In this document: positions 1 to 64,000 of the stretch, piece after piece | Layout: each line of letters opens with the position of its first letter | Numbering within the stretch: the first letter of the stretch is position 1 | Assembly: GCA_964019335.1 (NCBI GenBank) | Contig: OZ025664.1 | Coordinates: forward strand, 186,001-250,000 | DNA length: 64,000 nucleotides | Direction of reading: 5' to 3' | Source of the DNA: Diplonema japonicum | Lineage: Eukaryota; Protista; Euglenozoa: Diplonemea | Program-made: the position numbers and the translations under genes | The notes under the pieces: model-generated | What the model was told of the DNA's origin: nothing | Databases searched by the model: none | The model's input: only the letters and a program-made list of their open reading frames with translations

Positions 1-580
1 GGCTCATGTTCAGAGAGCGGTTCAGAGAAGTGAGTTGCTGTGCCAAGAAGACAGCGGTGATGAGTGTAGCGAAGAAGAGCTCATTGCAGGCGGGCGGCCC
101 TGTAGAATGTTTAAAAGAGGACATAAAAGTCTTGTACAGGACACAGTCGAGGCAGCTTGGCTGTTTGAAGAACGACCCACGCCCCCACAAGGCAGCCAGG
201 TGATGTCGATGTTGCCTGCATCTGCATCAACACATCTCTTCATTGTGACAGAGAGCAAGCTTGGGTGGTTATATGTGTTTGAGAAGTGGAAAGATGGTGT
301 TTCTGTTGCGAGGTTCAAGAGCCCTGATCGTGCACGGAAATCGCGTGCTGGGTTCGCCTCTCACTACCGACGGAGAAAGCACATTAAACAACTCTCCTCC
401 ATCTCGCCTCCCAAAAATTCCCCCCTTCGTGTTTCTGACCTCCTCCTCTGGTCTGCAGAACACTCTGAGTTCCGCCAGTACACTGACAACTGTCACACTT
501 ATGCTGTCAACCTCTCCCTCCATCTTGGCATGGAACCCCCAAAAGCTGTTTGGGAACAACTCCTTTACGAAGCTTACTAA
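1..580 (+). CDS. Partial gene (5' end outside window); possible permuted papain-like (PPPDE/LRAT-like) protein
   Basis: Frame is open from position 2 to TAA at 578-580. HLFIV precedes YTDNCHTYA, the His-then-NC order of permuted papain folds. Confidence 0.45.
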   Translation, partial: AHVQRAVQRSELLCQEDSGDECSEEELIAGGRPCRMFKRGHKSLVQDTVEAAWLFEERPTPPQGSQVMSMLPASASTHLFIVTESKLGWLYVFEKWKDGVSVARFKSPDRARKSRAGFASHYRRRKHIKQLSSISPPKNSPLRVSDLLLWSAEHSEFRQYTDNCHTYAVNLSLHLGMEPPKAVWEQLLYEAY

Positions 581-734
581 AAAAAAAAGGAACAAAGAAA
601 AAGATGTGCCATATTAGAAAGCCTTTCCCCCCGGGCCTATCGGTCTGTTGCAAAAAAAAAAAAAAAAAAAAAAAGAAAAGAAAAGGAATTTCCTTGATTC
701 TTTAGTACACTCTCCTCTTTTTTATTTTGTTTTA

Positions 735-767
<33 letters not shown>

Positions 768-899
768 GTTTATTCAGTTCCCCTTCCTTACACTATTTTA
801 CTTTTTCTTCTTTCTCCTCTCCTCCTTTTCCTCTCTGTACATGAATTCGTGGTCTAGAACCTTGAAACGATCCACAGGGATTTTTACAAAGCAAGAAAG

Positions 900-2153
900 A
901 TGAGGACGACTAGCATGATGCTGGCAGTGCTGTGCGGCATGGTGGCCATGACAGCAGGTGTTGCCACCGTTTACACACCGAAGATTGACCCTAAGAAGAA
1001 GACTGCTGTCATCCTGGCGAACGGCAAGATGAAGGCGGAATACAAGCAGTACTTCAGCTTCCTTGAGAAGTCATTGGATGTTGAATACTTGAACGGTGAC
1101 AAGAAGCTTGTGCTGAAGGCCTATGAGGAGTACCACTACGAGAACGTGATTGTGTTCGGGAACCCTTCTGGGAAGCTGGGGGCTGACTTCATCGACTTCG
1201 TGGACAGTGGAAGGAACGTGATGATCGTCGCTACTGACGAGGGCAGCAAGGCGACTGACTTCCTTACCGACGAGCTTAGGGTTGCGGCTGTGGACTGCGG
1301 CGTGGAGTTCACCACCAACATTGTGAAGGACAACTTCGCCGACTCACCGACCGTCTTGAAGGCCGACAACTTCGTGAAGTCCGCCCCCATTGTCGGTTCC
1401 AAGCCCCTCAGCGCCGTCACCTTCAAGGGTGTTGGTCTTAAGGTGGAGATCGACAACCCCCTCGTGACCCCTATCCTGAGCGCAGGTAAAACTGCCTACG
1501 TTCTTGAGGAGGAGACCTTCGGCACGGTGTACGGTGGAAACGTTGCGCTCGTTGCAGGTCTGCAGTCGAGGATCGGGTCGCGTGCTGTGTTCTCTGGTTC
1601 ATTGTCGATGTTCTCCGACAAGCTGTTCGCACAGAACGGTGAGTTTGTGAAGCGCATCACCCTGTGGGCCACGCAGCAGCACGGCATCCTCAGGTACAGT
1701 GACATCGAGGCTGTGAAGCTTGAGGACGGGCAGGAGGTCAGGGACGGCGAGATGTTCAGGATCAAGGCCCACATCAGGTTCTCGCTGACTATTGAGGAGT
1801 TCGACGGTGAGAAGGGCGAGTGGGTGCCCTTCGTGACCCCCAAGGACGACCCTGTGCAGCTTGAGTACACCATGATTGACCCTTACGTCAGGGCCGACCT
1901 CACGCAGAAGGGCACGAAGCACACCACAGACCTCCAGGCACCTGATGTGTACGGTATTTTCAAGTTTGTGGTCGACTACCGCCGCACGGGGTACAACCCC
2001 CTTGTCATCCACCACCAGTCGCCCGTCCGCCCGCTCCGCCTCAACGAGTACGAGCGTTTCATTGTGGCGGCCTACCCCTACTACCTGGGCACCTTTTCCG
2101 CCATGGCCGGGTTCATCCTCATCACCTTCGTCTTCCTTGCACAGGGTAACTGA
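900..2153 (+). CDS. WBP1: Oligosaccharyltransferase 48 kDa subunit (OST48/WBP1/DDOST)
   Basis: Signal peptide; motifs MIDPYVR, PDVYGIFKFVVDYRRTGY, VRPLRLNEYERFIVAAYPYY; C-terminal TM helix. Confidence 0.95.
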   Translation: MRTTSMMLAVLCGMVAMTAGVATVYTPKIDPKKKTAVILANGKMKAEYKQYFSFLEKSLDVEYLNGDKKLVLKAYEEYHYENVIVFGNPSGKLGADFIDFVDSGRNVMIVATDEGSKATDFLTDELRVAAVDCGVEFTTNIVKDNFADSPTVLKADNFVKSAPIVGSKPLSAVTFKGVGLKVEIDNPLVTPILSAGKTAYVLEEETFGTVYGGNVALVAGLQSRIGSRAVFSGSLSMFSDKLFAQNGEFVKRITLWATQQHGILRYSDIEAVKLEDGQEVRDGEMFRIKAHIRFSLTIEEFDGEKGEWVPFVTPKDDPVQLEYTMIDPYVRADLTQKGTKHTTDLQAPDVYGIFKFVVDYRRTGYNPLVIHHQSPVRPLRLNEYERFIVAAYPYYLGTFSAMAGFILITFVFLAQGN

Positions 2154-2392
2154 GACCTTCGCCATTTTTTTTTTGTTCCCCCTTCCCCTTGTTTTTTTCT
2201 AGTGTCCTATTCTTCTCACTGTCCCCGTTTTGCATATTTTTTAACTGGCCATGAGGCTCCCCCCCTTAGTGTGTTTTTTACCCCACCCACCTCGGTACGC
2301 TCGTTTTTATTCCCCTTTTTTTTTATCTTTCCACACGCCCTGTTTTTTATTTTTTTTTTTTTTTATTTGTTTATTTATTTTTTTCTTTTTGC

Positions 2393-4003
2393 ATGTTCAG
2401 TCGGAATGGATTTAACGCTTTCAACAGAATGTACACCATGTTTCAGCTACTTGATGATACAGTGCAGCTGGGATATGTCCTGACTCTGTTGTTGGGAGCT
2501 GTTGTGTACTTGATGGTGGAGAGGAGGCGAATTCTAGCCACCCCGTCAGCGCGGAAACTAGACGGCGAGCGTCCCCGGATCTTGCGTGTGTCTGAGGCAG
2601 TGCCCGCGAGTGAGGACTCTGCAGCGACATCAGAACAAAGCAAGGAGGCAGTCATGATTCCGAAAAAAAAGATGATCTATAAAGTTGTTCTGACAGGAGG
2701 GCCTTGTGCTGGGAAATCCACAGGCCTAGCTCACATCCGTGCCACTTTGGAAAAAGAAGGCTTTCAAATCTACGTTGTGCCCGAGGCAGCAACACTGCTC
2801 ATCGACGGTGGTGCTGGCATCGCACTTCGCGACGGTCAAGAGAACCAGGTTTTCAACTTCCAGCTTGCGTTGTTGAAAATGCAGCTGTTGTTGGAGGACT
2901 CGATGTGCAACATTGCGGAGGCCATGGGGAAGCCCGCAGTGATCCTGTGCGATCGCGGGGCCTTGGACGGTCGTGCCTTTTGCACCCCTGAGCTGTGGGA
3001 GAACATATTGCGGGAAGGAAATTGGAGCACACCGCAACTGCGTGACTCGCGATACGACTTGGTGATCCATCTTGTAACGGCTGCAGCTGGGGCCAGGGAG
3101 TACTACACCACAGCGAACAACACAGCGCGTAGTGAGACACCTGACGAGGCAGTCCAACAGGATCAGCAACTGAGAGAAGCATGGCTGGGACACCCCAAGC
3201 ACCGCATCATTACGAATGAACCGGATCAGCCCTTCCAGGAGAAGCTGGACCGTGCGACGCTCCCCATCTGCCAGCTTATTAACATACGCAGCCCGTCTGC
3301 TTTGGCAGTGTACCAGCTAAACTACACACCACCGACAATCACACTGCCCAAGTCGGTGTCACTGGTGACAGTAACGATCTTAAGGGGGAGCAACAAGGAG
3401 TGTGTGTACACATTGTATCACAAACAGGAGCCCGATGGGCACGGCGCCACGTGCAGCTACCAGATTCTGAAGAGAAACAAGAGGAAGTTGTCGAGCCAAA
3501 CCACTGAAAAGGTAACCATTCACAGGACGGAAGAGTTCCTATCCACCAATGTGTATAACTCGATGCTGTCGCAACGTGACCCGTGCTACGAGGTGATCAA
3601 GAAGACCATCACAACGTTCGTGGAGAATGACATCAAGTACGAATTGGAACAGGTGGCGTACCCGCCAATGGTGAATCAATGCTTGCTGCTTGTCGAAGAA
3701 GAAAGAGCACCTGTTCCGTCATGCTTGAGTGCCACAGACTTGGGATCGATCCAACGCCTTACGAACCTTGATTCATGTGTGGCGGCAACGTCTCTTCCAA
3801 ACCCAATTGAACTAGAGTCCTGTCTCATCCCCGCATCTCCAGAGCTGTCTATTTCTTCTCCTGCTCTTTCGCAGTGGCACCTCACCAGAGGTGACTCCTT
3901 TGCACTTGGTTCAACCTTCACTCGCAACCACACAGACGGGACCGATCTCTTGAATGTGACAAGAAAGTACTCCGTTGCCTCTGTTGACTCGGTAGTCTCG
4001 TAG
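2393..4003 (+). CDS. TTD14-like protein (AAA_28/NadR-type P-loop domain followed by a degenerate CYTH-like region), with an N-terminal TM helix
   Basis: KVVLTGGPCAGKS, VPEAAT, ILCDRGALDG, RYDLVIHLVTAA, NNTARSE, WLGHP motifs. Confidence 0.85.
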   Translation: MFSRNGFNAFNRMYTMFQLLDDTVQLGYVLTLLLGAVVYLMVERRRILATPSARKLDGERPRILRVSEAVPASEDSAATSEQSKEAVMIPKKKMIYKVVLTGGPCAGKSTGLAHIRATLEKEGFQIYVVPEAATLLIDGGAGIALRDGQENQVFNFQLALLKMQLLLEDSMCNIAEAMGKPAVILCDRGALDGRAFCTPELWENILREGNWSTPQLRDSRYDLVIHLVTAAAGAREYYTTANNTARSETPDEAVQQDQQLREAWLGHPKHRIITNEPDQPFQEKLDRATLPICQLINIRSPSALAVYQLNYTPPTITLPKSVSLVTVTILRGSNKECVYTLYHKQEPDGHGATCSYQILKRNKRKLSSQTTEKVTIHRTEEFLSTNVYNSMLSQRDPCYEVIKKTITTFVENDIKYELEQVAYPPMVNQCLLLVEEERAPVPSCLSATDLGSIQRLTNLDSCVAATSLPNPIELESCLIPASPELSISSPALSQWHLTRGDSFALGSTFTRNHTDGTDLLNVTRKYSVASVDSVVS

Positions 4004-4440
4004 ATTAGCTTGTGCAGAAAGGGAATGGAGGAAAAAAAGGAAAAGAAAAAGGAAAAGGAAAAGAAGAAAACAAACGAAGCTTTCTCTGTATATTATTCCT
4101 TATAGGAAACCATAAAACCGTTCACTCTTCATATCCCTAAACTCAAAAGTTGCACTGGGTGCTTCGGATTCCCTTGTTTTCCTTTCAGATCTCTTGCACC
4201 TCATATCTCAGAAGGTCATTGAAGGGAATGGGAAGAAACAAGTGGCTTTAAGAAAACCCTTGGTAGACGGGAACGACTCAAAAAAAAGCGATTTTTGTGT
4301 TTTTGATAGTTCCAGTTTCTGCTTCCCCCTATTCTATTTACATTATTTTCCCCCTGCCATGTCCACTTCAACTTGTGCATTCGGTGTTGTGTGTGGAGTT
4401 GGGTTTTTCGCTTTCAGTGGTGTTAGGTCAACGACCAACT

Positions 4441-7400
4441 ATGCATTCGTCTATAAGAATATCGCCCCAAAATCTTCAGGTCCGCGACCTCCAGGAGAGG
4501 ATGGCAGCGTCACTTGGCGCGCCGGCGTCATCTGCAGACGGAGCTGGGCGGACGGCAGTGGCTGGGAAGGGCAAGGGCGGCAAGGCTGGGTCCAAGGCAG
4601 GGACGAAGGGGCACCAGGCGCAGGGCGTAAGCACGCCAGGCCCCTACCCGACATCGACGGAGCAAGGGGGCGGAAGGGGACGCGCCCAGTCGCTGGCTGG
4701 CGACTCTGCTTCCCCCAACGGGGCCGGCCGTGGACGGGCAGCCTCTGTGGGCCCGGCCCCCGCCCCTGCCAATTGAAGGGGTCCCGCTGAGCAGGGGGGG
4801 CGTCAGATCGACGACCACGCCCCCTCTCCTGGTCTCCCGCGCATACAGCCGAGGAGACACCTTCCACATCACTTGTACGACGTCCTCCCTTCCTTGATCC
4901 CTTCCTTACTTGAACGGATGTCGGCCAGGGACCTGCTGGGGCTGCTTGGGCTGGTTGAGACGAACCCCGGTCCACCTAAGAAGCTCCCACCCCCGAAGCC
5001 GAAGGGACTCAGGGTCCTGTCCTGGAACTGCAACGGTCTTGCCGCCAAGTGGTCAACCGTGTCCTACCACGCTGTCCTACTGACGCTGGATATCATTATG
5101 ATCCAGGAGACACACCTTAGGGAGGGGCATGAGACACCATACCTGCCTGGATACACGTCCTACAGGAGGGACCGCACAACACCGGTGACGGACGGCTCTG
5201 CGACGAGAGGCGGTGGTGTCATCACGTATGTCCGTGACTGCCTTGCCTCGGAGGAAGCTCCTTTCGTACTCCCTGAAGGTGACAGTGTCACTGAGCGATT
5301 AGACGTGAGGATCTCCTGTGTGAAGCGCGTCCCGGTCACCCTCTCCAACGTGTACCTCACGCCTGTGAGTATAAGCAGAGGAACAAGGGACCCCGAGTAC
5401 CTACGGCCGGGCAGCCTACCTGTGGGGAAGAACACGATCGTTGCTGGCGACTTCAACGCACACCACAGCTCTTGGGATGCCAAGGTGACAACGCCCAACG
5501 AAAGGGGGAACGTGGTCAGGGACTGGCTTGACACCCACGGCTACACCGTCTACAACAACCGAGACGAGCCGACGCGGGACTCACCGCCACGCGTTCTGGA
5601 CCTGGTGGTGGGACGTTGTGCGGAACTGGAGCCGAGGACGTTGGGGACGTGGGGCTCTGATCACAGCCCGGTTTCCTTCCGCCTGCCGCTTGAGGACGCC
5701 TACTGCTCGGAGCGACCCTGCCCTACCTGGAACTTCAAAAAGGCCAGGTGGGACGACTTCACCGCGGCCGCCGCTGCCCTTCTGACCAAGATCGACACGA
5801 AGGCCCACATTGACTCCTTCACGAAGGAGGTTACAGAGGCTCTTCTGCATGCAGCTGACGACCACATTCCGCTTTGCGGAGTGCGACGAGGCCCGACCCC
5901 CTGGTGGACGGCCGAACTCGAAGACGCCTTCGAAGAACGGAACGCCCTGCGGGATCGCTTCCTCAAGTCGGCTGAGACTGAGGACGACAGCGTGGCGGCG
6001 GTCTACAAGGCGAAGGTCAAGGAGGTAAACCAACTCATGACCGAGTCGAAGCGCGCGGCCTGGGGTGAGATGGCGGCTGACCTCAGTCGGAGCAAGGACC
6101 TCGGGTCTGCGTTTAGGGCGGTGAAGAAGCTGGACGGCAGACACCGCAGACCGCACCTTCCCATTCTCGAGGGGAGGTTCGTGACGGACAAGGCGAAAGC
6201 CGACCGCCTGGGGGCTCACTTCGGCAAGCTCTACGGCCAGGGTGGTGATGGGGACGCGGTGGACGTAGCTCCTTCGACGAACGTGCTTGGGTGCCACGCC
6301 TTTACGGTGTATGATCTCACCCGCGGTCTGGGAAGGATGAAGACACGCAGTGCAGCGGGTGATGATGGCATCTTCGCGGAGATGCTTCTCCACCTCGACC
6401 AACCCTCGCTCGGGGTTCTACTTCTGCTCCTCAATCGCTCATGGCAGGCGGGGATCGTGCCGGGTGCCTGGAAGAAGGGGGTGATTGTTCCAGTGGCGAA
6501 GGCAGGGAAGGACGCCACGTTGCTTGCATCGTACCGTCCCATATGTCTCACTAGCTGTCTTTGTAAGCTGCTTGAGAGGATGATAGAGGAGAGGCTTACC
6601 TTTCTCCTAGACTCTAGCGCGTCGGGCGTTGAGGGTCTCCACGATAGCCAGGCTGGCTTCAGGAGGGGCCGCTCCACGGAGGAGCAGGTGGCGTCCCTGA
6701 CCGGGTGTCTGTCGAGGAACAAAGACAGTCGTCGTCTGTCGGCTGCCCTGCTGTTTGACTTCTCATCTGCGTTTGACCTGGTTCAGCACGAAGCTCTCCT
6801 GGGCATGATGCGGAGGAAGGGGATCCCTGAGCCCTTCGTCGAATGGACGCGCTCCTTCCTCTGCGGTCGTACGGCGGCGGTCACGGTGGGTCGTTCGCGA
6901 GGGTCGACGACGAAGGTGAGGAGAGGGGTGCCCCAAGGGTCTGTGCTGGGACCCGTCCTTTACACCATCTACGTCGACGAGCTAGCCAGGTTGCTGGTTG
7001 GGATGGCGGACCTGTCGGTTCTTTATGCCGACGATGTTGCGGTGGTGGTCTCAGCCGGGCAGGGCGACCTGGCTGGTCTTGAGCGAGGGGCCCAGGCTGT
7101 GATGGACGCGGTTGAGGGCTGGTGTGGGAGACGGGGCATGCTGCTGAGCTCCAGCAAGTCGCAGGCAGTGTGCGTTCCCTATCAGAAGCGGCTTAATGTC
7201 TACTTCTCTTCGTCGCGTGTCCCGCTTTGCCCGGGGGCCTTCCAGGACCCTGTCCTTAATCTTGGGGTTGGGGTCTGTGGGACCTTGTCTGGCGTCCGTG
7301 AGCTGTCTGGCTTTCGGGTCGTGGAGGCGGGTGGCAAACGGTCCTTCGACATTCCCGCCGCCATCCGGAGGTCCGACATTGGTTACATGGCGGCTCGCCC

Positions 7401-9235
7401 CTTGCCTCTGTGTGGGTCGGCGAAGTATCTTGGGGTCACTGTAGACTCTGGGCTCACGTTTGACGAGCATGCGGGGGATGTCCTGAGGCGCGCTGACAAG
7501 AGGCTGAGGGTACTAAGGCTCCTGTCGGGCACGACCTGGGGGTGCAAGAAGGCCACGCTCCGTTCACTGTACCTCACGTACGTTCTCCCGCTACTCCGGT
7601 ACTGCATGGGTGTTTACTTTGCCAGGCTCAGGGACAGCAGGGTGGAGGAGCTTGTTGGGCTCCACCAGAGAGCGGCGGTGCTGATCTCGGGTTGTTGGCA
7701 CGGCTCGGGCACGGCGAAGGTTGTTGCTGAGGCAGGTCTGCTACCCCTCCGACAGATGGCTGAGGGAGCTGCGGCGGTGTTGACGGCGAAGTCGTTCTGC
7801 TGGAGGACCTCCCCGGTTCACCGCGAGGTCCTTGAGCAGAAGCGGATGACCGGTATGGGCAATGGGTGGCTGCGTGCGGGTATCCTTGCGCTACGACGCT
7901 GCGGACTGCAGGGGTGGACGACGCAGGAAGGCTTCAGGAAGTACGACACCTTCGAGCTACTGACTGCCTCGCCCAAAGTAGCACCGTGGCACGCGTTCCT
8001 GGTGGAGTTCAGAACTGCCCTTCCCGGCAGGGTCACGCGTTCGTCGCCGGACGTGGATAAGCGGAAGGCGGCCGTGGAGGCTCTGGCTGCCCTTCCACCG
8101 GGTATCCATGCCTATACGGATGGTTCTGTCGTACGGGACCGCCAGAAGTGGAGGGGCGGTGCCGGGGTCTTCTTGCAGCTCCCCCGCCCCCACGAACCCG
8201 TGTCCGAGAGCTTCGGCGTCAGCAATTTCTGCTCTTCCTTTCGGGCGGAGGGTCTGGCTGTCAAGGTGGCTCTGGACATGGTGGCCGCGCTCCGGAGCGA
8301 GCACCCCACGTTGGCAGACAGCCGGCTGTCGATCTGTACCGACTCGCTCTCTCTCCTTGATCAGCTGAGGGCAGGTCCTTCGCGGCAGAGGGAGAGGCTC
8401 GACCACGAGACCTGGGAACTGCTGGTGGCCGCGGCACGTGCACAAGGTGCACCAGTCATTCTCCAGTTTGTGCCGTCCCACTGCGGGGTTCCTGGCAACG
8501 AGGCGGCAGACAGGCTGGCCGGGGAGGGCACGAAGCGCGAGCTGACTCGCCCCTCTCTCGACTACAGGTCGGTCAGGGCCCTGGTCCGTCGCCAGATTCA
8601 GCAGAGGTCTGCGGTCATTGTCGGGGAGGTGGCCCCGAGATACGCGAGGGCCACGGGGCTCCGAGCGGCGTGCTTCCCCCAGTCCCTCCCCAGGCTAGCG
8701 GAGACGGTCATCTCGCGGCTGAGGGTAGGGCACTCCGCTCTCTTCTTCGGCTTCCTGCAGGCGGCTGGACCGAACAGGAAGAAGGCTGAGCTCAGCTGCC
8801 CAGCGTGTGGAGCAAAGATGTCCAGGGAGCACGTTGTTGGGGGGTGCGCTGTGGTTGGACGGGGTTCGCTCGACGCTCCCAATGGACGCCCCTCGCTGGT
8901 GGAGTGCCTGTCAAAACGCGTGACGCAGGTATTCACCCTCATCGCCGACTCTGGCTTGCTTGACTGGGCCAGATCCGGGGTCTTCACGTCGCCGTCTGCG
9001 GCAACGGCAGGTACCGCTGCCCCTTCGTTCATCCCGCCCCCGCCGGCTGTCTCCCTTGACGCCGGCCCTGCGGCCCCCGTGTTGCGCTGAAGTGAGTAGG
9101 GTGAGATCAACATTTCATTTCTTTTAGTGCTTACGTTCCCTTCCCCTCTCTTCCACTCCCTCTCATCCTTTTCTTTATCATCATCCGGCGTCTGGCCTTT
9201 CTCTTACCAGTATGCCCGTCCCCCTTTAAACTTTT

Positions 9236-9238
<3 letters not shown>
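4441..9238 (+). mobile_element. Non-LTR retrotransposon of Ingi/I type, apparently intact; ends not defined
   Basis: GC-rich block with a short upstream ORF (4441-4776) and a long APE-RT-RNaseH ORF. I found no poly(A) tail or TSD, so boundaries are approximate. Confidence 0.9.
4873..9090 (+). CDS. LINE polyprotein: 2A-like motif, apurinic endonuclease, reverse transcriptase, RNase H, CCHC finger (first ATG at 4918)
   Basis: SWNCNGL, IQETHL, AGDFNAHH, GSDH (APE); YRPICLTS, QAGFR, GVPQGSVLGP, YADD, YLGV (RT); YTDGS, FRAE, TDS, VPSHCGVPGNEAADRLA (RNase H); CPAC..H....C. Confidence 0.97.
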   Translation: MYDVLPSLIPSLLERMSARDLLGLLGLVETNPGPPKKLPPPKPKGLRVLSWNCNGLAAKWSTVSYHAVLLTLDIIMIQETHLREGHETPYLPGYTSYRRDRTTPVTDGSATRGGGVITYVRDCLASEEAPFVLPEGDSVTERLDVRISCVKRVPVTLSNVYLTPVSISRGTRDPEYLRPGSLPVGKNTIVAGDFNAHHSSWDAKVTTPNERGNVVRDWLDTHGYTVYNNRDEPTRDSPPRVLDLVVGRCAELEPRTLGTWGSDHSPVSFRLPLEDAYCSERPCPTWNFKKARWDDFTAAAAALLTKIDTKAHIDSFTKEVTEALLHAADDHIPLCGVRRGPTPWWTAELEDAFEERNALRDRFLKSAETEDDSVAAVYKAKVKEVNQLMTESKRAAWGEMAADLSRSKDLGSAFRAVKKLDGRHRRPHLPILEGRFVTDKAKADRLGAHFGKLYGQGGDGDAVDVAPSTNVLGCHAFTVYDLTRGLGRMKTRSAAGDDGIFAEMLLHLDQPSLGVLLLLLNRSWQAGIVPGAWKKGVIVPVAKAGKDATLLASYRPICLTSCLCKLLERMIEERLTFLLDSSASGVEGLHDSQAGFRRGRSTEEQVASLTGCLSRNKDSRRLSAALLFDFSSAFDLVQHEALLGMMRRKGIPEPFVEWTRSFLCGRTAAVTVGRSRGSTTKVRRGVPQGSVLGPVLYTIYVDELARLLVGMADLSVLYADDVAVVVSAGQGDLAGLERGAQAVMDAVEGWCGRRGMLLSSSKSQAVCVPYQKRLNVYFSSSRVPLCPGAFQDPVLNLGVGVCGTLSGVRELSGFRVVEAGGKRSFDIPAAIRRSDIGYMAARPLPLCGSAKYLGVTVDSGLTFDEHAGDVLRRADKRLRVLRLLSGTTWGCKKATLRSLYLTYVLPLLRYCMGVYFARLRDSRVEELVGLHQRAAVLISGCWHGSGTAKVVAEAGLLPLRQMAEGAAAVLTAKSFCWRTSPVHREVLEQKRMTGMGNGWLRAGILALRRCGLQGWTTQEGFRKYDTFELLTASPKVAPWHAFLVEFRTALPGRVTRSSPDVDKRKAAVEALAALPPGIHAYTDGSVVRDRQKWRGGAGVFLQLPRPHEPVSESFGVSNFCSSFRAEGLAVKVALDMVAALRSEHPTLADSRLSICTDSLSLLDQLRAGPSRQRERLDHETWELLVAAARAQGAPVILQFVPSHCGVPGNEAADRLAGEGTKRELTRPSLDYRSVRALVRRQIQQRSAVIVGEVAPRYARATGLRAACFPQSLPRLAETVISRLRVGHSALFFGFLQAAGPNRKKAELSCPACGAKMSREHVVGGCAVVGRGSLDAPNGRPSLVECLSKRVTQVFTLIADSGLLDWARSGVFTSPSAATAGTAAPSFIPPPPAVSLDAGPAAPVLR

Positions 9239-9282
<44 letters not shown>

Positions 9283-9324
9283 CATCCTCTTGTTATCGTG
9301 TGCCCTGACATTGTAGTCAAAAAC

Positions 9325-9400
9325 GGATGGCCCGGCCTACTCTGAAGTTGCCCAGATGAGTCCTCTCATCTTCGCACGAACGAGTGTGGTACGGCCATCC
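9325..9400. ncRNA. Candidate small four-way-junction RNA element
   Basis: GGATGGCC/GGCCATCC closing stem around three hairpins: GGC/GCC, AGATGAG/CTCATCT, CGCAC/GTGTG. Confidence 0.35.
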
Positions 9401-9547
9401 CCTCCCCCCGCCAGCCGGAGTGCAGCGGGGAGAGCAAATGCTTCCCCTATCATCCCCATGCGCACACGCACACTCGCTTCCCCTTTTGATTTTGAGAGAT
9501 TTTACTCTCACCCTTTCATGTTTCGCTCAATGGAGCAAATCCCTCTC

Positions 9548-9753
9548 GAGGGGGCGACCGGGGCCAGTTCCGGTCACCAGAGGTCCCAGTCGAGAAAAAC
9601 GACGAACTGGGGTCAAGGTCCCCGTCCGAGTCACGTAGGTCTACGCGGCTTGGAATTAAAGTAATTCAGCCCTCTTCGGCTGTTCCAAACAGGTGCACGG
9701 GTTGGCGGAGTCCACAGCTCCATCTGATTGCAGAAGAACTGGTCTTCGCCCTC
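9548..9753 (+). ncRNA. Candidate multibranch structured RNA (~205 nt), family unassigned
   Basis: Nested long-range stems GGGCGA/TCGCCC, GGCCAGTTC/GAACTGGTC, CGGTCA/TGATTG, plus internal CCCAGT/ACTGGG, CCCGT/ACGGG, CCGAGT/GCTTGG, CAGCC/GGCTG, GGAG/CTCC. G-U pairs favour the + strand. Confidence 0.45.
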
Positions 9754-9860
9754 CCTGTAATATTTCCATGCTTCCCTTCACCTTTCCCCTTCCCAGGTGT
9801 TGCTCCCCCATGGTGGCACCTATTGGTATTTTGAAAAAAAAAAAAAACAAAATCTTCAGA

Positions 9861-9932
9861 TCCGCTATAGTACAGTGGTTAGTATACCTGGCTTTCACCC
9901 AGGCGACCCGGGTTCGAACCCCGGTGGCGGAA
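9861..9932 (+). tRNA. tRNA-Glu(TTC)
   Basis: Acceptor TCCGCTA/TGGCGGA; anticodon arm CCTGG-CTTTCAC-CCAGG; T loop TTCGAAC; T-run downstream. Confidence 0.97.
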
Positions 9933-9987
9933 CTTTTTCTCGACTCAAATACAAATACAAATACAAACAAACAGAAAGGGTGAAAAA

Positions 9988-10926
9988 ATGGGAAATACAC
10001 TTCCAAAAACCTTATCGAAAACGGAACTGCAGATGCTGCAGGGGGCCACCGTCTTCACAAAAGAGCAGATTCAACAACTGTACGAGCACTTCAAGGAATT
10101 AACGGGTGGGGATGACTATATCAAATTGAGTGTCCTAAAAGAAGGGTTGGCAAAACACGGAATTACATATGATGAAAAGTTTATCGAGAGTTTATTTTAG
10201 TATGCCAAACAAAAAAAAAAAAAAAAAAAAAAAAACACCTCCACCCACATCACAGCGCGTTCGACACGGAAGGAAGGGGCAAGATTAATCTGCAGCAGTT
10301 CTGCTCCGGGTTGAGCATCACCACAAAGAACAACACCGATGAAGACAAATTGCAGCTTATTTTCTGTATGGAGAAAAGATTTTCTTTCAATTAACAACAC
10401 AGCCATGTACGACCAGGCAGGCCGTGACGCTGTTTCCAGGGATGACCTTGTGACGGCTTTCCACAGCATGAGAAAGGCCTTGAGTGGTGTGAGGCTGGAT
10501 AAGGACAAGGGTGAACCAGAGTCTGCTGAAGACTTGGAAGGTGCGAAACAAAAAAAAGAAGGAAAACAAAATTTTCTAACAGGGATTGTGAAGTACGTAA
10601 ACGAGGTGTTCGAAAAGGTCATTGAGGTCAGGAAGGATTCTCCGGAGGACCCCATCCACAAAGGTACGACGTCCTTCCCAACCACCACCACCACAGGGTA
10701 CATGTCATTCGAGGACTTTAAGGTGTGCATTAAGTACCACCCTCTTGTGATCGAAGTGGGGTCTTTTTTCCTTAGCGATACCTGCAAGCCAGTCTTCAAC
10801 ACTCCCGAAGTGTCCTGTATGTGATTGGGAAAATTGAAGGGGGAAAAAATCTCTTTTTTTTCCATTACAGCAAGCACCCTCCAGAAGAAAAGGAGCTCTT
10901 CATTCCGCAGAACCTACAAGAGGTAA
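9988..10926 (+). CDS. Myristoylated calcineurin-B/NCS-like EF-hand protein, 6 exons (introns 10200-10255, 10366-10402, 10541-10582, 10664-10696, 10817-10870)
   Basis: MGNTLPK N-terminus; FTKEQIQQLYEHF. Removing the GT-AG introns restores LFYAFDTEGRGKINLQQF, KLQLIFSMYDQ and GYMSFEDF EF-hands. Confidence 0.88.
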
Positions 10927-10933
10927 GAACGGA

Positions 10934-10967
<34 letters not shown>

Positions 10968-11020
10968 TTTTCCTTTTGTCTCTCCGCCCCTTCTCTTCTG
11001 CCCCCACTTCCTGTGTTGAT

Positions 11021-11053
<33 letters not shown>

Positions 11054-11649
11054 CCTTTTTTTTTTCCTCTTTCCTTTTTTTTTTCTTCCAGTCGAGGCGT
11101 CCCCTTTCTTTTTTTATACTTTTCATGTGCAATAGAGGGGTGAGTTTAAAAAAAAAAAAAAGCAATTTTTTTATTTCTAAAAGAAAAGTTTGGAGAACGA
11201 GAAGGGAAGAAAAAGAGAAAAACAAATCAATGACAGTGGAAGAGTGCGGGAGAGTTCGGCGGAAAAAGGGGAGATAAATGGGGAGGGGAAAGGGAACCCT
11301 GGTGGTCCGTTGCAATTTCCCCCGTGATCCCCCACTGTAGTTATGTTTTTTTTTTTTTTTTTTTTTTTTTTTCTCTTCTTTTTTGACTGGTGCTACCTTC
11401 TCCCCGTAGCGAAAATGATCTCTCTACGTTGCCCTTGAGATTGTATAGTGCTTTTCATCTTTTCTTTAGTCTCTTCCTTTTATAGAATAAAGGCGCTGTG
11501 CTCCGGGGTGTGATCTGCAGTTCTGGCTGTGGCTCCCTTCTATCCCCCCTCCTCCCATAATAGTCGAAATTTCCCCCCTTTTCTTGTTCCCCTTTGTTGT
11601 GTGAGTGTTGTATAAAATTCCGTTTTGAGCTTCACCCATCCCTTTCTCC

Positions 11650-11683
<34 letters not shown>

Positions 11684-12253
11684 CCTTCCGTAATTTTACC
11701 CCTTTGTGACCTGTCCCACTGCCCGCAAAAGGGAACGAGAGAGAAGAAAAATAATAAGAAGAAAAAGAAAAGGAACGAGGACCAGAGCGAGGATGGACAG
11801 AGCGGAGGGGAAAAAGAAGAGGTGAGCCCCACCCAAACTTGTGCCTCTCCACCTCTGACCCCTGTTCTCCTCCCCCCCGGCAGACATCCCCAATGTTCAT
11901 TTGTTTACTACTTAAAAGCCCCCCTGACTGCGTCATGTACGGAAATAATAAGAAAAAAAGCGCAATTTTAAAAGGGAACGATATCTTTTTCCTTTCCTCC
12001 CCTCGTCCTCCCCCCCCTTCCCTTCACCCAACCCACAATATTGTTATCCCACCATATGACACCCCTCTCACCATGCCTCTTCACCCCCCCCCCCCCCCCC
12101 CCTTTCTTTTCATGTTTTGCCCCTCCGCCCCTCAGTTATTTTATTTCTATTTTTTCTCCTTAAAAGCGGATGGGGAAAAAAAAAAGAGGTTAGAAGAAGA
12201 AGAGTCGGCAGACTTCAACAAGCCCTGCAGGGAAAGAAAAAAAATACTGACAC

Positions 12254-13111
12254 ATGAACAGCGACGAGGTGTCCAGCTGTGAGTACCAAAAGTTCAAAGA
12301 TGATTTTGATAAATATGTGTCTGGTAACCTAAGAACTTCAAAGGAGGCAGAGTACATGCAAACCCACGAGGATGAGGAGGCGATTCTCACCGAGAAATTG
12401 GAGAACCTCCGGGAATTGATCGCTAGCTCCAAGCACATGGTCGTGTACACAGGTGCAGGTGTCAGCACGGAGTGTGGCTTGCCCGATTATCGTGGAAAAG
12501 ATGGTGTTTGGACAAAACGTGCGAAAGGAGAGAAATATGACAAGTTCGATGTCAACAATGTCAGTACGGGGTTCACACATAAATGGATAGCAGAAGGTGT
12601 GAAAGAAGGGAGAGTAAAACACGTAATCAGCACTAACGTCGACAACCTCCACGTGAAGAGTGGTCTGGTTCGAAAGGAGAACCTCTCAGAGCTCCACGGC
12701 AACTTGTTCATCGGGGAGTGTAGGGGTTGTGGGAAGGAATTCAAGCTTCCGAACCCTTTACAGCTTGACGACACGACACGCCTGGAACACACTATCACCC
12801 CACCCATCCCGTGCTCTGTTTGCTCCGAGCCGCTTTGTGACAATGTCGTCTCGTTCCATAGCACCTTCGAAGATGTGCCGTCTATGGAAGCCATCCATGA
12901 CGCAGCGTGGGTTCAATGCATCAAAGCAGACCTTTTGCTTGTTTTGGGTTCATCCCTCTCTGTCCCGTCTGCGTGCGACCTTATCGATACCACGCATGAG
13001 AAAGGTGGTAAAGTTGTTATTGTGAATCGGCAAAGAACGCCCAAGGACAGATTCGCTGTCATGAATGTGTTTGCAGATTGCGCTGATGTTGTCAGACAGC
13101 TGCCTTGGTGA
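12254..13111 (+). CDS. NAD-dependent sirtuin, class IV (SIRT6/7-like)
   Basis: YTGAGVSTECGLPDYRGKDGVWT, STNVDNLH, ELHGN, two CxxC pairs, LGSSL, IVNRQRTPKD. Confidence 0.93.
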   Translation: MNSDEVSSCEYQKFKDDFDKYVSGNLRTSKEAEYMQTHEDEEAILTEKLENLRELIASSKHMVVYTGAGVSTECGLPDYRGKDGVWTKRAKGEKYDKFDVNNVSTGFTHKWIAEGVKEGRVKHVISTNVDNLHVKSGLVRKENLSELHGNLFIGECRGCGKEFKLPNPLQLDDTTRLEHTITPPIPCSVCSEPLCDNVVSFHSTFEDVPSMEAIHDAAWVQCIKADLLLVLGSSLSVPSACDLIDTTHEKGGKVVIVNRQRTPKDRFAVMNVFADCADVVRQLPW

Positions 13112-13508
13112 TTTGTTTTCTCTTTTCCTCCCCGCCTTCTTTTCCCTCTTTCTCTTTCCTTACCTATCCAAATGAGGAAACGACAGCTTATTTGCGAGAC
13201 TTTCGGCTAGTCCAAAGTGGGTAACAACACCTCCCTCAAGCGAGTTGTTTTACTGACCCGTGGGAACACACCCACGGAGAATCCTTATGGGTCCTGTACA
13301 GCAAGACATTTTGTCCTCATTTGCAAAAAAAAAAAAAAAATGGTATCTACTTTTTTCTTTGGGTGCCTCCGCCATGGGGGCTCTTGCTAACCTCTCATTC
13401 TTGACGTCCCCTCGCGGAAGTTGGTATTTTTCTCTTTTTTTTTTTTATTACAGCAATCTTTTCCATCTTCATGCCAGGTGCTTCAAGACCAAATACACAA
13501 AAAAAAAA

Positions 13509-13573
<65 letters not shown>
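13509..13573 (+). repeat. (AAT)n microsatellite running into an ATG
   Basis: About 21 perfect AAT units. Confidence 0.95.
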
Positions 13574-13575
<2 letters not shown>

Positions 13576-13842
13576 GCGCGATTGACATCGAACTCTGAGT
13601 GTGACATGTATTTCAAAGTGCAGTACTTGGGAATAATACCCCAAAGCGACTGTGAGGCTCCCCTGAGCGATACAGAGACGGAGACAGAAGAAGAACCAGA
13701 GACCAGACCTTGGAAGGCAAAGAAACTGAGGAAGACCCGGGCATCATCTGCTGCAAGAACAAGCAGGTGCATGAACTGCGTTGAGGAGGATGTGTGTTCT
13801 ATTAATTCCAGTGATAGTGAAGGGTACTTCAGCACTTACTAA
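13573..13842 (+). CDS. Small hypothetical protein (89 aa)
   Basis: ATG after an A-rich leader; coding-like composition between low-complexity spacers; no motif recognised. Confidence 0.45.
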
Positions 13843-14030
13843 AGTACCCTGCCAAGTGAACTGTCCAGCTACAATAGCTGGGTACCTGCGAGGAGGGATC
13901 AAGGAAGGTGGCAATGGTAAGAGGGAGGGACAACTTGTTTCTTTTTTATTTATTTTTTCCTTCTCGTTGTCTCCCCCCACTCCCTTCTTCCCCCTTTTTT
14001 TATTTTTTTTTTATTTATTTTTTTACGATA

Positions 14031-14241
14031 TGACTCCTCCAGCTAAAAGTGATACCTTAATTTCCGGTTAAAAACCTGGTTTTGATTTACTAATCCCAAT
14101 TTTCTAAAAATTTCTAAATTATGTTGATGTTCGCTCTCAAAAAATCGCCAAAATCTCATTTCGTGAACAACAGTTGGAGAGGACCGACGATTTGTGTTTG
14201 CTTGTGTCAAACAACATCCCCTTTTTAGCTGGATGGGGTCA
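14031..14241. mobile_element. MITE (~211 bp) with ~19 bp TIRs and TA flanks
   Basis: TA|TGACTCCTCCAGCTAAAA ... TTTTAGCTGGATGGGGTCA|TA. Confidence 0.65.
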
Positions 14242-15482
14242 TATAATTTTCTCTTTAAGAATAATGATTTAAAAAAAAAAGAATGGGAGGTGGGGGGATA
14301 GCTCCTTTTGTGTTTCTCTTTCCCTCCTGCTTTATACCCCCCGTTTTTCTTTGTTAACTACTATCCAAGGTCTAAGGTTCTCTTTTTTTTCATTCCAAAC
14401 AAAAATTCCGGTCCTTTTTACAAGAAAGGAAGAGAACGGCCCAGAGAAGAAAAAAAAAAGAAGGGAAAAAAAAAAAACCGAAAAAAAAAAGGGGGGCGAC
14501 ACTTCAACATTACGCTGCTCTGGTCGAAGGAAACCCCCCCGGCAACCGAAAGAAAGAAAGTAAGAAAAGGAAAAAAAAAAAAAAATTGTCATACTATTTC
14601 TTTATTTTAGTTACAAAATTCCTATTTTTTTTTTTTTCTATATTGAGATTCCCCTAACAGAACTTTTATTTCCTCTCTTGTTCATCCCTTTCTGCGTTAT
14701 TATCCTCCCCCGCTCATATCCCCCCCTCTTTTTTTCTGCTAACTTTCTGCTTCCTCTCTCCTTGTAAAAGTGAAAAAATGTGACAAAATGAAAAGAGGGG
14801 TATAAAAAAGGGCTCAGCTCTTTCACCTTTTATACAAATCTTTCTTTCTCTCTTTGATCTTAAGATGCACGATGAACGAAGGGTGTACAAATCTTCTATT
14901 TTCCTCATTTGGCATTTTGCATGTATCCTTGTTATTTTACGAAAATTCTGGGAAACAAGAAAAAAAAAAGAAGAAGAATTAAACACTCAGTTTGCTTCTA
15001 TCGTTGGCACAGATCAAGAAGAAAGAAATCGGAGATAATAATGTGATCAGCAAAAAAAAAAAAAAAAATCAGCCCTCCCCCTCCCCTTTCTTTTTTTGTT
15101 TTTCTTACACTTGAAACTGCAAGGAAGGAAAGGGGGAAAAGGAACAGTTTTTTTTTTTTTTTTTCCCACTTTTTTTTCTTTTTTTTTTTCTCTCTCTTTG
15201 TCTCCCCCCCTTTCTGCTTGGTTTTTATTAGATAATAAAATGAAAGGGGAGGGGAGGGGAATAGAAAAATAAAAAGAATGGAAAAATCAAAAAAAAGTTA
15301 AAAAAGAGAAATAAAAAGCAACGTACGTTTTTTTTCTTTCTTTTTTTTTTTTTTTTTTTTTTTTTTTCGTTTCTCCCTCCCTCAATTCTTTTTATTAAAC
15401 AAATTCTCAACAACAAATAATAAAAAAATAATAATAAAAAGTGGGAGGGGAAAAAAGACAAAAAAAAAAAAAAAAAAAAAGA

Positions 15483-16409
15483 ATGACCGAGCGCTCCTTA
15501 GAAGAAGTGCTTTCAGAAGCCAGAAACCGGACCGCAGAATTCAGCAATGTGTGTTTCAAACCTGTCGCCCCGAACGAGAGAAAAAGAATGGCAGAAACGG
15601 AACGAGAGAGAGAATGGACTTTCGAAAAGATAAGAGAAGTAGTGGTAATGTACATGGACTACCTTGTCGCTCCACTTATACAACAAAACGCCAAAGAAGT
15701 CAAGCGAACTGTCGACGACCTGACCATCAAGGTCGCACAACTACAAAGAAAGGTGGACAACCTGCAACAAAAAGCTATCGCGCAAAGACAACAAGACGCA
15801 CAAACCCAACAACAACAGAAGGCCGTGGTGTCTGCTTCCACAACGGTAAAAAGTGAAACTTTGAAAGACTGCATTCCCATGCTGAAGCTGGATTCAAGCA
15901 TCCGGACAAGCTTAGGAAGCTCCTTTAAGACAAATCGTCTGCCCACAATTTTTGATACAGTTTCCCCTCTAAGTGATGTCCCTCGTATTGTGGCGGTGGA
16001 CGGAGATGGCGGTGTGGAAACAGTGTTTGCACCTACCCCCGTGCCTATCCCCAGCGAGACCGATACAACAACTTCCTTCGAGGGTTCTGATACTACTTCG
16101 CCTGCAGAGATCACAAAGAATGTGAATGCGATTTTGAAGTCAGTTAGGCGTCGTTCTGCCTCGCCCCCGCCCATCATCCCCCCTGACATACCTTCTGAGA
16201 ACTCAATCGACCGTGTGGACTCCGCCTTCGGTCCTCTTGCGCAGACTACTAACACCGCTCATACCACTACTGTGCGCTTCGCTTCTCCCAACGATCCCCG
16301 AACACCTCTGATGGAAACCTTTACTTCCATGAACGCCCCCAGTCTGCTCAGCCCCGAGTCCTCTTCCTCCGAAGCTACTGCGTACGAGGACGACCCGACT
16401 GAGATATAG
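15483..16409 (+). CDS. Hypothetical protein: N-terminal coiled coil, S/T/P-rich tail
   Basis: Long ORF after a poly-A leader. Confidence 0.75.
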   Translation: MTERSLEEVLSEARNRTAEFSNVCFKPVAPNERKRMAETEREREWTFEKIREVVVMYMDYLVAPLIQQNAKEVKRTVDDLTIKVAQLQRKVDNLQQKAIAQRQQDAQTQQQQKAVVSASTTVKSETLKDCIPMLKLDSSIRTSLGSSFKTNRLPTIFDTVSPLSDVPRIVAVDGDGGVETVFAPTPVPIPSETDTTTSFEGSDTTSPAEITKNVNAILKSVRRRSASPPPIIPPDIPSENSIDRVDSAFGPLAQTTNTAHTTTVRFASPNDPRTPLMETFTSMNAPSLLSPESSSSEATAYEDDPTEI

Positions 16410-16418
16410 AACTTGCCT

Positions 16419-16474
<56 letters not shown>

Positions 16475-16758
16475 CAATGAGCACCTCCCTGCACACCTGA
16501 AACTTTGTCGAATTTCTTTCTTTTTTTTTGTGTTTATTTTTTGTTGCGTTGACATGCTTAACAAAGATCAAAGATTAATCTTCCTGGATGGGCCCAACAA
16601 ATACCTCTCGGTGGAAAAGTGGTCTAGACTGCAAATTCTCATGAAAGAGTAGTCTTCAGGAAAACTTTCCTTCAGCGCAAAGAATATCTTTAGGCGCTTT
16701 GCGCTGCTGCTGATGCAGCTGGTGGTGGTGCTGCCCTGCTGCTGTTGGATGGTGATGG

Positions 16759-16796
<38 letters not shown>

Positions 16797-16827
16797 GTGT
16801 GTGTGGGGGAGAAGGGAGGGCGATACA

Positions 16828-17802
16828 ATGCAAGTCCTCAACGGGGCGAACACACGAGCGGTACAGGCGGTGACGGCGACGGTACTGTTCCTGGTGGTGA
16901 CATGGCTGACTGTGCGGCAGCCGGTGAAGACCGAAAAGATGAAATGCAAACAAATGGAAGGCGACGTGAAGGAGATCCTAAAGGCCGGCAAGGTCTCACA
17001 GGCCGTCTGGGTGGATGACAGCACAACACAGATATACGCAAAACCCAACGGACCACTGTCATGCGGCCGCGATCTGAAGGGATCCGATGTCGGGGACGCA
17101 CAGACGGCACTACTAAGAAACATCGCAGAGGTGAAAGTACTTCTAGACAGCCTCAACGCCACTTACTGGATCGACAGGGGGTCCTTGGAGTCCATCCTGC
17201 AGAAGGACGACAATGGGGTAGCCACAGGGTACTTCCACAGAAGCGACACATCCTTGTACATAGGACTGCTGCATGAGGACAGCAACAAGGTGTACAAAGC
17301 ACTCTTGCTAAACGTCAACGTGACGAAAATCAACGACGAAGGTGGCCTCGAACCAGCTACAGATCTGGAGACACTTGTCAGGGATGTTAAAATACCGCAA
17401 GCGGTGCATAGGTGGAACAGCAGCAAAGCTATTGCGGTGTTGGGACGGCCGTCTGTAACCGCTGCACTATTCATGAACGTTTTCGACATTCAAACAGGTG
17501 CACGCATCACCCTCTCAACATATGGCACTACACCTGCCGACGGGACGCTGACCACGCCTCCGTACTTCAACCCGAAGGCGGTTCTTGAGACGTCGCACAC
17601 CTTTCCTAACTCCACGCTGCTCCCCACTGCTCCGTGTAAGCTGTACGAGGTGTACTACCCCTGTCCTGCGCAGCCTTCATATTACCTTGACGAACTGGCA
17701 GGCGGTTCGTGGTTGTTCAGATCCAAGGCTTCGAAGGTCACATGGCTCGTTGTTATCGGGTTGTTTTTATCTCTAGCACATTGGGTGGTCAAAAAGGTTT
17801 AG
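16828..17802 (+). CDS. LicD/fukutin-like nucleotidyltransferase-fold membrane protein with a degenerate active site
   Basis: N-terminal TM; [27 protein letters not shown] resembles LicD YWLxxGTLLG; [24 protein letters not shown] matches the LicD C-terminal motif; C-terminal TM. Confidence 0.65.
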
Positions 17803-17957
17803 AAGTGTTTATTATTACAACAATTCTGTTCTTCAATTTTTGTTTTTTCTCCTTCCCCCCCCCCCCCCCTATTCAGTTTTTCATGAAGAAGAAAAAAAAA
17901 AAGGAAAGGGAGGAAGAAAAAGAAAAAAAAGAGAAAAAAAAAAAAAAAGAATCCAAG

Positions 17958-18626
17958 ATGTTGGTGATGGTTTTAGGTGACGTGCACATCCCGCAGCGTG
18001 CTGCGGACATCCCTGCGAAGTTCAAAAAAATGCTTGCCAAGGCCAGGGAGGACGGTAAGATCACAAGCATACTGTGCACAGGGAACTTGTGCAATAAGGA
18101 CACCTATGACTTCTTGAAGGAGCTGTGCTCGGATGTGCACTGCGTGCAGGGCGAATTCGACGAGATAGAGAAAAGGCTCCCAGAGTACGATGTCATGAAG
18201 ATGGGCGACTTTAAAATAGGCCTTATACACGGACATCAGGTATGCACCAGTTGTTTTGTTCCCTTGTGAAACACCACAGGTGACGCCATGGGGGGATATG
18301 GAGGCTCTTGGCCAATGGCAGCGCAAGCTCGACTGTGATATCCTCGTCTCTGGCTTCACCCACGAGTTCAAGGCAGAGGCCCTCAACGGAAAATTCTTCA
18401 TCAACCCGGGTTCCATCACTGGTGCCTTCACACCTACCGAAATGGAGCCCACACCTAGTTTTGTGCTCATGGATATCTCGGTATGCGAAAAATTGAAGAA
18501 AAAAAAAAGGAGAAAAAAAAAAAAAAAAAAAAAAAAAAACAGGGCACCACTTGCACGAATTTCATATACCAGCTCAAGGGGGGTGAAATCAAGGTGACGA
18601 AAACAGTTTTCACCAAAGATGAATGA
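17958..18626 (+). CDS. VPS29: Retromer subunit VPS29, 3 exons (introns 18240-18279, 18481-18542)
   Basis: [32 protein letters not shown]|[23 protein letters not shown]|..FIYQL. Confidence 0.95.
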
Positions 18627-19113
18627 GTTTTTTTTTGATGAGTAAAAGTTATGTTTCTACACACACGCCCACCCCCGGAAAAAAAAAGTGCACCGTCTTT
18701 GGTTCCCTGCCGTGTATTTTCTTTTTTTTTTTTTTTCTATGGTGGGTTTGTTGACTTTTCAAGTTTCTTTCCTATCATAGTGATTTTTTTTTGATGGTTT
18801 TCTTTCTTTTTTTTTTCATTCTTTCCTTGTGTCCTTTTTTTTCACAACCCCCTTAGTGTTTCTCTGCCCTCAACCCCTCGTTGTCCCCCCTTTCCCAGTG
18901 AACAAAATAAAAGGGGGGGAAAGTAAGACCTTGATCCCCTCTTTTCTTTTCTTTAGTATTGATTCTTTTTTTTTTTTTTTTTTTTTTTTTGAAAACTTTT
19001 TTCTCCGAACCTTTGTTTGTTTTGTTTCGTTTCCTTCATCGAAATATCATTTTAAAAACAGGAGTGGAAGAGGCGGGGGGAAAAAAAAAGAGAGAAAAAA
19101 AAGCACGAGCGAA

Positions 19114-21957
19114 ATGCAAGAAGGTAGGCCCGATCCAACAAAGCAGGGCAGGGTAAATTTTTTAAAACAGCACAACGATGAAAGGAACAAACAACGAGAA
19201 AAAGAGAAGGTAGAAGAGAAGGAGAGATGGGACGAAACGGAAATGGAGGAGAGGGAAAGAACCCCCCGCAGCGAAGACGAGATCGAGCAAAAGCAAGAAG
19301 AGGAAGAAGAACAAGTAATGGACGACGACGAGGAAACCGAGGTTCAAAAACAAGAAGCACAGCTAACCGAGGAGGAGAAAGGAATGATGCTGCTCCCTGA
19401 CGAACTAACCGTCAGCAGCCTGGAGAGAACGGTGACGAAGGACGTCACAAAAACACGGAGATATAGAATCTTCCCCTGCTATTTGATGTTTTTACTAACA
19501 TTCTCTGTTCTTATTGGAGTCGAACAACTCTCATCTGATGACAGATTCTACATGACCGAATCCATAAGGGACGTGACTCTAATTTCCACTTTCAACGATA
19601 TCCACACAGTAGAGAACTGGTACGCTTGGCTCGATACCAGCTTCCGGCGACTTTGGTCTCAACAGGATTCTAACACAGCGTCGACTCCTTTAAACCGTAA
19701 TGTTCTTATAGGAATGGTCGTTCTTCGCCAATGGCGAGCAAAGCCTGTTTATTGCAGCCAATCCCCGCAGCTTCACATGCTGTCCCTCCAGGCTAAAAAT
19801 TTCCTACCACGACTGTGCTACGGCGACTACTCTGAAGGATCGTTGGATGCTACCCCATACGGGCCTAACCTTCAATGGCAACCTTCTAAGAATATCAATT
19901 ACTCTCTAGAGGTTGTGCCTGTCACAGGGCAGCTTCATACTTATGCGTCGTCGTCCGACGCATTTCCTATATTTTTTTACGTGAACACCAGTCTGTCGTC
20001 TGTTCTGCAGGAATTGTCTGTTTTGAAAACGTCGTCTTGGATCGATTCCTCCACACGTGCTGTTGTCGTGGATTTGTTGTTTTACAACCCGAATGTTAAG
20101 GCGTTTGTGCTGTACCACCACATCGCTGAGATCGACACGACGGGGGACCTCATTCCTCTTTCGAAGAGCTCGTACTTTAAGTTCTTGAAGTACAACGCTG
20201 ACAAGCTGAGCGGGTTTATATTCTTCCTCGACATCTTGGTGTTCCTATTCACCGTCATGCTTATCGTCGACATGTGGTGCACAATTAAGAACCAGTACTA
20301 CCTTTACTACGGTTCGATTTACCAAGCTATTAGTTTTTGGGAGATATACATGACAGGCCTCATTGTGTTGCTTGTCATTCGCGGAGCGTATCGGTTTTGG
20401 TTATGGACAGCTGGAACAGAAGTGGGGGAAACGTGGATCCGTGACCATGCTGACAGGTACGGCGGGGACGAGGACAAGCTAATGTTTCAAAATGCTTGCG
20501 ACTATGTGTTGAAGCAAAGGTTCGTGTTGGTGGTGGACGCTTGGGTCTCCATCCTAGCATGGCTGCGGGTCTTCGAGTTCCTACAGTTCAACGAACGGTT
20601 AAACCTCGTAACAGAAACCATGATCAAGTCCATCGGACAGCTCGCAGCCATGATCATCATCTTCCTCATCATTTTGATCGGCTTCACCATCGCCGGTCGT
20701 ATCTTCTACGGCCATGCTATGTTCGAATTCCGTTCTTTCTTCGCCACCGCAGGCTACCTCGTGAGGTTGGTTTTCTCAGCGGATCTCGGCGATTATCTTG
20801 AAATGGAAAAGATTCGTCCTATCATTACCCATCTGTACATTCCTCTCTTCTTCATCCTCACGTGGCTTGTCCTGTTGAACATGGTGCTTGCCATCATCGC
20901 AGGATCCTTCCAAGCCTTGCAAGAACGTGCCACTAAGGATCCTCGTGGATGGATGCCCGCAGAGTTATGGGAAGATTGTAAAAAGACATGGAACAGAGTC
21001 CTCCCGCATCGTGCGCATATGTTGCTTGCAAGAAAGAACAACCGCCCGCCACCGGAAGACAGCGTACAGGTCAGGCTTGATTTGCTGCCGAGGTTGCAGA
21101 TAATGAACGAAGCTGGGAAGAAACCTGGCGAGACAGAGGTTTTCATTCCGAAACAAGATTTCTTAGCAGAGGCATGCAAAGTGATGCGTCCGGAGACAGC
21201 AGAGAGGGTGTATAATAAAGCTGCTGCGGACATCAATGGTGCGCAGGAAAAATCGTTCAAGCTTGGGGAGAGGTTTGCCTTCCATCTTAACAAGAGATTG
21301 CTGGTGATCGAGTCGCAGATTCATGGCCAGCAGGGCAACATAGACAGGATCCCTGAGATCGAAAAACAGTCCCTTAGAAAGCACATCATCAATTTACAGC
21401 CCAAGGTCGACAGGCTGAACGAGTTGCAAGACGACATCAGACGGGAGCTGTTCCTGATCCACCACAACCTTCCCATCCACTTCGACGAGGTGCACCAGGA
21501 CCTCAACCACCAGATGGCCAACTTGGAACAGATTACCTCACAGAGAGTTGCCCCTCCTCTGCAAGAACTAGTCGAAAAAACCCGGAACGCCCGCCAGTTG
21601 TGATCTCCACTTCCAAACACACCAAATATTATTATAGATTATTGTACCATTAGAGTAGAGTATTATCTCTTTTTTTTTTTTTGTTGTTGTTGTTGTACTC
21701 CCAGTAGTTTCTTGCAGGTGATGTCTCTTGATGATGTTATCTTGAACACTTCTGTGCACACTGATCCGTCGCGAGCACGGTGGTCGGCTGAAGAAGCATC
21801 GGAGCAGAGTGCCAAGTGCTTCGAGATGTTGGACAACGAAATGAAGGTGCTGAGTGAGGGGCTGCGAGACGAGAATGATGTCAGCGTGGTAGAGCTCATA
21901 AGAGAGATGGTGGCGGCAAAGGAAAGGCTCAAGGTGCTGATGGAATGCCGGGAGTAG
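19114..21957 (+). CDS. Polycystin-2 (PKD2/TRPP)-like cation channel; probable last intron 21597-21704 (unspliced ORF ends at 21603)
   Basis: TOP domain (LIGMVVLRQWR, WIDSSTRAVVVDLLFYNPN), six TM segments, LLNMVLAIIAGSF. A GT-AG intron joins it in frame to the 21712-21957 ORF. Confidence 0.88.
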
Positions 21958-22125
21958 TTTTTTACCCCTCCTTTTTTTTTTATAGACTGGTCTAGATTAA
22001 AAAAAAAATATGTTGAAAGTTTTTTTTTTTCTCCCCCCTTTCGATCTTTCCCGCAAAGAAAGAAAAAAAGAAATAGCAGGGGGTAGGGAAGGGGAGGAGG
22101 GAGGGCAATCCTGCAGACTGACGAT

Positions 22126-22998
22126 ATGAACAAAAATTGGTTTATTGGTGTGGCGGTGATGGTGTTTCTAGCATTCCTGGTGGTATTCGGCAGCAACCAA
22201 CACGAACAAGAGATCATCATGTCCTTTGAAAGAAGGGGGGACGGGGCGGAAAACAATGTACTAGAACGGGCCCTGGTTCTGTACGGAAAGGTCCTTGAAA
22301 AAGAAGAGGAAGAGAGCATCGAACAAATACCCCCTGCATTGCTGGAAAAGGCCGGCAGAGTGCCTCCTCCACCTGTGGAAAATTCGTTCTTATTCAGACC
22401 CCTTGTGTACCATGAGGAAGGGTTCCTGCCGAAGAAAGTTTTTTCGCAGCTCATGGAGGCGGCAGCACCGCTCACAGCAAAAGGGACCAGTGATGTCTAT
22501 ACTGCAGCGCATAAGCGAACGAACTACATGATACCTGCGGGACATGAGATCACCAAGCTGGTGATGGGGAAATATTTTATCGAGAAAATAAGACAGATTA
22601 CAGGAGAAAACGATCTGCGTCCCGCAGATTTCCCTTCCGAGCTGCGGGTTTACACAACAGGGGCTTCCATGGACTGGCACAGGGACTACCAGTTGTATAG
22701 AAACCGTCAACATGAAATGGTTCTTACCCTCTCCAACCCCGCAAAGGGTGTCACTGAGTACATTGACAGGCAAGGCTTCTCTCACAAAATCAAAACAAAA
22801 CCAAACTCACTCTTGATCCTGCGGTCGGGTGGCTGCGACCACCGAGTCCTTCCCATTGACGAAGGAACCCGAACAATACTGAAATTTGTGTACACCCGAG
22901 ACTTCACAAAAGCTCCCGGCTACTACAACTATTTGAACACTAAGGACGGGCAGGATTGGCTGGATGAAGCGAAGAACCAGCAACTCTACACAGAGTGA
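22126..22998 (+). CDS. Membrane-anchored 2-oxoglutarate/Fe(II) oxygenase (prolyl-4-hydroxylase-like)
   Basis: N-terminal signal anchor; MDWHRD...DHRVLP...RTILK (HxD..H..R). Confidence 0.8.
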   Translation: MNKNWFIGVAVMVFLAFLVVFGSNQHEQEIIMSFERRGDGAENNVLERALVLYGKVLEKEEEESIEQIPPALLEKAGRVPPPPVENSFLFRPLVYHEEGFLPKKVFSQLMEAAAPLTAKGTSDVYTAAHKRTNYMIPAGHEITKLVMGKYFIEKIRQITGENDLRPADFPSELRVYTTGASMDWHRDYQLYRNRQHEMVLTLSNPAKGVTEYIDRQGFSHKIKTKPNSLLILRSGGCDHRVLPIDEGTRTILKFVYTRDFTKAPGYYNYLNTKDGQDWLDEAKNQQLYTE

Positions 22999-23096
22999 AG
23001 GGTAAACCATTTGTTTTTCTTTTTTTTTCTTTTTTTTTTCTTCTCCTTTTTTTAATAGGGATATGGAGGAAAGGAAGGGGTTTTCCTTTCTTTCTT

Positions 23097-23139
<43 letters not shown>

Positions 23140-23261
23140 CTTTTTTCGCTTTCTTCTTTCTTATCTTGTCTTATGTCCAAAATAAAAAAAATAAAAAATA
23201 AAAAGCAAGGAGCTTCTACAAACCACCTCAGGGAAAAGCAAAACACAACAAAACAGCCAAA

Positions 23262-26217
23262 ATGTCTATGGGTATCGGCGGTGCTACTCCCTTCCAGCAA
23301 AACTCCAACCACCAGACGGCGGCCAACCACCGTATCAGGGACACTCAGGCCTATGACCACACTAAGCAGACTAAAGTAAAGTGTACCTCGTGCGGGATGT
23401 GGGCAACCAAGGGAAGCAACTGCAATTTCTGCAAGCACCCTGCCGGTAGTGATTGGTTGAGTTCCCCTAAAGCAAAGGTGTGGAAAAAAAAAAAAGAGGG
23501 AATTTCACAGATTTGCATTCTCCAATGCTTGCGCCTAAATTATTTTACGCCCAGGATCCGTTAAGTGTCACAACAGAATCGCAAAATTACGTGCTAACCA
23601 AATTTCTAATTGCTTTTTCTAGGGCTGGAACGGATTTGCGTCCGGAGCCCAATTTGTGACATATGGATTTTCTGGTAAAATTCTCTGTGAACCTTGGGAC
23701 ATTTTTTTGATTTTCCCCATGTGACCCTGGGGAAACCATGGACAAAGGCCGGGTCACTTAACGGATCCGAAGCGTTAAATTTTTTGCCTCTGGTCAGGGT
23801 GGAGAATGCTGCAGGTGGGAGAGTGTGTCTGCAAAACCAAAAGAAATCGGGTTTGCAGGAACTTGTCCTAACCACATCGGTACAGCTCCATCGGAAGCTC
23901 CTTGCCTGGTCGGCCATGCCCCCGAAGGTCTCCACCGAAGGGGCAGAACTGTTTGTGGGCCTCCTTGCACGCCGTTGTGCTTCTTGATCTTGGACTCTTG
24001 TGCCTGGGCTGCTAGCGGTCGCAGACCGTGGCCGTTCCCACACACCCCACTGGGAAGGTAAATGCCTCCCTGCACTGTGTCCCATGAGTGAATTATAAAG
24101 TAATTTATTATTATTATTATTATTATTATCCCCTAAACGCCCGCGCGGACGTTTTTGTCCTTATTTCAATTTTCGCTAAGTACTTTTTTTTGAACACGGC
24201 CCCTGGACTTCAAAATATGGCATTGTTGCGCGGTTTATTTTGTCTTGGAACTACATTTTGCGTTAAAAGTTTTGTTTTAATTGAAACCGGCAGGGTTGGC
24301 TTAAAATGAAATCAGATGGTCAAAATAGCAGCGAAAACGTGAGTCTCCCCCGACTGGTCAGAAAAAGAAGAAAAAGACGATGAGGCGGTCAAAGAGGGGC
24401 CGGAAACGATGCTTGGGTGGGAGAAATACTCCCAAAGGCCCGAAACATATCATTTCCGTAAAAAGGTGGGCTTAGGACACCTCTAGGTGAAGCGGCCAAT
24501 GAGGAGGGTGTTTTTAATCTTTTTTTTTACACACGCGGTACTTGAGCTCATAGTTTCTTCCACGAACGGTCGTTTCGGTTCAAAAAAACAGCGGAATCTG
24601 AATCTTTCCATCCCAGAGTACAAAATTTGGCTTGGGTTGGTCCTGTTAATGGGTTTACGCTCGGCACCGAACATGAAGAGCTACTGGACAACAAATTCTA
24701 ATTTAACCATCCCGGCTTTTGAGAAAATGGGCAAACCGATTCGTTGACATACAGCGCTACCTCACCTTTGACAACCTGGAAAGCATTTGGAAGGCCTGAA
24801 ACTGCACCTCATGCGCAGGTTTCTTGACATCATTGTCAACCGGTGTAGGACTGTGCGGACCCCTGGCAAGTGGTTGTCTGTTGACGACAGTGTTATCCCG
24901 ACAACAATAAAAGTCATGGAACCACGAAAAAGCAACTCGGTGGGCATCAAGGTAATCGCCACATGCGACTCATAAAACTGTTACCTGGCGAATTTCAACA
25001 TTTTCAGCAAGAAGTCCACAACACAGGACCTAGTCATGCGTACTGTCGACTCCTAAGGGTTTGCTGTCGACCCCTGACCTGCAAGACCAGCTCCAGGGGA
25101 CTGGAGTTCGGCATATGAAAACCCGGAAGTGGACCATGGTCGTTTTTTATTGGTGGAAAGCTGTGTTGCCAACCCCTCCATAATCTGGAAGAAGAGCAGG
25201 GAATGTGGCAGAAATTATGGCTTCCCGAGCTTCAAAGAAGAACTTGTTGGCAAGCTTCTCACCCATGCCCCCAAAACCGATAGCACACACCGTCACCGAC
25301 CCCCAAGCGCAAACACGCTAGCAATGAGGATTCCCTCACTCAGAAATACCCAAAACGTCTCGATTTGACCCTAAATCACACCTCCGAGACCATGATGAAC
25401 GGAACGAAGGTGAGGACGGTGCTCTATGCTGTTCCTGGGTGCGGGAAGAAGGTGCAAACGTGGTGCCCCTGTTGCAAAACCCCCTTATGCAAAACGTGTT
25501 TTTTACCCTTGCATGCTACCCCAGCTGGAAAAAAAACTCACAAGTTGCTTTTTTCATTCCACAGCCCCAAAAAGTCTCCAGACTGACCTCAATCCTAGAG
25601 TTCAGGGCACCAAATAGGGCTGAATGCTGCCCTATTTACCCCAGCCATAACTCCACGGACCCCCCACGACAAGACCCCCCAAAATCGGACATAAAAAGTA
25701 CACCTTCAATCCCCCTCTTACACACATAGTTAAGTGTTCTCATCTGAATCTGGCACCTGGAATTGAAAATTTTAGTACCGTTTACCCTTTCCTTGCACCT
25801 TCCTATGGTTGCATGCTGCCCTTTTTTTGAGTATTTAAAGCAACAACGAAAATGGGGGGGTACCGTAGATAGGCTCCGGGCGTTTAGGGGTTATTATTAT
25901 TTTTATCCGAATTATAAAACATGGGGCGTTTAGCTCAGTGGTAGAGCGCCCGTTCTGCATACGGGAGGTCGAGGGTTCGAACCCCTCAATGTCCACTTTT
26001 TTGTTGTTAATTTTCTCACCTGCAATCACAGACCAACACCGAGAAGGTGCCCAAGAGGAAGGAAAAGACAACTGTGACAGAGAACGCGCACACTCACCAG
26101 CACCGTGATGTCACGTCTTACGAACACACCAAACAGACCAAGGTGAAGTGCACTTCGTGTGGTTGCTGGGCGAAGAAGGGCGCAAACTGCGGTTTCTGCA
26201 AGAGGCCTACGGCTTAA
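23262..26217 (+). CDS. Small protein with two C4 zinc-ribbon repeats; exon 1 23262-23477, exon 2 26032-26217, 2554-nt intron
   Basis: Each exon encodes one copy of Y(D/E)HTKQTKVKCTSCGxWAxKGxNCxFCK. Exon 2 has no ATG and follows CACAG; the phase-0 GT-AG join is in frame. Confidence 0.85.
24130..25890 (+). mobile_element. Decayed, internally deleted piggyBac element
   Basis: 14-bp TIR CCCCTAAACGCCCG / CGGGCGTTTAGGGG with TTAT on both sides. Transposase remnants with stops: FFTHAVLELIVSSTN, WLGLVLLMGL, KSYW, LSVDDSVIP, GIKVIATCDS, and C-terminal WCPCCKTPLCKTCFLPLH. Confidence 0.9.
25924..25995 (+). tRNA. tRNA-Ala(TGC), intronic, with C33
   Basis: Acceptor GGGCGTT/AATGTCC with G3:U70 and A73; D arm GCTC/GAGC; anticodon arm CCCGT-TCTGCAT-ACGGG; T arm GAGGG-TTCGAAC-CCCTC; T-run downstream. 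Confidence 0.93.
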
Positions 26218-27164
26218 TTTTGTGATTTCCTGTCCTTTCCTTTTAACTTGACTCCTCACCTCTTTCAGCAAGGTTTCCCTTATTGAGTGCTGGCGACAAA
26301 ATTGTCCCTGAAAACATGCTTATATGCATGGGTAGTTAAGAGGACCTCCAAAAAATGGGGAAACCAAACATTATTTATCTTGAAAGTTTGAAAAACCTGT
26401 TTCAGATGCAAGTTTTACCCCCCTTTTTTTACCCCATTTTATTTTTGAAAAAATAGTCACTTCCTTGTTTTATAAAGAAAAGTCCCATGATACTTAGGAA
26501 GGAAGGGAACCAAAGAAAATATTCTGACCTTTACAACTTTTTTATATACCCTGTGAGAGTTCAAGCAAAGATGCGACATTCGGGTGCTTCTTCCCCCACC
26601 CCCGACTGTGTGAATTACCAGCAGGCACTCACCAATGTCCATTCTTTAACCCCTTGTATTTTTTTTTTTATTACTTTTTTATTCTTTTTTCTGTTATTCA
26701 CCCAAAGTATCCCCCCACTTCTTTTTCCTTCTCTGTCCCAGAGCCAGGCCTTAAGACTGGTAGTTGGTGATGGTATACCGCAAGGCTGGGTCGCAGGGAT
26801 CGGTTTTATTTACCCCCTTTTTTTTTCTTTTTTTTTGCCCTCTCTGGTTTCTTTTTCTGTTTTTTTCCCTTTTTTTTTTTTTTTTTTTTTTTATTTCCTT
26901 TTTTGATGACGAAAAGGAAAAGTGGGGAAGGTCTAGCATCCCATCTTCCTGGGACACAAGGTGATGAGAAGTCAGGCATACCTTGCCCTTCACGAAGTTC
27001 AAGAGAAGTTCTTCTTCTTTTTCGAAAATCAGATTGAACTCTGGTATCGTCGCAGCATCTGCAGGCTGTCCAGTGGGGGCATGAATTGCAAAGCAGCCCG
27101 CATTTCCTTCACCAATCTTTTCCGGATGTTTCATGGCCACATTCTTCGTCTCCCTAAAAAAAAA

Positions 27165-27673
27165 TAGCTATTTATTTTGCCAACAAATTATGAGTCATTA
27201 TTTAACTCGAGTTCCTGAATTTTTTGCACGAGGGCCCTGCGGGCCCTCGTGCAAAAAAACGGTAACAAGAGTTAAATAATTTGGCTCATTTGGCGGCAAG
27301 TAAATCGTTTTATTTCACTCTTCGTCATTTGAGTCACTCACTCTTCGCTGCTTTCACTGCTGTTTTTTTTCACGCAGGTCAGCCTTTTTGGGGATTTCCT
27401 AAGGTAATATGGGTTGCTATTTCGCTGTGGCATTTAAAGGGGAAGTAAGCACTTATTCCCACTTTTAAGGGCTGGAATGGCCTCAGATGGCCAAAAATAG
27501 TCAAAATACCCCGTCCCCAAAAAAATTTTTCAAGGGGTTGGATACATTTTTTCACTCTGAAGCCCCATAATTTAACTGCAAAATCTCATAATTTAACTAG
27601 TTAAATTATGGCGATTTCGCGTTAAATTATGAGGCCCCTAGTGAGTGAAGAAAATGACGAAGAGTGAAATAAA
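27165..27673. mobile_element. Non-autonomous hairpin/asymmetric-IR element, copy 1
   Basis: ~140-nt fold-back (27165-27306, centre GCACGAGGGCCC-TGC-GGGCCCTCGTGC), then IRs at 27309-27342 and 27640-27673 around a core containing ATAATTTAACT-type repeats. Confidence 0.8.
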
Positions 27674-27737
27674 GAACCTAAAAAGGTTCCAATGTAGGGA
27701 GAGAGGAAAAAAAAAAAAGCCAAGGCAAAAAAAAAAA

Positions 27738-28307
27738 CTATTTATTGCCAACAAATTATGAGTCATTATTTAACGCGAGTTCCCGAATTTTTTGCACGAG
27801 GGCCCGCAGGGCCCGAGTGCAAAAAAACGGGTAACGAGAGTTAAATAATGGCTCATTTGGCGGCAAGTAAGTCGTTTTATTTCACTCTTCGTCATTTGAG
27901 TCACTCACTCTTCACTGCTTTCACTGCTGTTTTTTTTCACGCAGGTCAGCCTTTTTGGGGAGTTTCCTAAGGTAATATGGGGTTGCTATTTCGCCATGGC
28001 ATTTAAAGGGGAAGTAAGGCACTTATTCCCACTTTTAAGGGCTGGAATGGCCTCAGATGGCCAAAAATAGTCAAAATACCCCCACCCCAAAAAAAATTTT
28101 CAAGGGGTTGGGTGCATTTTTTTCCACGGCGAGACTCATTTTCCCACTCTGAAGGGCCATTATTTAACTGCAAAATCTCATTATTTAACTAGTTAAATAA
28201 TGGCGATTTCGCGTTAAATAATGGCCGTTTCGCGTTAAATAATGGCCATTTCGCGTTAAATAATGAGGCCCCTAGTGAGTGAAGAAAATGACGAAGAGTG
28301 AAATAAA
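27738..28307. mobile_element. Hairpin/asymmetric-IR element, copy 2 (tandem, near-identical to copy 1)
   Basis: Direct repeat of 27168-27673 with extra TTTCGCGTTAAATAATGGCC units and an altered hairpin centre. Confidence 0.8.
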
Positions 28308-28318
28308 AAAAAAAAAAA

Positions 28319-29040
28319 GAGAAAAACTACAAACACGACAAGCAAATTTGGATTTTCCACCAAACTCTGTAACCTGTTTTTTGCCCTTTGTCCACGGTAA
28401 CTCGAATATATTTCTCTATTGTTCACGGAAACTTGCAATTTCATATCCACCAAACACGTTTTCAAAATATTTTGTCCACCATCCACGGTAACCTCGAAAA
28501 TGTTTCCCACCATCCACGGTAACCACCAAGGCTTTTTCCCCCCCCGCCCGCCTTCTGTCAGGGTCCTGTGTGAAGATAACCTCAAGAACGGGGAGACCCT
28601 CGTTGGGGGATAAAAGGAAACTGAGCGAAGGAGAGGGGACACACCTGCGGCAACTGCAAGAAAGTGGGGCACAATGCCTGTTCTTGCAAGAACCCCCACC
28701 AGACTCCTAGAAGTGCTCTTCTGAGCTGAAGCAGACCCAGCTAACGTAGTGTCATAGTGTAGAGTCATTCCCCCCCCCTTTTTTTTTCCTTTTGCCTAAT
28801 CATTTATTCCTATTGTTGTAGTGCGCTCTATATTTCGCCAAATAGTCAAAAAAACGAAAATGCGAAAGGTTCCGTGTTTGGTGGAAATTCGAAATTAGGT
28901 TTCCTAAAGGAAAATTTTGATGGTTTGCAGGGAACGGTGGAAAAATGAAATTGGGTTTCCGTGCTTGGTGGAAAATGAAATTCGGGTTGGCTTGAACGGT
29001 GGAAAATTTTCATTTGGTTGTCGTGTTTGTAGTTTTTCTC
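28319..29040 (+). mobile_element. MULE/foldback-type deletion derivative
   Basis: TIR GAGAAAAACTACAAACACGACAA(G/C)CAAAT; subterminal tandem CCACGGTAACC-type repeats inverted at the two ends; internal remnant RTGRP...CGNCKKVGHNACSC (zinc knuckle typical of MULE transposase C-termini); inserted in an A-run. Confidence 0.8.
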
Positions 29041-29070
29041 AAAAAAAGAAAAAAAAAAAAGAAAAAAAAA

Positions 29071-29289
29071 ATGGCAGAAAAAGTTCCCCCGTACTTCCCG
29101 CTGTCAGTGGAGCCCTGCCACGAGACCACCAAGGCGTTTTTCGAGTGTTTTGATGAACACGGAGAGATGAAAGACAGAACCGATAAAGAAGCGGGCGTGC
29201 GTGGGATCCGAGCCTGTGTGAAGCAGCTGGAAGCGTACCGAAAATGCATGGACAAAAATATCCATTTGAGCAAGCATTATGACCCTTGA
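29071..29289 (+). CDS. Small twin-Cx9C-like (CHCH) protein, probably mitochondrial intermembrane space
   Basis: 72 aa; CHETTKAFFEC and CVKQLEAYRKC helical Cx9C pairs. Confidence 0.75.
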   Translation: MAEKVPPYFPLSVEPCHETTKAFFECFDEHGEMKDRTDKEAGVRGIRACVKQLEAYRKCMDKNIHLSKHYDP

Positions 29290-29412
29290 TGGAATTTACC
29301 CCCCCCCCCTTTTTTTCCCTCTTAATTTGTTCCCAAGATTTTCCCCCACAACCAACACAGTTCCACACGCGAGAAAAAAAAAAGGGGGGGTAAAAAAAAA
29401 AAGAGGGAAAAA

Positions 29413-30110
29413 ATGAACCGTCTATTCGGTAGGAGCTCTGCACCAAAGACGCCCGCTCCAACGATGGAGGACACGGGTGAAAGGATGGATAAAAGGGTGG
29501 GTCAGGTTGATGGAAGGATTGCGAAAATCGACGATGAGTTGAACAAAATAAGAGAGCAGATGAAGCGAACAAAGGGGCCGGGTCAGGCCAGGCTAAAGCA
29601 GCGCGCAATGCAGCTGTTGAAACAGAAAAGGATGTATGAGGGACACAAGGATCAGGTCGAAAGCCAGCGTTTCAACATGGACCAAATGCAGTTCACGGCA
29701 GATTCAGTAAAGGACACAATTGACCAGGTCTCCTGTTTGAAAGCAACGGCGCAGCAGCTTAAGGTTGACCAGAAGAAGGTCAACATAGATGAAGTGGAGA
29801 GGATGCAAGATGAGCTTCAGGACCTTTATGACGATAATAACGAAATCCAAGAGATTCTCGGCCGGAGCTACGCGATGCCAGATGAAGTCGATGATGAAGA
29901 GCTCGAGGCAGAACTCGCTGGGCTTGAAGACGACATGCTGTGTAGGTATGTAATAGTGTGAGGAAAGAAGCGTAATTTTTTTTTTTTTTTTTTTTTTGCA
30001 GCAACGATACGTCGTACCTGGACACTGCCCTTGCACCGCCTTCAGAACTCCCTGCAACGAAGGAAGAAGAAACCGATCCTGCAAGGCTTGAGGAACAGCT
30101 TGGGTTATAG
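29413..30110 (+). CDS. VPS60: ESCRT-III subunit CHMP5/VPS60 (intron 29946-30001)
   Basis: [44 protein letters not shown]; spliced tail DTSYLD. Confidence 0.93.
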
Positions 30111-30591
30111 AAAAAGAAAAAAAAAAGAATTCTTGCCTTTTTCGAAGTGTCCCTCTTTTTTTTTTCTTTTTTTTTTTTCTGTTTGTTACGTAGCAATAAA
30201 AAAAAAACTTTTCTGCTCACTCCCTTTTTTTTTTTTTTTTTTTTTTTTTTCGCCCCCATTTTTTCTTCTTCCTGATTCGCTATCTATTTTTTTTTTTCCC
30301 TTTTTTTTTTTTTTTTTTTTTTCTTTTTTTACTGCTTCGTTTTGCCATAAATTTTTTTTATCCAATTCTCGTTTTCAGTTTTCTCTTCCAAAGGGAAAAA
30401 AAAAAAAAGAGGGGGGAAAGGCACTTGACAACTTTTTCTTTTTCTCCCTCCCCGCCCTCCACCCAAACTAATTTTGTCCCTCCCCCTCACCCAAGTATTT
30501 CTAACCTTTTTTTTTTTATTCCCCCCTCCACCACTTTTGTTTGAAAATAACAAAAAAATCACGACAAAAAAAAAGAGGGGGTAAATATAAA

Positions 30592-31260
30592 ATGTTTTTT
30601 GGGTCGCCCCCTAAAGCTTACGCTGAGTCTGCATTGAAGAAGCGTCAGGGGTATGGCAAGGCTGTGACACAGCAAGCAACAACCCATGTGGCACCGTCTC
30701 CTCTAAAGAAGAAGGAGAAAACTGCGTTTAATGGGTCTCCGGACAGAAAGCCAGGATGGACCAAGGCTAGGTATATGGGAAATTATATTGCGTTCCCTCA
30801 GGAGATGCAGCAGGAGCATCACCAGCAACCCCGTAGCAAAGCAAAGAAGGGGGAGATGAGGAAGGATTGCGGTACTGGACGGGACTTCGGCAGGAAGATG
30901 ACCAATAAATCAAGAGGCATGAGCCCACGGAGGGGGAGAAGTGCCTCTGCGTCCCCACACCGAAACCATCCTCATCAGTCCCCTTCCCCTTCTCCAAACA
31001 GAGATTACAGCCCTATACGTCCTGTAGGGATCCACCCCTCCCCAGCGCGTGCTAGGTCACCAGCTCCTTATCTCGCTGTTTTGAACAGCGGAACGAATCT
31101 CAGTTACATTACTCTTCTTTGCTCTGCTAAACAAACACCTTGCACATCACCCTCTCGCACTCGCCACGAGGCACTGCCTGTCACGCTGCAGGCGCTCGAG
31201 CTGGCAGGAGCGTCTGACTTGCAATACATCTCTGCTTTGTTGAATGCCAAACGAGGGTGA
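30592..31260 (+). CDS. Hypothetical basic, SP/RS-rich protein
   Basis: ORF between low-complexity spacers; no family recognised. Confidence 0.65.
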   Translation: MFFGSPPKAYAESALKKRQGYGKAVTQQATTHVAPSPLKKKEKTAFNGSPDRKPGWTKARYMGNYIAFPQEMQQEHHQQPRSKAKKGEMRKDCGTGRDFGRKMTNKSRGMSPRRGRSASASPHRNHPHQSPSPSPNRDYSPIRPVGIHPSPARARSPAPYLAVLNSGTNLSYITLLCSAKQTPCTSPSRTRHEALPVTLQALELAGASDLQYISALLNAKRG

Positions 31261-31926
31261 ATACCGGGAAAATGGTCGAAAGAAGAAGGGTGAAAGAAAA
31301 GAGAAAAAAAAAATGCTCTTTTTTTTTTTTTTTGTATTCTTCTCCCGAGATTTTTTTTTTTTTTTTTTTGAATTTTTTTTTTCCTTTCCACATCCCCCTT
31401 TTTTTTCTTCAGCGTCCTGCCACATACCGCAGGTCCCCCCTTTTCCCCAAAAAGTTCCTGTTTTTTTTTTTTCGCCTTGAGAAAAAAGAATAAAAAAGAA
31501 ATTAAAAGAAATGCCAAGTTACTGCGTGCTGTACCAGAACTTTCACCTTGGAAAAAAAAAACCCCCCCTCCTCCCCTATTACCCCCACCTCTTTTTTCTT
31601 CTTTTTTTCTCCTGTACCCCCCTGTTTCCCTCTCCTTGTAGTTGCTTTAAGAAATAAGAAAGAAACCACAAATATAAAAAAGGCTTTTGAAAAATTAAAA
31701 GAAAAAAATTCACGTAAAAAAAAAAAAAAAAAAAACCACCCAAAATAGTACCCTGAAGTTGCTCTTTATTTTGTTTTCAAATTTTGGGTACTAACAAAAA
31801 AAAAAAAAAAAAAAATACCAAGAAGAGAGGGAAAACAATTCTTTTTTTTTTTTTTTCGTTTTTCTTTTTTGTTTTTGTTTTCCCACCTACATTTAAAAAC
31901 CACCCACACACCAAATAAAAGGCATC

Positions 31927-32484
31927 ATGTTTTTTGCCATATATGTTTCTGCGGTGACAGCGTCTGCATGTGTACCCATGAAAAAAGTAGGCGACCTCGC
32001 TTTCACTGCATATGAAGAAACTTCAATGGGGGTGCAATCATTGGCGTGCGTTGGAAAATGTCCAGAGGGGATCGAACTTGAGAGTGCGACATGCAAGAGA
32101 CAGTCTCACTCTGGGGGTACGTGGAAATGCCCTAAATACAAGCTGAATATAGAAACGTACACGGTCGAGAACACAAGGGTGGGCTGCGAAATGTGCGGGC
32201 GAAACATGTTATTAATCGACAGCTGCTTCTTGCGGTATTCCTTAAGGAAGATACAGATACCGGACTCTTCTCACAAGAAGAACAAGACTGAGGCGGCCCC
32301 GCCCAGCGGTTCTGTTCCGTTGGCCGTGGTTTTTTTTACCTGTTGCTGTGTTGCGCTTTTCTTCGCCCGCATGTTTATGAAGCTTCCCTTAGGTGACGTG
32401 GTGACACAGCAGCGTTGTGAAAGGGTTTACACTGACTCACACCGTCGAAGCCTCTCAGGTGCAGTCTCAAGGGTGAAGTGTTGA
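31927..32484 (+). CDS. SARAF/TMEM66-like single-pass membrane protein
   Basis: Signal peptide; luminal cysteine pattern LACVGKC...ATC...WKC...VGCE...SCFLRYSL; TM helix. Confidence 0.7.
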   Translation: MFFAIYVSAVTASACVPMKKVGDLAFTAYEETSMGVQSLACVGKCPEGIELESATCKRQSHSGGTWKCPKYKLNIETYTVENTRVGCEMCGRNMLLIDSCFLRYSLRKIQIPDSSHKKNKTEAAPPSGSVPLAVVFFTCCCVALFFARMFMKLPLGDVVTQQRCERVYTDSHRRSLSGAVSRVKC

Positions 32485-32782
32485 TGCACCCAAATGAGCA
32501 ATGGAGTCGGGAACGGAACCGTGCAACTTTTTCTCGTTAAATTTTGAACCCTTTTGTTTCTTCTTCATAGAAACCCAAAACGTGAACAGGTTTTCTTTGA
32601 ACGGACGGGAAAAAAAAAAAAAAAAAAAAGAAAGTTTCAAAAAATAATGATAAGTTAACAACTATTTTTCTTCTCCCTTTTTCTATTTACAAAAAAAAAA
32701 AAAAAAAAAAAAAAAAGTGGTAGCATGAAGTACTTGTCAAGACCTGTGCCGTGTGCACATAACAAGTGCTTTGAACCGACTC

Positions 32783-32831
<49 letters not shown>

Positions 32832-33317
32832 TCATCTCGTGGTGTATTTTGAGAAATCTTGCGAAACACACGAGGAACTGCTAAGACATATAATATATCG
32901 TATTTATAGGGGGAAAAAAGAAAAGAAACAAATCAGACTGGCAACATGTCTGGACTGAAAATTAACAGAAAACAAATACTTGTCAGTCCGGCACTTTGTT
33001 CTACAATATTTATTTTTTTGCAACCTTTTGTATCACTCAAGTGAAATAATATACAGAAAAAAAAAAAAAGAATTCATTAGCGTGGATAACAACGCATAAA
33101 ATATAAATGGTTGCCCCTATATTTTTCATTTTTTTTCTCGTTCTTTTCTTTATACTACTCTGCGAAGCTCTTATTTTTTTTTTACTTTCAGTATACACCC
33201 TCCTTTTACGCAATCCCCCGTCTCCCTTCAAATCACTCTTGCTTTGAAAATATATGGTACTGAAGTAAAATCGGGCTAAAAAAAAAAATCTATAAATGTT
33301 CAAATTTAATTCAATTT

Positions 33318-33511
33318 TTTTATCTGATAGTTCAGAAATTTCTTCACTCCTAACCCCCCCTATAATCTGATTACCCCCCTCTCATAATTTGATAGCTCAG
33401 TTATGGGCAGGACGTAGGTGTTTATGGCGTGGCTGCCAAATTATAGGGGGGAAAGTGACATTATTGGGGACAGAGTGAAATTCTTTTTAACACATTTGGG
33501 CTCAAGATCAT

Positions 33512-33543
<32 letters not shown>

Positions 33544-34205
33544 ATCAAATGCCGAAAACGAAGAAGGAAGAGAGTCTTCTGCCCGAAATAAGCAAAGCAC
33601 AGTACCAAAGACGAAGAACCGACTGAAGTCGCTCATCTTAGGAAGCTGAAGAAAAACGGCGCTGCCCCCTACTTCTCTTTGAACCAAGTACTCCCAGATA
33701 AGGGCAGTTTTTAAGGAAAAGTGCAACCAGAAGGTTCATTTCGAACGGGGGGATCTCGAGGAGCTCATGTCTATGGAGTGCCCTGGGTCTAAGCCGCTGA
33801 ACCGCTTCTTACTGTACCGTGCTTTGTTTGTACGGAGAACTATAACCTGGAAAGGTGCAATATCGCAGGTCAACAGGGTTGCCTGGGGGACTAAAAATGT
33901 GTAGGGTCACCGTACTTCCGCCTGAATCAGCTAAAAATAGGCCGTTTTTCATAATTTGATAGCTATTATTGACAGTTGATAGCCCATAATTTGGTTTTGG
34001 GTTTTTGGCCCACTTTCTCGGTCACTCGGAGTGACTCAATTTCTGAACTATCAGATAAAATTACTTACTTTGCGCCAAAATATGGCCATCCCATTTACTC
34101 TCGAACCGTTTTTTTTTTTTGACCTCGGGCCCTGTGGGCCCTCGGCCAAAAAACCCACGATTCTCGAGTAAATTATGGCCATAATTTGTTGCAAATAAAT
34201 AGCTA
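33318..34205. mobile_element. Hairpin/asymmetric-IR element, copy 3 (divergent subfamily, opposite orientation)
   Basis: IRs TTTTATCTGATAGTTCAGAAATT-(TCT/GAG)-TCACTC at 33318-33349 and 34029-34060. Fold-back 34063-34205 aligns in reverse with the copy 1 hairpin. CATAATTTGATAGCT repeats inside. Confidence 0.8.
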
Positions 34206-34277
34206 TTTTCTCCCCCATCCTGTCTTTTCCTTTTTCTGTTTTATCGTCTTCGGCAAAAAAAAAAAAAAAAAAAAAAA

Positions 34278-34712
34278 GGGAAAAACACCGTTCACGGTAA
34301 GCAAATAACTTTTTTCCACCGTTTCCTTAAACCTAAAATTTTTTTTCCACCGTTACTGTAATCATCAAGTTTTTCCCTTATGCAACTACAGACTTTTTTT
34401 CCACCAAACACGGTAACCTGTATCATTTTATGCCTGTTTAGGGTTTATCATAAAATGTAGTATGAGGTGCAAAAATAATGATGGGATGATGAGAGTGGAA
34501 AAAAAGTTCCAACATACATGGTTTAGTGGAAATAAGATTAGGTTACCGTGGACAGTGGAAACTTTATTAAAAAAAAACCGTTTTGGTGGAAAAAAAAGTT
34601 ATGATTACCGTACTTGGTGGAAAAAAAGTTCCAAGTTACCGTGAATAGAGGTAAAAATTCTGCTTACAGTACTTGGTAAAAAGTTATTTGCTTACCGTGA
34701 ACGGTGTTTTTC

Positions 34713-34714
<2 letters not shown>
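34278..34714. mobile_element. MULE/foldback-type MITE related to 28319-29040
   Basis: ~37-bp TIR G(G/A)GAAAAACACCGTTCACGGTAAGCAAATAACTTTTT; inverted subterminal TTCCACC..CACGGTAA repeats; A-run flanks. Confidence 0.82.
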
Positions 34715-34744
<30 letters not shown>

Positions 34745-34853
34745 AAAAAAATCGAACGTCAAGACTAACACAACGAGACCATATTATTTATATGCCAACA
34801 CCCCTTGTTCATCATTTCACAGCCTTTTGTGTAAAAAAAAAACAAAACAAAAC

Positions 34854-36728
34854 ATGGGGAAGCGTTCCAAGAGTGTGCAGAAAGCAAATGTGAGGAGCTG
34901 CTCAACTGGGTCCAACCAGAGCTGGGTGCAGAAGGACGCCCTCGTCGCACCCATAAAGATCAAGACACTGGAGACCGAGCTGAAGGCCGAGAAGAATGAA
35001 AAAACGCTCATCGGGAAGGCTCTGCGCAAGAAAGTGAAAAACCTGAACGAACTCCAGCACGAAGTAGAGGCCTTGAAGGGTGAGAAAACAACCCTCGAAA
35101 CGCAACTGAGCTCAGAAGCAACGACCAAGAAAAGCATCTCCAAAAAGCTCGAGCGCAAGCTGGAAGAGGTCAAGACAAAGTCACGAGCACGTGAAACCGA
35201 ACTCAGATCCGAAATGGAAATGCAAACCGACGAGATCGCCGACTTGAAGCAGCAACTCGAACAATCAGTTCAAGACAAACAGGAGGCCGTGTCCCGTGTC
35301 GAAGCTGAGCTTGAGAAGACAAACCAGAAGCTCGCCAAAGCCGCAAACACAAAGAAGAAGATCGACAAAACAAACGCCTCACTCAATAAGAGCAACGAAG
35401 AGAAGCAGTCGACCATCGACAAGCTGGAGAGCACCATTTCAACCGGCGAGAAGAAAATTCTGATGCTTGCTGAGAAGCTGAACGAAGCCAACGACAAGGT
35501 GGACGCTCTGCAGGAAGAGCTGGAAGCAGTGAACAACACCGCCGCCGCCCGCAGTCAGGCCGCTGAGGAGAACACGAAATCGCTCGAGCGCAAGCTTGAC
35601 AGCCTCAACACCGTGGAGGACAAGATGGTCGACATCACCGCCCACAACAGAGCCCTCGAGGAGCAGCTCAAGGCAACAAACACCAAAATCGGTGAGCTCA
35701 AGTCCAAACTATCAGAACAAATGGAGGAAAACGAAGTCATGTCGCGTTCGAACGAAGACATGCAGACCGAACTGGACCGTTTGAAGCAGCTTGCCGACAC
35801 GGCAGGGGCATTGGTGACGGAGGCGAAGAAGCTGGGCGACGAGGTTAAGACGCTGAAGAAGGAGTCCCGTTCCAAGACGAAGAAGATCGAGCAGATGGAG
35901 AAAGACCACACGGCAAACAAGCAAATGATCGAAACGCTCGGCGAAGAGAAAGCAGAACGCGACGCAATGATCAAAGACATGGCTCAGAACAAGCACATGC
36001 AACGCATCGCTGACGAGAACGAGCTTGTGGAGAAGATCGAAAGGGGAAGAGCAAGCATGGGGATGACCACCGACACCAGTGTGGAACGTCACGGAAGGGG
36101 AGGCAGCATGTACGTCGTGGAGAGCAAACCACTTCTCAACGTGGAGAGCCCAAGGTTCACAGCACCAGACGCAAGGCTAGCATCGATAGGCTCATGCAAC
36201 GTGGAAGAACCTTTGGAACTAGGCTCACCGTACTCGCAAAAGCACGTTTCTATCAACCGCTGCCACACACCAGTGAGGGAGGTGGTCAGGGAGAGGACCC
36301 CAACCATGCACCACACAGAGCATGTTTCCATCGGTCGCTGCCACACACCAAAGAGATGCACAACTAACAACGGTCCTACTGTGAGCGAGAGGCCCATGCA
36401 CCACCAAGACGATGAGTACCAAGCACCCGTTACCACACCAAAAGCAAACACCGCACCTTGCATCTACGGTACAACACCTTCCAAGCAGGACAAGGAGAAC
36501 TACAAGGCAGCGCTTGATGAACAAGTTGCCACGAGAAGGGCTCAGAGTAAGCGCAAGGCCGAACCCGTGACGGACTTCTTCCGTTTCGGAGTCGCCGGAT
36601 CAGGTGCCCCAATCAGGAATTCTCAGAACGAAGTTGTGACGAATGTCACCTTCACACGTTCCACCAACTACCTCCCTGTGGACCACCCGATGTCTGCAAA
36701 GAAATCTAAGAAGCCTCGTCATTTCTAA
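34854..36728 (+). CDS. Long coiled-coil protein with a low-complexity C-terminal region
   Basis: About 400 aa of E/K/L heptads; duplicated HVSI(N/G)RCHTP motif. Confidence 0.85.
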   Translation: MGKRSKSVQKANVRSCSTGSNQSWVQKDALVAPIKIKTLETELKAEKNEKTLIGKALRKKVKNLNELQHEVEALKGEKTTLETQLSSEATTKKSISKKLERKLEEVKTKSRARETELRSEMEMQTDEIADLKQQLEQSVQDKQEAVSRVEAELEKTNQKLAKAANTKKKIDKTNASLNKSNEEKQSTIDKLESTISTGEKKILMLAEKLNEANDKVDALQEELEAVNNTAAARSQAAEENTKSLERKLDSLNTVEDKMVDITAHNRALEEQLKATNTKIGELKSKLSEQMEENEVMSRSNEDMQTELDRLKQLADTAGALVTEAKKLGDEVKTLKKESRSKTKKIEQMEKDHTANKQMIETLGEEKAERDAMIKDMAQNKHMQRIADENELVEKIERGRASMGMTTDTSVERHGRGGSMYVVESKPLLNVESPRFTAPDARLASIGSCNVEEPLELGSPYSQKHVSINRCHTPVREVVRERTPTMHHTEHVSIGRCHTPKRCTTNNGPTVSERPMHHQDDEYQAPVTTPKANTAPCIYGTTPSKQDKENYKAALDEQVATRRAQSKRKAEPVTDFFRFGVAGSGAPIRNSQNEVVTNVTFTRSTNYLPVDHPMSAKKSKKPRHF

Positions 36729-37244
36729 TTATTTTTTTCCCTCCTCCCTGTGTTACCTTAAATTAGAATTTTTTTGTCATTTTTTTCTTATATTTTTCTA
36801 GACTTTCTCCCCACTCCTCCCCCTGCTCCTTCCTTTGTTTTTTTAGAAGAAAAAAATGATGGAAGGGTGACTGTTCATGATTAGAAAAAAATTATAAAAA
36901 GAAGGGAAAAAAAAAAAAAAAAAGAAAAGAAGAAAAAGGATGGGGAAGGTGGTGCCCTGAATGAGCCCCCTTTTATTTTTGATAGAAAATGTACGATTTT
37001 CTTCTTTGTTTTTCTTTTTGCTGTTTTTTGAAAATTGGAGGGGTATTTTACCTAATAAAAGTACTCGTTGAATAGAAGAAGAAAAAAAAAACGGAAACGG
37101 AAAAAGAAGAAGGAAAAAAAAAAGTCTCTCCCTCGCTGTCTTAGAACCTTTTTTGTTTTGTTTTATTTTATTCTGCTTTTCACTTTGGGAAATACAAAAA
37201 AAGGAGGAAAATATAACAAAAAAAAAAAAAAATAGGAAAATGAC

Positions 37245-37901
37245 ATGCCCAAAAACTACACGACGCGTGACTGTGTAGAGATCGAAAAGACAGGTAGAAA
37301 ACAGGTAGTCCATAAAAGGGACCAGGAAACTACATTATGTGTTGCTTCCTGGTGCTTGAAGAGAGTAGAAATACAAGAAAAACATGAACGGATGAAACTG
37401 ATCCGTGTGATGAAAATCGCAATGGAAGGGTGGGACTGTGCACTGGGGTCGGAGCGGAGTTGGAGGGAAATTGCGTTAAACGCAGGCTATCTGCTTTCGC
37501 AGTCCTTCAACGAAAGGATAAAATTGCTGCACACCGAACTGTACCACCGAAGCAATTTGAAGGAAAAATGGATCTTTGCTGTGCAAAACCTGGCGCAGAC
37601 CTCTTCTGAGGCCTCATCAAGACTACCGTGTTCACTGCTCTCCTCCACCGCATTGTTCAAGCCGAAAATCACCTGCCTTCCCGGAACCGTACTGAACGTA
37701 GCGATAAGAGAAGAAACAAGCACGCGGTCGATGATAGGTACGGACCAGCACTGTGTGCGTAAGAAACTGAAAAATTTTGAAGAGCTTGAGGCACTCAGCT
37801 CTTCACTCCCCCCGAAGACCTCCAGTAAGTTCCGCGACAAGGTTTTAAAAGCAATTCAAACTGCAGAGGATACATGGAACGCATTTACATGCACAATTTG
37901 A
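37245..37901 (+). CDS. Hypothetical protein
   Basis: 218-aa ORF after an A-rich leader. Confidence 0.65.
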   Translation: MPKNYTTRDCVEIEKTGRKQVVHKRDQETTLCVASWCLKRVEIQEKHERMKLIRVMKIAMEGWDCALGSERSWREIALNAGYLLSQSFNERIKLLHTELYHRSNLKEKWIFAVQNLAQTSSEASSRLPCSLLSSTALFKPKITCLPGTVLNVAIREETSTRSMIGTDQHCVRKKLKNFEELEALSSSLPPKTSSKFRDKVLKAIQTAEDTWNAFTCTI

Positions 37902-37962
37902 GTTTCACACAAAATCAAAACCCACTTTCTCCCCAACTATTACACATCCAGGTCCATTCATA

Positions 37963-38874
37963 ATGCCCGCGGCCAGTCAAAAAGACCTAGCATCGGGAAT
38001 GGATCACATGTGTCGGGAGATTCGAAGGTACGGCTCCTTGACAGGTTTGCGATATGTGGACTTCTCGCTGAGAAGCCAGGAGGAAATCTTCATCCACATC
38101 AAGGAACGGGACGGGTGTTGTTTTCAAGGAAATAACATAAGAGTGGTAGAACAAGGTCAGTCTCCAAGTAGCCCTGCCCGGGAGCGACCAGGAACGAGCG
38201 AAGGAGTGATATTGATGCTTGGTGTGTATCGAAGATACGAGCGGCCGATGGTGTGGTGTAAGACACGATCTAAGGAGCACACTTTCCAATTCGAGGATGT
38301 CCCTGGGTGGTCCAAGTCACCTTCCCTCCGAGGCGTCAAGAGCAACCACGATTACCCTATCTTCTTGCAAAGCTCCGCTAATTGGCAGTCCTACCCAACA
38401 GAAACTACCTTTTACCATTTTCTGTCTGAGATATTCAATACTTTCATCAACCCTCCTCCTGCCAATCCATTGGCTGTTGACTTTGCTTCTCCTCTTTTGT
38501 CTCAGCCGTCCACCGAGAAACTGTTATCGGTATGTATGAATAATTGGGAGGTTCTTTTTTAGGGAGTAGACGCTTTTGATGACAATCCTTATTATTATTC
38601 GCAAAATTATCCGTCATCCGGCATAGTATAGTGGTTAGAACACCTGGCCCTCACCCAGGAGACCGGGGTTCAATTCCCCGTGCCGGAATTTTTTAATATC
38701 ATCAAACAGGTTTCATCTCTTATTAACGTTTTATCCCACTTGCCCCCAACAGATGAGATTCAAAAAGATGTTGAGAAGTATGTGTACATGCCAAGCTCCT
38801 CAATTCATCTCCCTTTCCGCAGATTACACAAAATATACGCGCAAGAAATGCTAAAGATTGCGTCGGAGGGATAG
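37963..38874 (+). CDS. Hypothetical protein, 3 exons (introns 38530-38709, which contains a tRNA, and 38778-38822)
   Basis: GTATGT donors and AAACAG/CCGCAG acceptors give the in-frame TEKLLS|VSSLINVLSHLPPTDEIQKDVEK|LHKIYAQEMLKIASEG*. Confidence 0.75.
38617..38688 (+). tRNA. tRNA-Glu(CTC), intronic, with C33
   Basis: Acceptor TCCGGCA/TGCCGGA; anticodon arm CCTGG-CCCTCAC-CCAGG; T arm CGGGG-TTCAATT-CCCCG; T-run downstream. Confidence 0.93.
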
Positions 38875-38994
38875 CATTCATTGGGGCATACACAGTGAGT
38901 GTTTTTTTTTTTTTCTCTTTTTTTAATTTGGGTTTGCATTTTTAGTTTTTTTTTTTCCTCCTTCCTCTGTACTCATTAATTAAAAGGGGGAAGA

Positions 38995-39315
38995 ATGATC
39001 AATAATTTGTCTAAGTACACGGGAATGACGCAGGCCCGTGCGGAGGTTGTGATCGCAGATTTCTCAGAGGCGTGCTCGAGTAGTGCTGCAGGCATTCTGA
39101 GGGAGTTGCTTGGCAAAGGATGGTATATTTCTGAGGAGGACATCGAGAGCAACGCGGAAGCTACTCTTCGAAATATCATCAAGCTTGTTGTAAATACAAT
39201 GCAGTACGACCTCGCTGGGACACCTCAGATGATCAAGGAGTGTATATTTCTCTTAGAAACATTTACAGACCGCTCATCTCCTTCCTCCAATCCTGTGATG
39301 GAACCTGCTTGTTAG
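38995..39315 (+). CDS. Short paralog of the CCCH-finger family below, lacking the finger
   Basis: LLGKGW...IIKLVVNTMQYDLAG...LLE matches the 39805 and 41932 proteins. Confidence 0.65.
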   Translation: MINNLSKYTGMTQARAEVVIADFSEACSSSAAGILRELLGKGWYISEEDIESNAEATLRNIIKLVVNTMQYDLAGTPQMIKECIFLLETFTDRSSPSSNPVMEPAC

Positions 39316-39768
39316 CCTGCACAATCCTCCCCAGGGAAGGAACACCAGTATTTTTCAGTTAGGGAGAAGGATAGTGCTCCGGGATGGGGGCCTTTTTTTC
39401 TTTCTTTTTATTTCTCTACTTGCTACTTTTTTAATTGCAACGTCTTCTATCTATCCCCCTCCCCCCTTTTTTCTTTTCTCGCACCTTTCTTCCCCTGAAA
39501 AAAAAAGAACACCCTCAAGAAGCCTTTCTGAGAAGGTGGCAAGTAGTCTTTTTCTTCTCCAGTGAGGGGGGAAAATATGAAAAAGTATATTCCAGTTCTA
39601 ATCCCCCCCCTTTGGTGTGCTTTTCCTTCCCCTTTTCATCTAATGTGGAAGGCTAAAGAGCTTGTAACAAAACCTCCCCCTCCCCTCCTTCCAATCATTA
39701 CACACTACGAGCGATAGCTATTTTTTTCTTTTGAATCCATTTTTCTTTTTGAAACAAACTTCTCTCAA

Positions 39769-39804
<36 letters not shown>

Positions 39805-39807
<3 letters not shown>

Positions 39808-40347
39808 AAATCTTCGAAAAGCGGTGTGGGTTCAAAAACGAAAACCGATAAGAAGCCCAACTCGAACTGGTGCAACCGCATGCGATCTTCCTGCTGCAGG
39901 TACGTGGTAGACGGGGTGAATAATTGCAAATATGTTCACATTGATGAATACGCCCAATTGGGGAAGAAGGAGAGGGATAACATGAACATGCAGAGCCTCA
40001 TGACCTGCCATGCTTCAATACTGAAAGCAGTCTACGTGAGAGGTGCAGCGGAAAACGGGGTAGATTACGAGAAGATTGCAATGCTCTTAACGGCTTGGGG
40101 GTGGTCTAACACACCAGGAGTGAGCCATAGGCAATTCTTTGAATCAGTCGTGAAGGTGGTGGTATACACACTTCATTATGATCTTAAAGGGGCAGCAGCA
40201 GTGATGTTGAACACTCTATGGCTTTTCGAAGAGATCTTAATGCTCCCGCCAGCTGCCTCTGCACGTGTGAAACCCACCAGCCTTCCACAGCCCTTTTTCT
40301 TTCCGATATTCGTACCCGTACCTGTGGTGCAGCACCTTTATCTTTAG
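39805..40347 (+). CDS. Atypical CCCH zinc-finger protein, paralog 2
   Basis: WCNRMRSSCCRYVVDGVNNCKYVH followed by the shared helical domain (VVYTLHYDLKGAA). Confidence 0.75.
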
Positions 40348-40979
40348 TCCGCCCTTCTTCTTTTACTTATACTTCAAATTCTTATTACTACTCATGCGAA
40401 GACATGAGTCACGAAAGAATTGTTTCTCTTCCCTCCCTCTTTCTTTTTTGTATGCAGTGATAATTCCGTGGCGATAGTTTTTTTTTTTTTTTTTTTTTTT
40501 ACCAGCAGTATGGTCACGGATTATCACGAGAGAAAAAAAAAAAAATTCCTTTTTTTTTTTCTAACTATTTTTTTTCTCCCCCCACCTTTTTGTTCGACCG
40601 ATTTCTATCTTCATTTTTTGTTGCTTTTTTTTTTTTTAAACTTCCATAAGACATAGTATCCGAGGTTAACAGATCACCTTTGGGTTTTGAAACCCGACCG
40701 AGCAATTTTAGATTTTCGATCACAGTCGGGTTAATAACGGGTTTGATCCCAGTTAATGATCGGTTTTTTTTTCTAATTTAATTGCCATCCAATTTGCCAT
40801 CCAAAACCCATATTTCTGGCAAAAAATACCAAGATCATGTTTAATTTTTTTTTTTTTTTTTTTTTTTTTTCAAAATGCCTATTTTGACAATCTGAGCCCA
40901 TTCCAGCCATTAAAACCCAAAATAGAGTGCAGTTTTGAGAAATTGGATTCGGACCTGTTATATACCGGGTCAGGGTCCA

Positions 40980-41780
40980 AGTTAAAAACAACAGGATAAA
41001 GCGACAAGACTCAGCTCTTGGAGAAGAGCAGGGACCAGCTGGTGGCCATGCCAAAAGGAGGAAATTAAGCTCCTACGGCACCAAGGGCACACTTGCTAGC
41101 AGGATCGCTGCTGACAAGTCGAAGAACGGTGGGGAGGACACCGACAACGCAAGCCCGGGAATCAAGAAGCGCACACCCCTTCCACAAACGGTGGAGGTGA
41201 AGAACTCGGCTTTCCAGTTGAGAACCAGCCTAGCCTACACTCCAAGGCGCACCTCCCCAAACCGTACCTTCGGAAAATTCGCCGGGAGCACATCATTATT
41301 ACTAACCTTGTGACCCGGAACCCTGCTGCGATTGACAGGTTCTTCTCTGTGGTGTCTGTCGAGACGCTTTCGGAACCGTCCAAGGGTCTCAAGAAAGTTC
41401 AGCAACCTGTTCTACTCGTGCCCCACTCGGAAGGCGAGGTGGATGCAGTTCCAACTGCAGAACAGCGCCCAGCACGTCAAGTCGACGCTGGAGTTGGACA
41501 GATGTTGACGTCCGTGGAGAAGCTCGAGAGCCTGAAGACGAAGAAAGGCTGTGCTGCGGCGCGTACGAGAGCAGGTTCGCGAAGGGCATGGTTGCATGCT
41601 CTCTTCCCGTTTTAATTATTGACTTTTGGTGATGGGGATACCATGAAAATATAAGAAAAACATCAGATGTGTTGTTCGCTGTTGACCTCCTCGTCGGTCA
41701 TCACCGGTAGCGCCCGAGTGGAAGAACACAATGCAGATGCTCAGGGTGACGAACAGGCAGCAAACTACACAAGCGCCGAA
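40980..41780 (+). pseudogene. Decayed coding fragment with a SAP-like motif, possibly transposon-derived
   Basis: QLLEKSRDQLVAM / KRRKLSSYGTKGTLASRI split by a frameshift; fragmented ORFs downstream. Confidence 0.35.
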
Positions 41781-41818
41781 TCTTGGTTACCCGGGACGCC
41801 CCGGCGGTTTTGATTTTC

Positions 41819-41862
<44 letters not shown>

Positions 41863-41931
41863 GCGGTGATCGGTTTAAAAAAAAAAAAAGAAAAGAAAAG
41901 AAAAAGGTAGAATAATAATAAAATAAAAAAA

Positions 41932-42597
41932 ATGCCTGAGATTAAGTGGTGCAACAACATGAGGTCGGTATCTTGCTGCTTTATGTACGAAAGCGGATCG
42001 AAATGCAAGTTCATGCACATTGATCAGTTCGTGCTGTTGGAGAAAGAGGAGAAGAGCGGCTTCACGGTACAGAGCATTATGGACGTGCATGCAAAACAGC
42101 TAACAGAGTCGTATTACAAGGCCATGCTCGAGAGTGTGAGGACGGGGGGTGTCACCTATGCAGGGATGGAAAGAAAACTGATCGAGGAGGGGTGGTCCAA
42201 CAGGACGGAGGAGTGCCCTAAAGAGTTTTTCCAGAAGATCGTAAAGCTCGTAGTGAACACGCTTCACTATGATCTTCACGGGGCTGCAGATATCATGTTG
42301 AGGACTATCAAGCTCCTCGAGGGGGTGTTCAGTCCCGTGCCAGCGCAACGTTTTGTTTACGCGCCTCGTCATCGGGCACATCCTAGTGTTATTCCACCCA
42401 CCGTCATTCCACCACCTTCTTCTCCCCCTCATGTGGTCACGCATTGCTGTTACTCCCCTGATAACAGCTTCTTGCATAGTACCTCCTTGCCTCCCACACC
42501 TGTGTCGGAAAGCCACGATCCGTTGTCCCCCGCTGCCGAAGAGGACGAGGAGCTTATTGATGTGGAACAGGTTGCCATGTACTTGATGGCGATATGA
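41932..42597 (+). CDS. Atypical CCCH zinc-finger protein, paralog 3
   Basis: WCNNMRSVSCCFMYESGSKCKFMH; VVNTLHYDLHGAA; Pro-rich tail. Confidence 0.78.
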   Translation: MPEIKWCNNMRSVSCCFMYESGSKCKFMHIDQFVLLEKEEKSGFTVQSIMDVHAKQLTESYYKAMLESVRTGGVTYAGMERKLIEEGWSNRTEECPKEFFQKIVKLVVNTLHYDLHGAADIMLRTIKLLEGVFSPVPAQRFVYAPRHRAHPSVIPPTVIPPPSSPPHVVTHCCYSPDNSFLHSTSLPPTPVSESHDPLSPAAEEDEELIDVEQVAMYLMAI

Positions 42598-42606
42598 TCT
42601 TTCTCT

Positions 42607-42661
<55 letters not shown>

Positions 42662-43790
42662 TTTCTTCTCTTGATCCTTTCTTTTCTCCTTTTGAACTTG
42701 CCGTTACCCCCGACGTAGTTCTGTGTTGTCGGTGGTGAGAGAAGAGGAGAACGGGGTTGGAGTAGAGAAAAGATGAAAAAAAAAAAAAAAAGAATAGTTA
42801 ATAAGCTGCTATAAAACAGTGATTTTTTTTCTTTTTCTTTTTTTTTTCTCCCCTCCCTTTCTCTTTTTTTCTGTCCTCTCTTTACACTTTTTTTTGAAAG
42901 GAAAAAAAAAAAAAAAAAAAAAAAATACCGCAAACAAAAAAAAAAAAAAAAAAAAAGAATAAATAAATAACCACCGTTCACTACCACTTAGAGATTTGTC
43001 GCTTCACTCTTGTTGTGTTTACGAGTGAAATACTTGTTGGTAGTGAAGGTGCTTTTTTTCTTTCTTTTCTTCTTCTTTTTTTCCCCCCCCTCCCTCTGAT
43101 CTTATGGTCTCTCCTCTCTCTCTTGTTCTCCTTCTTTTTTTCTTCTTCTCTTCTTCTTTTCTTTCTTTCTTTCCTCTTCTTCGTTTTTCTACCGTACACG
43201 ACAAACCAACTATAGTGCAACGCGTCTATTCTGAGGCTAATAATAGTCGGTTTGCAGGATTTCTTTCCTTTTTTTTTCTCTTTTTTTGCTTATGCTACTG
43301 TATGCTTTGGGCAGCGAAGCTTCCCATCTTATTACTTTAGGAGAAAACTATTTTTTAGGAAAGCCTAAAATACCACAAAACAAAAAAAAAAAAAAAAATA
43401 CTTTTCCCAAAAGAAAAGTGTTTTGTTCAAAACGGAAAAAAGTTTCAAAGAAAAAAAAAAAATGGTCTCTAAAAAAAAATACCTTTTCTTCTGCTCTCCC
43501 CCTCCGCCCCCCTTTTTTTCCCCCCCTCCATCGCACGTTTCGTACCCCCAGCCTTTCCTCTCCATCCGGAAGGGTGTCCTTCCCCTGTTTCCCCTCATAT
43601 ATTTTTTTTCTTTCCTTTTCTTTTTTTGTTTACTGCTCATTACACTACTATTCCCTTCTCACCCCATTTCCCCTCCCTCTTTTTTATTTTCTTGTTTCGT
43701 CACTCCTGCACCCCCCTTTTTTTTCTGATAAAAAAAAAACAGGGTTCTTATTACCTCCCAACAAAAGAAGAAAAAAAAAAAGAAAAGACC

Positions 43791-44540
43791 ATGCGCACAC
43801 AAAGCACCCTGCTGCCCCCGTCAAAAAAACGACGCATTCTTGAAATACATGCAGAGATCACCTGGAAGGTCCTGGAAGGCGTGCAAAGTGAAGTTGGTGC
43901 GGTGATGCAAAAGCATGTCCACGACTGGGGGTGGAACCCAGAGGGCTGGTGGTGCAGAGTAACCAACGAAACAGTAGAAACAGTGGCGGTCAGAGAAGGG
44001 TGCTGCGAAGAATCCGAAGAAGGCGGCACGTTCTATCGGTTAAAAATAGCCTTCAAGAAGGAAAAATACTGTAAATTAAGCTTGTCTTCCCTTTTGCACA
44101 ACAAAAGGCTGAAGGCTCTATATGACAATGGTGCTTACGCTTGTTTTGATGGGGAAACTGATGTGGACCGATTCTGCATTGTGTTGCCCACCCTTCAGAA
44201 GGCAATGGTTCAGGGTCTCTGCAAAACCCCTCCCTTGTGCGACGTGGCTGAAGAAACTTATTTCCCCACTACAGGCGAGACCGCCCAAGCGCTTTCTTTG
44301 AAGATTCGTGGGTTTTTTTGTAAAAAGTTTGGTCTGTCCCTCCCCGCCAAAGAGCCTTTTTATGCCATTCTCCGTTATCCTTACTCAGGGGCCGAGCCTT
44401 GGAACGAACTGGGTTTCATCATACCTGCCTCCCTTCTTGCCTTTTCATTGGTGCCTCTCTTCTGTGCTGACGACAAGCAGGCGCTCCAGGATTTCAAGGA
44501 ATGCATGGTGGCGGGGTGTGGCGATGTCCTGCAGCATTGA
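43791..44540 (+). CDS. Hypothetical protein
   Basis: 249-aa globular-looking ORF after an A-rich leader. Confidence 0.65.
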   Translation: MRTQSTLLPPSKKRRILEIHAEITWKVLEGVQSEVGAVMQKHVHDWGWNPEGWWCRVTNETVETVAVREGCCEESEEGGTFYRLKIAFKKEKYCKLSLSSLLHNKRLKALYDNGAYACFDGETDVDRFCIVLPTLQKAMVQGLCKTPPLCDVAEETYFPTTGETAQALSLKIRGFFCKKFGLSLPAKEPFYAILRYPYSGAEPWNELGFIIPASLLAFSLVPLFCADDKQALQDFKECMVAGCGDVLQH

Positions 44541-45046
44541 ACGAAAAGAAAAAAAAAGGGGAGAAATTGTGTGTCCTGCCTCTTTGGTTGCGGGAGATTT
44601 TATGGGGAAAAAAAAAAAAAAAAGAAGTGAAACCATGCTCTCAATTTCTGTTTTATTTTTTTTTTAATGTGTTTGTCACACCCCCTCACAGGATTTATTC
44701 TTGTGAATCGGTCTTCACCGTCGGGGGGGGGGGGGGGGGGGGAGAGACAAACAGTATGAAAACGAAGGGGAAAAAAAGAAGAAAAAAAAAGAAGAAAAAA
44801 AGCCGAAACACGCGCCTTGGGTACTTTCCCTCTCTCTCCCTCTTTGTAGTTTCTTTCCCCCCTACTATCTCCAAAGAAAGAAAACAAAGAAAGGAAAAAA
44901 AAAATAAAAAAAGAAAGACCTTTATCTTTCGAACCCACACAACGAACGACTTCTAAAAAAAAAAAAAAATCTCTCATCTGCCTCTCTTCTACTTTTTTTT
45001 TTCTCTTCCATTTCAATTCCCTCCACCACTCATCGATCAAAAAGGG

Positions 45047-46669
45047 ATGCCGGCAGAAGATGCGGACCAAGAAGCCCCGAAGGCATTAAAAGAGCCGCTT
45101 CGCACAGTGCTGAGGAAGCAAGGGTATACACACTGCGATGGGAATGGCGGGATGCGAGTGTTACCGCAGAGAACAACTCTGTCGGCTGCGTTGAAGGTGC
45201 ACCCAAGGGGGTTCAGGTTGTTGAGCAGCAACAGCCCGATTGAGCGGAGTCTCGGAAGCTACTTTAGGCTCCCACCACCACCGTCAAAAAAGCAAGCCGT
45301 GGACATGGCGAGAGTTAAACACATGCTGAAAATGAAGGGGAATCAAAAACGACAAAAGAAGACTGTTCTCGATGGGTTCATATTGCTCAAAGCCTGTGGT
45401 GTTGAGGACCCAACAGACGCGATCGAGGCCAGTCTACCTGACGCCGCGCTGACATCTGTGGTAGCGGAGGATCTTTCGTTCTTCACGAACCTCCAATACC
45501 TTGATCTTGGGGAGAACACGATTGACATACAGGACCTTGTGGCATTAGGGAAGCTTGAGGAGCTCCATTTGCATTGTGCGTGCCTGTCGTCTCTCGTCAT
45601 CCCACGTGGAGCCTTTCCGTGCTTGGAGGCTATTAACTTGTCCTTTAACAGCTTCACTGATCCTTCGGTGATAGCTACCCTCTCGCATCTCCCCAACCTC
45701 TCGCGGCTCGATCTCTCAGGTAATATGTTCGCGACGTTGCCTGACAGTGAGGTTATGAAGGATGGCTTCCACAACCTCCACCAGCTGGCCCTTGAGCGGA
45801 ATAAGCTATCCACAGAGGGTGTCTTCAAGTCGCTCTCCGTGCTGCCCTGCCTCCAAGAAATAAACCTCAATCACAATGCGTTGTCGAAGTTCCCTTCGTT
45901 CCCTTCTGACGACTCCGCGCCGCCTTTGTTCACCTCCTTGCAGGTCATCAGCATCGCGGCAAACGAGTTCCGATTCTTCGAAGATTTGTTTTCATTGACA
46001 AAATGCAAAGCGTTGAAGAGAGCCGTCCTGTGGGGAAACCCATTGGAGAGAAGACGGGCGGATGTGGATATATTAGTGCATGAAATGGGGAAGGTTGGTG
46101 TGGTCGTGTACCTGGAGGGTCCGCTGCCCCCGAAGCGAAGCGTGGGGGAATTCTACATTGCGAATTCAAAGAATATGGTGAAGGTGGCGGAGTTTAAAAA
46201 GCTTGCGAAGGATAGGGAACAAAAGGTTGACAAACAGCCGACGCAGGCTGAGGAGGAAACAAACCGCATGGAGCCTGCGGCATCGGCTTACAGTTCAACT
46301 TTCTTTATGACGGAACCGAAGATTCAAGAGTCGATGGGCCATACTGCTGGTAAGGAACAACACCCCCACCCGCCCCTTGTTGATGCGTCATGGTTCAGCA
46401 TCGATGATGGACCTGAGCCTTATAACTTCGAGGCGGAGGTGCAGGGCATCATGCAGTCGTCACCCACCCCCAAGGGATCTGTTGAGGCCAAGCATTCTAT
46501 TAAATCCGCGTTCACGGCACTCAAACATGCCCTCAACAACCCCCTCACCAACCCTGTCTCCACAAACCTCATCCGAAGAGGTCCCAGGAGAAAGCACCGG
46601 TACATCAATGCGCTTGCCGCGTCCCAGTCACCCACTCCTTCTGCGAAGCTCCCGCCGCTTTCCTCGTAA
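45047..46669 (+). CDS. Leucine-rich repeat protein, XRRA1-like
   Basis: VLDGFILLKACGVEDP followed by about 8 LxxLxLxxN repeats and WGNPL. Confidence 0.8.
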   Translation: MPAEDADQEAPKALKEPLRTVLRKQGYTHCDGNGGMRVLPQRTTLSAALKVHPRGFRLLSSNSPIERSLGSYFRLPPPPSKKQAVDMARVKHMLKMKGNQKRQKKTVLDGFILLKACGVEDPTDAIEASLPDAALTSVVAEDLSFFTNLQYLDLGENTIDIQDLVALGKLEELHLHCACLSSLVIPRGAFPCLEAINLSFNSFTDPSVIATLSHLPNLSRLDLSGNMFATLPDSEVMKDGFHNLHQLALERNKLSTEGVFKSLSVLPCLQEINLNHNALSKFPSFPSDDSAPPLFTSLQVISIAANEFRFFEDLFSLTKCKALKRAVLWGNPLERRRADVDILVHEMGKVGVVVYLEGPLPPKRSVGEFYIANSKNMVKVAEFKKLAKDREQKVDKQPTQAEEETNRMEPAASAYSSTFFMTEPKIQESMGHTAGKEQHPHPPLVDASWFSIDDGPEPYNFEAEVQGIMQSSPTPKGSVEAKHSIKSAFTALKHALNNPLTNPVSTNLIRRGPRRKHRYINALAASQSPTPSAKLPPLSS

Positions 46670-46920
46670 TTCTTTATGGTTTCTTTCTTTTTTTGTTTTT
46701 GAAAATGATGGGGGGGGAAATGGAGGAGGAACTATTAAGAGAGAGGAAGAGGCCGTTGGAAAAACGATCCCCCCCCCCCCCCCCCCTTCGGTACCTGTAT
46801 CTGTTAAATTTATCCACCGCTTTCATTATTTTCACACAATTCTTTGGTATTCTCTTTATTTTTTTCTCCCCTCTCTTCGATCCTTTTGCTCATATCTTTT
46901 TACAGCAGGAGAGGGAGGCG

Positions 46921-47382
46921 ATGGGCCATGTGACGATCCACCACCCTTTTGTACCGGAGGTTGTCGGTGTGGTCCATGGAGGGGAGAGGGAGGTGGAGAG
47001 CTTTGGTGACGGGGTGGTCGATATCTTCATGGATGTACACGTGCGCGACCCTCTGGGGTTCAAATGCAAAGGGTGTACTGTATCAGAGGTAACAGAAGGG
47101 GGCGAGGCGCACCGCCTCGGGGTCCGCCCTGGGTGGGTCGTGTGGACTGTGGAAGGCACCCGTGTCTCTACACCCTCGCAGCTAACCCACGCCATTCGTT
47201 CTTTCCAAATTCGGCCCGATCCGTCCTTGATCCGCATCCTCCCGCTTCAGTTTGTCACACAGCTTCCCGATCGGGCAGGATTGCTGCACAGAGTGGAACG
47301 CGACTGTTTATTGTTGGAAAGAGAAGCCTTGCTGGAGGTCCGACATGCGGAGGCACGGATCGCAGCGAGGAGGAGAGTTTAG
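46921..47382 (+). CDS. Small PDZ-like domain protein
   Basis: PLGFK..CTVSEVTEGGEAHRLGVRPGWVVWTVEGTRV. Confidence 0.7.
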   Translation: MGHVTIHHPFVPEVVGVVHGGEREVESFGDGVVDIFMDVHVRDPLGFKCKGCTVSEVTEGGEAHRLGVRPGWVVWTVEGTRVSTPSQLTHAIRSFQIRPDPSLIRILPLQFVTQLPDRAGLLHRVERDCLLLEREALLEVRHAEARIAARRRV

Positions 47383-47469
47383 ATTGTACTTTTTTTCTTC
47401 TTCTTTCTCCTTCCCTCTTTTCATCTTTCAATTCAATTCCCAGAAAGGTTCATTACAAACAAAAGAAAA

Positions 47470-47985
47470 ATGTTTAGAAGGATACCTGAAGTGGCGACAC
47501 CCGTCCGAGGAAGGTCTTCAAGCCCGCGTGTCGTTTCGACGCCTTCCTCAGGGAAGAAAAGAGGGAGGAGCGGGTCGGTGACAAAGACAGGAAAGAGACG
47601 GGCGGGGGACACGCCTGTAAAAAACAGAGACTTCGATTCCCATTCGACGAAGACAAGGGGAAGCAGCATCATGAGCAGCAACCGGTCTGTAGGGAGCACT
47701 CCTGCCATGGACCCTTCCCGAAGGCCCATTATCGTCAACGAGAACAGGAACCTCCAAAATATGTACAAGGCGCAAACCCTCCTCCAGGAACAGCGCCAGC
47801 TGCACGCTCAAACCCAAGAGGAGCTCGCCAACGAAAAATCAACCATTGAGTTCCTTCTCAACAAAATCCGTGATATGGAAACCGTCCACAACGTGCAGAA
47901 AACCGCGTGGGCCGAGGAAAGAATCCAACTCCAGGAGTACATCACTACACTAAAATATGAAAATAAATCCCTTAGATTACAATAG
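47470..47985 (+). CDS. Hypothetical protein: basic disordered N-terminus, C-terminal coiled coil
   Basis: 171-aa ORF. Confidence 0.7.
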   Translation: MFRRIPEVATPVRGRSSSPRVVSTPSSGKKRGRSGSVTKTGKRRAGDTPVKNRDFDSHSTKTRGSSIMSSNRSVGSTPAMDPSRRPIIVNENRNLQNMYKAQTLLQEQRQLHAQTQEELANEKSTIEFLLNKIRDMETVHNVQKTAWAEERIQLQEYITTLKYENKSLRLQ

Positions 47986-48202
47986 ATTTTATCTCCCCCT
48001 CCCCTTGTTCCATTTACTCTCCAATTTTTTTTCATTGCACAGATTATTTATTTTTGTAGTAACCTTTTTTTTTTAATCCTCTTTTTAAATTCTTACCTTA
48101 TTCCCCCCCCCTGTACTTAAATGCAGGGTGCCTCTTATCTTATTTTTTCTTTTTCTTCCATGACCTTCAATCATATCAGCGGCAACGGTCCATCAAAGAA
48201 GC

Positions 48203-49576
48203 ATGAAGCTAAAGAGGTTGTTGCTAGGTGGACTAGCCCTCGGAGGGGGTGTTGTGGGGGCCATGGATATGTGGTACGGCGACTTGTCAATCGTGAGGAG
48301 GAGTGATGGGGCACCTGACACGTATTGGATGGCCACATGTAAAGAGAAGTGGGTGAAGAGAGAGAAGCTTGTCGGGGATGTGAAAGGGAAAGTGGTTGTG
48401 GTAGGTGGTGGACTGGCTGGACTGCACACGGCACTCAGCCTTGCAGAGCGCGGTGTAGAGGTCGTTGTGCTGGAGTCGAGCAGTATCGGGTGGGGTGCCA
48501 GCGGGATGTCGAAGGGCCTAGCTGTGGCGGGCCTCCAGGTCGATGCCGAAGACATCGAGGAATACGTCGGGGATGCCGACTCCTCGAGGATCCAAAACCT
48601 CACCCTCGTGGCACGCACACGTCTCCGCAAGCTGATCGACAAGTACGCCATCAAGTGCGACGTGGTCGACAGCGGCTCCTTGCACGTGTCAATCCTCCCA
48701 CCCCCCTCGGAGCCTGATGTTGAGCTCGACGCCGAGCAGGTACAAGCCATCACCGGGTCCTCCCTCTACGAATGGGGCGACCTCGACAAGGGTTGCTTCG
48801 GAGTGAACCCGCTTGGCCTCACCCGCGGTCTTGCTCGGGCATGCGAAGAGAAGAACGTTACAATCTATGAGAACAGCGAAGTGAAGTGTGTGAGGAGCGA
48901 CAACAAGGGTTGGACTGTGGAGACAACGGAGGGCGAGGTAGCGTGCGAGCATGTTGTGCTGTGCGGTGCGGACCACCTTAGTCCCACTGTGCACAACACG
49001 CTGGGGAGGGCCATCGTGCCGGTGTACACGTGGATGGCAGCGACTGAGAAGCTTGGCGACAAGCTTCCACTGAAGGGCGACGACGCGCCCCTCGTGGGCG
49101 ACGACTTTGTGACGCTCAACTACTGGCGTAACACACCCGACGGACGTCTGCTGTTTGGCTCCCTGGCAGACACGTACCCTTGTCCCGCATGGCTGGCCTC
49201 TTGGAGACTGCGGAGAAGCTTGGCGCTCGTTTACCCGGAACTTTCGAATGTTAAGTTCGAGTACCTGTGGGGCGGCTCCCTTGCCTTCGCGACGAATGCA
49301 GTCCCTCTCATTGGTCGTGACACCCGTGGGCTGTGGTACGCTACAGGCTTCGGCGGCCACGGCATCGTCCCCACCGCCATGGCAGGCGAGCTCGTTGCCG
49401 CTGCTATCACCGAGGAGAACGAGGACTGGAAGCTGTTTGACGACAACTTCAAACCTTCCTACAACTACTGGCCGTTCTCGCGGTTGGGTGGAACCCTTGT
49501 CATCCAGACTTTCAATGCCCTGGACGCCTTGAGAATCAACGGATTCTGGGTCCCAGACGTCCCAAGGCCTTGGTAG
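48203..49576 (+). CDS. FAD-dependent oxidoreductase, DAO family (PuuB/gamma-glutamylputrescine oxidase-like)
   Basis: TYW..T, VVVVGGGLAGL, IGWGASG, YWRNTPDGRLLFG, WGG, YATGFGGHG. Confidence 0.9.
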   Translation: MKLKRLLLGGLALGGGVVGAMDMWYGDLSIVRRSDGAPDTYWMATCKEKWVKREKLVGDVKGKVVVVGGGLAGLHTALSLAERGVEVVVLESSSIGWGASGMSKGLAVAGLQVDAEDIEEYVGDADSSRIQNLTLVARTRLRKLIDKYAIKCDVVDSGSLHVSILPPPSEPDVELDAEQVQAITGSSLYEWGDLDKGCFGVNPLGLTRGLARACEEKNVTIYENSEVKCVRSDNKGWTVETTEGEVACEHVVLCGADHLSPTVHNTLGRAIVPVYTWMAATEKLGDKLPLKGDDAPLVGDDFVTLNYWRNTPDGRLLFGSLADTYPCPAWLASWRLRRSLALVYPELSNVKFEYLWGGSLAFATNAVPLIGRDTRGLWYATGFGGHGIVPTAMAGELVAAAITEENEDWKLFDDNFKPSYNYWPFSRLGGTLVIQTFNALDALRINGFWVPDVPRPW

Positions 49577-49667
49577 AACGACATCATGACGTGCTTGCTA
49601 TCCTTTAGAATCCTTCTTTTTACAAAACCACCACAGGTAAAGGGGTTACAGGGGCCCCTAAAGCACC

Positions 49668-50891
49668 ATGATGATACGCCGTAGCAGCGTATTGCTGATG
49701 ACGCCGAGGAAGAGGAGGATGCAGGTGAGGCATTGGGATCTGCTGCAGGATCTGATCGAACAGGACAAAGACATGGGCATGGCTGAGACTAAACAGCTGG
49801 AAGCACCGTGGCCTATTATCCCGCCAGCGGACACGGGCACCTTCGACCAAGAGTGGAAGAGGTACAGGAACGTTGCACAGCTTGTTGCGAACGGTGCCAT
49901 CCAACCGCCTAAATGGTACAGACAGTCGCGTCTCACTCCTCCTACCTCCGGCCCCTTTTGGGGCGACCCACCCGTGCACTCTTTGGACCACCAGTACGAG
50001 CTGCGAAGGCATTGGTGGACGCACAACTTGAAACCCCCTACCGAGCTCATGAAGGTCTTCCTGCTTAGAAAGGAAGACCGCGTCATGCAGGAGAACTACA
50101 AGCGCGTGATCGGGTTCACACCGAAGGAAAAAGTGAGACAGAAAATCAAGGATGACATCTCGGACGTGGCGGCGGAGGGGCGGTCGACCTTTAACTTCTT
50201 CTGGCAGAAGAAGCCTCTGGAGAAAATGGAGACAAGGTACTGGGAGCTCCGGGAAGAGGGTGTGCTGGACTCGGACGCACACAAAATGGTGTCAGAGGAA
50301 TTCCACGAGACAGTGGCGGTGAGGAAGCGACAGCAGGCGATTGCTGCAGAGACAGCGAGACGGAGTGGGAAGTATGTTATTTGGAGGGGGAAAAAACCAA
50401 AAAAAAAAAAAAAAAAGGTCGGTTTCAGCATACCAAGCACATTGGGTCCTGGATCTCTTGTCTACCTTGCAGACACGTATGAGCAGAAAAAAAAAGGGGG
50501 GAAATACCATAAACCAACCAACAGACACCATCGACCGATCGCTTGCGGAGACAGCTGGGAAAGATTTGGCTGCCGTTGCCGCAGTGCACTCTCCTGAGAT
50601 CATCCATGGGGAAAAGCCTGCGCAAGAAGAGGATCTCGAACACCATGTAGAGACCACCAGGTACTTGGAGTACACAGGGCTGCAGCCTGACATGATGGCC
50701 TTCGAGGTATGGCAAATAAGGGGGAAAAAAAGTGCTTTTTTTATGACACACAACAGGAACCGATCATAAGCCAGCACCGCCCCCTTGTTCCCGATCCCAT
50801 CACAGCTGAGAAGGTGGTGGAGGACGAAGGTCTCGCCACCAATAACCTCAACCTTGAGGATATTATTTCCGACAGCACTCCAGATGCTTGA
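49668..50891 (+). CDS. Mitochondrial ribosomal small-subunit protein mS23-like, 4 exons (introns 50372-50417, 50477-50524, 50707-50756)
   Basis: Arg-rich presequence; YRNVAQLVANGAIQPPKWY..SRLTPP mS23 motif; YWELREEG..DAHKMVSEEFH; three GT-AG introns restore a single frame. Confidence 0.7.
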
Positions 50892-51119
50892 GACTACACT
50901 TTAAAAAGAAAAAAAAAAGCAGCTACTCCCCCGTTGAAAAAAGAGAAAAAAAAATCACAATAAGGCTCAGTTAGTGTTCACTACGTTATGTTGAAAGCTA
51001 CCTTGTTTTCTTTCTTTCTTTTTTTTTTTTTTTTTTTGCTCGAGTGTGTTTTTTTTTCTCCTTTTTTTCACCCTTTTATTTCGCACCCACAGTACTGTTG
51101 ACCACCTGACGACTGGAAA

Positions 51120-51797
51120 ATGCTGTTAGGAAAGTCAGTTATAAGGAGCCGGATAAAAAAAGAGGAGGAACCTGTACCGGTAACACCGATGAGGGTGAGC
51201 GTGATAAGCGATCGATTGATGGCGAAAGTGTTGCGAGGAGACGAAGATTGGAAGCCGCTGGGGGTGAGCCCGCTGAAGGGGTTCAGACCTGCAAGAAACA
51301 AAGAAAAAGAAAAGAAGATAGGCACATTGGAGTTCCGTACAAGAAACTTCAAACCAGCGGCAGAAAGGGCGGCGGAGACGGAGCGGCTTCAAATGTCGGC
51401 AGCAATGCGCCCACCTCCACAGCTAGCGCCTTGTGGGGACAACTTCATCAACGCGAAGTATCTCAGCTCCAGCGACAACCAAAGCTATACCCTCCGCCAG
51501 CGTGACCCTGCCCTCGACATCCATACTCGCCCCATGCGGTACAGATGGAAGACAGAACGAGAACGTGTCACCGAAGCGATCCGCGGGACTTGCATCAAGC
51601 TCCACGACATGCCCACCTCTCCACCCTCACAGGGGCTCTACACCAAAGCAGAGTCATCAAAATGGGTCGGTGGTCTATTTAGGAAATACCACACGACTGT
51701 CCGTACCGCGCCTTCGTATAGGCATGACTATTTGGGGTGCACGCTGGAGGATATCCCTGCATCCACCGGGAGAACTGCTTTTACAACCAGTTCGTGA
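51120..51797 (+). CDS. Hypothetical protein (may be exon 1 of the next gene)
   Basis: 225-aa ORF ending only 31 nt before the next ATG. Confidence 0.7.
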   Translation: MLLGKSVIRSRIKKEEEPVPVTPMRVSVISDRLMAKVLRGDEDWKPLGVSPLKGFRPARNKEKEKKIGTLEFRTRNFKPAAERAAETERLQMSAAMRPPPQLAPCGDNFINAKYLSSSDNQSYTLRQRDPALDIHTRPMRYRWKTERERVTEAIRGTCIKLHDMPTSPPSQGLYTKAESSKWVGGLFRKYHTTVRTAPSYRHDYLGCTLEDIPASTGRTAFTTSS

Positions 51798-51828
51798 AGC
51801 CTTTCTTTCTTCCTTTCTCTTCTAAAGC

Positions 51829-53961
51829 ATGCGGTCTTTACACAGTTACACGATGTTGCCCGAGCACAATGTGTACGTCCATGAGGAAGACGACACGCAC
51901 ACGTGCAAGATCGCTGTCGGGTTCCAGCGTGGGTTTCACCGCAGGCCCGTGCCAAACTACAATCTGGCGACAGCCGAGTGGACAGTTGACGAGGACAAGC
52001 TGATCATAGCGTGCGAGGCACGTGGAGAGGACAACATGCAAAAAGTGTACTTAACATACTGTGAAGATGCCCCTGATGCGTTCGGGAAACCTAACGTCAC
52101 GAACGCGCTTCTTTGTGAGAGGCTGTCAGACCTGAAGCGGAAGTTCCCCGACAGGTACAATCTGGTAAAGAGCACAACGCAACACACAGCAGACGGGAAC
52201 AAAGCGCTCATCGCGTTCAAGCGCATGAAACGCAAGCAAGAAGGCCTCCCCAACGACCTCACCATCATCTGCGATAACAACGAAAAGGTGAAGGCCAACG
52301 CCGACACCCTGCGTAAATCGTCTCTGAAAATAGAGGCGTACCTGAACGCTAATCCGTTCGACGGCGAGAGGGAACGCGTGTTGCACCTCAACCAGTCCAC
52401 TTCACCCCTGCCGGGTGTTGACCACTTTGGTGCATTCTCCGCAGAAACCGTCAAGACGTACGTTCTAATAACTTCCAGGAACGACTGGGCGAACGAACGT
52501 ATCGATCTTGCCGACGCATTGAACCAGGCTCGTGTGTCACGCGACAAGATGTGGGATAGTATTCAGAGTGACATGCAAAGTAAGCGACAAAGCTACTTAT
52601 CGCATTTTGAAAGCCAAGAAGCAGAGGAGCTTAGTCTGCTGACGTCCACGTTGGACACACAACTTGAGAAAGACATCCGAACCCTGCGAACTCTGTACGG
52701 TTCACACATCACGCACGAAAAAAAACTCATCACAGAACGGTACGGAAGCAAAGTGCAGGAAGTGAACAAATACTTCGACACCGAGACAGAGAAGCTCCAC
52801 GAGCTCTTAACACAGCCTGAAGGACAGCTTGAGAACGTTGACGTCCTTACAGAGCAGCTCAAAATAGCGGACAATGCCGTGGCGGGGCTTTACAGGGACG
52901 ACATGCTGCCCAAGCTGCTGATCCTGTCGGAGATGATCCAAGCAATGGGCTTGAAGGAATCCGTTGTCGATATGATTGCAGCGAAGCCCCTGAAGCACCT
53001 GATGTCCTCTACGCAGGAGATGGGTTGTCAGTTGATACGCTCGAAGACGTTGCAGGAAATACTCACGAAGCTTGACGTCAAGGATTTTTTGAAACTCAAC
53101 GACAGCAAGCATTTGATTCCAAAGGAGCTCGTGATGATTGAGTACCAGACAAGAGAGGCGATGGCGAGCGAGGCGTACCGCAACAAAGAGACCGAAGAGC
53201 TGCACCGTCTGGAACAGTCGGGTGGAGAAGCGTTCAAGAAAGTACTCGAAGCGGAGCTGCAGCGGAGACTCTCGGAAGTTAAGGACACGAGTGTGGTCCT
53301 GAAACAAGTTAAAGGGAATGTTCTATTACTGTCACACGACAGGTTAGCTGTAAGCTTGTTGCAGCATAAAAAGTACGGTACGGCATTGGCCACCCATGGC
53401 AGAGCCAGCGGGGTAGGTTGGGGCAACGTGTACTGGGAGGCATTGATTGACACTTTTGAAGAGGTCATAGGCCTCTCTTGCGGCATAGGATGGGAAGCTG
53501 TACGCAGCACAAAATGCACAATCGCAACACCTATTCACGAACCACAACGCACTAGTAACGTCTTCAGATTTGGGAAAGGCCAGGAAGGAGTCCCCGGCCT
53601 ATCTCCAGGGCAGAATGGGCTGTACGGAGTTGTGTTAGTGTCCAATGGCTCGATGTACTACAATGGTGCTTCGGAAGAAACGCGCACAAAATTTTCTCCG
53701 CAAGACTGCATCGGCGTCCTCCTCGACCTCACCAACGGGACCACCACGTTCTCTAAGAACGGGCTTGCGATCCCTAAATGCACGGACCTCCCTATACACC
53801 ACGAAGGCCACTACCATGTCGCCCCCGTGATGTCCATCTACTCAGCCTCGGCGAAGCAGAGGCTTAAAGTTGTTGCGAACTTCAGCGGTCCCTTCCGGCA
53901 CCCGCCTAACACTTCTTTCTCCCCTTATTCAAGGCAGGCGTCATACCATGCCAAGCCGTGA
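51829..53961 (+). CDS. Protein with a BTB-like region, coiled coil and C-terminal SPRY/B30.2 domain
   Basis: DLTIICDNNEKVKA...LRKSS (BTB-like); VYWEA, CGIGW, FSPQDCIGVLLDLTNGTTTFSKNG, NFSGPFRHPP (SPRY). Confidence 0.78.
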   Translation: MRSLHSYTMLPEHNVYVHEEDDTHTCKIAVGFQRGFHRRPVPNYNLATAEWTVDEDKLIIACEARGEDNMQKVYLTYCEDAPDAFGKPNVTNALLCERLSDLKRKFPDRYNLVKSTTQHTADGNKALIAFKRMKRKQEGLPNDLTIICDNNEKVKANADTLRKSSLKIEAYLNANPFDGERERVLHLNQSTSPLPGVDHFGAFSAETVKTYVLITSRNDWANERIDLADALNQARVSRDKMWDSIQSDMQSKRQSYLSHFESQEAEELSLLTSTLDTQLEKDIRTLRTLYGSHITHEKKLITERYGSKVQEVNKYFDTETEKLHELLTQPEGQLENVDVLTEQLKIADNAVAGLYRDDMLPKLLILSEMIQAMGLKESVVDMIAAKPLKHLMSSTQEMGCQLIRSKTLQEILTKLDVKDFLKLNDSKHLIPKELVMIEYQTREAMASEAYRNKETEELHRLEQSGGEAFKKVLEAELQRRLSEVKDTSVVLKQVKGNVLLLSHDRLAVSLLQHKKYGTALATHGRASGVGWGNVYWEALIDTFEEVIGLSCGIGWEAVRSTKCTIATPIHEPQRTSNVFRFGKGQEGVPGLSPGQNGLYGVVLVSNGSMYYNGASEETRTKFSPQDCIGVLLDLTNGTTTFSKNGLAIPKCTDLPIHHEGHYHVAPVMSIYSASAKQRLKVVANFSGPFRHPPNTSFSPYSRQASYHAKP

Positions 53962-54030
53962 TTTTTAAGTTGGTTCCCTCTTATTATTTTGCTTGGGTTC
54001 GTTCCTTACACCATTACTTTTTTCCAAGGA

Positions 54031-55071
54031 ATGTCCGGGATAAGCGTTCTATTGATTGTGAGTAACTTAGCTGCGTGGGACTGTGGGGTGGACAGAGTAG
54101 AAGGGAGAGCAGGGGCGACGGAAGAGGCGGACAGTTCGGAGAAATGTTTGGAAGCATTGGAAGCGCAAGAGTACCGTGTCAGTGTGGTGTCGGACAACAA
54201 CGAAAGCATTGTATGCACAGGGGTCGAGGAGGCACCCGGGACGGGCCTCGTCTTGAACGGAACGTGGTGCAGGAGGGAAGTCCCAACCTACAACGAAACA
54301 TATAGTGTTTTACTAACCTTCGCAGACAATGTGGGGGAACAGCTCCAACCAGCGATACAAGAAGCTTTAGAGTCTGTGTTTGGAAACTACACAAGGCAGG
54401 GACTTTTATACTCAGAAGCGATGGGATTTCTCTTCGAGTCAGCAACCCTACTGTTCGACCACCTCACGACCCTCGAAGAAGGCAGCGCGGCACGAGACGA
54501 ACCGGAAATACGTCTCCTCATAGCAGATGTCTTTGATAAAAACGAAGCTGTCTTCGGCGTCGAACTGTACAACATAACATTTCTTGAGAAACCCCCACCG
54601 CTGGTGTTGAACGTGGTGTTTCATGTGTCGGTGTTTTTTGTGAGGGGTGTTGCTGCTGATGAGGACCAGCAGAGGGTTACTGTTAACCTGCTCAGCGCGT
54701 TGGATGCTGCAAAGCACGATGGAGTGGAAACGGCCTCTGTGACAGGGCTTGCGTTCAAACAGTTGAGTCTTTACTTCATGTACTCTGCAGTGGCCGTTGG
54801 GCTCTCTGTGGCAGATGTAGAAGAGCTTGTCCGGACTGCTCTCGTAACCGTCTTCTCTATCCCATCTCTTCAGGCATTTGTCGTGACCGACGTTGTTGTA
54901 GATCTAAATCAGAGCATCAGTACGGCCACCTCTGTCCTCGCTGATTCCGATGATGATGATAGCCTGCACCCCACTATTCCTATCGCTATCTGCCTCGGTG
55001 GTATCCTTGCAGCTTTTATCGTCTATCACTTGCTCAAAGGCTTATCTCCACCGCGGCGAACTACTTATTAA
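54031..55071 (+). CDS. Type I membrane protein of unknown function
   Basis: Signal-like N-terminus, acidic ectodomain with NxT sites, C-terminal TM IPIAICLGGILAAFIVYHLL. Confidence 0.7.
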   Translation: MSGISVLLIVSNLAAWDCGVDRVEGRAGATEEADSSEKCLEALEAQEYRVSVVSDNNESIVCTGVEEAPGTGLVLNGTWCRREVPTYNETYSVLLTFADNVGEQLQPAIQEALESVFGNYTRQGLLYSEAMGFLFESATLLFDHLTTLEEGSAARDEPEIRLLIADVFDKNEAVFGVELYNITFLEKPPPLVLNVVFHVSVFFVRGVAADEDQQRVTVNLLSALDAAKHDGVETASVTGLAFKQLSLYFMYSAVAVGLSVADVEELVRTALVTVFSIPSLQAFVVTDVVVDLNQSISTATSVLADSDDDDSLHPTIPIAICLGGILAAFIVYHLLKGLSPPRRTTY

Positions 55072-55212
55072 CATTTTTCCCCCCCTGCTGTATCTTGTCT
55101 CTTCTCTTTTGAAGATATTTTTTTTTTCCAGTTTCCGAATTTGTATTATTTGATTTGCTGCTTTCCACCACCAATGATCGCATCCAGAAGTATCGCCATC
55201 AGCACGGGGGAT

Positions 55213-55321
55213 GTGTCCAGTGATGAAAAATTCCGTTTAATAGTCTTCTTTCCAATGAAAAAAAAGTTTTTTTTTTCGTGATTCCAACAACAGATTGCTG
55301 ACAGTTTCATTCTGAGAACAC
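55213..55321 (+). ncRNA. Box C/D snoRNA family A, copy 1
   Basis: GTGT/ACAC terminal stem, TGATGA...CTGA. GTCTTCTTTCC before the D' box (ATGA) is complementary to conserved LSU rRNA GGAAAGAAGAC. Confidence 0.85.
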
Positions 55322-55332
55322 TTTTTTTTTTT

Positions 55333-56916
55333 GAAGCCTGTCCTTCGAAACAAAAGGATACCTGATTGGAACATCGGTCTTGCCGTCGTGCCTCTACAGC
55401 AGCCCGTTCTCCCCTCCGAGTGATGAGGCGCTGAAGAAGCTAACAACGAGAGTGACCTGCAACCTATGGGGGCCTCACTTCCGAGGACGATCGCCTGCAG
55501 CGGTGAATACGGTTTTGCTGAAAGGACACATCAATGACCCGTTGTCCTACGTCATCTGTCACTCGCTAAAAGTGATATCGAGCGCGCTGGAAAGGACAGG
55601 TCTTGGACAGAGAGTGCGACAAATAGTGCAGAGGTACGGCTCACAGAGGACCCCCCTGGGACCGGTGGGGAATCTGATATGCAGGTGGATGCCGAGAATC
55701 GGATGGGACTGGGAGAAGATGGAAATAGCCACAGAACTTGAGTGGCCCAAGCGAGGAAGCGCCTTCAGGGCGGCTGTAAGGGCAGCCAGGAGTGCGACAC
55801 TAGCAACGGAACGGAAGACGGTCAGCGGACTCGGGGAAGGAGCAGATCCCAAAACGAATGACCTCTGGAGGACAGCTAAAGATCGCCATCTAGCTTTCTG
55901 TATCAAGAGGGTAATTGCGGGAGGGATCCCCTACCTAAGTCCGTATGCCAGAGCAGGACCAAAGTGTGTACCCCCCACGAAGGAGGACGACGAGTCCGAG
56001 GGACGGAGCGAAGAAGAGGAAGATCAAGACGAGCCAGCGGCGCATGAAGGACAAGACGAGTCGGGATTTGAATGTGACCTCTGCCCGACCAAGCATGCGG
56101 ACACAGTAACACTGCTACGCCACCAGCTGTACGAGTGCCCGCCAGCACGAGAGGAGCTGATACGGGAGGAGATGGAACCACTGCGCGACAGGACGGGATG
56201 GCCGCTCTGCCTCGAGCTGCATGCCATCCTACCAAGGGGGAACGGGTTCGAACACCTGGAGAAGCTGCAGCGATACCTGGCAATGGTGGTGGAAAAGCGG
56301 GACGAAGGGCTGATGCAGGCAGAAGGCGGCAACAAGAAGCTACCATGGGAGCGGGAAGTGACAGGCAAAGTGACCCCGGTACCGACGACAGCACAGCTGG
56401 GGACAGTGGTGGGACTGCTGGAGCAATTCGGGGAACCACTACTGGAATGGATGGGAAAGCTGCGATGGGTGGAGGGCGACACCGACTCGGAGGTTTCGGC
56501 AGCTGAACTTGCACTCGACTTTGAGGAGACAACCGGAAAGTCACTGGGAGTCTACAACATGCAGAGGAAGGCACGCAGAATCAAGCTGTTGGTGGAGAGA
56601 GCCAACGCAGTGTGCAGAACGAGACGGATAAGACGCCCCTTCCCTGCGGACGGGGCAAAGAGGGTCAAGTCGCTCACAGCGATCGGAGGCAAGGCTGCAA
56701 TAGGCTTTAACAGGAGACCGATCTTCGCATCAAGACAGACAGCGCAAAAGCTACAGGAGTTGAAAGGGACATACAAGAAAGAACGCGTGTCGAGACTACG
56801 AAAAGCTTTAAAGGCGACAATAGGAACGAAGGCTATGCTCCAGAAGGGGAGCATTAATAGATAGGAACTCACACCACAAGAGGCTGTCCTCGAGTGGGAT
56901 TGTCTTTTACTATGAG
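55333..56916 (+). mobile_element. 5'-truncated non-LTR retrotransposon inserted in the T-run of the snoRNA repeat
   Basis: ORF opens at the junction in the post-RT region (SLSFETKGYLIGTSVLPSCLY); CDLC...H...C finger; stop at 56864; short 3' stem-loop. The empty site is visible in the sister repeat at 57435-57475. Confidence 0.85.
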
Positions 56917-56953
56917 TTTTTTTTGTCTACATCCCTGTATTTCCACCTTTTGA

Positions 56954-57057
56954 TTCTCTGATTAAAACACTTTACTTGACATTACTACCTGTCTTAGGTG
57001 AGGGGAGGCGAAGCCCCCCTTCTCCCTGTGCTGATCACTTACCCGCGCTTATGAGAA
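56954..57057 (+). ncRNA. Box C/D-like snoRNA family B, copy 1 (variant boxes TGATTA / ATGA)
   Basis: TTACCCGCGCTT just before ATGA is complementary to LSU AAGCGCGGGUAA; three copies with covarying stems. Confidence 0.75.
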
Positions 57058-57080
57058 GCAGCCTTGCGGGCAGGAACCGC

Positions 57081-57190
57081 TCTGAAGTGATGACATTGAA
57101 TACACCGCAACGGTCTGAGTCCTGTCACGAGGATTAGAAACGTATTGACGTCTGGGAGGCCTCTTTTGGTCTCTTGGGCAGCTGATCGGA
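57081..57190 (+). ncRNA. Box C/D snoRNA family C, copy 1
   Basis: TCTGA/TCGGA terminal stem, GTGATGA, internal CTGA and terminal CTGA; three internal hairpins. Confidence 0.75.
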
Positions 57191-57211
57191 GTCATATTTT
57201 TGTTTGTTTTT

Positions 57212-57317
57212 GCCACTGATTAAAACACTTTACTTGACATTACTACCTGTCTTAGGTGAAGGGGGTCAACAAGGCCTCCTTCTCCCAATGCCGATCACTT
57301 ACCCGCGCTTATGAGGC
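57212..57317 (+). ncRNA. snoRNA family B, copy 2 (divergent)
   Basis: Same boxes and guides; terminal stem GCC/GGC and internal hairpin replaced by compensatory sequences. Confidence 0.75.
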
Positions 57318-57338
57318 ACTCTCTATGTCGGGGGGCAA

Positions 57339-57441
57339 GGTGTCCAGTGATGAGAAATTCCGTTTAATAGTCTTCTTTCCAATGAAAATCATTTTGGTGA
57401 TTCCAACAACAGATAGCTGACAGTTTCATTCTGAAAACACC
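57339..57441 (+). ncRNA. snoRNA family A, copy 2
   Basis: Boxes and guides conserved; the D'-C' spacer differs. Confidence 0.85.
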
Positions 57442-57490
57442 TTTTTTTTTTTTTTTTTTTTGTCTACATCCCTGTATTTCCACCTTTTGT

Positions 57491-57594
57491 CTCTCTGATT
57501 AAAACACTTTACTTGACATTACTACCTGTCTTAGGTGAGGGGAGGCGAAGCCCCCCTTCTCCCTGTGCTGATCACTTACCCGCGCTTATGAGAA
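57491..57594 (+). ncRNA. snoRNA family B, copy 3
   Basis: Near-identical to copy 1. Confidence 0.75.
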
Positions 57595-57617
57595 GCAGCC
57601 TTGCGGGCAGGAACCGC

Positions 57618-57727
57618 TCTGAAGTGATGACATTGAATACACCGCAACGGTCTGAGTCCTGTCACGAGGATTAGAAACGTATTGACGTCTGGGAGGCCTC
57701 TTTTGGTCTCTTGGGCAGCTGATCGGA
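57618..57727 (+). ncRNA. snoRNA family C, copy 2
   Basis: Identical to 57081-57190 by eye. Confidence 0.75.
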
Positions 57728-57782
57728 TTTTAACACAATTTTTGTTTTGTTTTTTGCGTTTTGAGTACACAACTCCCAGTAG

Positions 57783-58538
57783 ATGTCGTGGGAAGACGAT
57801 GTCCGTGCGGAGAGGGGGGAGATGGACAGGCAATGGAGGGTTTTGAAAGAAGAAGCTGCGAAGGTAGGCAGGAGATGGGAAGATGTGAAGCGGGGCGAGG
57901 ACAGGTTGTTGGAAGACCGCGAGAGGTTTGAAAAGCAAAAAGAGGAAGTGCTGCTGAGACTGAACAAAGAACGAGAAACCCTGGCAGCAGAGGCCGACCG
58001 CCTTCAAAAGAGGGAAACCGACCTACAACTGAAAGACTTCGCAAACGTGAGAACTACGGAGCGACACAAAATCATCGACTTGGATTTGCAGAAACAAGAA
58101 GAGCGTCTGAGTGAAAGAGAGGTTTTACTGAACAATCTGATAAGAGAGGTGGTGGACAGGTCTGCTAAGCAAGTTGTCGACATGGAAAGGCTGAAGAAAG
58201 ACCTCATAGAGACCACTGTTCTACACCAGCAGGACATGGGTCTGAAGCAGCTTCGGACCCTCATTGAAAAGATGGAAGAACAGCAAGTGAAGCTAGACGC
58301 AAAGGAAGCACGTGTCGCTGCACAACTACAATGCAGCTTGCCGTCTGTAACTGCAAGCCTTCCTTTAATGCCTTCAAGCACGCGCCCCACTCGTCCGACG
58401 CCACTCAGTGAGTCCTCCTTCACAGGCGTCGATCATGGCGATTCCGAGATTTCAAACCTTTCCCCTGAAGCGCAGCATAGATTCGCAAGAGAGCTTCAGG
58501 CCAGCCAGCTCCGGATATCCCAACTGACGATGGAATAG
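57783..58538 (+). CDS. Coiled-coil protein
   Basis: E/R/K-rich heptads. Confidence 0.75.
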   Translation: MSWEDDVRAERGEMDRQWRVLKEEAAKVGRRWEDVKRGEDRLLEDRERFEKQKEEVLLRLNKERETLAAEADRLQKRETDLQLKDFANVRTTERHKIIDLDLQKQEERLSEREVLLNNLIREVVDRSAKQVVDMERLKKDLIETTVLHQQDMGLKQLRTLIEKMEEQQVKLDAKEARVAAQLQCSLPSVTASLPLMPSSTRPTRPTPLSESSFTGVDHGDSEISNLSPEAQHRFARELQASQLRISQLTME

Positions 58539-58636
58539 AGTTACATATTGACATTTTCCGGAAAAAAAAAAATAAAAAAAAGACTTCCTTGGAATAAAGA
58601 TAATTTACCAAGGATATCTTTGAAGAAAAAAAAAAA

Positions 58637-59025
58637 ATGGCCGAGCAGAATGCCGAGATGCCCCAGCAGCAGATGACTGCTGAGCAGCAGCAGAAACAGC
58701 AAGAGCAGGCGCAGGCTCAGGAAGAGCAGAGGGATGCGACGCTTCGTGCCATCCTCGACTCCGAGGCACGTGAACGATTGAAGAGGATTGCTGTTGTGAA
58801 GCCGGAGAAGTCCAGGGCCATTGAAAACTACGTCATCCAGTCTGTGAAACAAGGGAGAATGCAGCCCCCCATCAGTGATAGCAAACTGAAGTCCCTTTTG
58901 GAAGCCATGCAAGATCAGGTAAGAAAAAAAACAAAACAAAAAACATTTTAAAACAGTCCGGAGCCGGTTCGAACGGCCCCAAAATCACCTTCGCGCGCAA
59001 GGTCCGTGATGACGACGACTGGTGA
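58637..59025 (+). CDS. PDCD5: Programmed cell death protein 5 (PDCD5/Sdd2), intron 58919-58956
   Basis: LRAILDSEARERLKRIAVVKPEKSRAIENYVIQ; spliced tail KITFARKVRDDDDW*. Confidence 0.93.
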
Positions 59026-59303
59026 GGTCACCACCCCCCTTCCCTCCTCCCACTGTCGGGGTAGACTAGAGTTTCATTCATTTTTTTTGATTTTTATTTG
59101 GGTTCCCCCCCCCCCCCCCCCCCCCCCACTGCAGAGGGGAGGGAGGGAAGGAAGAGGGGAAAAAAAATACTGCAGTGCACTCGCCTAAATATTTACATTG
59201 ACTTGCCTTTTTCACCCCCCCCCATCTTTTTTTTTCTAGTTTTCTTAATTTTTTATTATCCCCTGTTCCCCCTCTTCATAACCTAAAAAGTTTCCAAACA
59301 CAC

Positions 59304-59334
<31 letters not shown>

Positions 59335-59344
59335 TCTCACTACA

Positions 59345-61129
59345 ATGTTGAGGCGTGTTTCTCGTGTTGCGGCTATGAGGCAGGCGAAGGCCGCGGTGCA
59401 GCAGTTCAGGGGCATGCAGAGCCTGTCGGAGATCCGTGAGAACGCGCCGATCATGTTCTGCTTCCAGTGCGAACAGACATCTGCGGGCCATGGGTGCGAC
59501 AAGATCGGAATGTGCGGGAAGAGGCCCCGTGTGGCTGTGCTCCAGGACCTCGCTGTCCACGTCACGAAGGGTATTTCCCAGTACGCACACGCAGCCCGCC
59601 AACTGGACCCCACCGCCAGCGACCCTGAGGTTGACAGGTTCGTCCTGGAGGTCCTCTTCGCCACCATGACCAACGTCAACAACGACAGGAACAGATTCGT
59701 TGACTACGTGTCGCAGGGTGCCAACATCAAGGCAAAGGCCGAGGCCCTCTACAGGAAGGCCGGCGGCAAAGAAACCTTCTCCGGCCCCGCTGCCTGGACC
59801 ACTTCTTCCTTCGAAGAAGAGGTGCTTTCTGAGATGGCCGAAAACGTCGGTGTCCTTCACCGTGCCCTCGACTACGATGAGGACACCTTCTCCCTCATCG
59901 AGCTCATCACCTACGGCGTCAAGGGCATGGCCGCCTACGCCCACCACGCCATGGTGCAGGGCAAGGAGTCCGACGACATCTACGCGCAGACCCACATGCT
60001 GCTCTCTTCCATCTGCAACCCCAACGCCTCTGTTGAGAGCCTTCTCCCCCTCGCCTTGAAGTGTGGTGAGGTTAACATTCAGGTCATGGCCCTCCTTGAG
60101 CAGGCACACATCGAGGCCTACGGCGTCCCCACTCCCAAGGAGGTCAACACCAAGCCCGTCCCTGGGAAGTGCATCCTTGTGTCCGGTCACGACATCCAAG
60201 ACCTCGCCAACATCCTGAAGCAGACTGAGGGCACAGGCATCAACGTCTACTCTCACGGCGAGCTGCTGCCGGGGCACGGGTACCCCGAGCTCCAGAAGTT
60301 CCCCCACTTCGCGGGGCACTACGGCGGCGCGTGGCAGAAGCAGAGGATCGACTTCAACGACTTCCCTGGTGCCATCCTGATGACGACGAACTGCATGATC
60401 GAGCCCAAGTCCACATACAAGAAGAGGATCTTCACCAGGGCGACTGTCGGGTGGCCGGGCATCCCGCACATTGAGGGGAACGACTTCAGCGAGGTGGTGA
60501 AGTGCGCGCAGGCATGCGATGGGTTCAAGGAGGGCGCCCCTGCGAAGACGAAGAACATGACGACGGGGTTCGGTGCGGACGCGATCCTGTCGCACGCGGA
60601 GACGGTGGTGGGGGCGGTGAAGAGCGGGGACATCAAGCACTTCTACGTAATCGGTGGATGCGACGGGAGAGAGAGCGCGAGGTCGTACTTCACGGACCTG
60701 GCGAAGGCAGTCCCGAAGGACGCAGTGATCCTGACGCTGGGGTGCGGGAAGTTCAGGTTCAACACTGAGGAGTTCGGAGACATCGGCGGTGTGCCGCGTC
60801 TCTTGGACGTGGGGCAGTGCAATGACGCATACGGTGCAGTGAGGGTGGCCCTTGCACTGAAGGACGCCTTGGGCCTTGAGTCAGTCAATGACCTTCCCTT
60901 GAGCTTCGGTGTTTCTTGGTTCGAACAGAAGGCTGTTGCCGTCCTCCTCTCCCTCCTCCACCTTGACGTTAAAAACATCCACCTTGGCCCCAAGCTCCCC
61001 GCCTTCCTCACCCCGAACATTGCCAGCTTTTTGGTGAACAACTATGGTATCTCCCCTGTCGGCAACGGTGCTGAGGACGCCGCCAAGATGGCTAACATGC
61101 CCAACAACCACCTCGTCTCTTCTGCTTAG
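59345..61129 (+). CDS. hcp: Hybrid-cluster protein (hydroxylamine/NO reductase) with a mitochondrial-type presequence
   Basis: MFCFQCEQT..GCDKIGMCGK, YGVKGMAAYAHHA, SGHD, YSHGELLPGH, TTNC, GGCDG, LGCGKFRFN, DVGQCND, SWFEQKA; 36-aa Arg/Ala-rich leader. Confidence 0.97.
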   Translation: MLRRVSRVAAMRQAKAAVQQFRGMQSLSEIRENAPIMFCFQCEQTSAGHGCDKIGMCGKRPRVAVLQDLAVHVTKGISQYAHAARQLDPTASDPEVDRFVLEVLFATMTNVNNDRNRFVDYVSQGANIKAKAEALYRKAGGKETFSGPAAWTTSSFEEEVLSEMAENVGVLHRALDYDEDTFSLIELITYGVKGMAAYAHHAMVQGKESDDIYAQTHMLLSSICNPNASVESLLPLALKCGEVNIQVMALLEQAHIEAYGVPTPKEVNTKPVPGKCILVSGHDIQDLANILKQTEGTGINVYSHGELLPGHGYPELQKFPHFAGHYGGAWQKQRIDFNDFPGAILMTTNCMIEPKSTYKKRIFTRATVGWPGIPHIEGNDFSEVVKCAQACDGFKEGAPAKTKNMTTGFGADAILSHAETVVGAVKSGDIKHFYVIGGCDGRESARSYFTDLAKAVPKDAVILTLGCGKFRFNTEEFGDIGGVPRLLDVGQCNDAYGAVRVALALKDALGLESVNDLPLSFGVSWFEQKAVAVLLSLLHLDVKNIHLGPKLPAFLTPNIASFLVNNYGISPVGNGAEDAAKMANMPNNHLVSSA

Positions 61130-61964
61130 GTTACATTTGTATTCTTTTTTTAAAAGAAGCAGGAGGCTTTAAGGAGGGGAAGGGAAGTGGAGTGCCAGAA
61201 GGCGCGCATTTTTCCTCATCCTCTTTTAGTTGTCCTCCTGTTTTGATTATTCCTTCTATTTCTTTTTTTTTTTTTCCCCTCTGAGTAATGGGTAGTTATT
61301 ATTGTTTTTTTGTCTAATTATTATTATTTTTATTTTTTTTTTTTTGGGAACAAAATTTTTCTTTCCTTTTTTTTTTTTTTTTTTTTTTAGAATGTATCGC
61401 ATAAAAAGTTAGGCTGAAGCCCACTTTTTTTGATCAGAAAAAAAAAAAAAAAAATGCGGAAAAAAAAGAGGAAAGAAAAAAGAGAATGCAAAAAAAAAAA
61501 AAAAAAATAATAAAATAAATAAAAGTAAAAAAAAAGAATGAGTACGGGGAAGAAACGACAAAAAAAAAACAAAAAAATAGGGATATTTTCAGTTTGAATT
61601 CTCATATTCTGTTAATCCCTATTGTGCAAAGATTGAGAAGAACAATTATTTATTTATTAATTTATTTATTGGAGCTTTTTTTTCCCTCTTTTTTTTCCTG
61701 ACAGTCGTTTGACAACCTGCCACATACTGCAGGTCCCAAAGACACGTTTATATTTTCTTTTTCTCCAAAATTTTATATCCCTCTCTAGTTTCCTTTTTCT
61801 CTTTTTCTTTTTTAAAAATCCTTTTTTTAGAAAAAAAAATCTTTTTTTTTCTTTATTCCAATGCTTTTTTTTTTTTTTTTTTTTATAGTTAAGCTGTTCT
61901 GTTTTAACACAACAAAAACACAAACAGCATTTCCTTTTTTTTTCTCCCCTCCTTTACAAAAAAA

Positions 61965-64000
61965 ATGGCGAATCTTGAAGCTGCCAAGAAAACAATGAAC
62001 AAAGCAGGAAAGGCGGGAGCGACCCAGGAGGAAGAAAAAAACCTGAATGAATGGCTAGGAAAGGTAGACGAAATGCAGACGGCAGTAAAGTACCTTCTAT
62101 CAGACGATTACACTGACACCGCCGAAGAGCAGGAGGAAAAATCAAAACCAACAGAAAAGGAAGAACCCACTGACGACTACAAGAAGAAAAGGTACACCAG
62201 CGACTACACCAGATTTGAAAACGAAGACTTTGTCAAGGAGATGGAACCACGGAAAAAGGAAGCCTCCCCTGTAGTAGCCACAACCCGACCTTCCACAGAC
62301 GACCCAAAAAAACTGACAGAATACCTTTGCAAAAAGGAATCTCTGACCTATAAGGAAAAGGGAAACGCCGCTTTCAAATCAGGAAACTACACCGAAGCAG
62401 AACACCTCTATTCATCAGGCATCACCCTTGACAGTACCAACCACACCACGCGGAACAACAGAGCTCAAGCAAGACTCAAACTTAGAGACTGGAAAGGCAC
62501 GCTTGACGACTGCACCGTTGTCCTCGCCCACGACCCTTTGAACATCAAGGCCATCAAACGTCGGGCCGTTGCCTTGATGGGTCTGCGTCAGTCAGGTAAA
62601 GCGTTGGATGACATTGCACAGGCCATCAAATACGAGGGAAGTACCAAAGAGCTTCGGCTCCTCCGTGCCACTGCAACCTCGGAAGCTGCTGAGGAGGCCA
62701 AAGTCATCGGTGCCGACCCCACTGTTTTAAACGAAGTGACGGCGTTCCTCACCACCACCACATCGCTTATGGACAGGCTTCGTGTACATGGCCCTGCAAA
62801 GCCCGTCGAAGAGGACGACGACACACTCTTCAAGCTGTGCACTGCCCTGCGGGACATGCGCGGTAAAATTCAAACTTGTGATGCGGCGAAGATCCACTTC
62901 CGGTGGGAGGGCGGGATTACTGCTATCATTTCGTTCATCAAAGACTTCAAGACAGGTCTGTCAAAGGCCCCTGCGGACGACGGCCCTTCTGAGTGGGACG
63001 TGCTGCCCATTCTGCTGTACGACACGCTCCACGACGTCTTCACAGTCGAGTACAACATGGCGCACAGTGTCGCGGAGGGCCCCCTCTGCTCCGTTCTTGT
63101 CCCGCAGTTAGTCGCGACCTGCGACGGGAGCAAGCTAGCCTCCGTGGCGTCGCTGCGTTTGTTGGTGCGCATCACGGAAGAGCCTGACGTGAGGAGCGAG
63201 ATGCGTAAACACCTGTCGCCGCAGGAGCTCATGAACCTGCCGCATCACGTGAAGGAGGGCGACGACGGTGTTCTGTCGCTGCTGCTGCAGCTTGTTGACA
63301 ACTTGCTGAAGTCAGAGGTGTGGTGTGATGACCTTTCATCACAGCCTCTGCCTGCTTACATCCTGCCGTTGATGCACCACAAGCGGAGCAGGGCCATCAG
63401 AGATGCGGCAGGCGCTGCAGTCATGCGACTCACGACGGACGCCAAGTTCCGGAAGTACCTGACGGAGACCAACCTGAGCCTGCCTTTGAAGTCATCGTCG
63501 TGGGGTGCGTTGACCACCAAGTCGCAGTCCGTTCTGCACTACCTCACGGAGTATCTGAAGGAAGAGGCTGCCACTCTGCAGTCACCGTTCGCCGTCGAGG
63601 CGATCTTGGCATCGCTGTGCAACTGCATGGTCGAAAACGACAAGGGGATCCTGGCTGTGCTGGCAGAGCCGGAGAACATAGCACCGTGCTTGGCGCTGCT
63701 GAAGTCAGACGTTGCTGGGCATGCGAACATCAGGGCGAGGGCACTGGCGTACATCGCGAAGTCCATCAGCGTGAAGAAGGTACATGGGTACTTGAAGGGA
63801 GAGGGCGGTGTGGAGCTGCTACTGAAATACATAAAATTACCCAAAGAGGAGCAAGATAGGGAGTACACGAGACTATGCCAGGAGAACAGTGTTTCAGCAC
63901 TGGGGGCGATGCTGGTGGCAGAAGACGGTGACATGGATGGAGAGGTGGACGAGTTCACAGAGCTGATCCTGAGCACTGAGCCTGTCGTGGAGTCTCTAAA
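61965..64000 (+). CDS. TPR plus ARM-repeat protein, TTC12-like (runs off the window end)
   Basis: ATG at 61965; WLGKVDEMQTAVKYL; three TPRs (YKEKGNAAFKSGNYTEAEHLYSSGI, NNRAQARLKL, NIKAIKRRAVALMGL); then helical ARM-like repeats. Confidence 0.8.
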   Translation, partial: MANLEAAKKTMNKAGKAGATQEEEKNLNEWLGKVDEMQTAVKYLLSDDYTDTAEEQEEKSKPTEKEEPTDDYKKKRYTSDYTRFENEDFVKEMEPRKKEASPVVATTRPSTDDPKKLTEYLCKKESLTYKEKGNAAFKSGNYTEAEHLYSSGITLDSTNHTTRNNRAQARLKLRDWKGTLDDCTVVLAHDPLNIKAIKRRAVALMGLRQSGKALDDIAQAIKYEGSTKELRLLRATATSEAAEEAKVIGADPTVLNEVTAFLTTTTSLMDRLRVHGPAKPVEEDDDTLFKLCTALRDMRGKIQTCDAAKIHFRWEGGITAIISFIKDFKTGLSKAPADDGPSEWDVLPILLYDTLHDVFTVEYNMAHSVAEGPLCSVLVPQLVATCDGSKLASVASLRLLVRITEEPDVRSEMRKHLSPQELMNLPHHVKEGDDGVLSLLLQLVDNLLKSEVWCDDLSSQPLPAYILPLMHHKRSRAIRDAAGAAVMRLTTDAKFRKYLTETNLSLPLKSSSWGALTTKSQSVLHYLTEYLKEEAATLQSPFAVEAILASLCNCMVENDKGILAVLAEPENIAPCLALLKSDVAGHANIRARALAYIAKSISVKKVHGYLKGEGGVELLLKYIKLPKEEQDREYTRLCQENSVSALGAMLVAEDGDMDGEVDEFTELILSTEPVVESL

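Follow-up and report, generated by a model that had tools for sequence, protein, structure and literature searches.

Few nucleotides in biology are as conserved as the uridine at position 33 of tRNA (U33), which textbooks tie to the U-turn of the anticodon. The eukaryotic initiator tRNA-Met of animals and plants, like the six initiator genes of Diplonema japonicum, carries a genomically encoded, unedited and functional cytidine at this position (C33), but it is one P-site tRNA, whereas C33 in D. japonicum spans elongators of 13 anticodon families, which decode in the A site. Saccharomyces cerevisiae tRNA-Leu(GAG) (PMC13492127) is an elongator with an encoded C33 that works. Unlike this single-copy, non-essential tRNA, the C33 of D. 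japonicum is known from the genes, 46 in number, which include entire families for major codons and show a T33/C33 dimorphism within families. Candida albicans tRNA-Ser(CAG), with G33, is likewise a functional elongator that naturally lacks U33; there a single tRNA has a purine at this position, in connection with a codon reassignment, whereas D. japonicum shows no sign of a code change.

Two further systems involve the correction of a neighbouring cytidine. In kinetoplastids, which belong to the same phylum, C32 of tRNA-Thr(AGU) is edited to U by ADAT2/3 with Trm140, and this adjacent loop cytidine offers a model for a correction of C33. That editing is demonstrated, at position 32 of one tRNA species, whereas an editing of C33 in D. 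japonicum would be hypothetical. In Vibrio cholerae TrcP (PMC9553926) converts position 32 of tRNA-Tyr from C to U, which is then pseudouridylated, a possible fate of C33 also; this is a bacterial, dedicated enzyme with a single substrate, and again the position is 32 and not 33.

Two tRNA genes with C33

The window, that is, the whole stretch of 64,000 nucleotides analysed here, contains a tRNA-Ala(TGC) gene at 25924–25996 and a tRNA-Glu(CTC) gene at 38617–38688, both on the + strand and both found in agreement by ARAGORN and Rfam RF00005. Read directly from the sequence, their anticodon arms are CCCGT-TCTGCAT-ACGGG (Ala) and CCTGG-CCCTCAC-CCAGG (Glu), giving the loops T-C-TGC-A-T and C-C-CTC-A-C with C33 at 25955 and 38649, respectively, which confirms what the first-pass annotation had reported. 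The same annotation held the two genes to be otherwise intact, and this is borne out by Rfam scores of 65.8 bits (Ala) and 61.0 bits (Glu) over the full length (1–71) at a threshold of 29 bits, and by G3:T70 and A73 in tRNA-Ala. Their T-loops read GGTTCGA and GGTTCAA, and a T6 run resembling a Pol III terminator abuts each 3' end (25997–26002 and 38689–38694, both +). Both genes thus show the cloverleaf, identity elements and terminator of a canonical elongator tRNA gene (RF00005, Pol III type 2), U33 being the exception. The marks of an initiator tRNA-Met (CAT anticodon, A1:U72, GGG:CCC stem, A54) are absent from both. The comparator tRNA-Glu(TTC) at 9861–9933 (+; ARAGORN, Rfam RF00005 and sequence) has a normal T33 in the loop CTTTCAC, as had been claimed. 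About 15 nt upstream of this gene lies the end of a retroelement poly(A) tail.

Position 33 across the genome

The D. japonicum genome was surveyed by pattern searches, used in place of a whole-genome Rfam search which scored 63 of about 1,593 candidates. This census comprises 250 genes of elongator tRNAs, which fall into 38 anticodon families; it misses Ser, Tyr and SeC, genes whose A or B box is atypical, and any Ala-AGC, a gene which was not found in our genome searches. C33 is present in 46 of the 250 genes (18%) and in 13 of the 38 families. Every copy of Val-CAC (10/10) and Ala-TGC (4/4) carries it, as do 13 of 14 Lys-CTT and 5 of 6 Lys-TTT genes (a single T33 copy being left in each of these), 5 of 10 Glu-CTC and 2 of 4 Thr-TGT. 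Seven families, namely Thr-AGT, Ile-AAT, Phe, Asp, Ala-CGC, Gln-TTG and Glu-TTC, have one C33 copy each, in the last case beside four with T33. The two tRNAs of the window belong to a genome-wide C33 class, little of which was visible to the first-pass annotation. Our literature search found no published report of these C33 tRNAs.

Within families position 33 is nearly the sole variable site, the exceptions being a compensated 28:42 pair and one position-67 change in Arg-ACG. The ten Glu-CTC copies are identical except at this position, where five have C and five T, and the four Ala-TGC copies are identical throughout. The annotation had allowed for U33 copies of its two isoacceptors elsewhere; these exist for Glu-CTC, but not for Ala-TGC, and no T33 copy of Val-CAC was found in the census either. 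Val-CAC serves GUG, Lys-CTT and Lys-TTT serve AAG/AAA, and Ala-TGC serves GCA; in supported ORFs GTG accounts for 45% of Val, AAG for 57% of Lys and GCA for 34% of Ala codons, so that the C33 families serve major codons. Since whole families encode C33, the cell must either use such tRNAs or correct them post-transcriptionally.

Initiator tRNA genes elsewhere in the genome have C33 in six of six cases (loop CCCATAA) and elongator Met genes in none of ten (loop CTCATAA). As a background control, the Val-CAC anticodon arm was sought in metagenomes: of the 121 environmental genes that matched, mostly of bacterial type, none has C33. The C33 arms of Lys-CTT and Val-CAC had no match in the viral contigs scanned.

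One might suspect a sequencing or assembly artefact, for example miscalls at modified thymines, of which Euglenozoa carry base J. The genome matches the published assembly of D. japonicum YPF1604 (102x PacBio HiFi, QV 59.4), and the 46 sites fall on one tRNA position. Furthermore, identical contexts are read as T at some loci and as C at others (five each in Glu-CTC), which a context-driven miscall would not produce. The read data were Logan contigs of 21 runs, the RNA coming from poly(A) libraries, which do not include mature tRNAs. The 200-base bin at 25955 is spanned by contigs from four runs with no difference listed, and the independent DNA data set X5 lists none at tRNA-Ala; it is in favour of an artefact that no listed piece bridges this base. 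The C33 observation is far beyond chance or assembly error, and we find an artefact barely credible as its source.

Location and host genes

Both tRNAs had been placed in introns of coding regions. For tRNA-Ala this holds. Its host is a small gene trans-spliced to the spliced leader, with exon 1 at 23231–23477 (+), where a spliced-leader loose end abuts 23231 and one frame, beginning with an ATG, stays open as far as the end of the exon, and exon 2 at 26032–26801 (+). Between them lies a GT..AG spliceosomal intron of 2,554 nt (23478–26031, +), indicated by RNA contigs and splice-site contexts; the joint 23475->26030 (GT..AG, cut +2) occurs in three RNA-type data sets, X6, X11 and X12. When the reading frames are read exon by exon, exon 2 shows 61 open codons starting at its first base, and the Cys-rich motif of exon 1 recurs in it; the intron therefore interrupts coding sequence. 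Between the 3' end of the tRNA and the 3' splice site there are 36 nt. Upstream of the tRNA the intron is filled with high-copy repeats (24200–25915) which have a DNA contig depth of about 1000–2400 as against 10–16 for unique sequence, and which are consistent with stacks of tRNA-targeted retroelements. For tRNA-Glu(CTC) an intronic location is plausible from splice motifs and frame: a putative intron of 223 nt (GTATGT...CAACAG, 38530–38752, +) would host it within a DUF7886 gene, the upstream exon ending on a codon boundary.

The suggestion that C33 is linked to intronic biogenesis is not borne out, because C33 follows the anticodon family and not the location, and because clusters of mixed state exist. 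Among neighbours within 60–550 bp of each other, Val-CAC with C33 lies beside Gly-CCC with T33, Lys-CTT with C33 beside Thr-AGT and Pro-CGG with T33, and Glu-CTC with C33 between two Met genes with T33. An inverted pair of Asp genes about 120 bp apart has T33 in one and C33 in the other. C33 and T33 copies occupy unrelated loci. In view of the clusters holding both states the intron link was rejected, and the intronic location of these tRNAs would be incidental.

Integrity of the C33 genes

C33 is usually read as a sign of a pseudogene in eukaryotic tRNA gene sets (PMC9023262), and one might accordingly propose that genes with C33 are silent or non-functional, their task falling to T33 copies or to other isoacceptors. 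This could hold for the single C33 copies of the seven families listed above. It fails to account for Val-CAC and Ala-TGC, which lack T33, or for the two Lys families with one T33 copy each, all of which serve the most used codons. The C33 genes bear no other mutation (61–66 bits), and their A and B boxes are intact, as in ordinary Pol III genes. The sequences downstream of the ten Glu-CTC copies are unrelated to one another; a T5–T10 terminator run follows each of the ten, and some 10 nt upstream of C33 and T33 copies alike there are poly(A) tails of retroelements. C33 copies equal their T33 paralogues except at position 33, with terminators present wherever checked, which is not what pseudogenes would look like; we consider this explanation very improbable.

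Distribution of C33 among anticodons

C33 is enriched in tRNAs with a pyrimidine at position 34 (42 of 135 genes as against 4 of 115), a bias which at the level of families (6/26 versus 0/12, p ~0.08) is only suggestive. It may hint at enzyme context or selection and not pure drift. High-frequency C33 is confined to C34/U34 tRNAs, as one would expect if C33 were adaptive in particular tRNAs, whether by removing an internal TTTT (a weak Pol III terminator), by tuning decoding speed, or by marking a sub-pool destined, for example, for mitochondrial import. Ala-TGC (T31–T34) and Lys-TTT (T33–T36) are the only genes which with T33 would have an internal T4 run, and C33 is found in 4 of 4 and 5 of 6 of them. 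Val-CAC, Lys-CTT and Glu-CTC gain no such relief, so that avoidance of an internal terminator fits Ala-TGC and Lys-TTT only and is rejected as a general cause. Families that are wholly C33 leave no sub-pool to mark, and the single C33 variants across seven families resemble drift. Resistance to an anticodon nuclease was also rejected: the gamma-toxin of Kluyveromyces lactis, one such nuclease, is indifferent to U33C and cleaves these substrates equally well. On balance, an adaptive origin appears unlikely.

Editing or retention of C33

Both readings offered by the first-pass annotation, editing and tolerance, survive. Under the former the genes encode C33 and a tRNA cytidine deaminase of the ADAT2/3 or CDA type restores U33, or pseudouridine, in the transcript; mutations from T to C at this single site would then carry no cost and build up, an arrangement reached by constructive neutral evolution. 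Perfect correction predicts a site that toggles freely, and position 33 is about the only variable one in 250 genes, toggling in 13 families; families with one C33 copy (seven) or one T33 copy (two) would fit as well. C-to-U editing is extensive in the lineage, the sister group edits C32 of tRNA-Thr(AGU) through ADAT2/3, and the Thr-AGT loop CTAGTAA is present in D. japonicum. One TadA/ADAT2-like and one CDA-like locus are found among six PF00383 matches; genes for CDA-fold deaminases are generic to eukaryotes and therefore weak evidence. The pyrimidine-34 bias could reflect the sequence preference of a deaminase. Against this, our literature search found no position-33 editing for any organism, yeast tRNA-Leu(GAG) shows that C33 can work unedited, and an expansion of deaminase genes is ruled out by the six PF00383 loci, which have ordinary composition. 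Elongator and initiator Met share their loop context but are opposite in state, and so context alone does not decide. Such an origin of C33 is possible, though we would put it forward only tentatively. Somewhat more doubtful still is its fullest form, in which a previously undescribed C33-to-U33 (or pseudouridine) editing acts on at least 13 diplonemid tRNA species, the T/C dimorphism being the footprint of constructive neutral evolution on which the cell now depends.

The reading we lean towards, with confidence that is evenly poised, is that this lineage has become less dependent on U33 and that its mature tRNAs retain a functional C33. In the nuclear genes for elongator tRNAs, position 33 is seen to be T or C, with the remainder of each tRNA essentially invariant; on this reading exchanges between the two would be nearly neutral, and their frequencies would drift apart between gene families as copies arise and vanish. 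The richness of C-to-U editing in diplonemids and their kinetoplastid sisters would explain such neutrality equally well. Precedents for a working C33 are the initiator tRNA of the same cell and yeast tRNA-Leu(GAG), naturally C33, in which a C33U swap has minimal effect (PMC13492127). It counts against retention that C33 blocks t6A37 formation in yeast and E. coli. KEOPS from organisms with a C33 initiator accepts C33 (PMC8887486), and a t6A machinery that already takes the C33 initiator would presumably also take C33 Lys, Thr and Ile tRNAs. Also unfavourable is the treatment of C33 outside the initiator as a pseudogene mark in other eukaryotes (PMC9023262), which implies that selection normally opposes it.

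Significance

In this free-living marine protist about a fifth of the censused elongator tRNA genes, including almost all of those for tRNA-Lys, encode C33. Annotation pipelines that down-weight tRNA genes without U33 would mis-annotate its genome. If C33 is corrected, D. japonicum would show tRNA editing at a new position and over a new range of tRNAs, in a lineage whose RNA editing is already known to be extreme. If C33 is instead retained, A-site decoding would do without the U-turn uridine on a natural scale, and the organism would provide a system in which to study the role of U33 and the ways in which enzymes that act on the anticodon loop, among them those for t6A and for wobble modification, deal with its replacement.

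The tRNA genes of the window and their setting

Three tRNA genes were found in the window by ARAGORN: tRNA-Ala(TGC) at 25924–25996, tRNA-Glu(CTC) at 38617–38688 and tRNA-Glu(TTC) at 9861, scoring 65.8, 61.0 and 66.6 bits respectively with the Rfam tRNA model (threshold 29 bits). The first-pass annotation, which ascribed a C at position 33 (C33) to the first two, was exact by gene sequence: the anticodon arm of the Ala gene reads CCCGT/TCTGCAT/ACGGG, with C33 at 25955, and that of the Glu(CTC) gene CCTGG/CCCTCAC/CCAGG, with C33 at 38649. The Ala identity elements G3:T70 and A73 are both there, as was also reported, and the loop of the Glu(TTC) gene, CTTTCAC, has the normal T33.

Both C33 genes had been placed in coding-region introns. 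For tRNA-Ala this stands, since a GT..AG joint (23475→26030) in assembled contigs of the public RNA-type data sets X6, X11 and X12 spans the gene and the flanking exons are open; read with the GT–AG cut, the intron runs from 23478 to 26031. A spliced leader (SL) abuts 23231 in RNA-type contigs, with the euglenozoan-type tail GCTACAGTTTCTGTACTTTATT at the exon start. Exon 1, the exons being read separately, is open from its ATG to its last base, while exon 2 is open for 61 codons from its first base and repeats the Cys-rich motif of exon 1. This host gene (23231–26801) is small and SL-trans-spliced, its two exons being separated by a single 2.5-kb intron made up of high-copy repeats and the tRNA-Ala; the product carries the Cys-rich motif twice (HTKQTKVKCTSCG.WA.KG.NC.FCK.P) and is RanBP2-zinc-finger-like. 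Its splice junction is common to X11 and X12, which are labelled as different organisms, with about 1.5% sequence difference. For tRNA-Glu(CTC) an intronic location is plausible: splice motifs delimit a putative 223-nt intron from GTATGT at 38530, which coincides with a codon boundary in a DUF7886 ORF, to a CAACAG acceptor at 38752.

Elsewhere in the window, a long ORF at 18829–21603 with polycystin and PKD-channel domains (PF20519, PF08016) specifies a polycystin-type cation channel. The segment 27600–28400 is an extremely high-copy repeat, with a DNA contig depth of up to about 20,000 (against 10–16 for unique sequence) and an RNA-type depth reaching about 35,000; its terminal direct repeats (GTTAAATWATGGCGATTTCGCG... 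AGTGAGTGAAGAAAATGACGAAGAGTGAAATAAA) and internal inverted copy are MITE- or SINE-like.

Position 33 across the genome

The genome containing the window (G000; 62.5 Mb in 132 contigs, the longest of 1,191,308 bases, with the window at C17:186001–250000) was searched with A-box to B-box patterns, matches being tallied by eye and non-tRNA matches left out. C33 occurs in 46 of the 250 elongator tRNA genes (18%) and in 13 of the 38 anticodon families censused. The C33/T33 counts are Val-CAC 10/0, Ala-TGC 4/0, Lys-CTT 13/1, Lys-TTT 5/1, Glu-CTC 5/5, Thr-TGT 2/2, Gln-TTG 1/3, Glu-TTC 1/4, Ala-CGC 1/6, Phe-GAA 1/8, Thr-AGT 1/9, Ile-AAT 1/10 and Asp-GTC 1/17. The census revealed no C33 in Gly (22 genes), Leu (20), Arg (21), Pro (14), Cys (10), Asn (10), elongator Met (10), Gln-CTG (9), Val-AAC (8), His (5), Trp (3), Ile-TAT (3), Val-TAC (2) or Thr-CGT (1). 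Ser, Tyr and SeC lay outside it; the single Tyr gene found by ARAGORN has T33. As a control, all 121 environmental Val-CAC genes sharing the identical anticodon arm possess T33. C33 is commoner in tRNAs with a pyrimidine at position 34 (42/135 genes versus 4/115), a bias which at family level is only suggestive (at least 50% C33 in 6 of 26 families versus 0 of 12; one-sided p about 0.08).

The C33 state goes with the anticodon family and not with location; neighbouring tRNA genes differ in state. A distance of 64 nt separates Val-CAC (C33) from Gly-CCC (T33), Thr-AGT and Pro-CGG (both T33) lie within 550 bp of Lys-CTT (C33), two Met genes with T33 flank a C33 Glu-CTC, and of two inverted Asp genes some 120 bp apart, one has T33 and the other C33. 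The proposed link between C33 and intronic biogenesis must therefore be abandoned.

Inverted same-gene pairs, with starts about 120–150 nt apart, are a recurrent arrangement of many tRNA genes; examples are C3:782922/783045 (Cys), C15:144315/144432 (Ala-CGC), C42:351142/351274 and C63:467001/467133 (Asp), C74:144568/144688 (Asp T33/C33), C44:163728/163848 (initiator Met) and C27:314150/314291 (Leu-CAA). A tRNA-like repeat family, in all probability a SINE derived from a tRNA, combines an intact B box with a G8–G9 run in its D-loop region (TAGTCTAGTTGGGGGGGGCTTTGCCCTGTACCTAGGCGAAGCGGGTTCAAACC); it occurs at C33:505154, C50:27018, C75:321451, C80:177566, C90:237453, C93:293289, C99:305958, C101:51853 and C105:228319 of G000 (here C33 denotes a contig).

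Variation confined to a single site

Over the 53–63 nt compared per copy, the copies in each family are identical save at position 33, the sole exception being a compensated 28:42 pair in Arg-ACG; the census patterns fix positions 8–11, 14, 18–19, 53–58 and 61, so that variants there escape and some 40 positions per gene are free. ARAGORN alignments of the full-length genes examined gave the same picture, plus one change at position 67 in Arg-ACG. The copies are not recent duplicates, since the downstream flanks of the ten Glu-CTC genes are unrelated to each other. Selection or conversion therefore keeps the tRNA bodies constant, whereas position 33 may be either T or C. Exactly one C33 copy is found in seven families and exactly one T33 copy in two, which points to repeated toggling at this position alone.

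Given the assembly quality reported for D. japonicum YPF1604 (102x PacBio HiFi, hifiasm, QV 59.4; 62.30 Mb, longest scaffold 1.19 Mb; PMC13598402), it is not credible that dozens of errors should all have fallen on tRNA position 33. In a survey of eukaryotic tRNAs, non-U33 genes beyond the known cases are treated as probable pseudogenes (PMC9023262). Here the C33 genes show no second change and their Rfam scores are on a par with those of T33 genes; pseudogenes and artefact, taken together, are a most improbable explanation. One of the very few degenerate tRNA genes seen is a decayed tRNA-Asp-like copy (G000:C30:49158–49211) with additional bases in the anticodon-loop region; the C33 genes are otherwise intact.

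Apparently functional C33 genes

A T5–T10 run ends all ten Glu-CTC copies, both C33 and T33, and retroelement poly(A) tails lie about 10 nt upstream of copies of both kinds. A stretch of some 1.7 kb made up of high-copy repeats precedes the tRNA-Ala of the window. Retroelement targeting of tRNA genes in yeast and Dictyostelium depends on the Pol III machinery, and the same dependence may hold in D. japonicum. On the upstream side of several different tRNA genes, one retroelement 3' end (…ATTGGTATTTTGA then poly(A)) stops about 8–15 nt away; these are the gene at 9861 in the window and the Glu-CTC copies in loci L064, L065, L200 and L201.

Whole-genome searches revealed no T33 gene for Val-CAC or Ala-TGC. 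In the supported ORFs of the window GTG accounts for 45% of the codons for Val, AAG for 57% of those for Lys and GCA for 34% of those for Ala. The cell cannot be disregarding its C33 genes. Genome searches for Ala genes found Ala-TGC (4) and Ala-CGC (7) but no tRNA-Ala(AGC), which is not proof of absence; were the last truly absent, the C33 tRNA-Ala(UGC) would have to read GCU/GCC, which is unusual for a eukaryote.

Tolerance or editing

The evidence, drawn from the genes, is indirect for both readings. The one we favour is that C33 is probably kept and tolerated in the mature tRNAs. Three observations speak for tolerance. All six initiator tRNA-Met genes (C14:602151, C14:638950, C44:163728/163848, C44:201702 and C55:375913; loci L192, L193 and L196–L198) have C33, a base already known in initiators; since U33 has been considered typical of initiators in unicellular organisms and C33 of those in multicellular ones (PMC8887486), the unicellular D. 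japonicum is an exception to this generalisation. Secondly, the t6A machinery accepts C33 in organisms with a C33 initiator, while the enzymes of yeast and E. coli do not (PMC8887486); a machinery accepting the C33 initiator would remove one obstacle to C33 in Lys, Thr and Ile tRNAs. Thirdly, yeast tRNA-Leu(GAG) naturally has C33, whose replacement by U makes little difference (PMC13492127).

Alternatively, and somewhat less probably, C33 may be edited in the transcript. Variability so strictly limited to one site is what complete correction would yield, the adjacent base C32 is edited by ADAT2/3 in kinetoplastid tRNA-Thr(AGU), diplonemids are prolific C-to-U editors, and ADAT2-like and CDA-like genes are present in D. 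japonicum; the deaminase genes, however, are not expanded. RNA and DNA contigs over tRNA-Ala have no difference listed, but no listed piece bridges 25955. The D. japonicum genome note does not mention nuclear tRNAs, and its RNA library was poly(A) (PMC13598402). The loop context C-N-CAT-A-A is common to elongator Met (T33) and initiator Met (C33), and hence cannot by itself determine position 33.

Adaptive specialisation of C33 in particular tRNAs appears unlikely. T33 versions of Ala-TGC and Lys-TTT would hold the only internal TTTT runs of the gene set, and terminator avoidance may contribute in these two; it cannot, however, account for Val-CAC, Lys-CTT and Glu-CTC.

Candida tRNA-Ser(CAG) carries G33. 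Yeast has one C33 elongator, whereas D. japonicum has 46 such genes; and while kinetoplastids, plants and Vibrio edit C32, here the C is at position 33 of the gene. In the literature searched, neither C33 elongator tRNAs from a diplonemid or any other euglenozoan nor tRNA editing at position 33 turned up. What is new is the scale, 46 genes in 13 families, some of which are fixed for C33 throughout while others hold both T and C. Should the RNA carry U at position 33, this would represent a new kind of tRNA editing.
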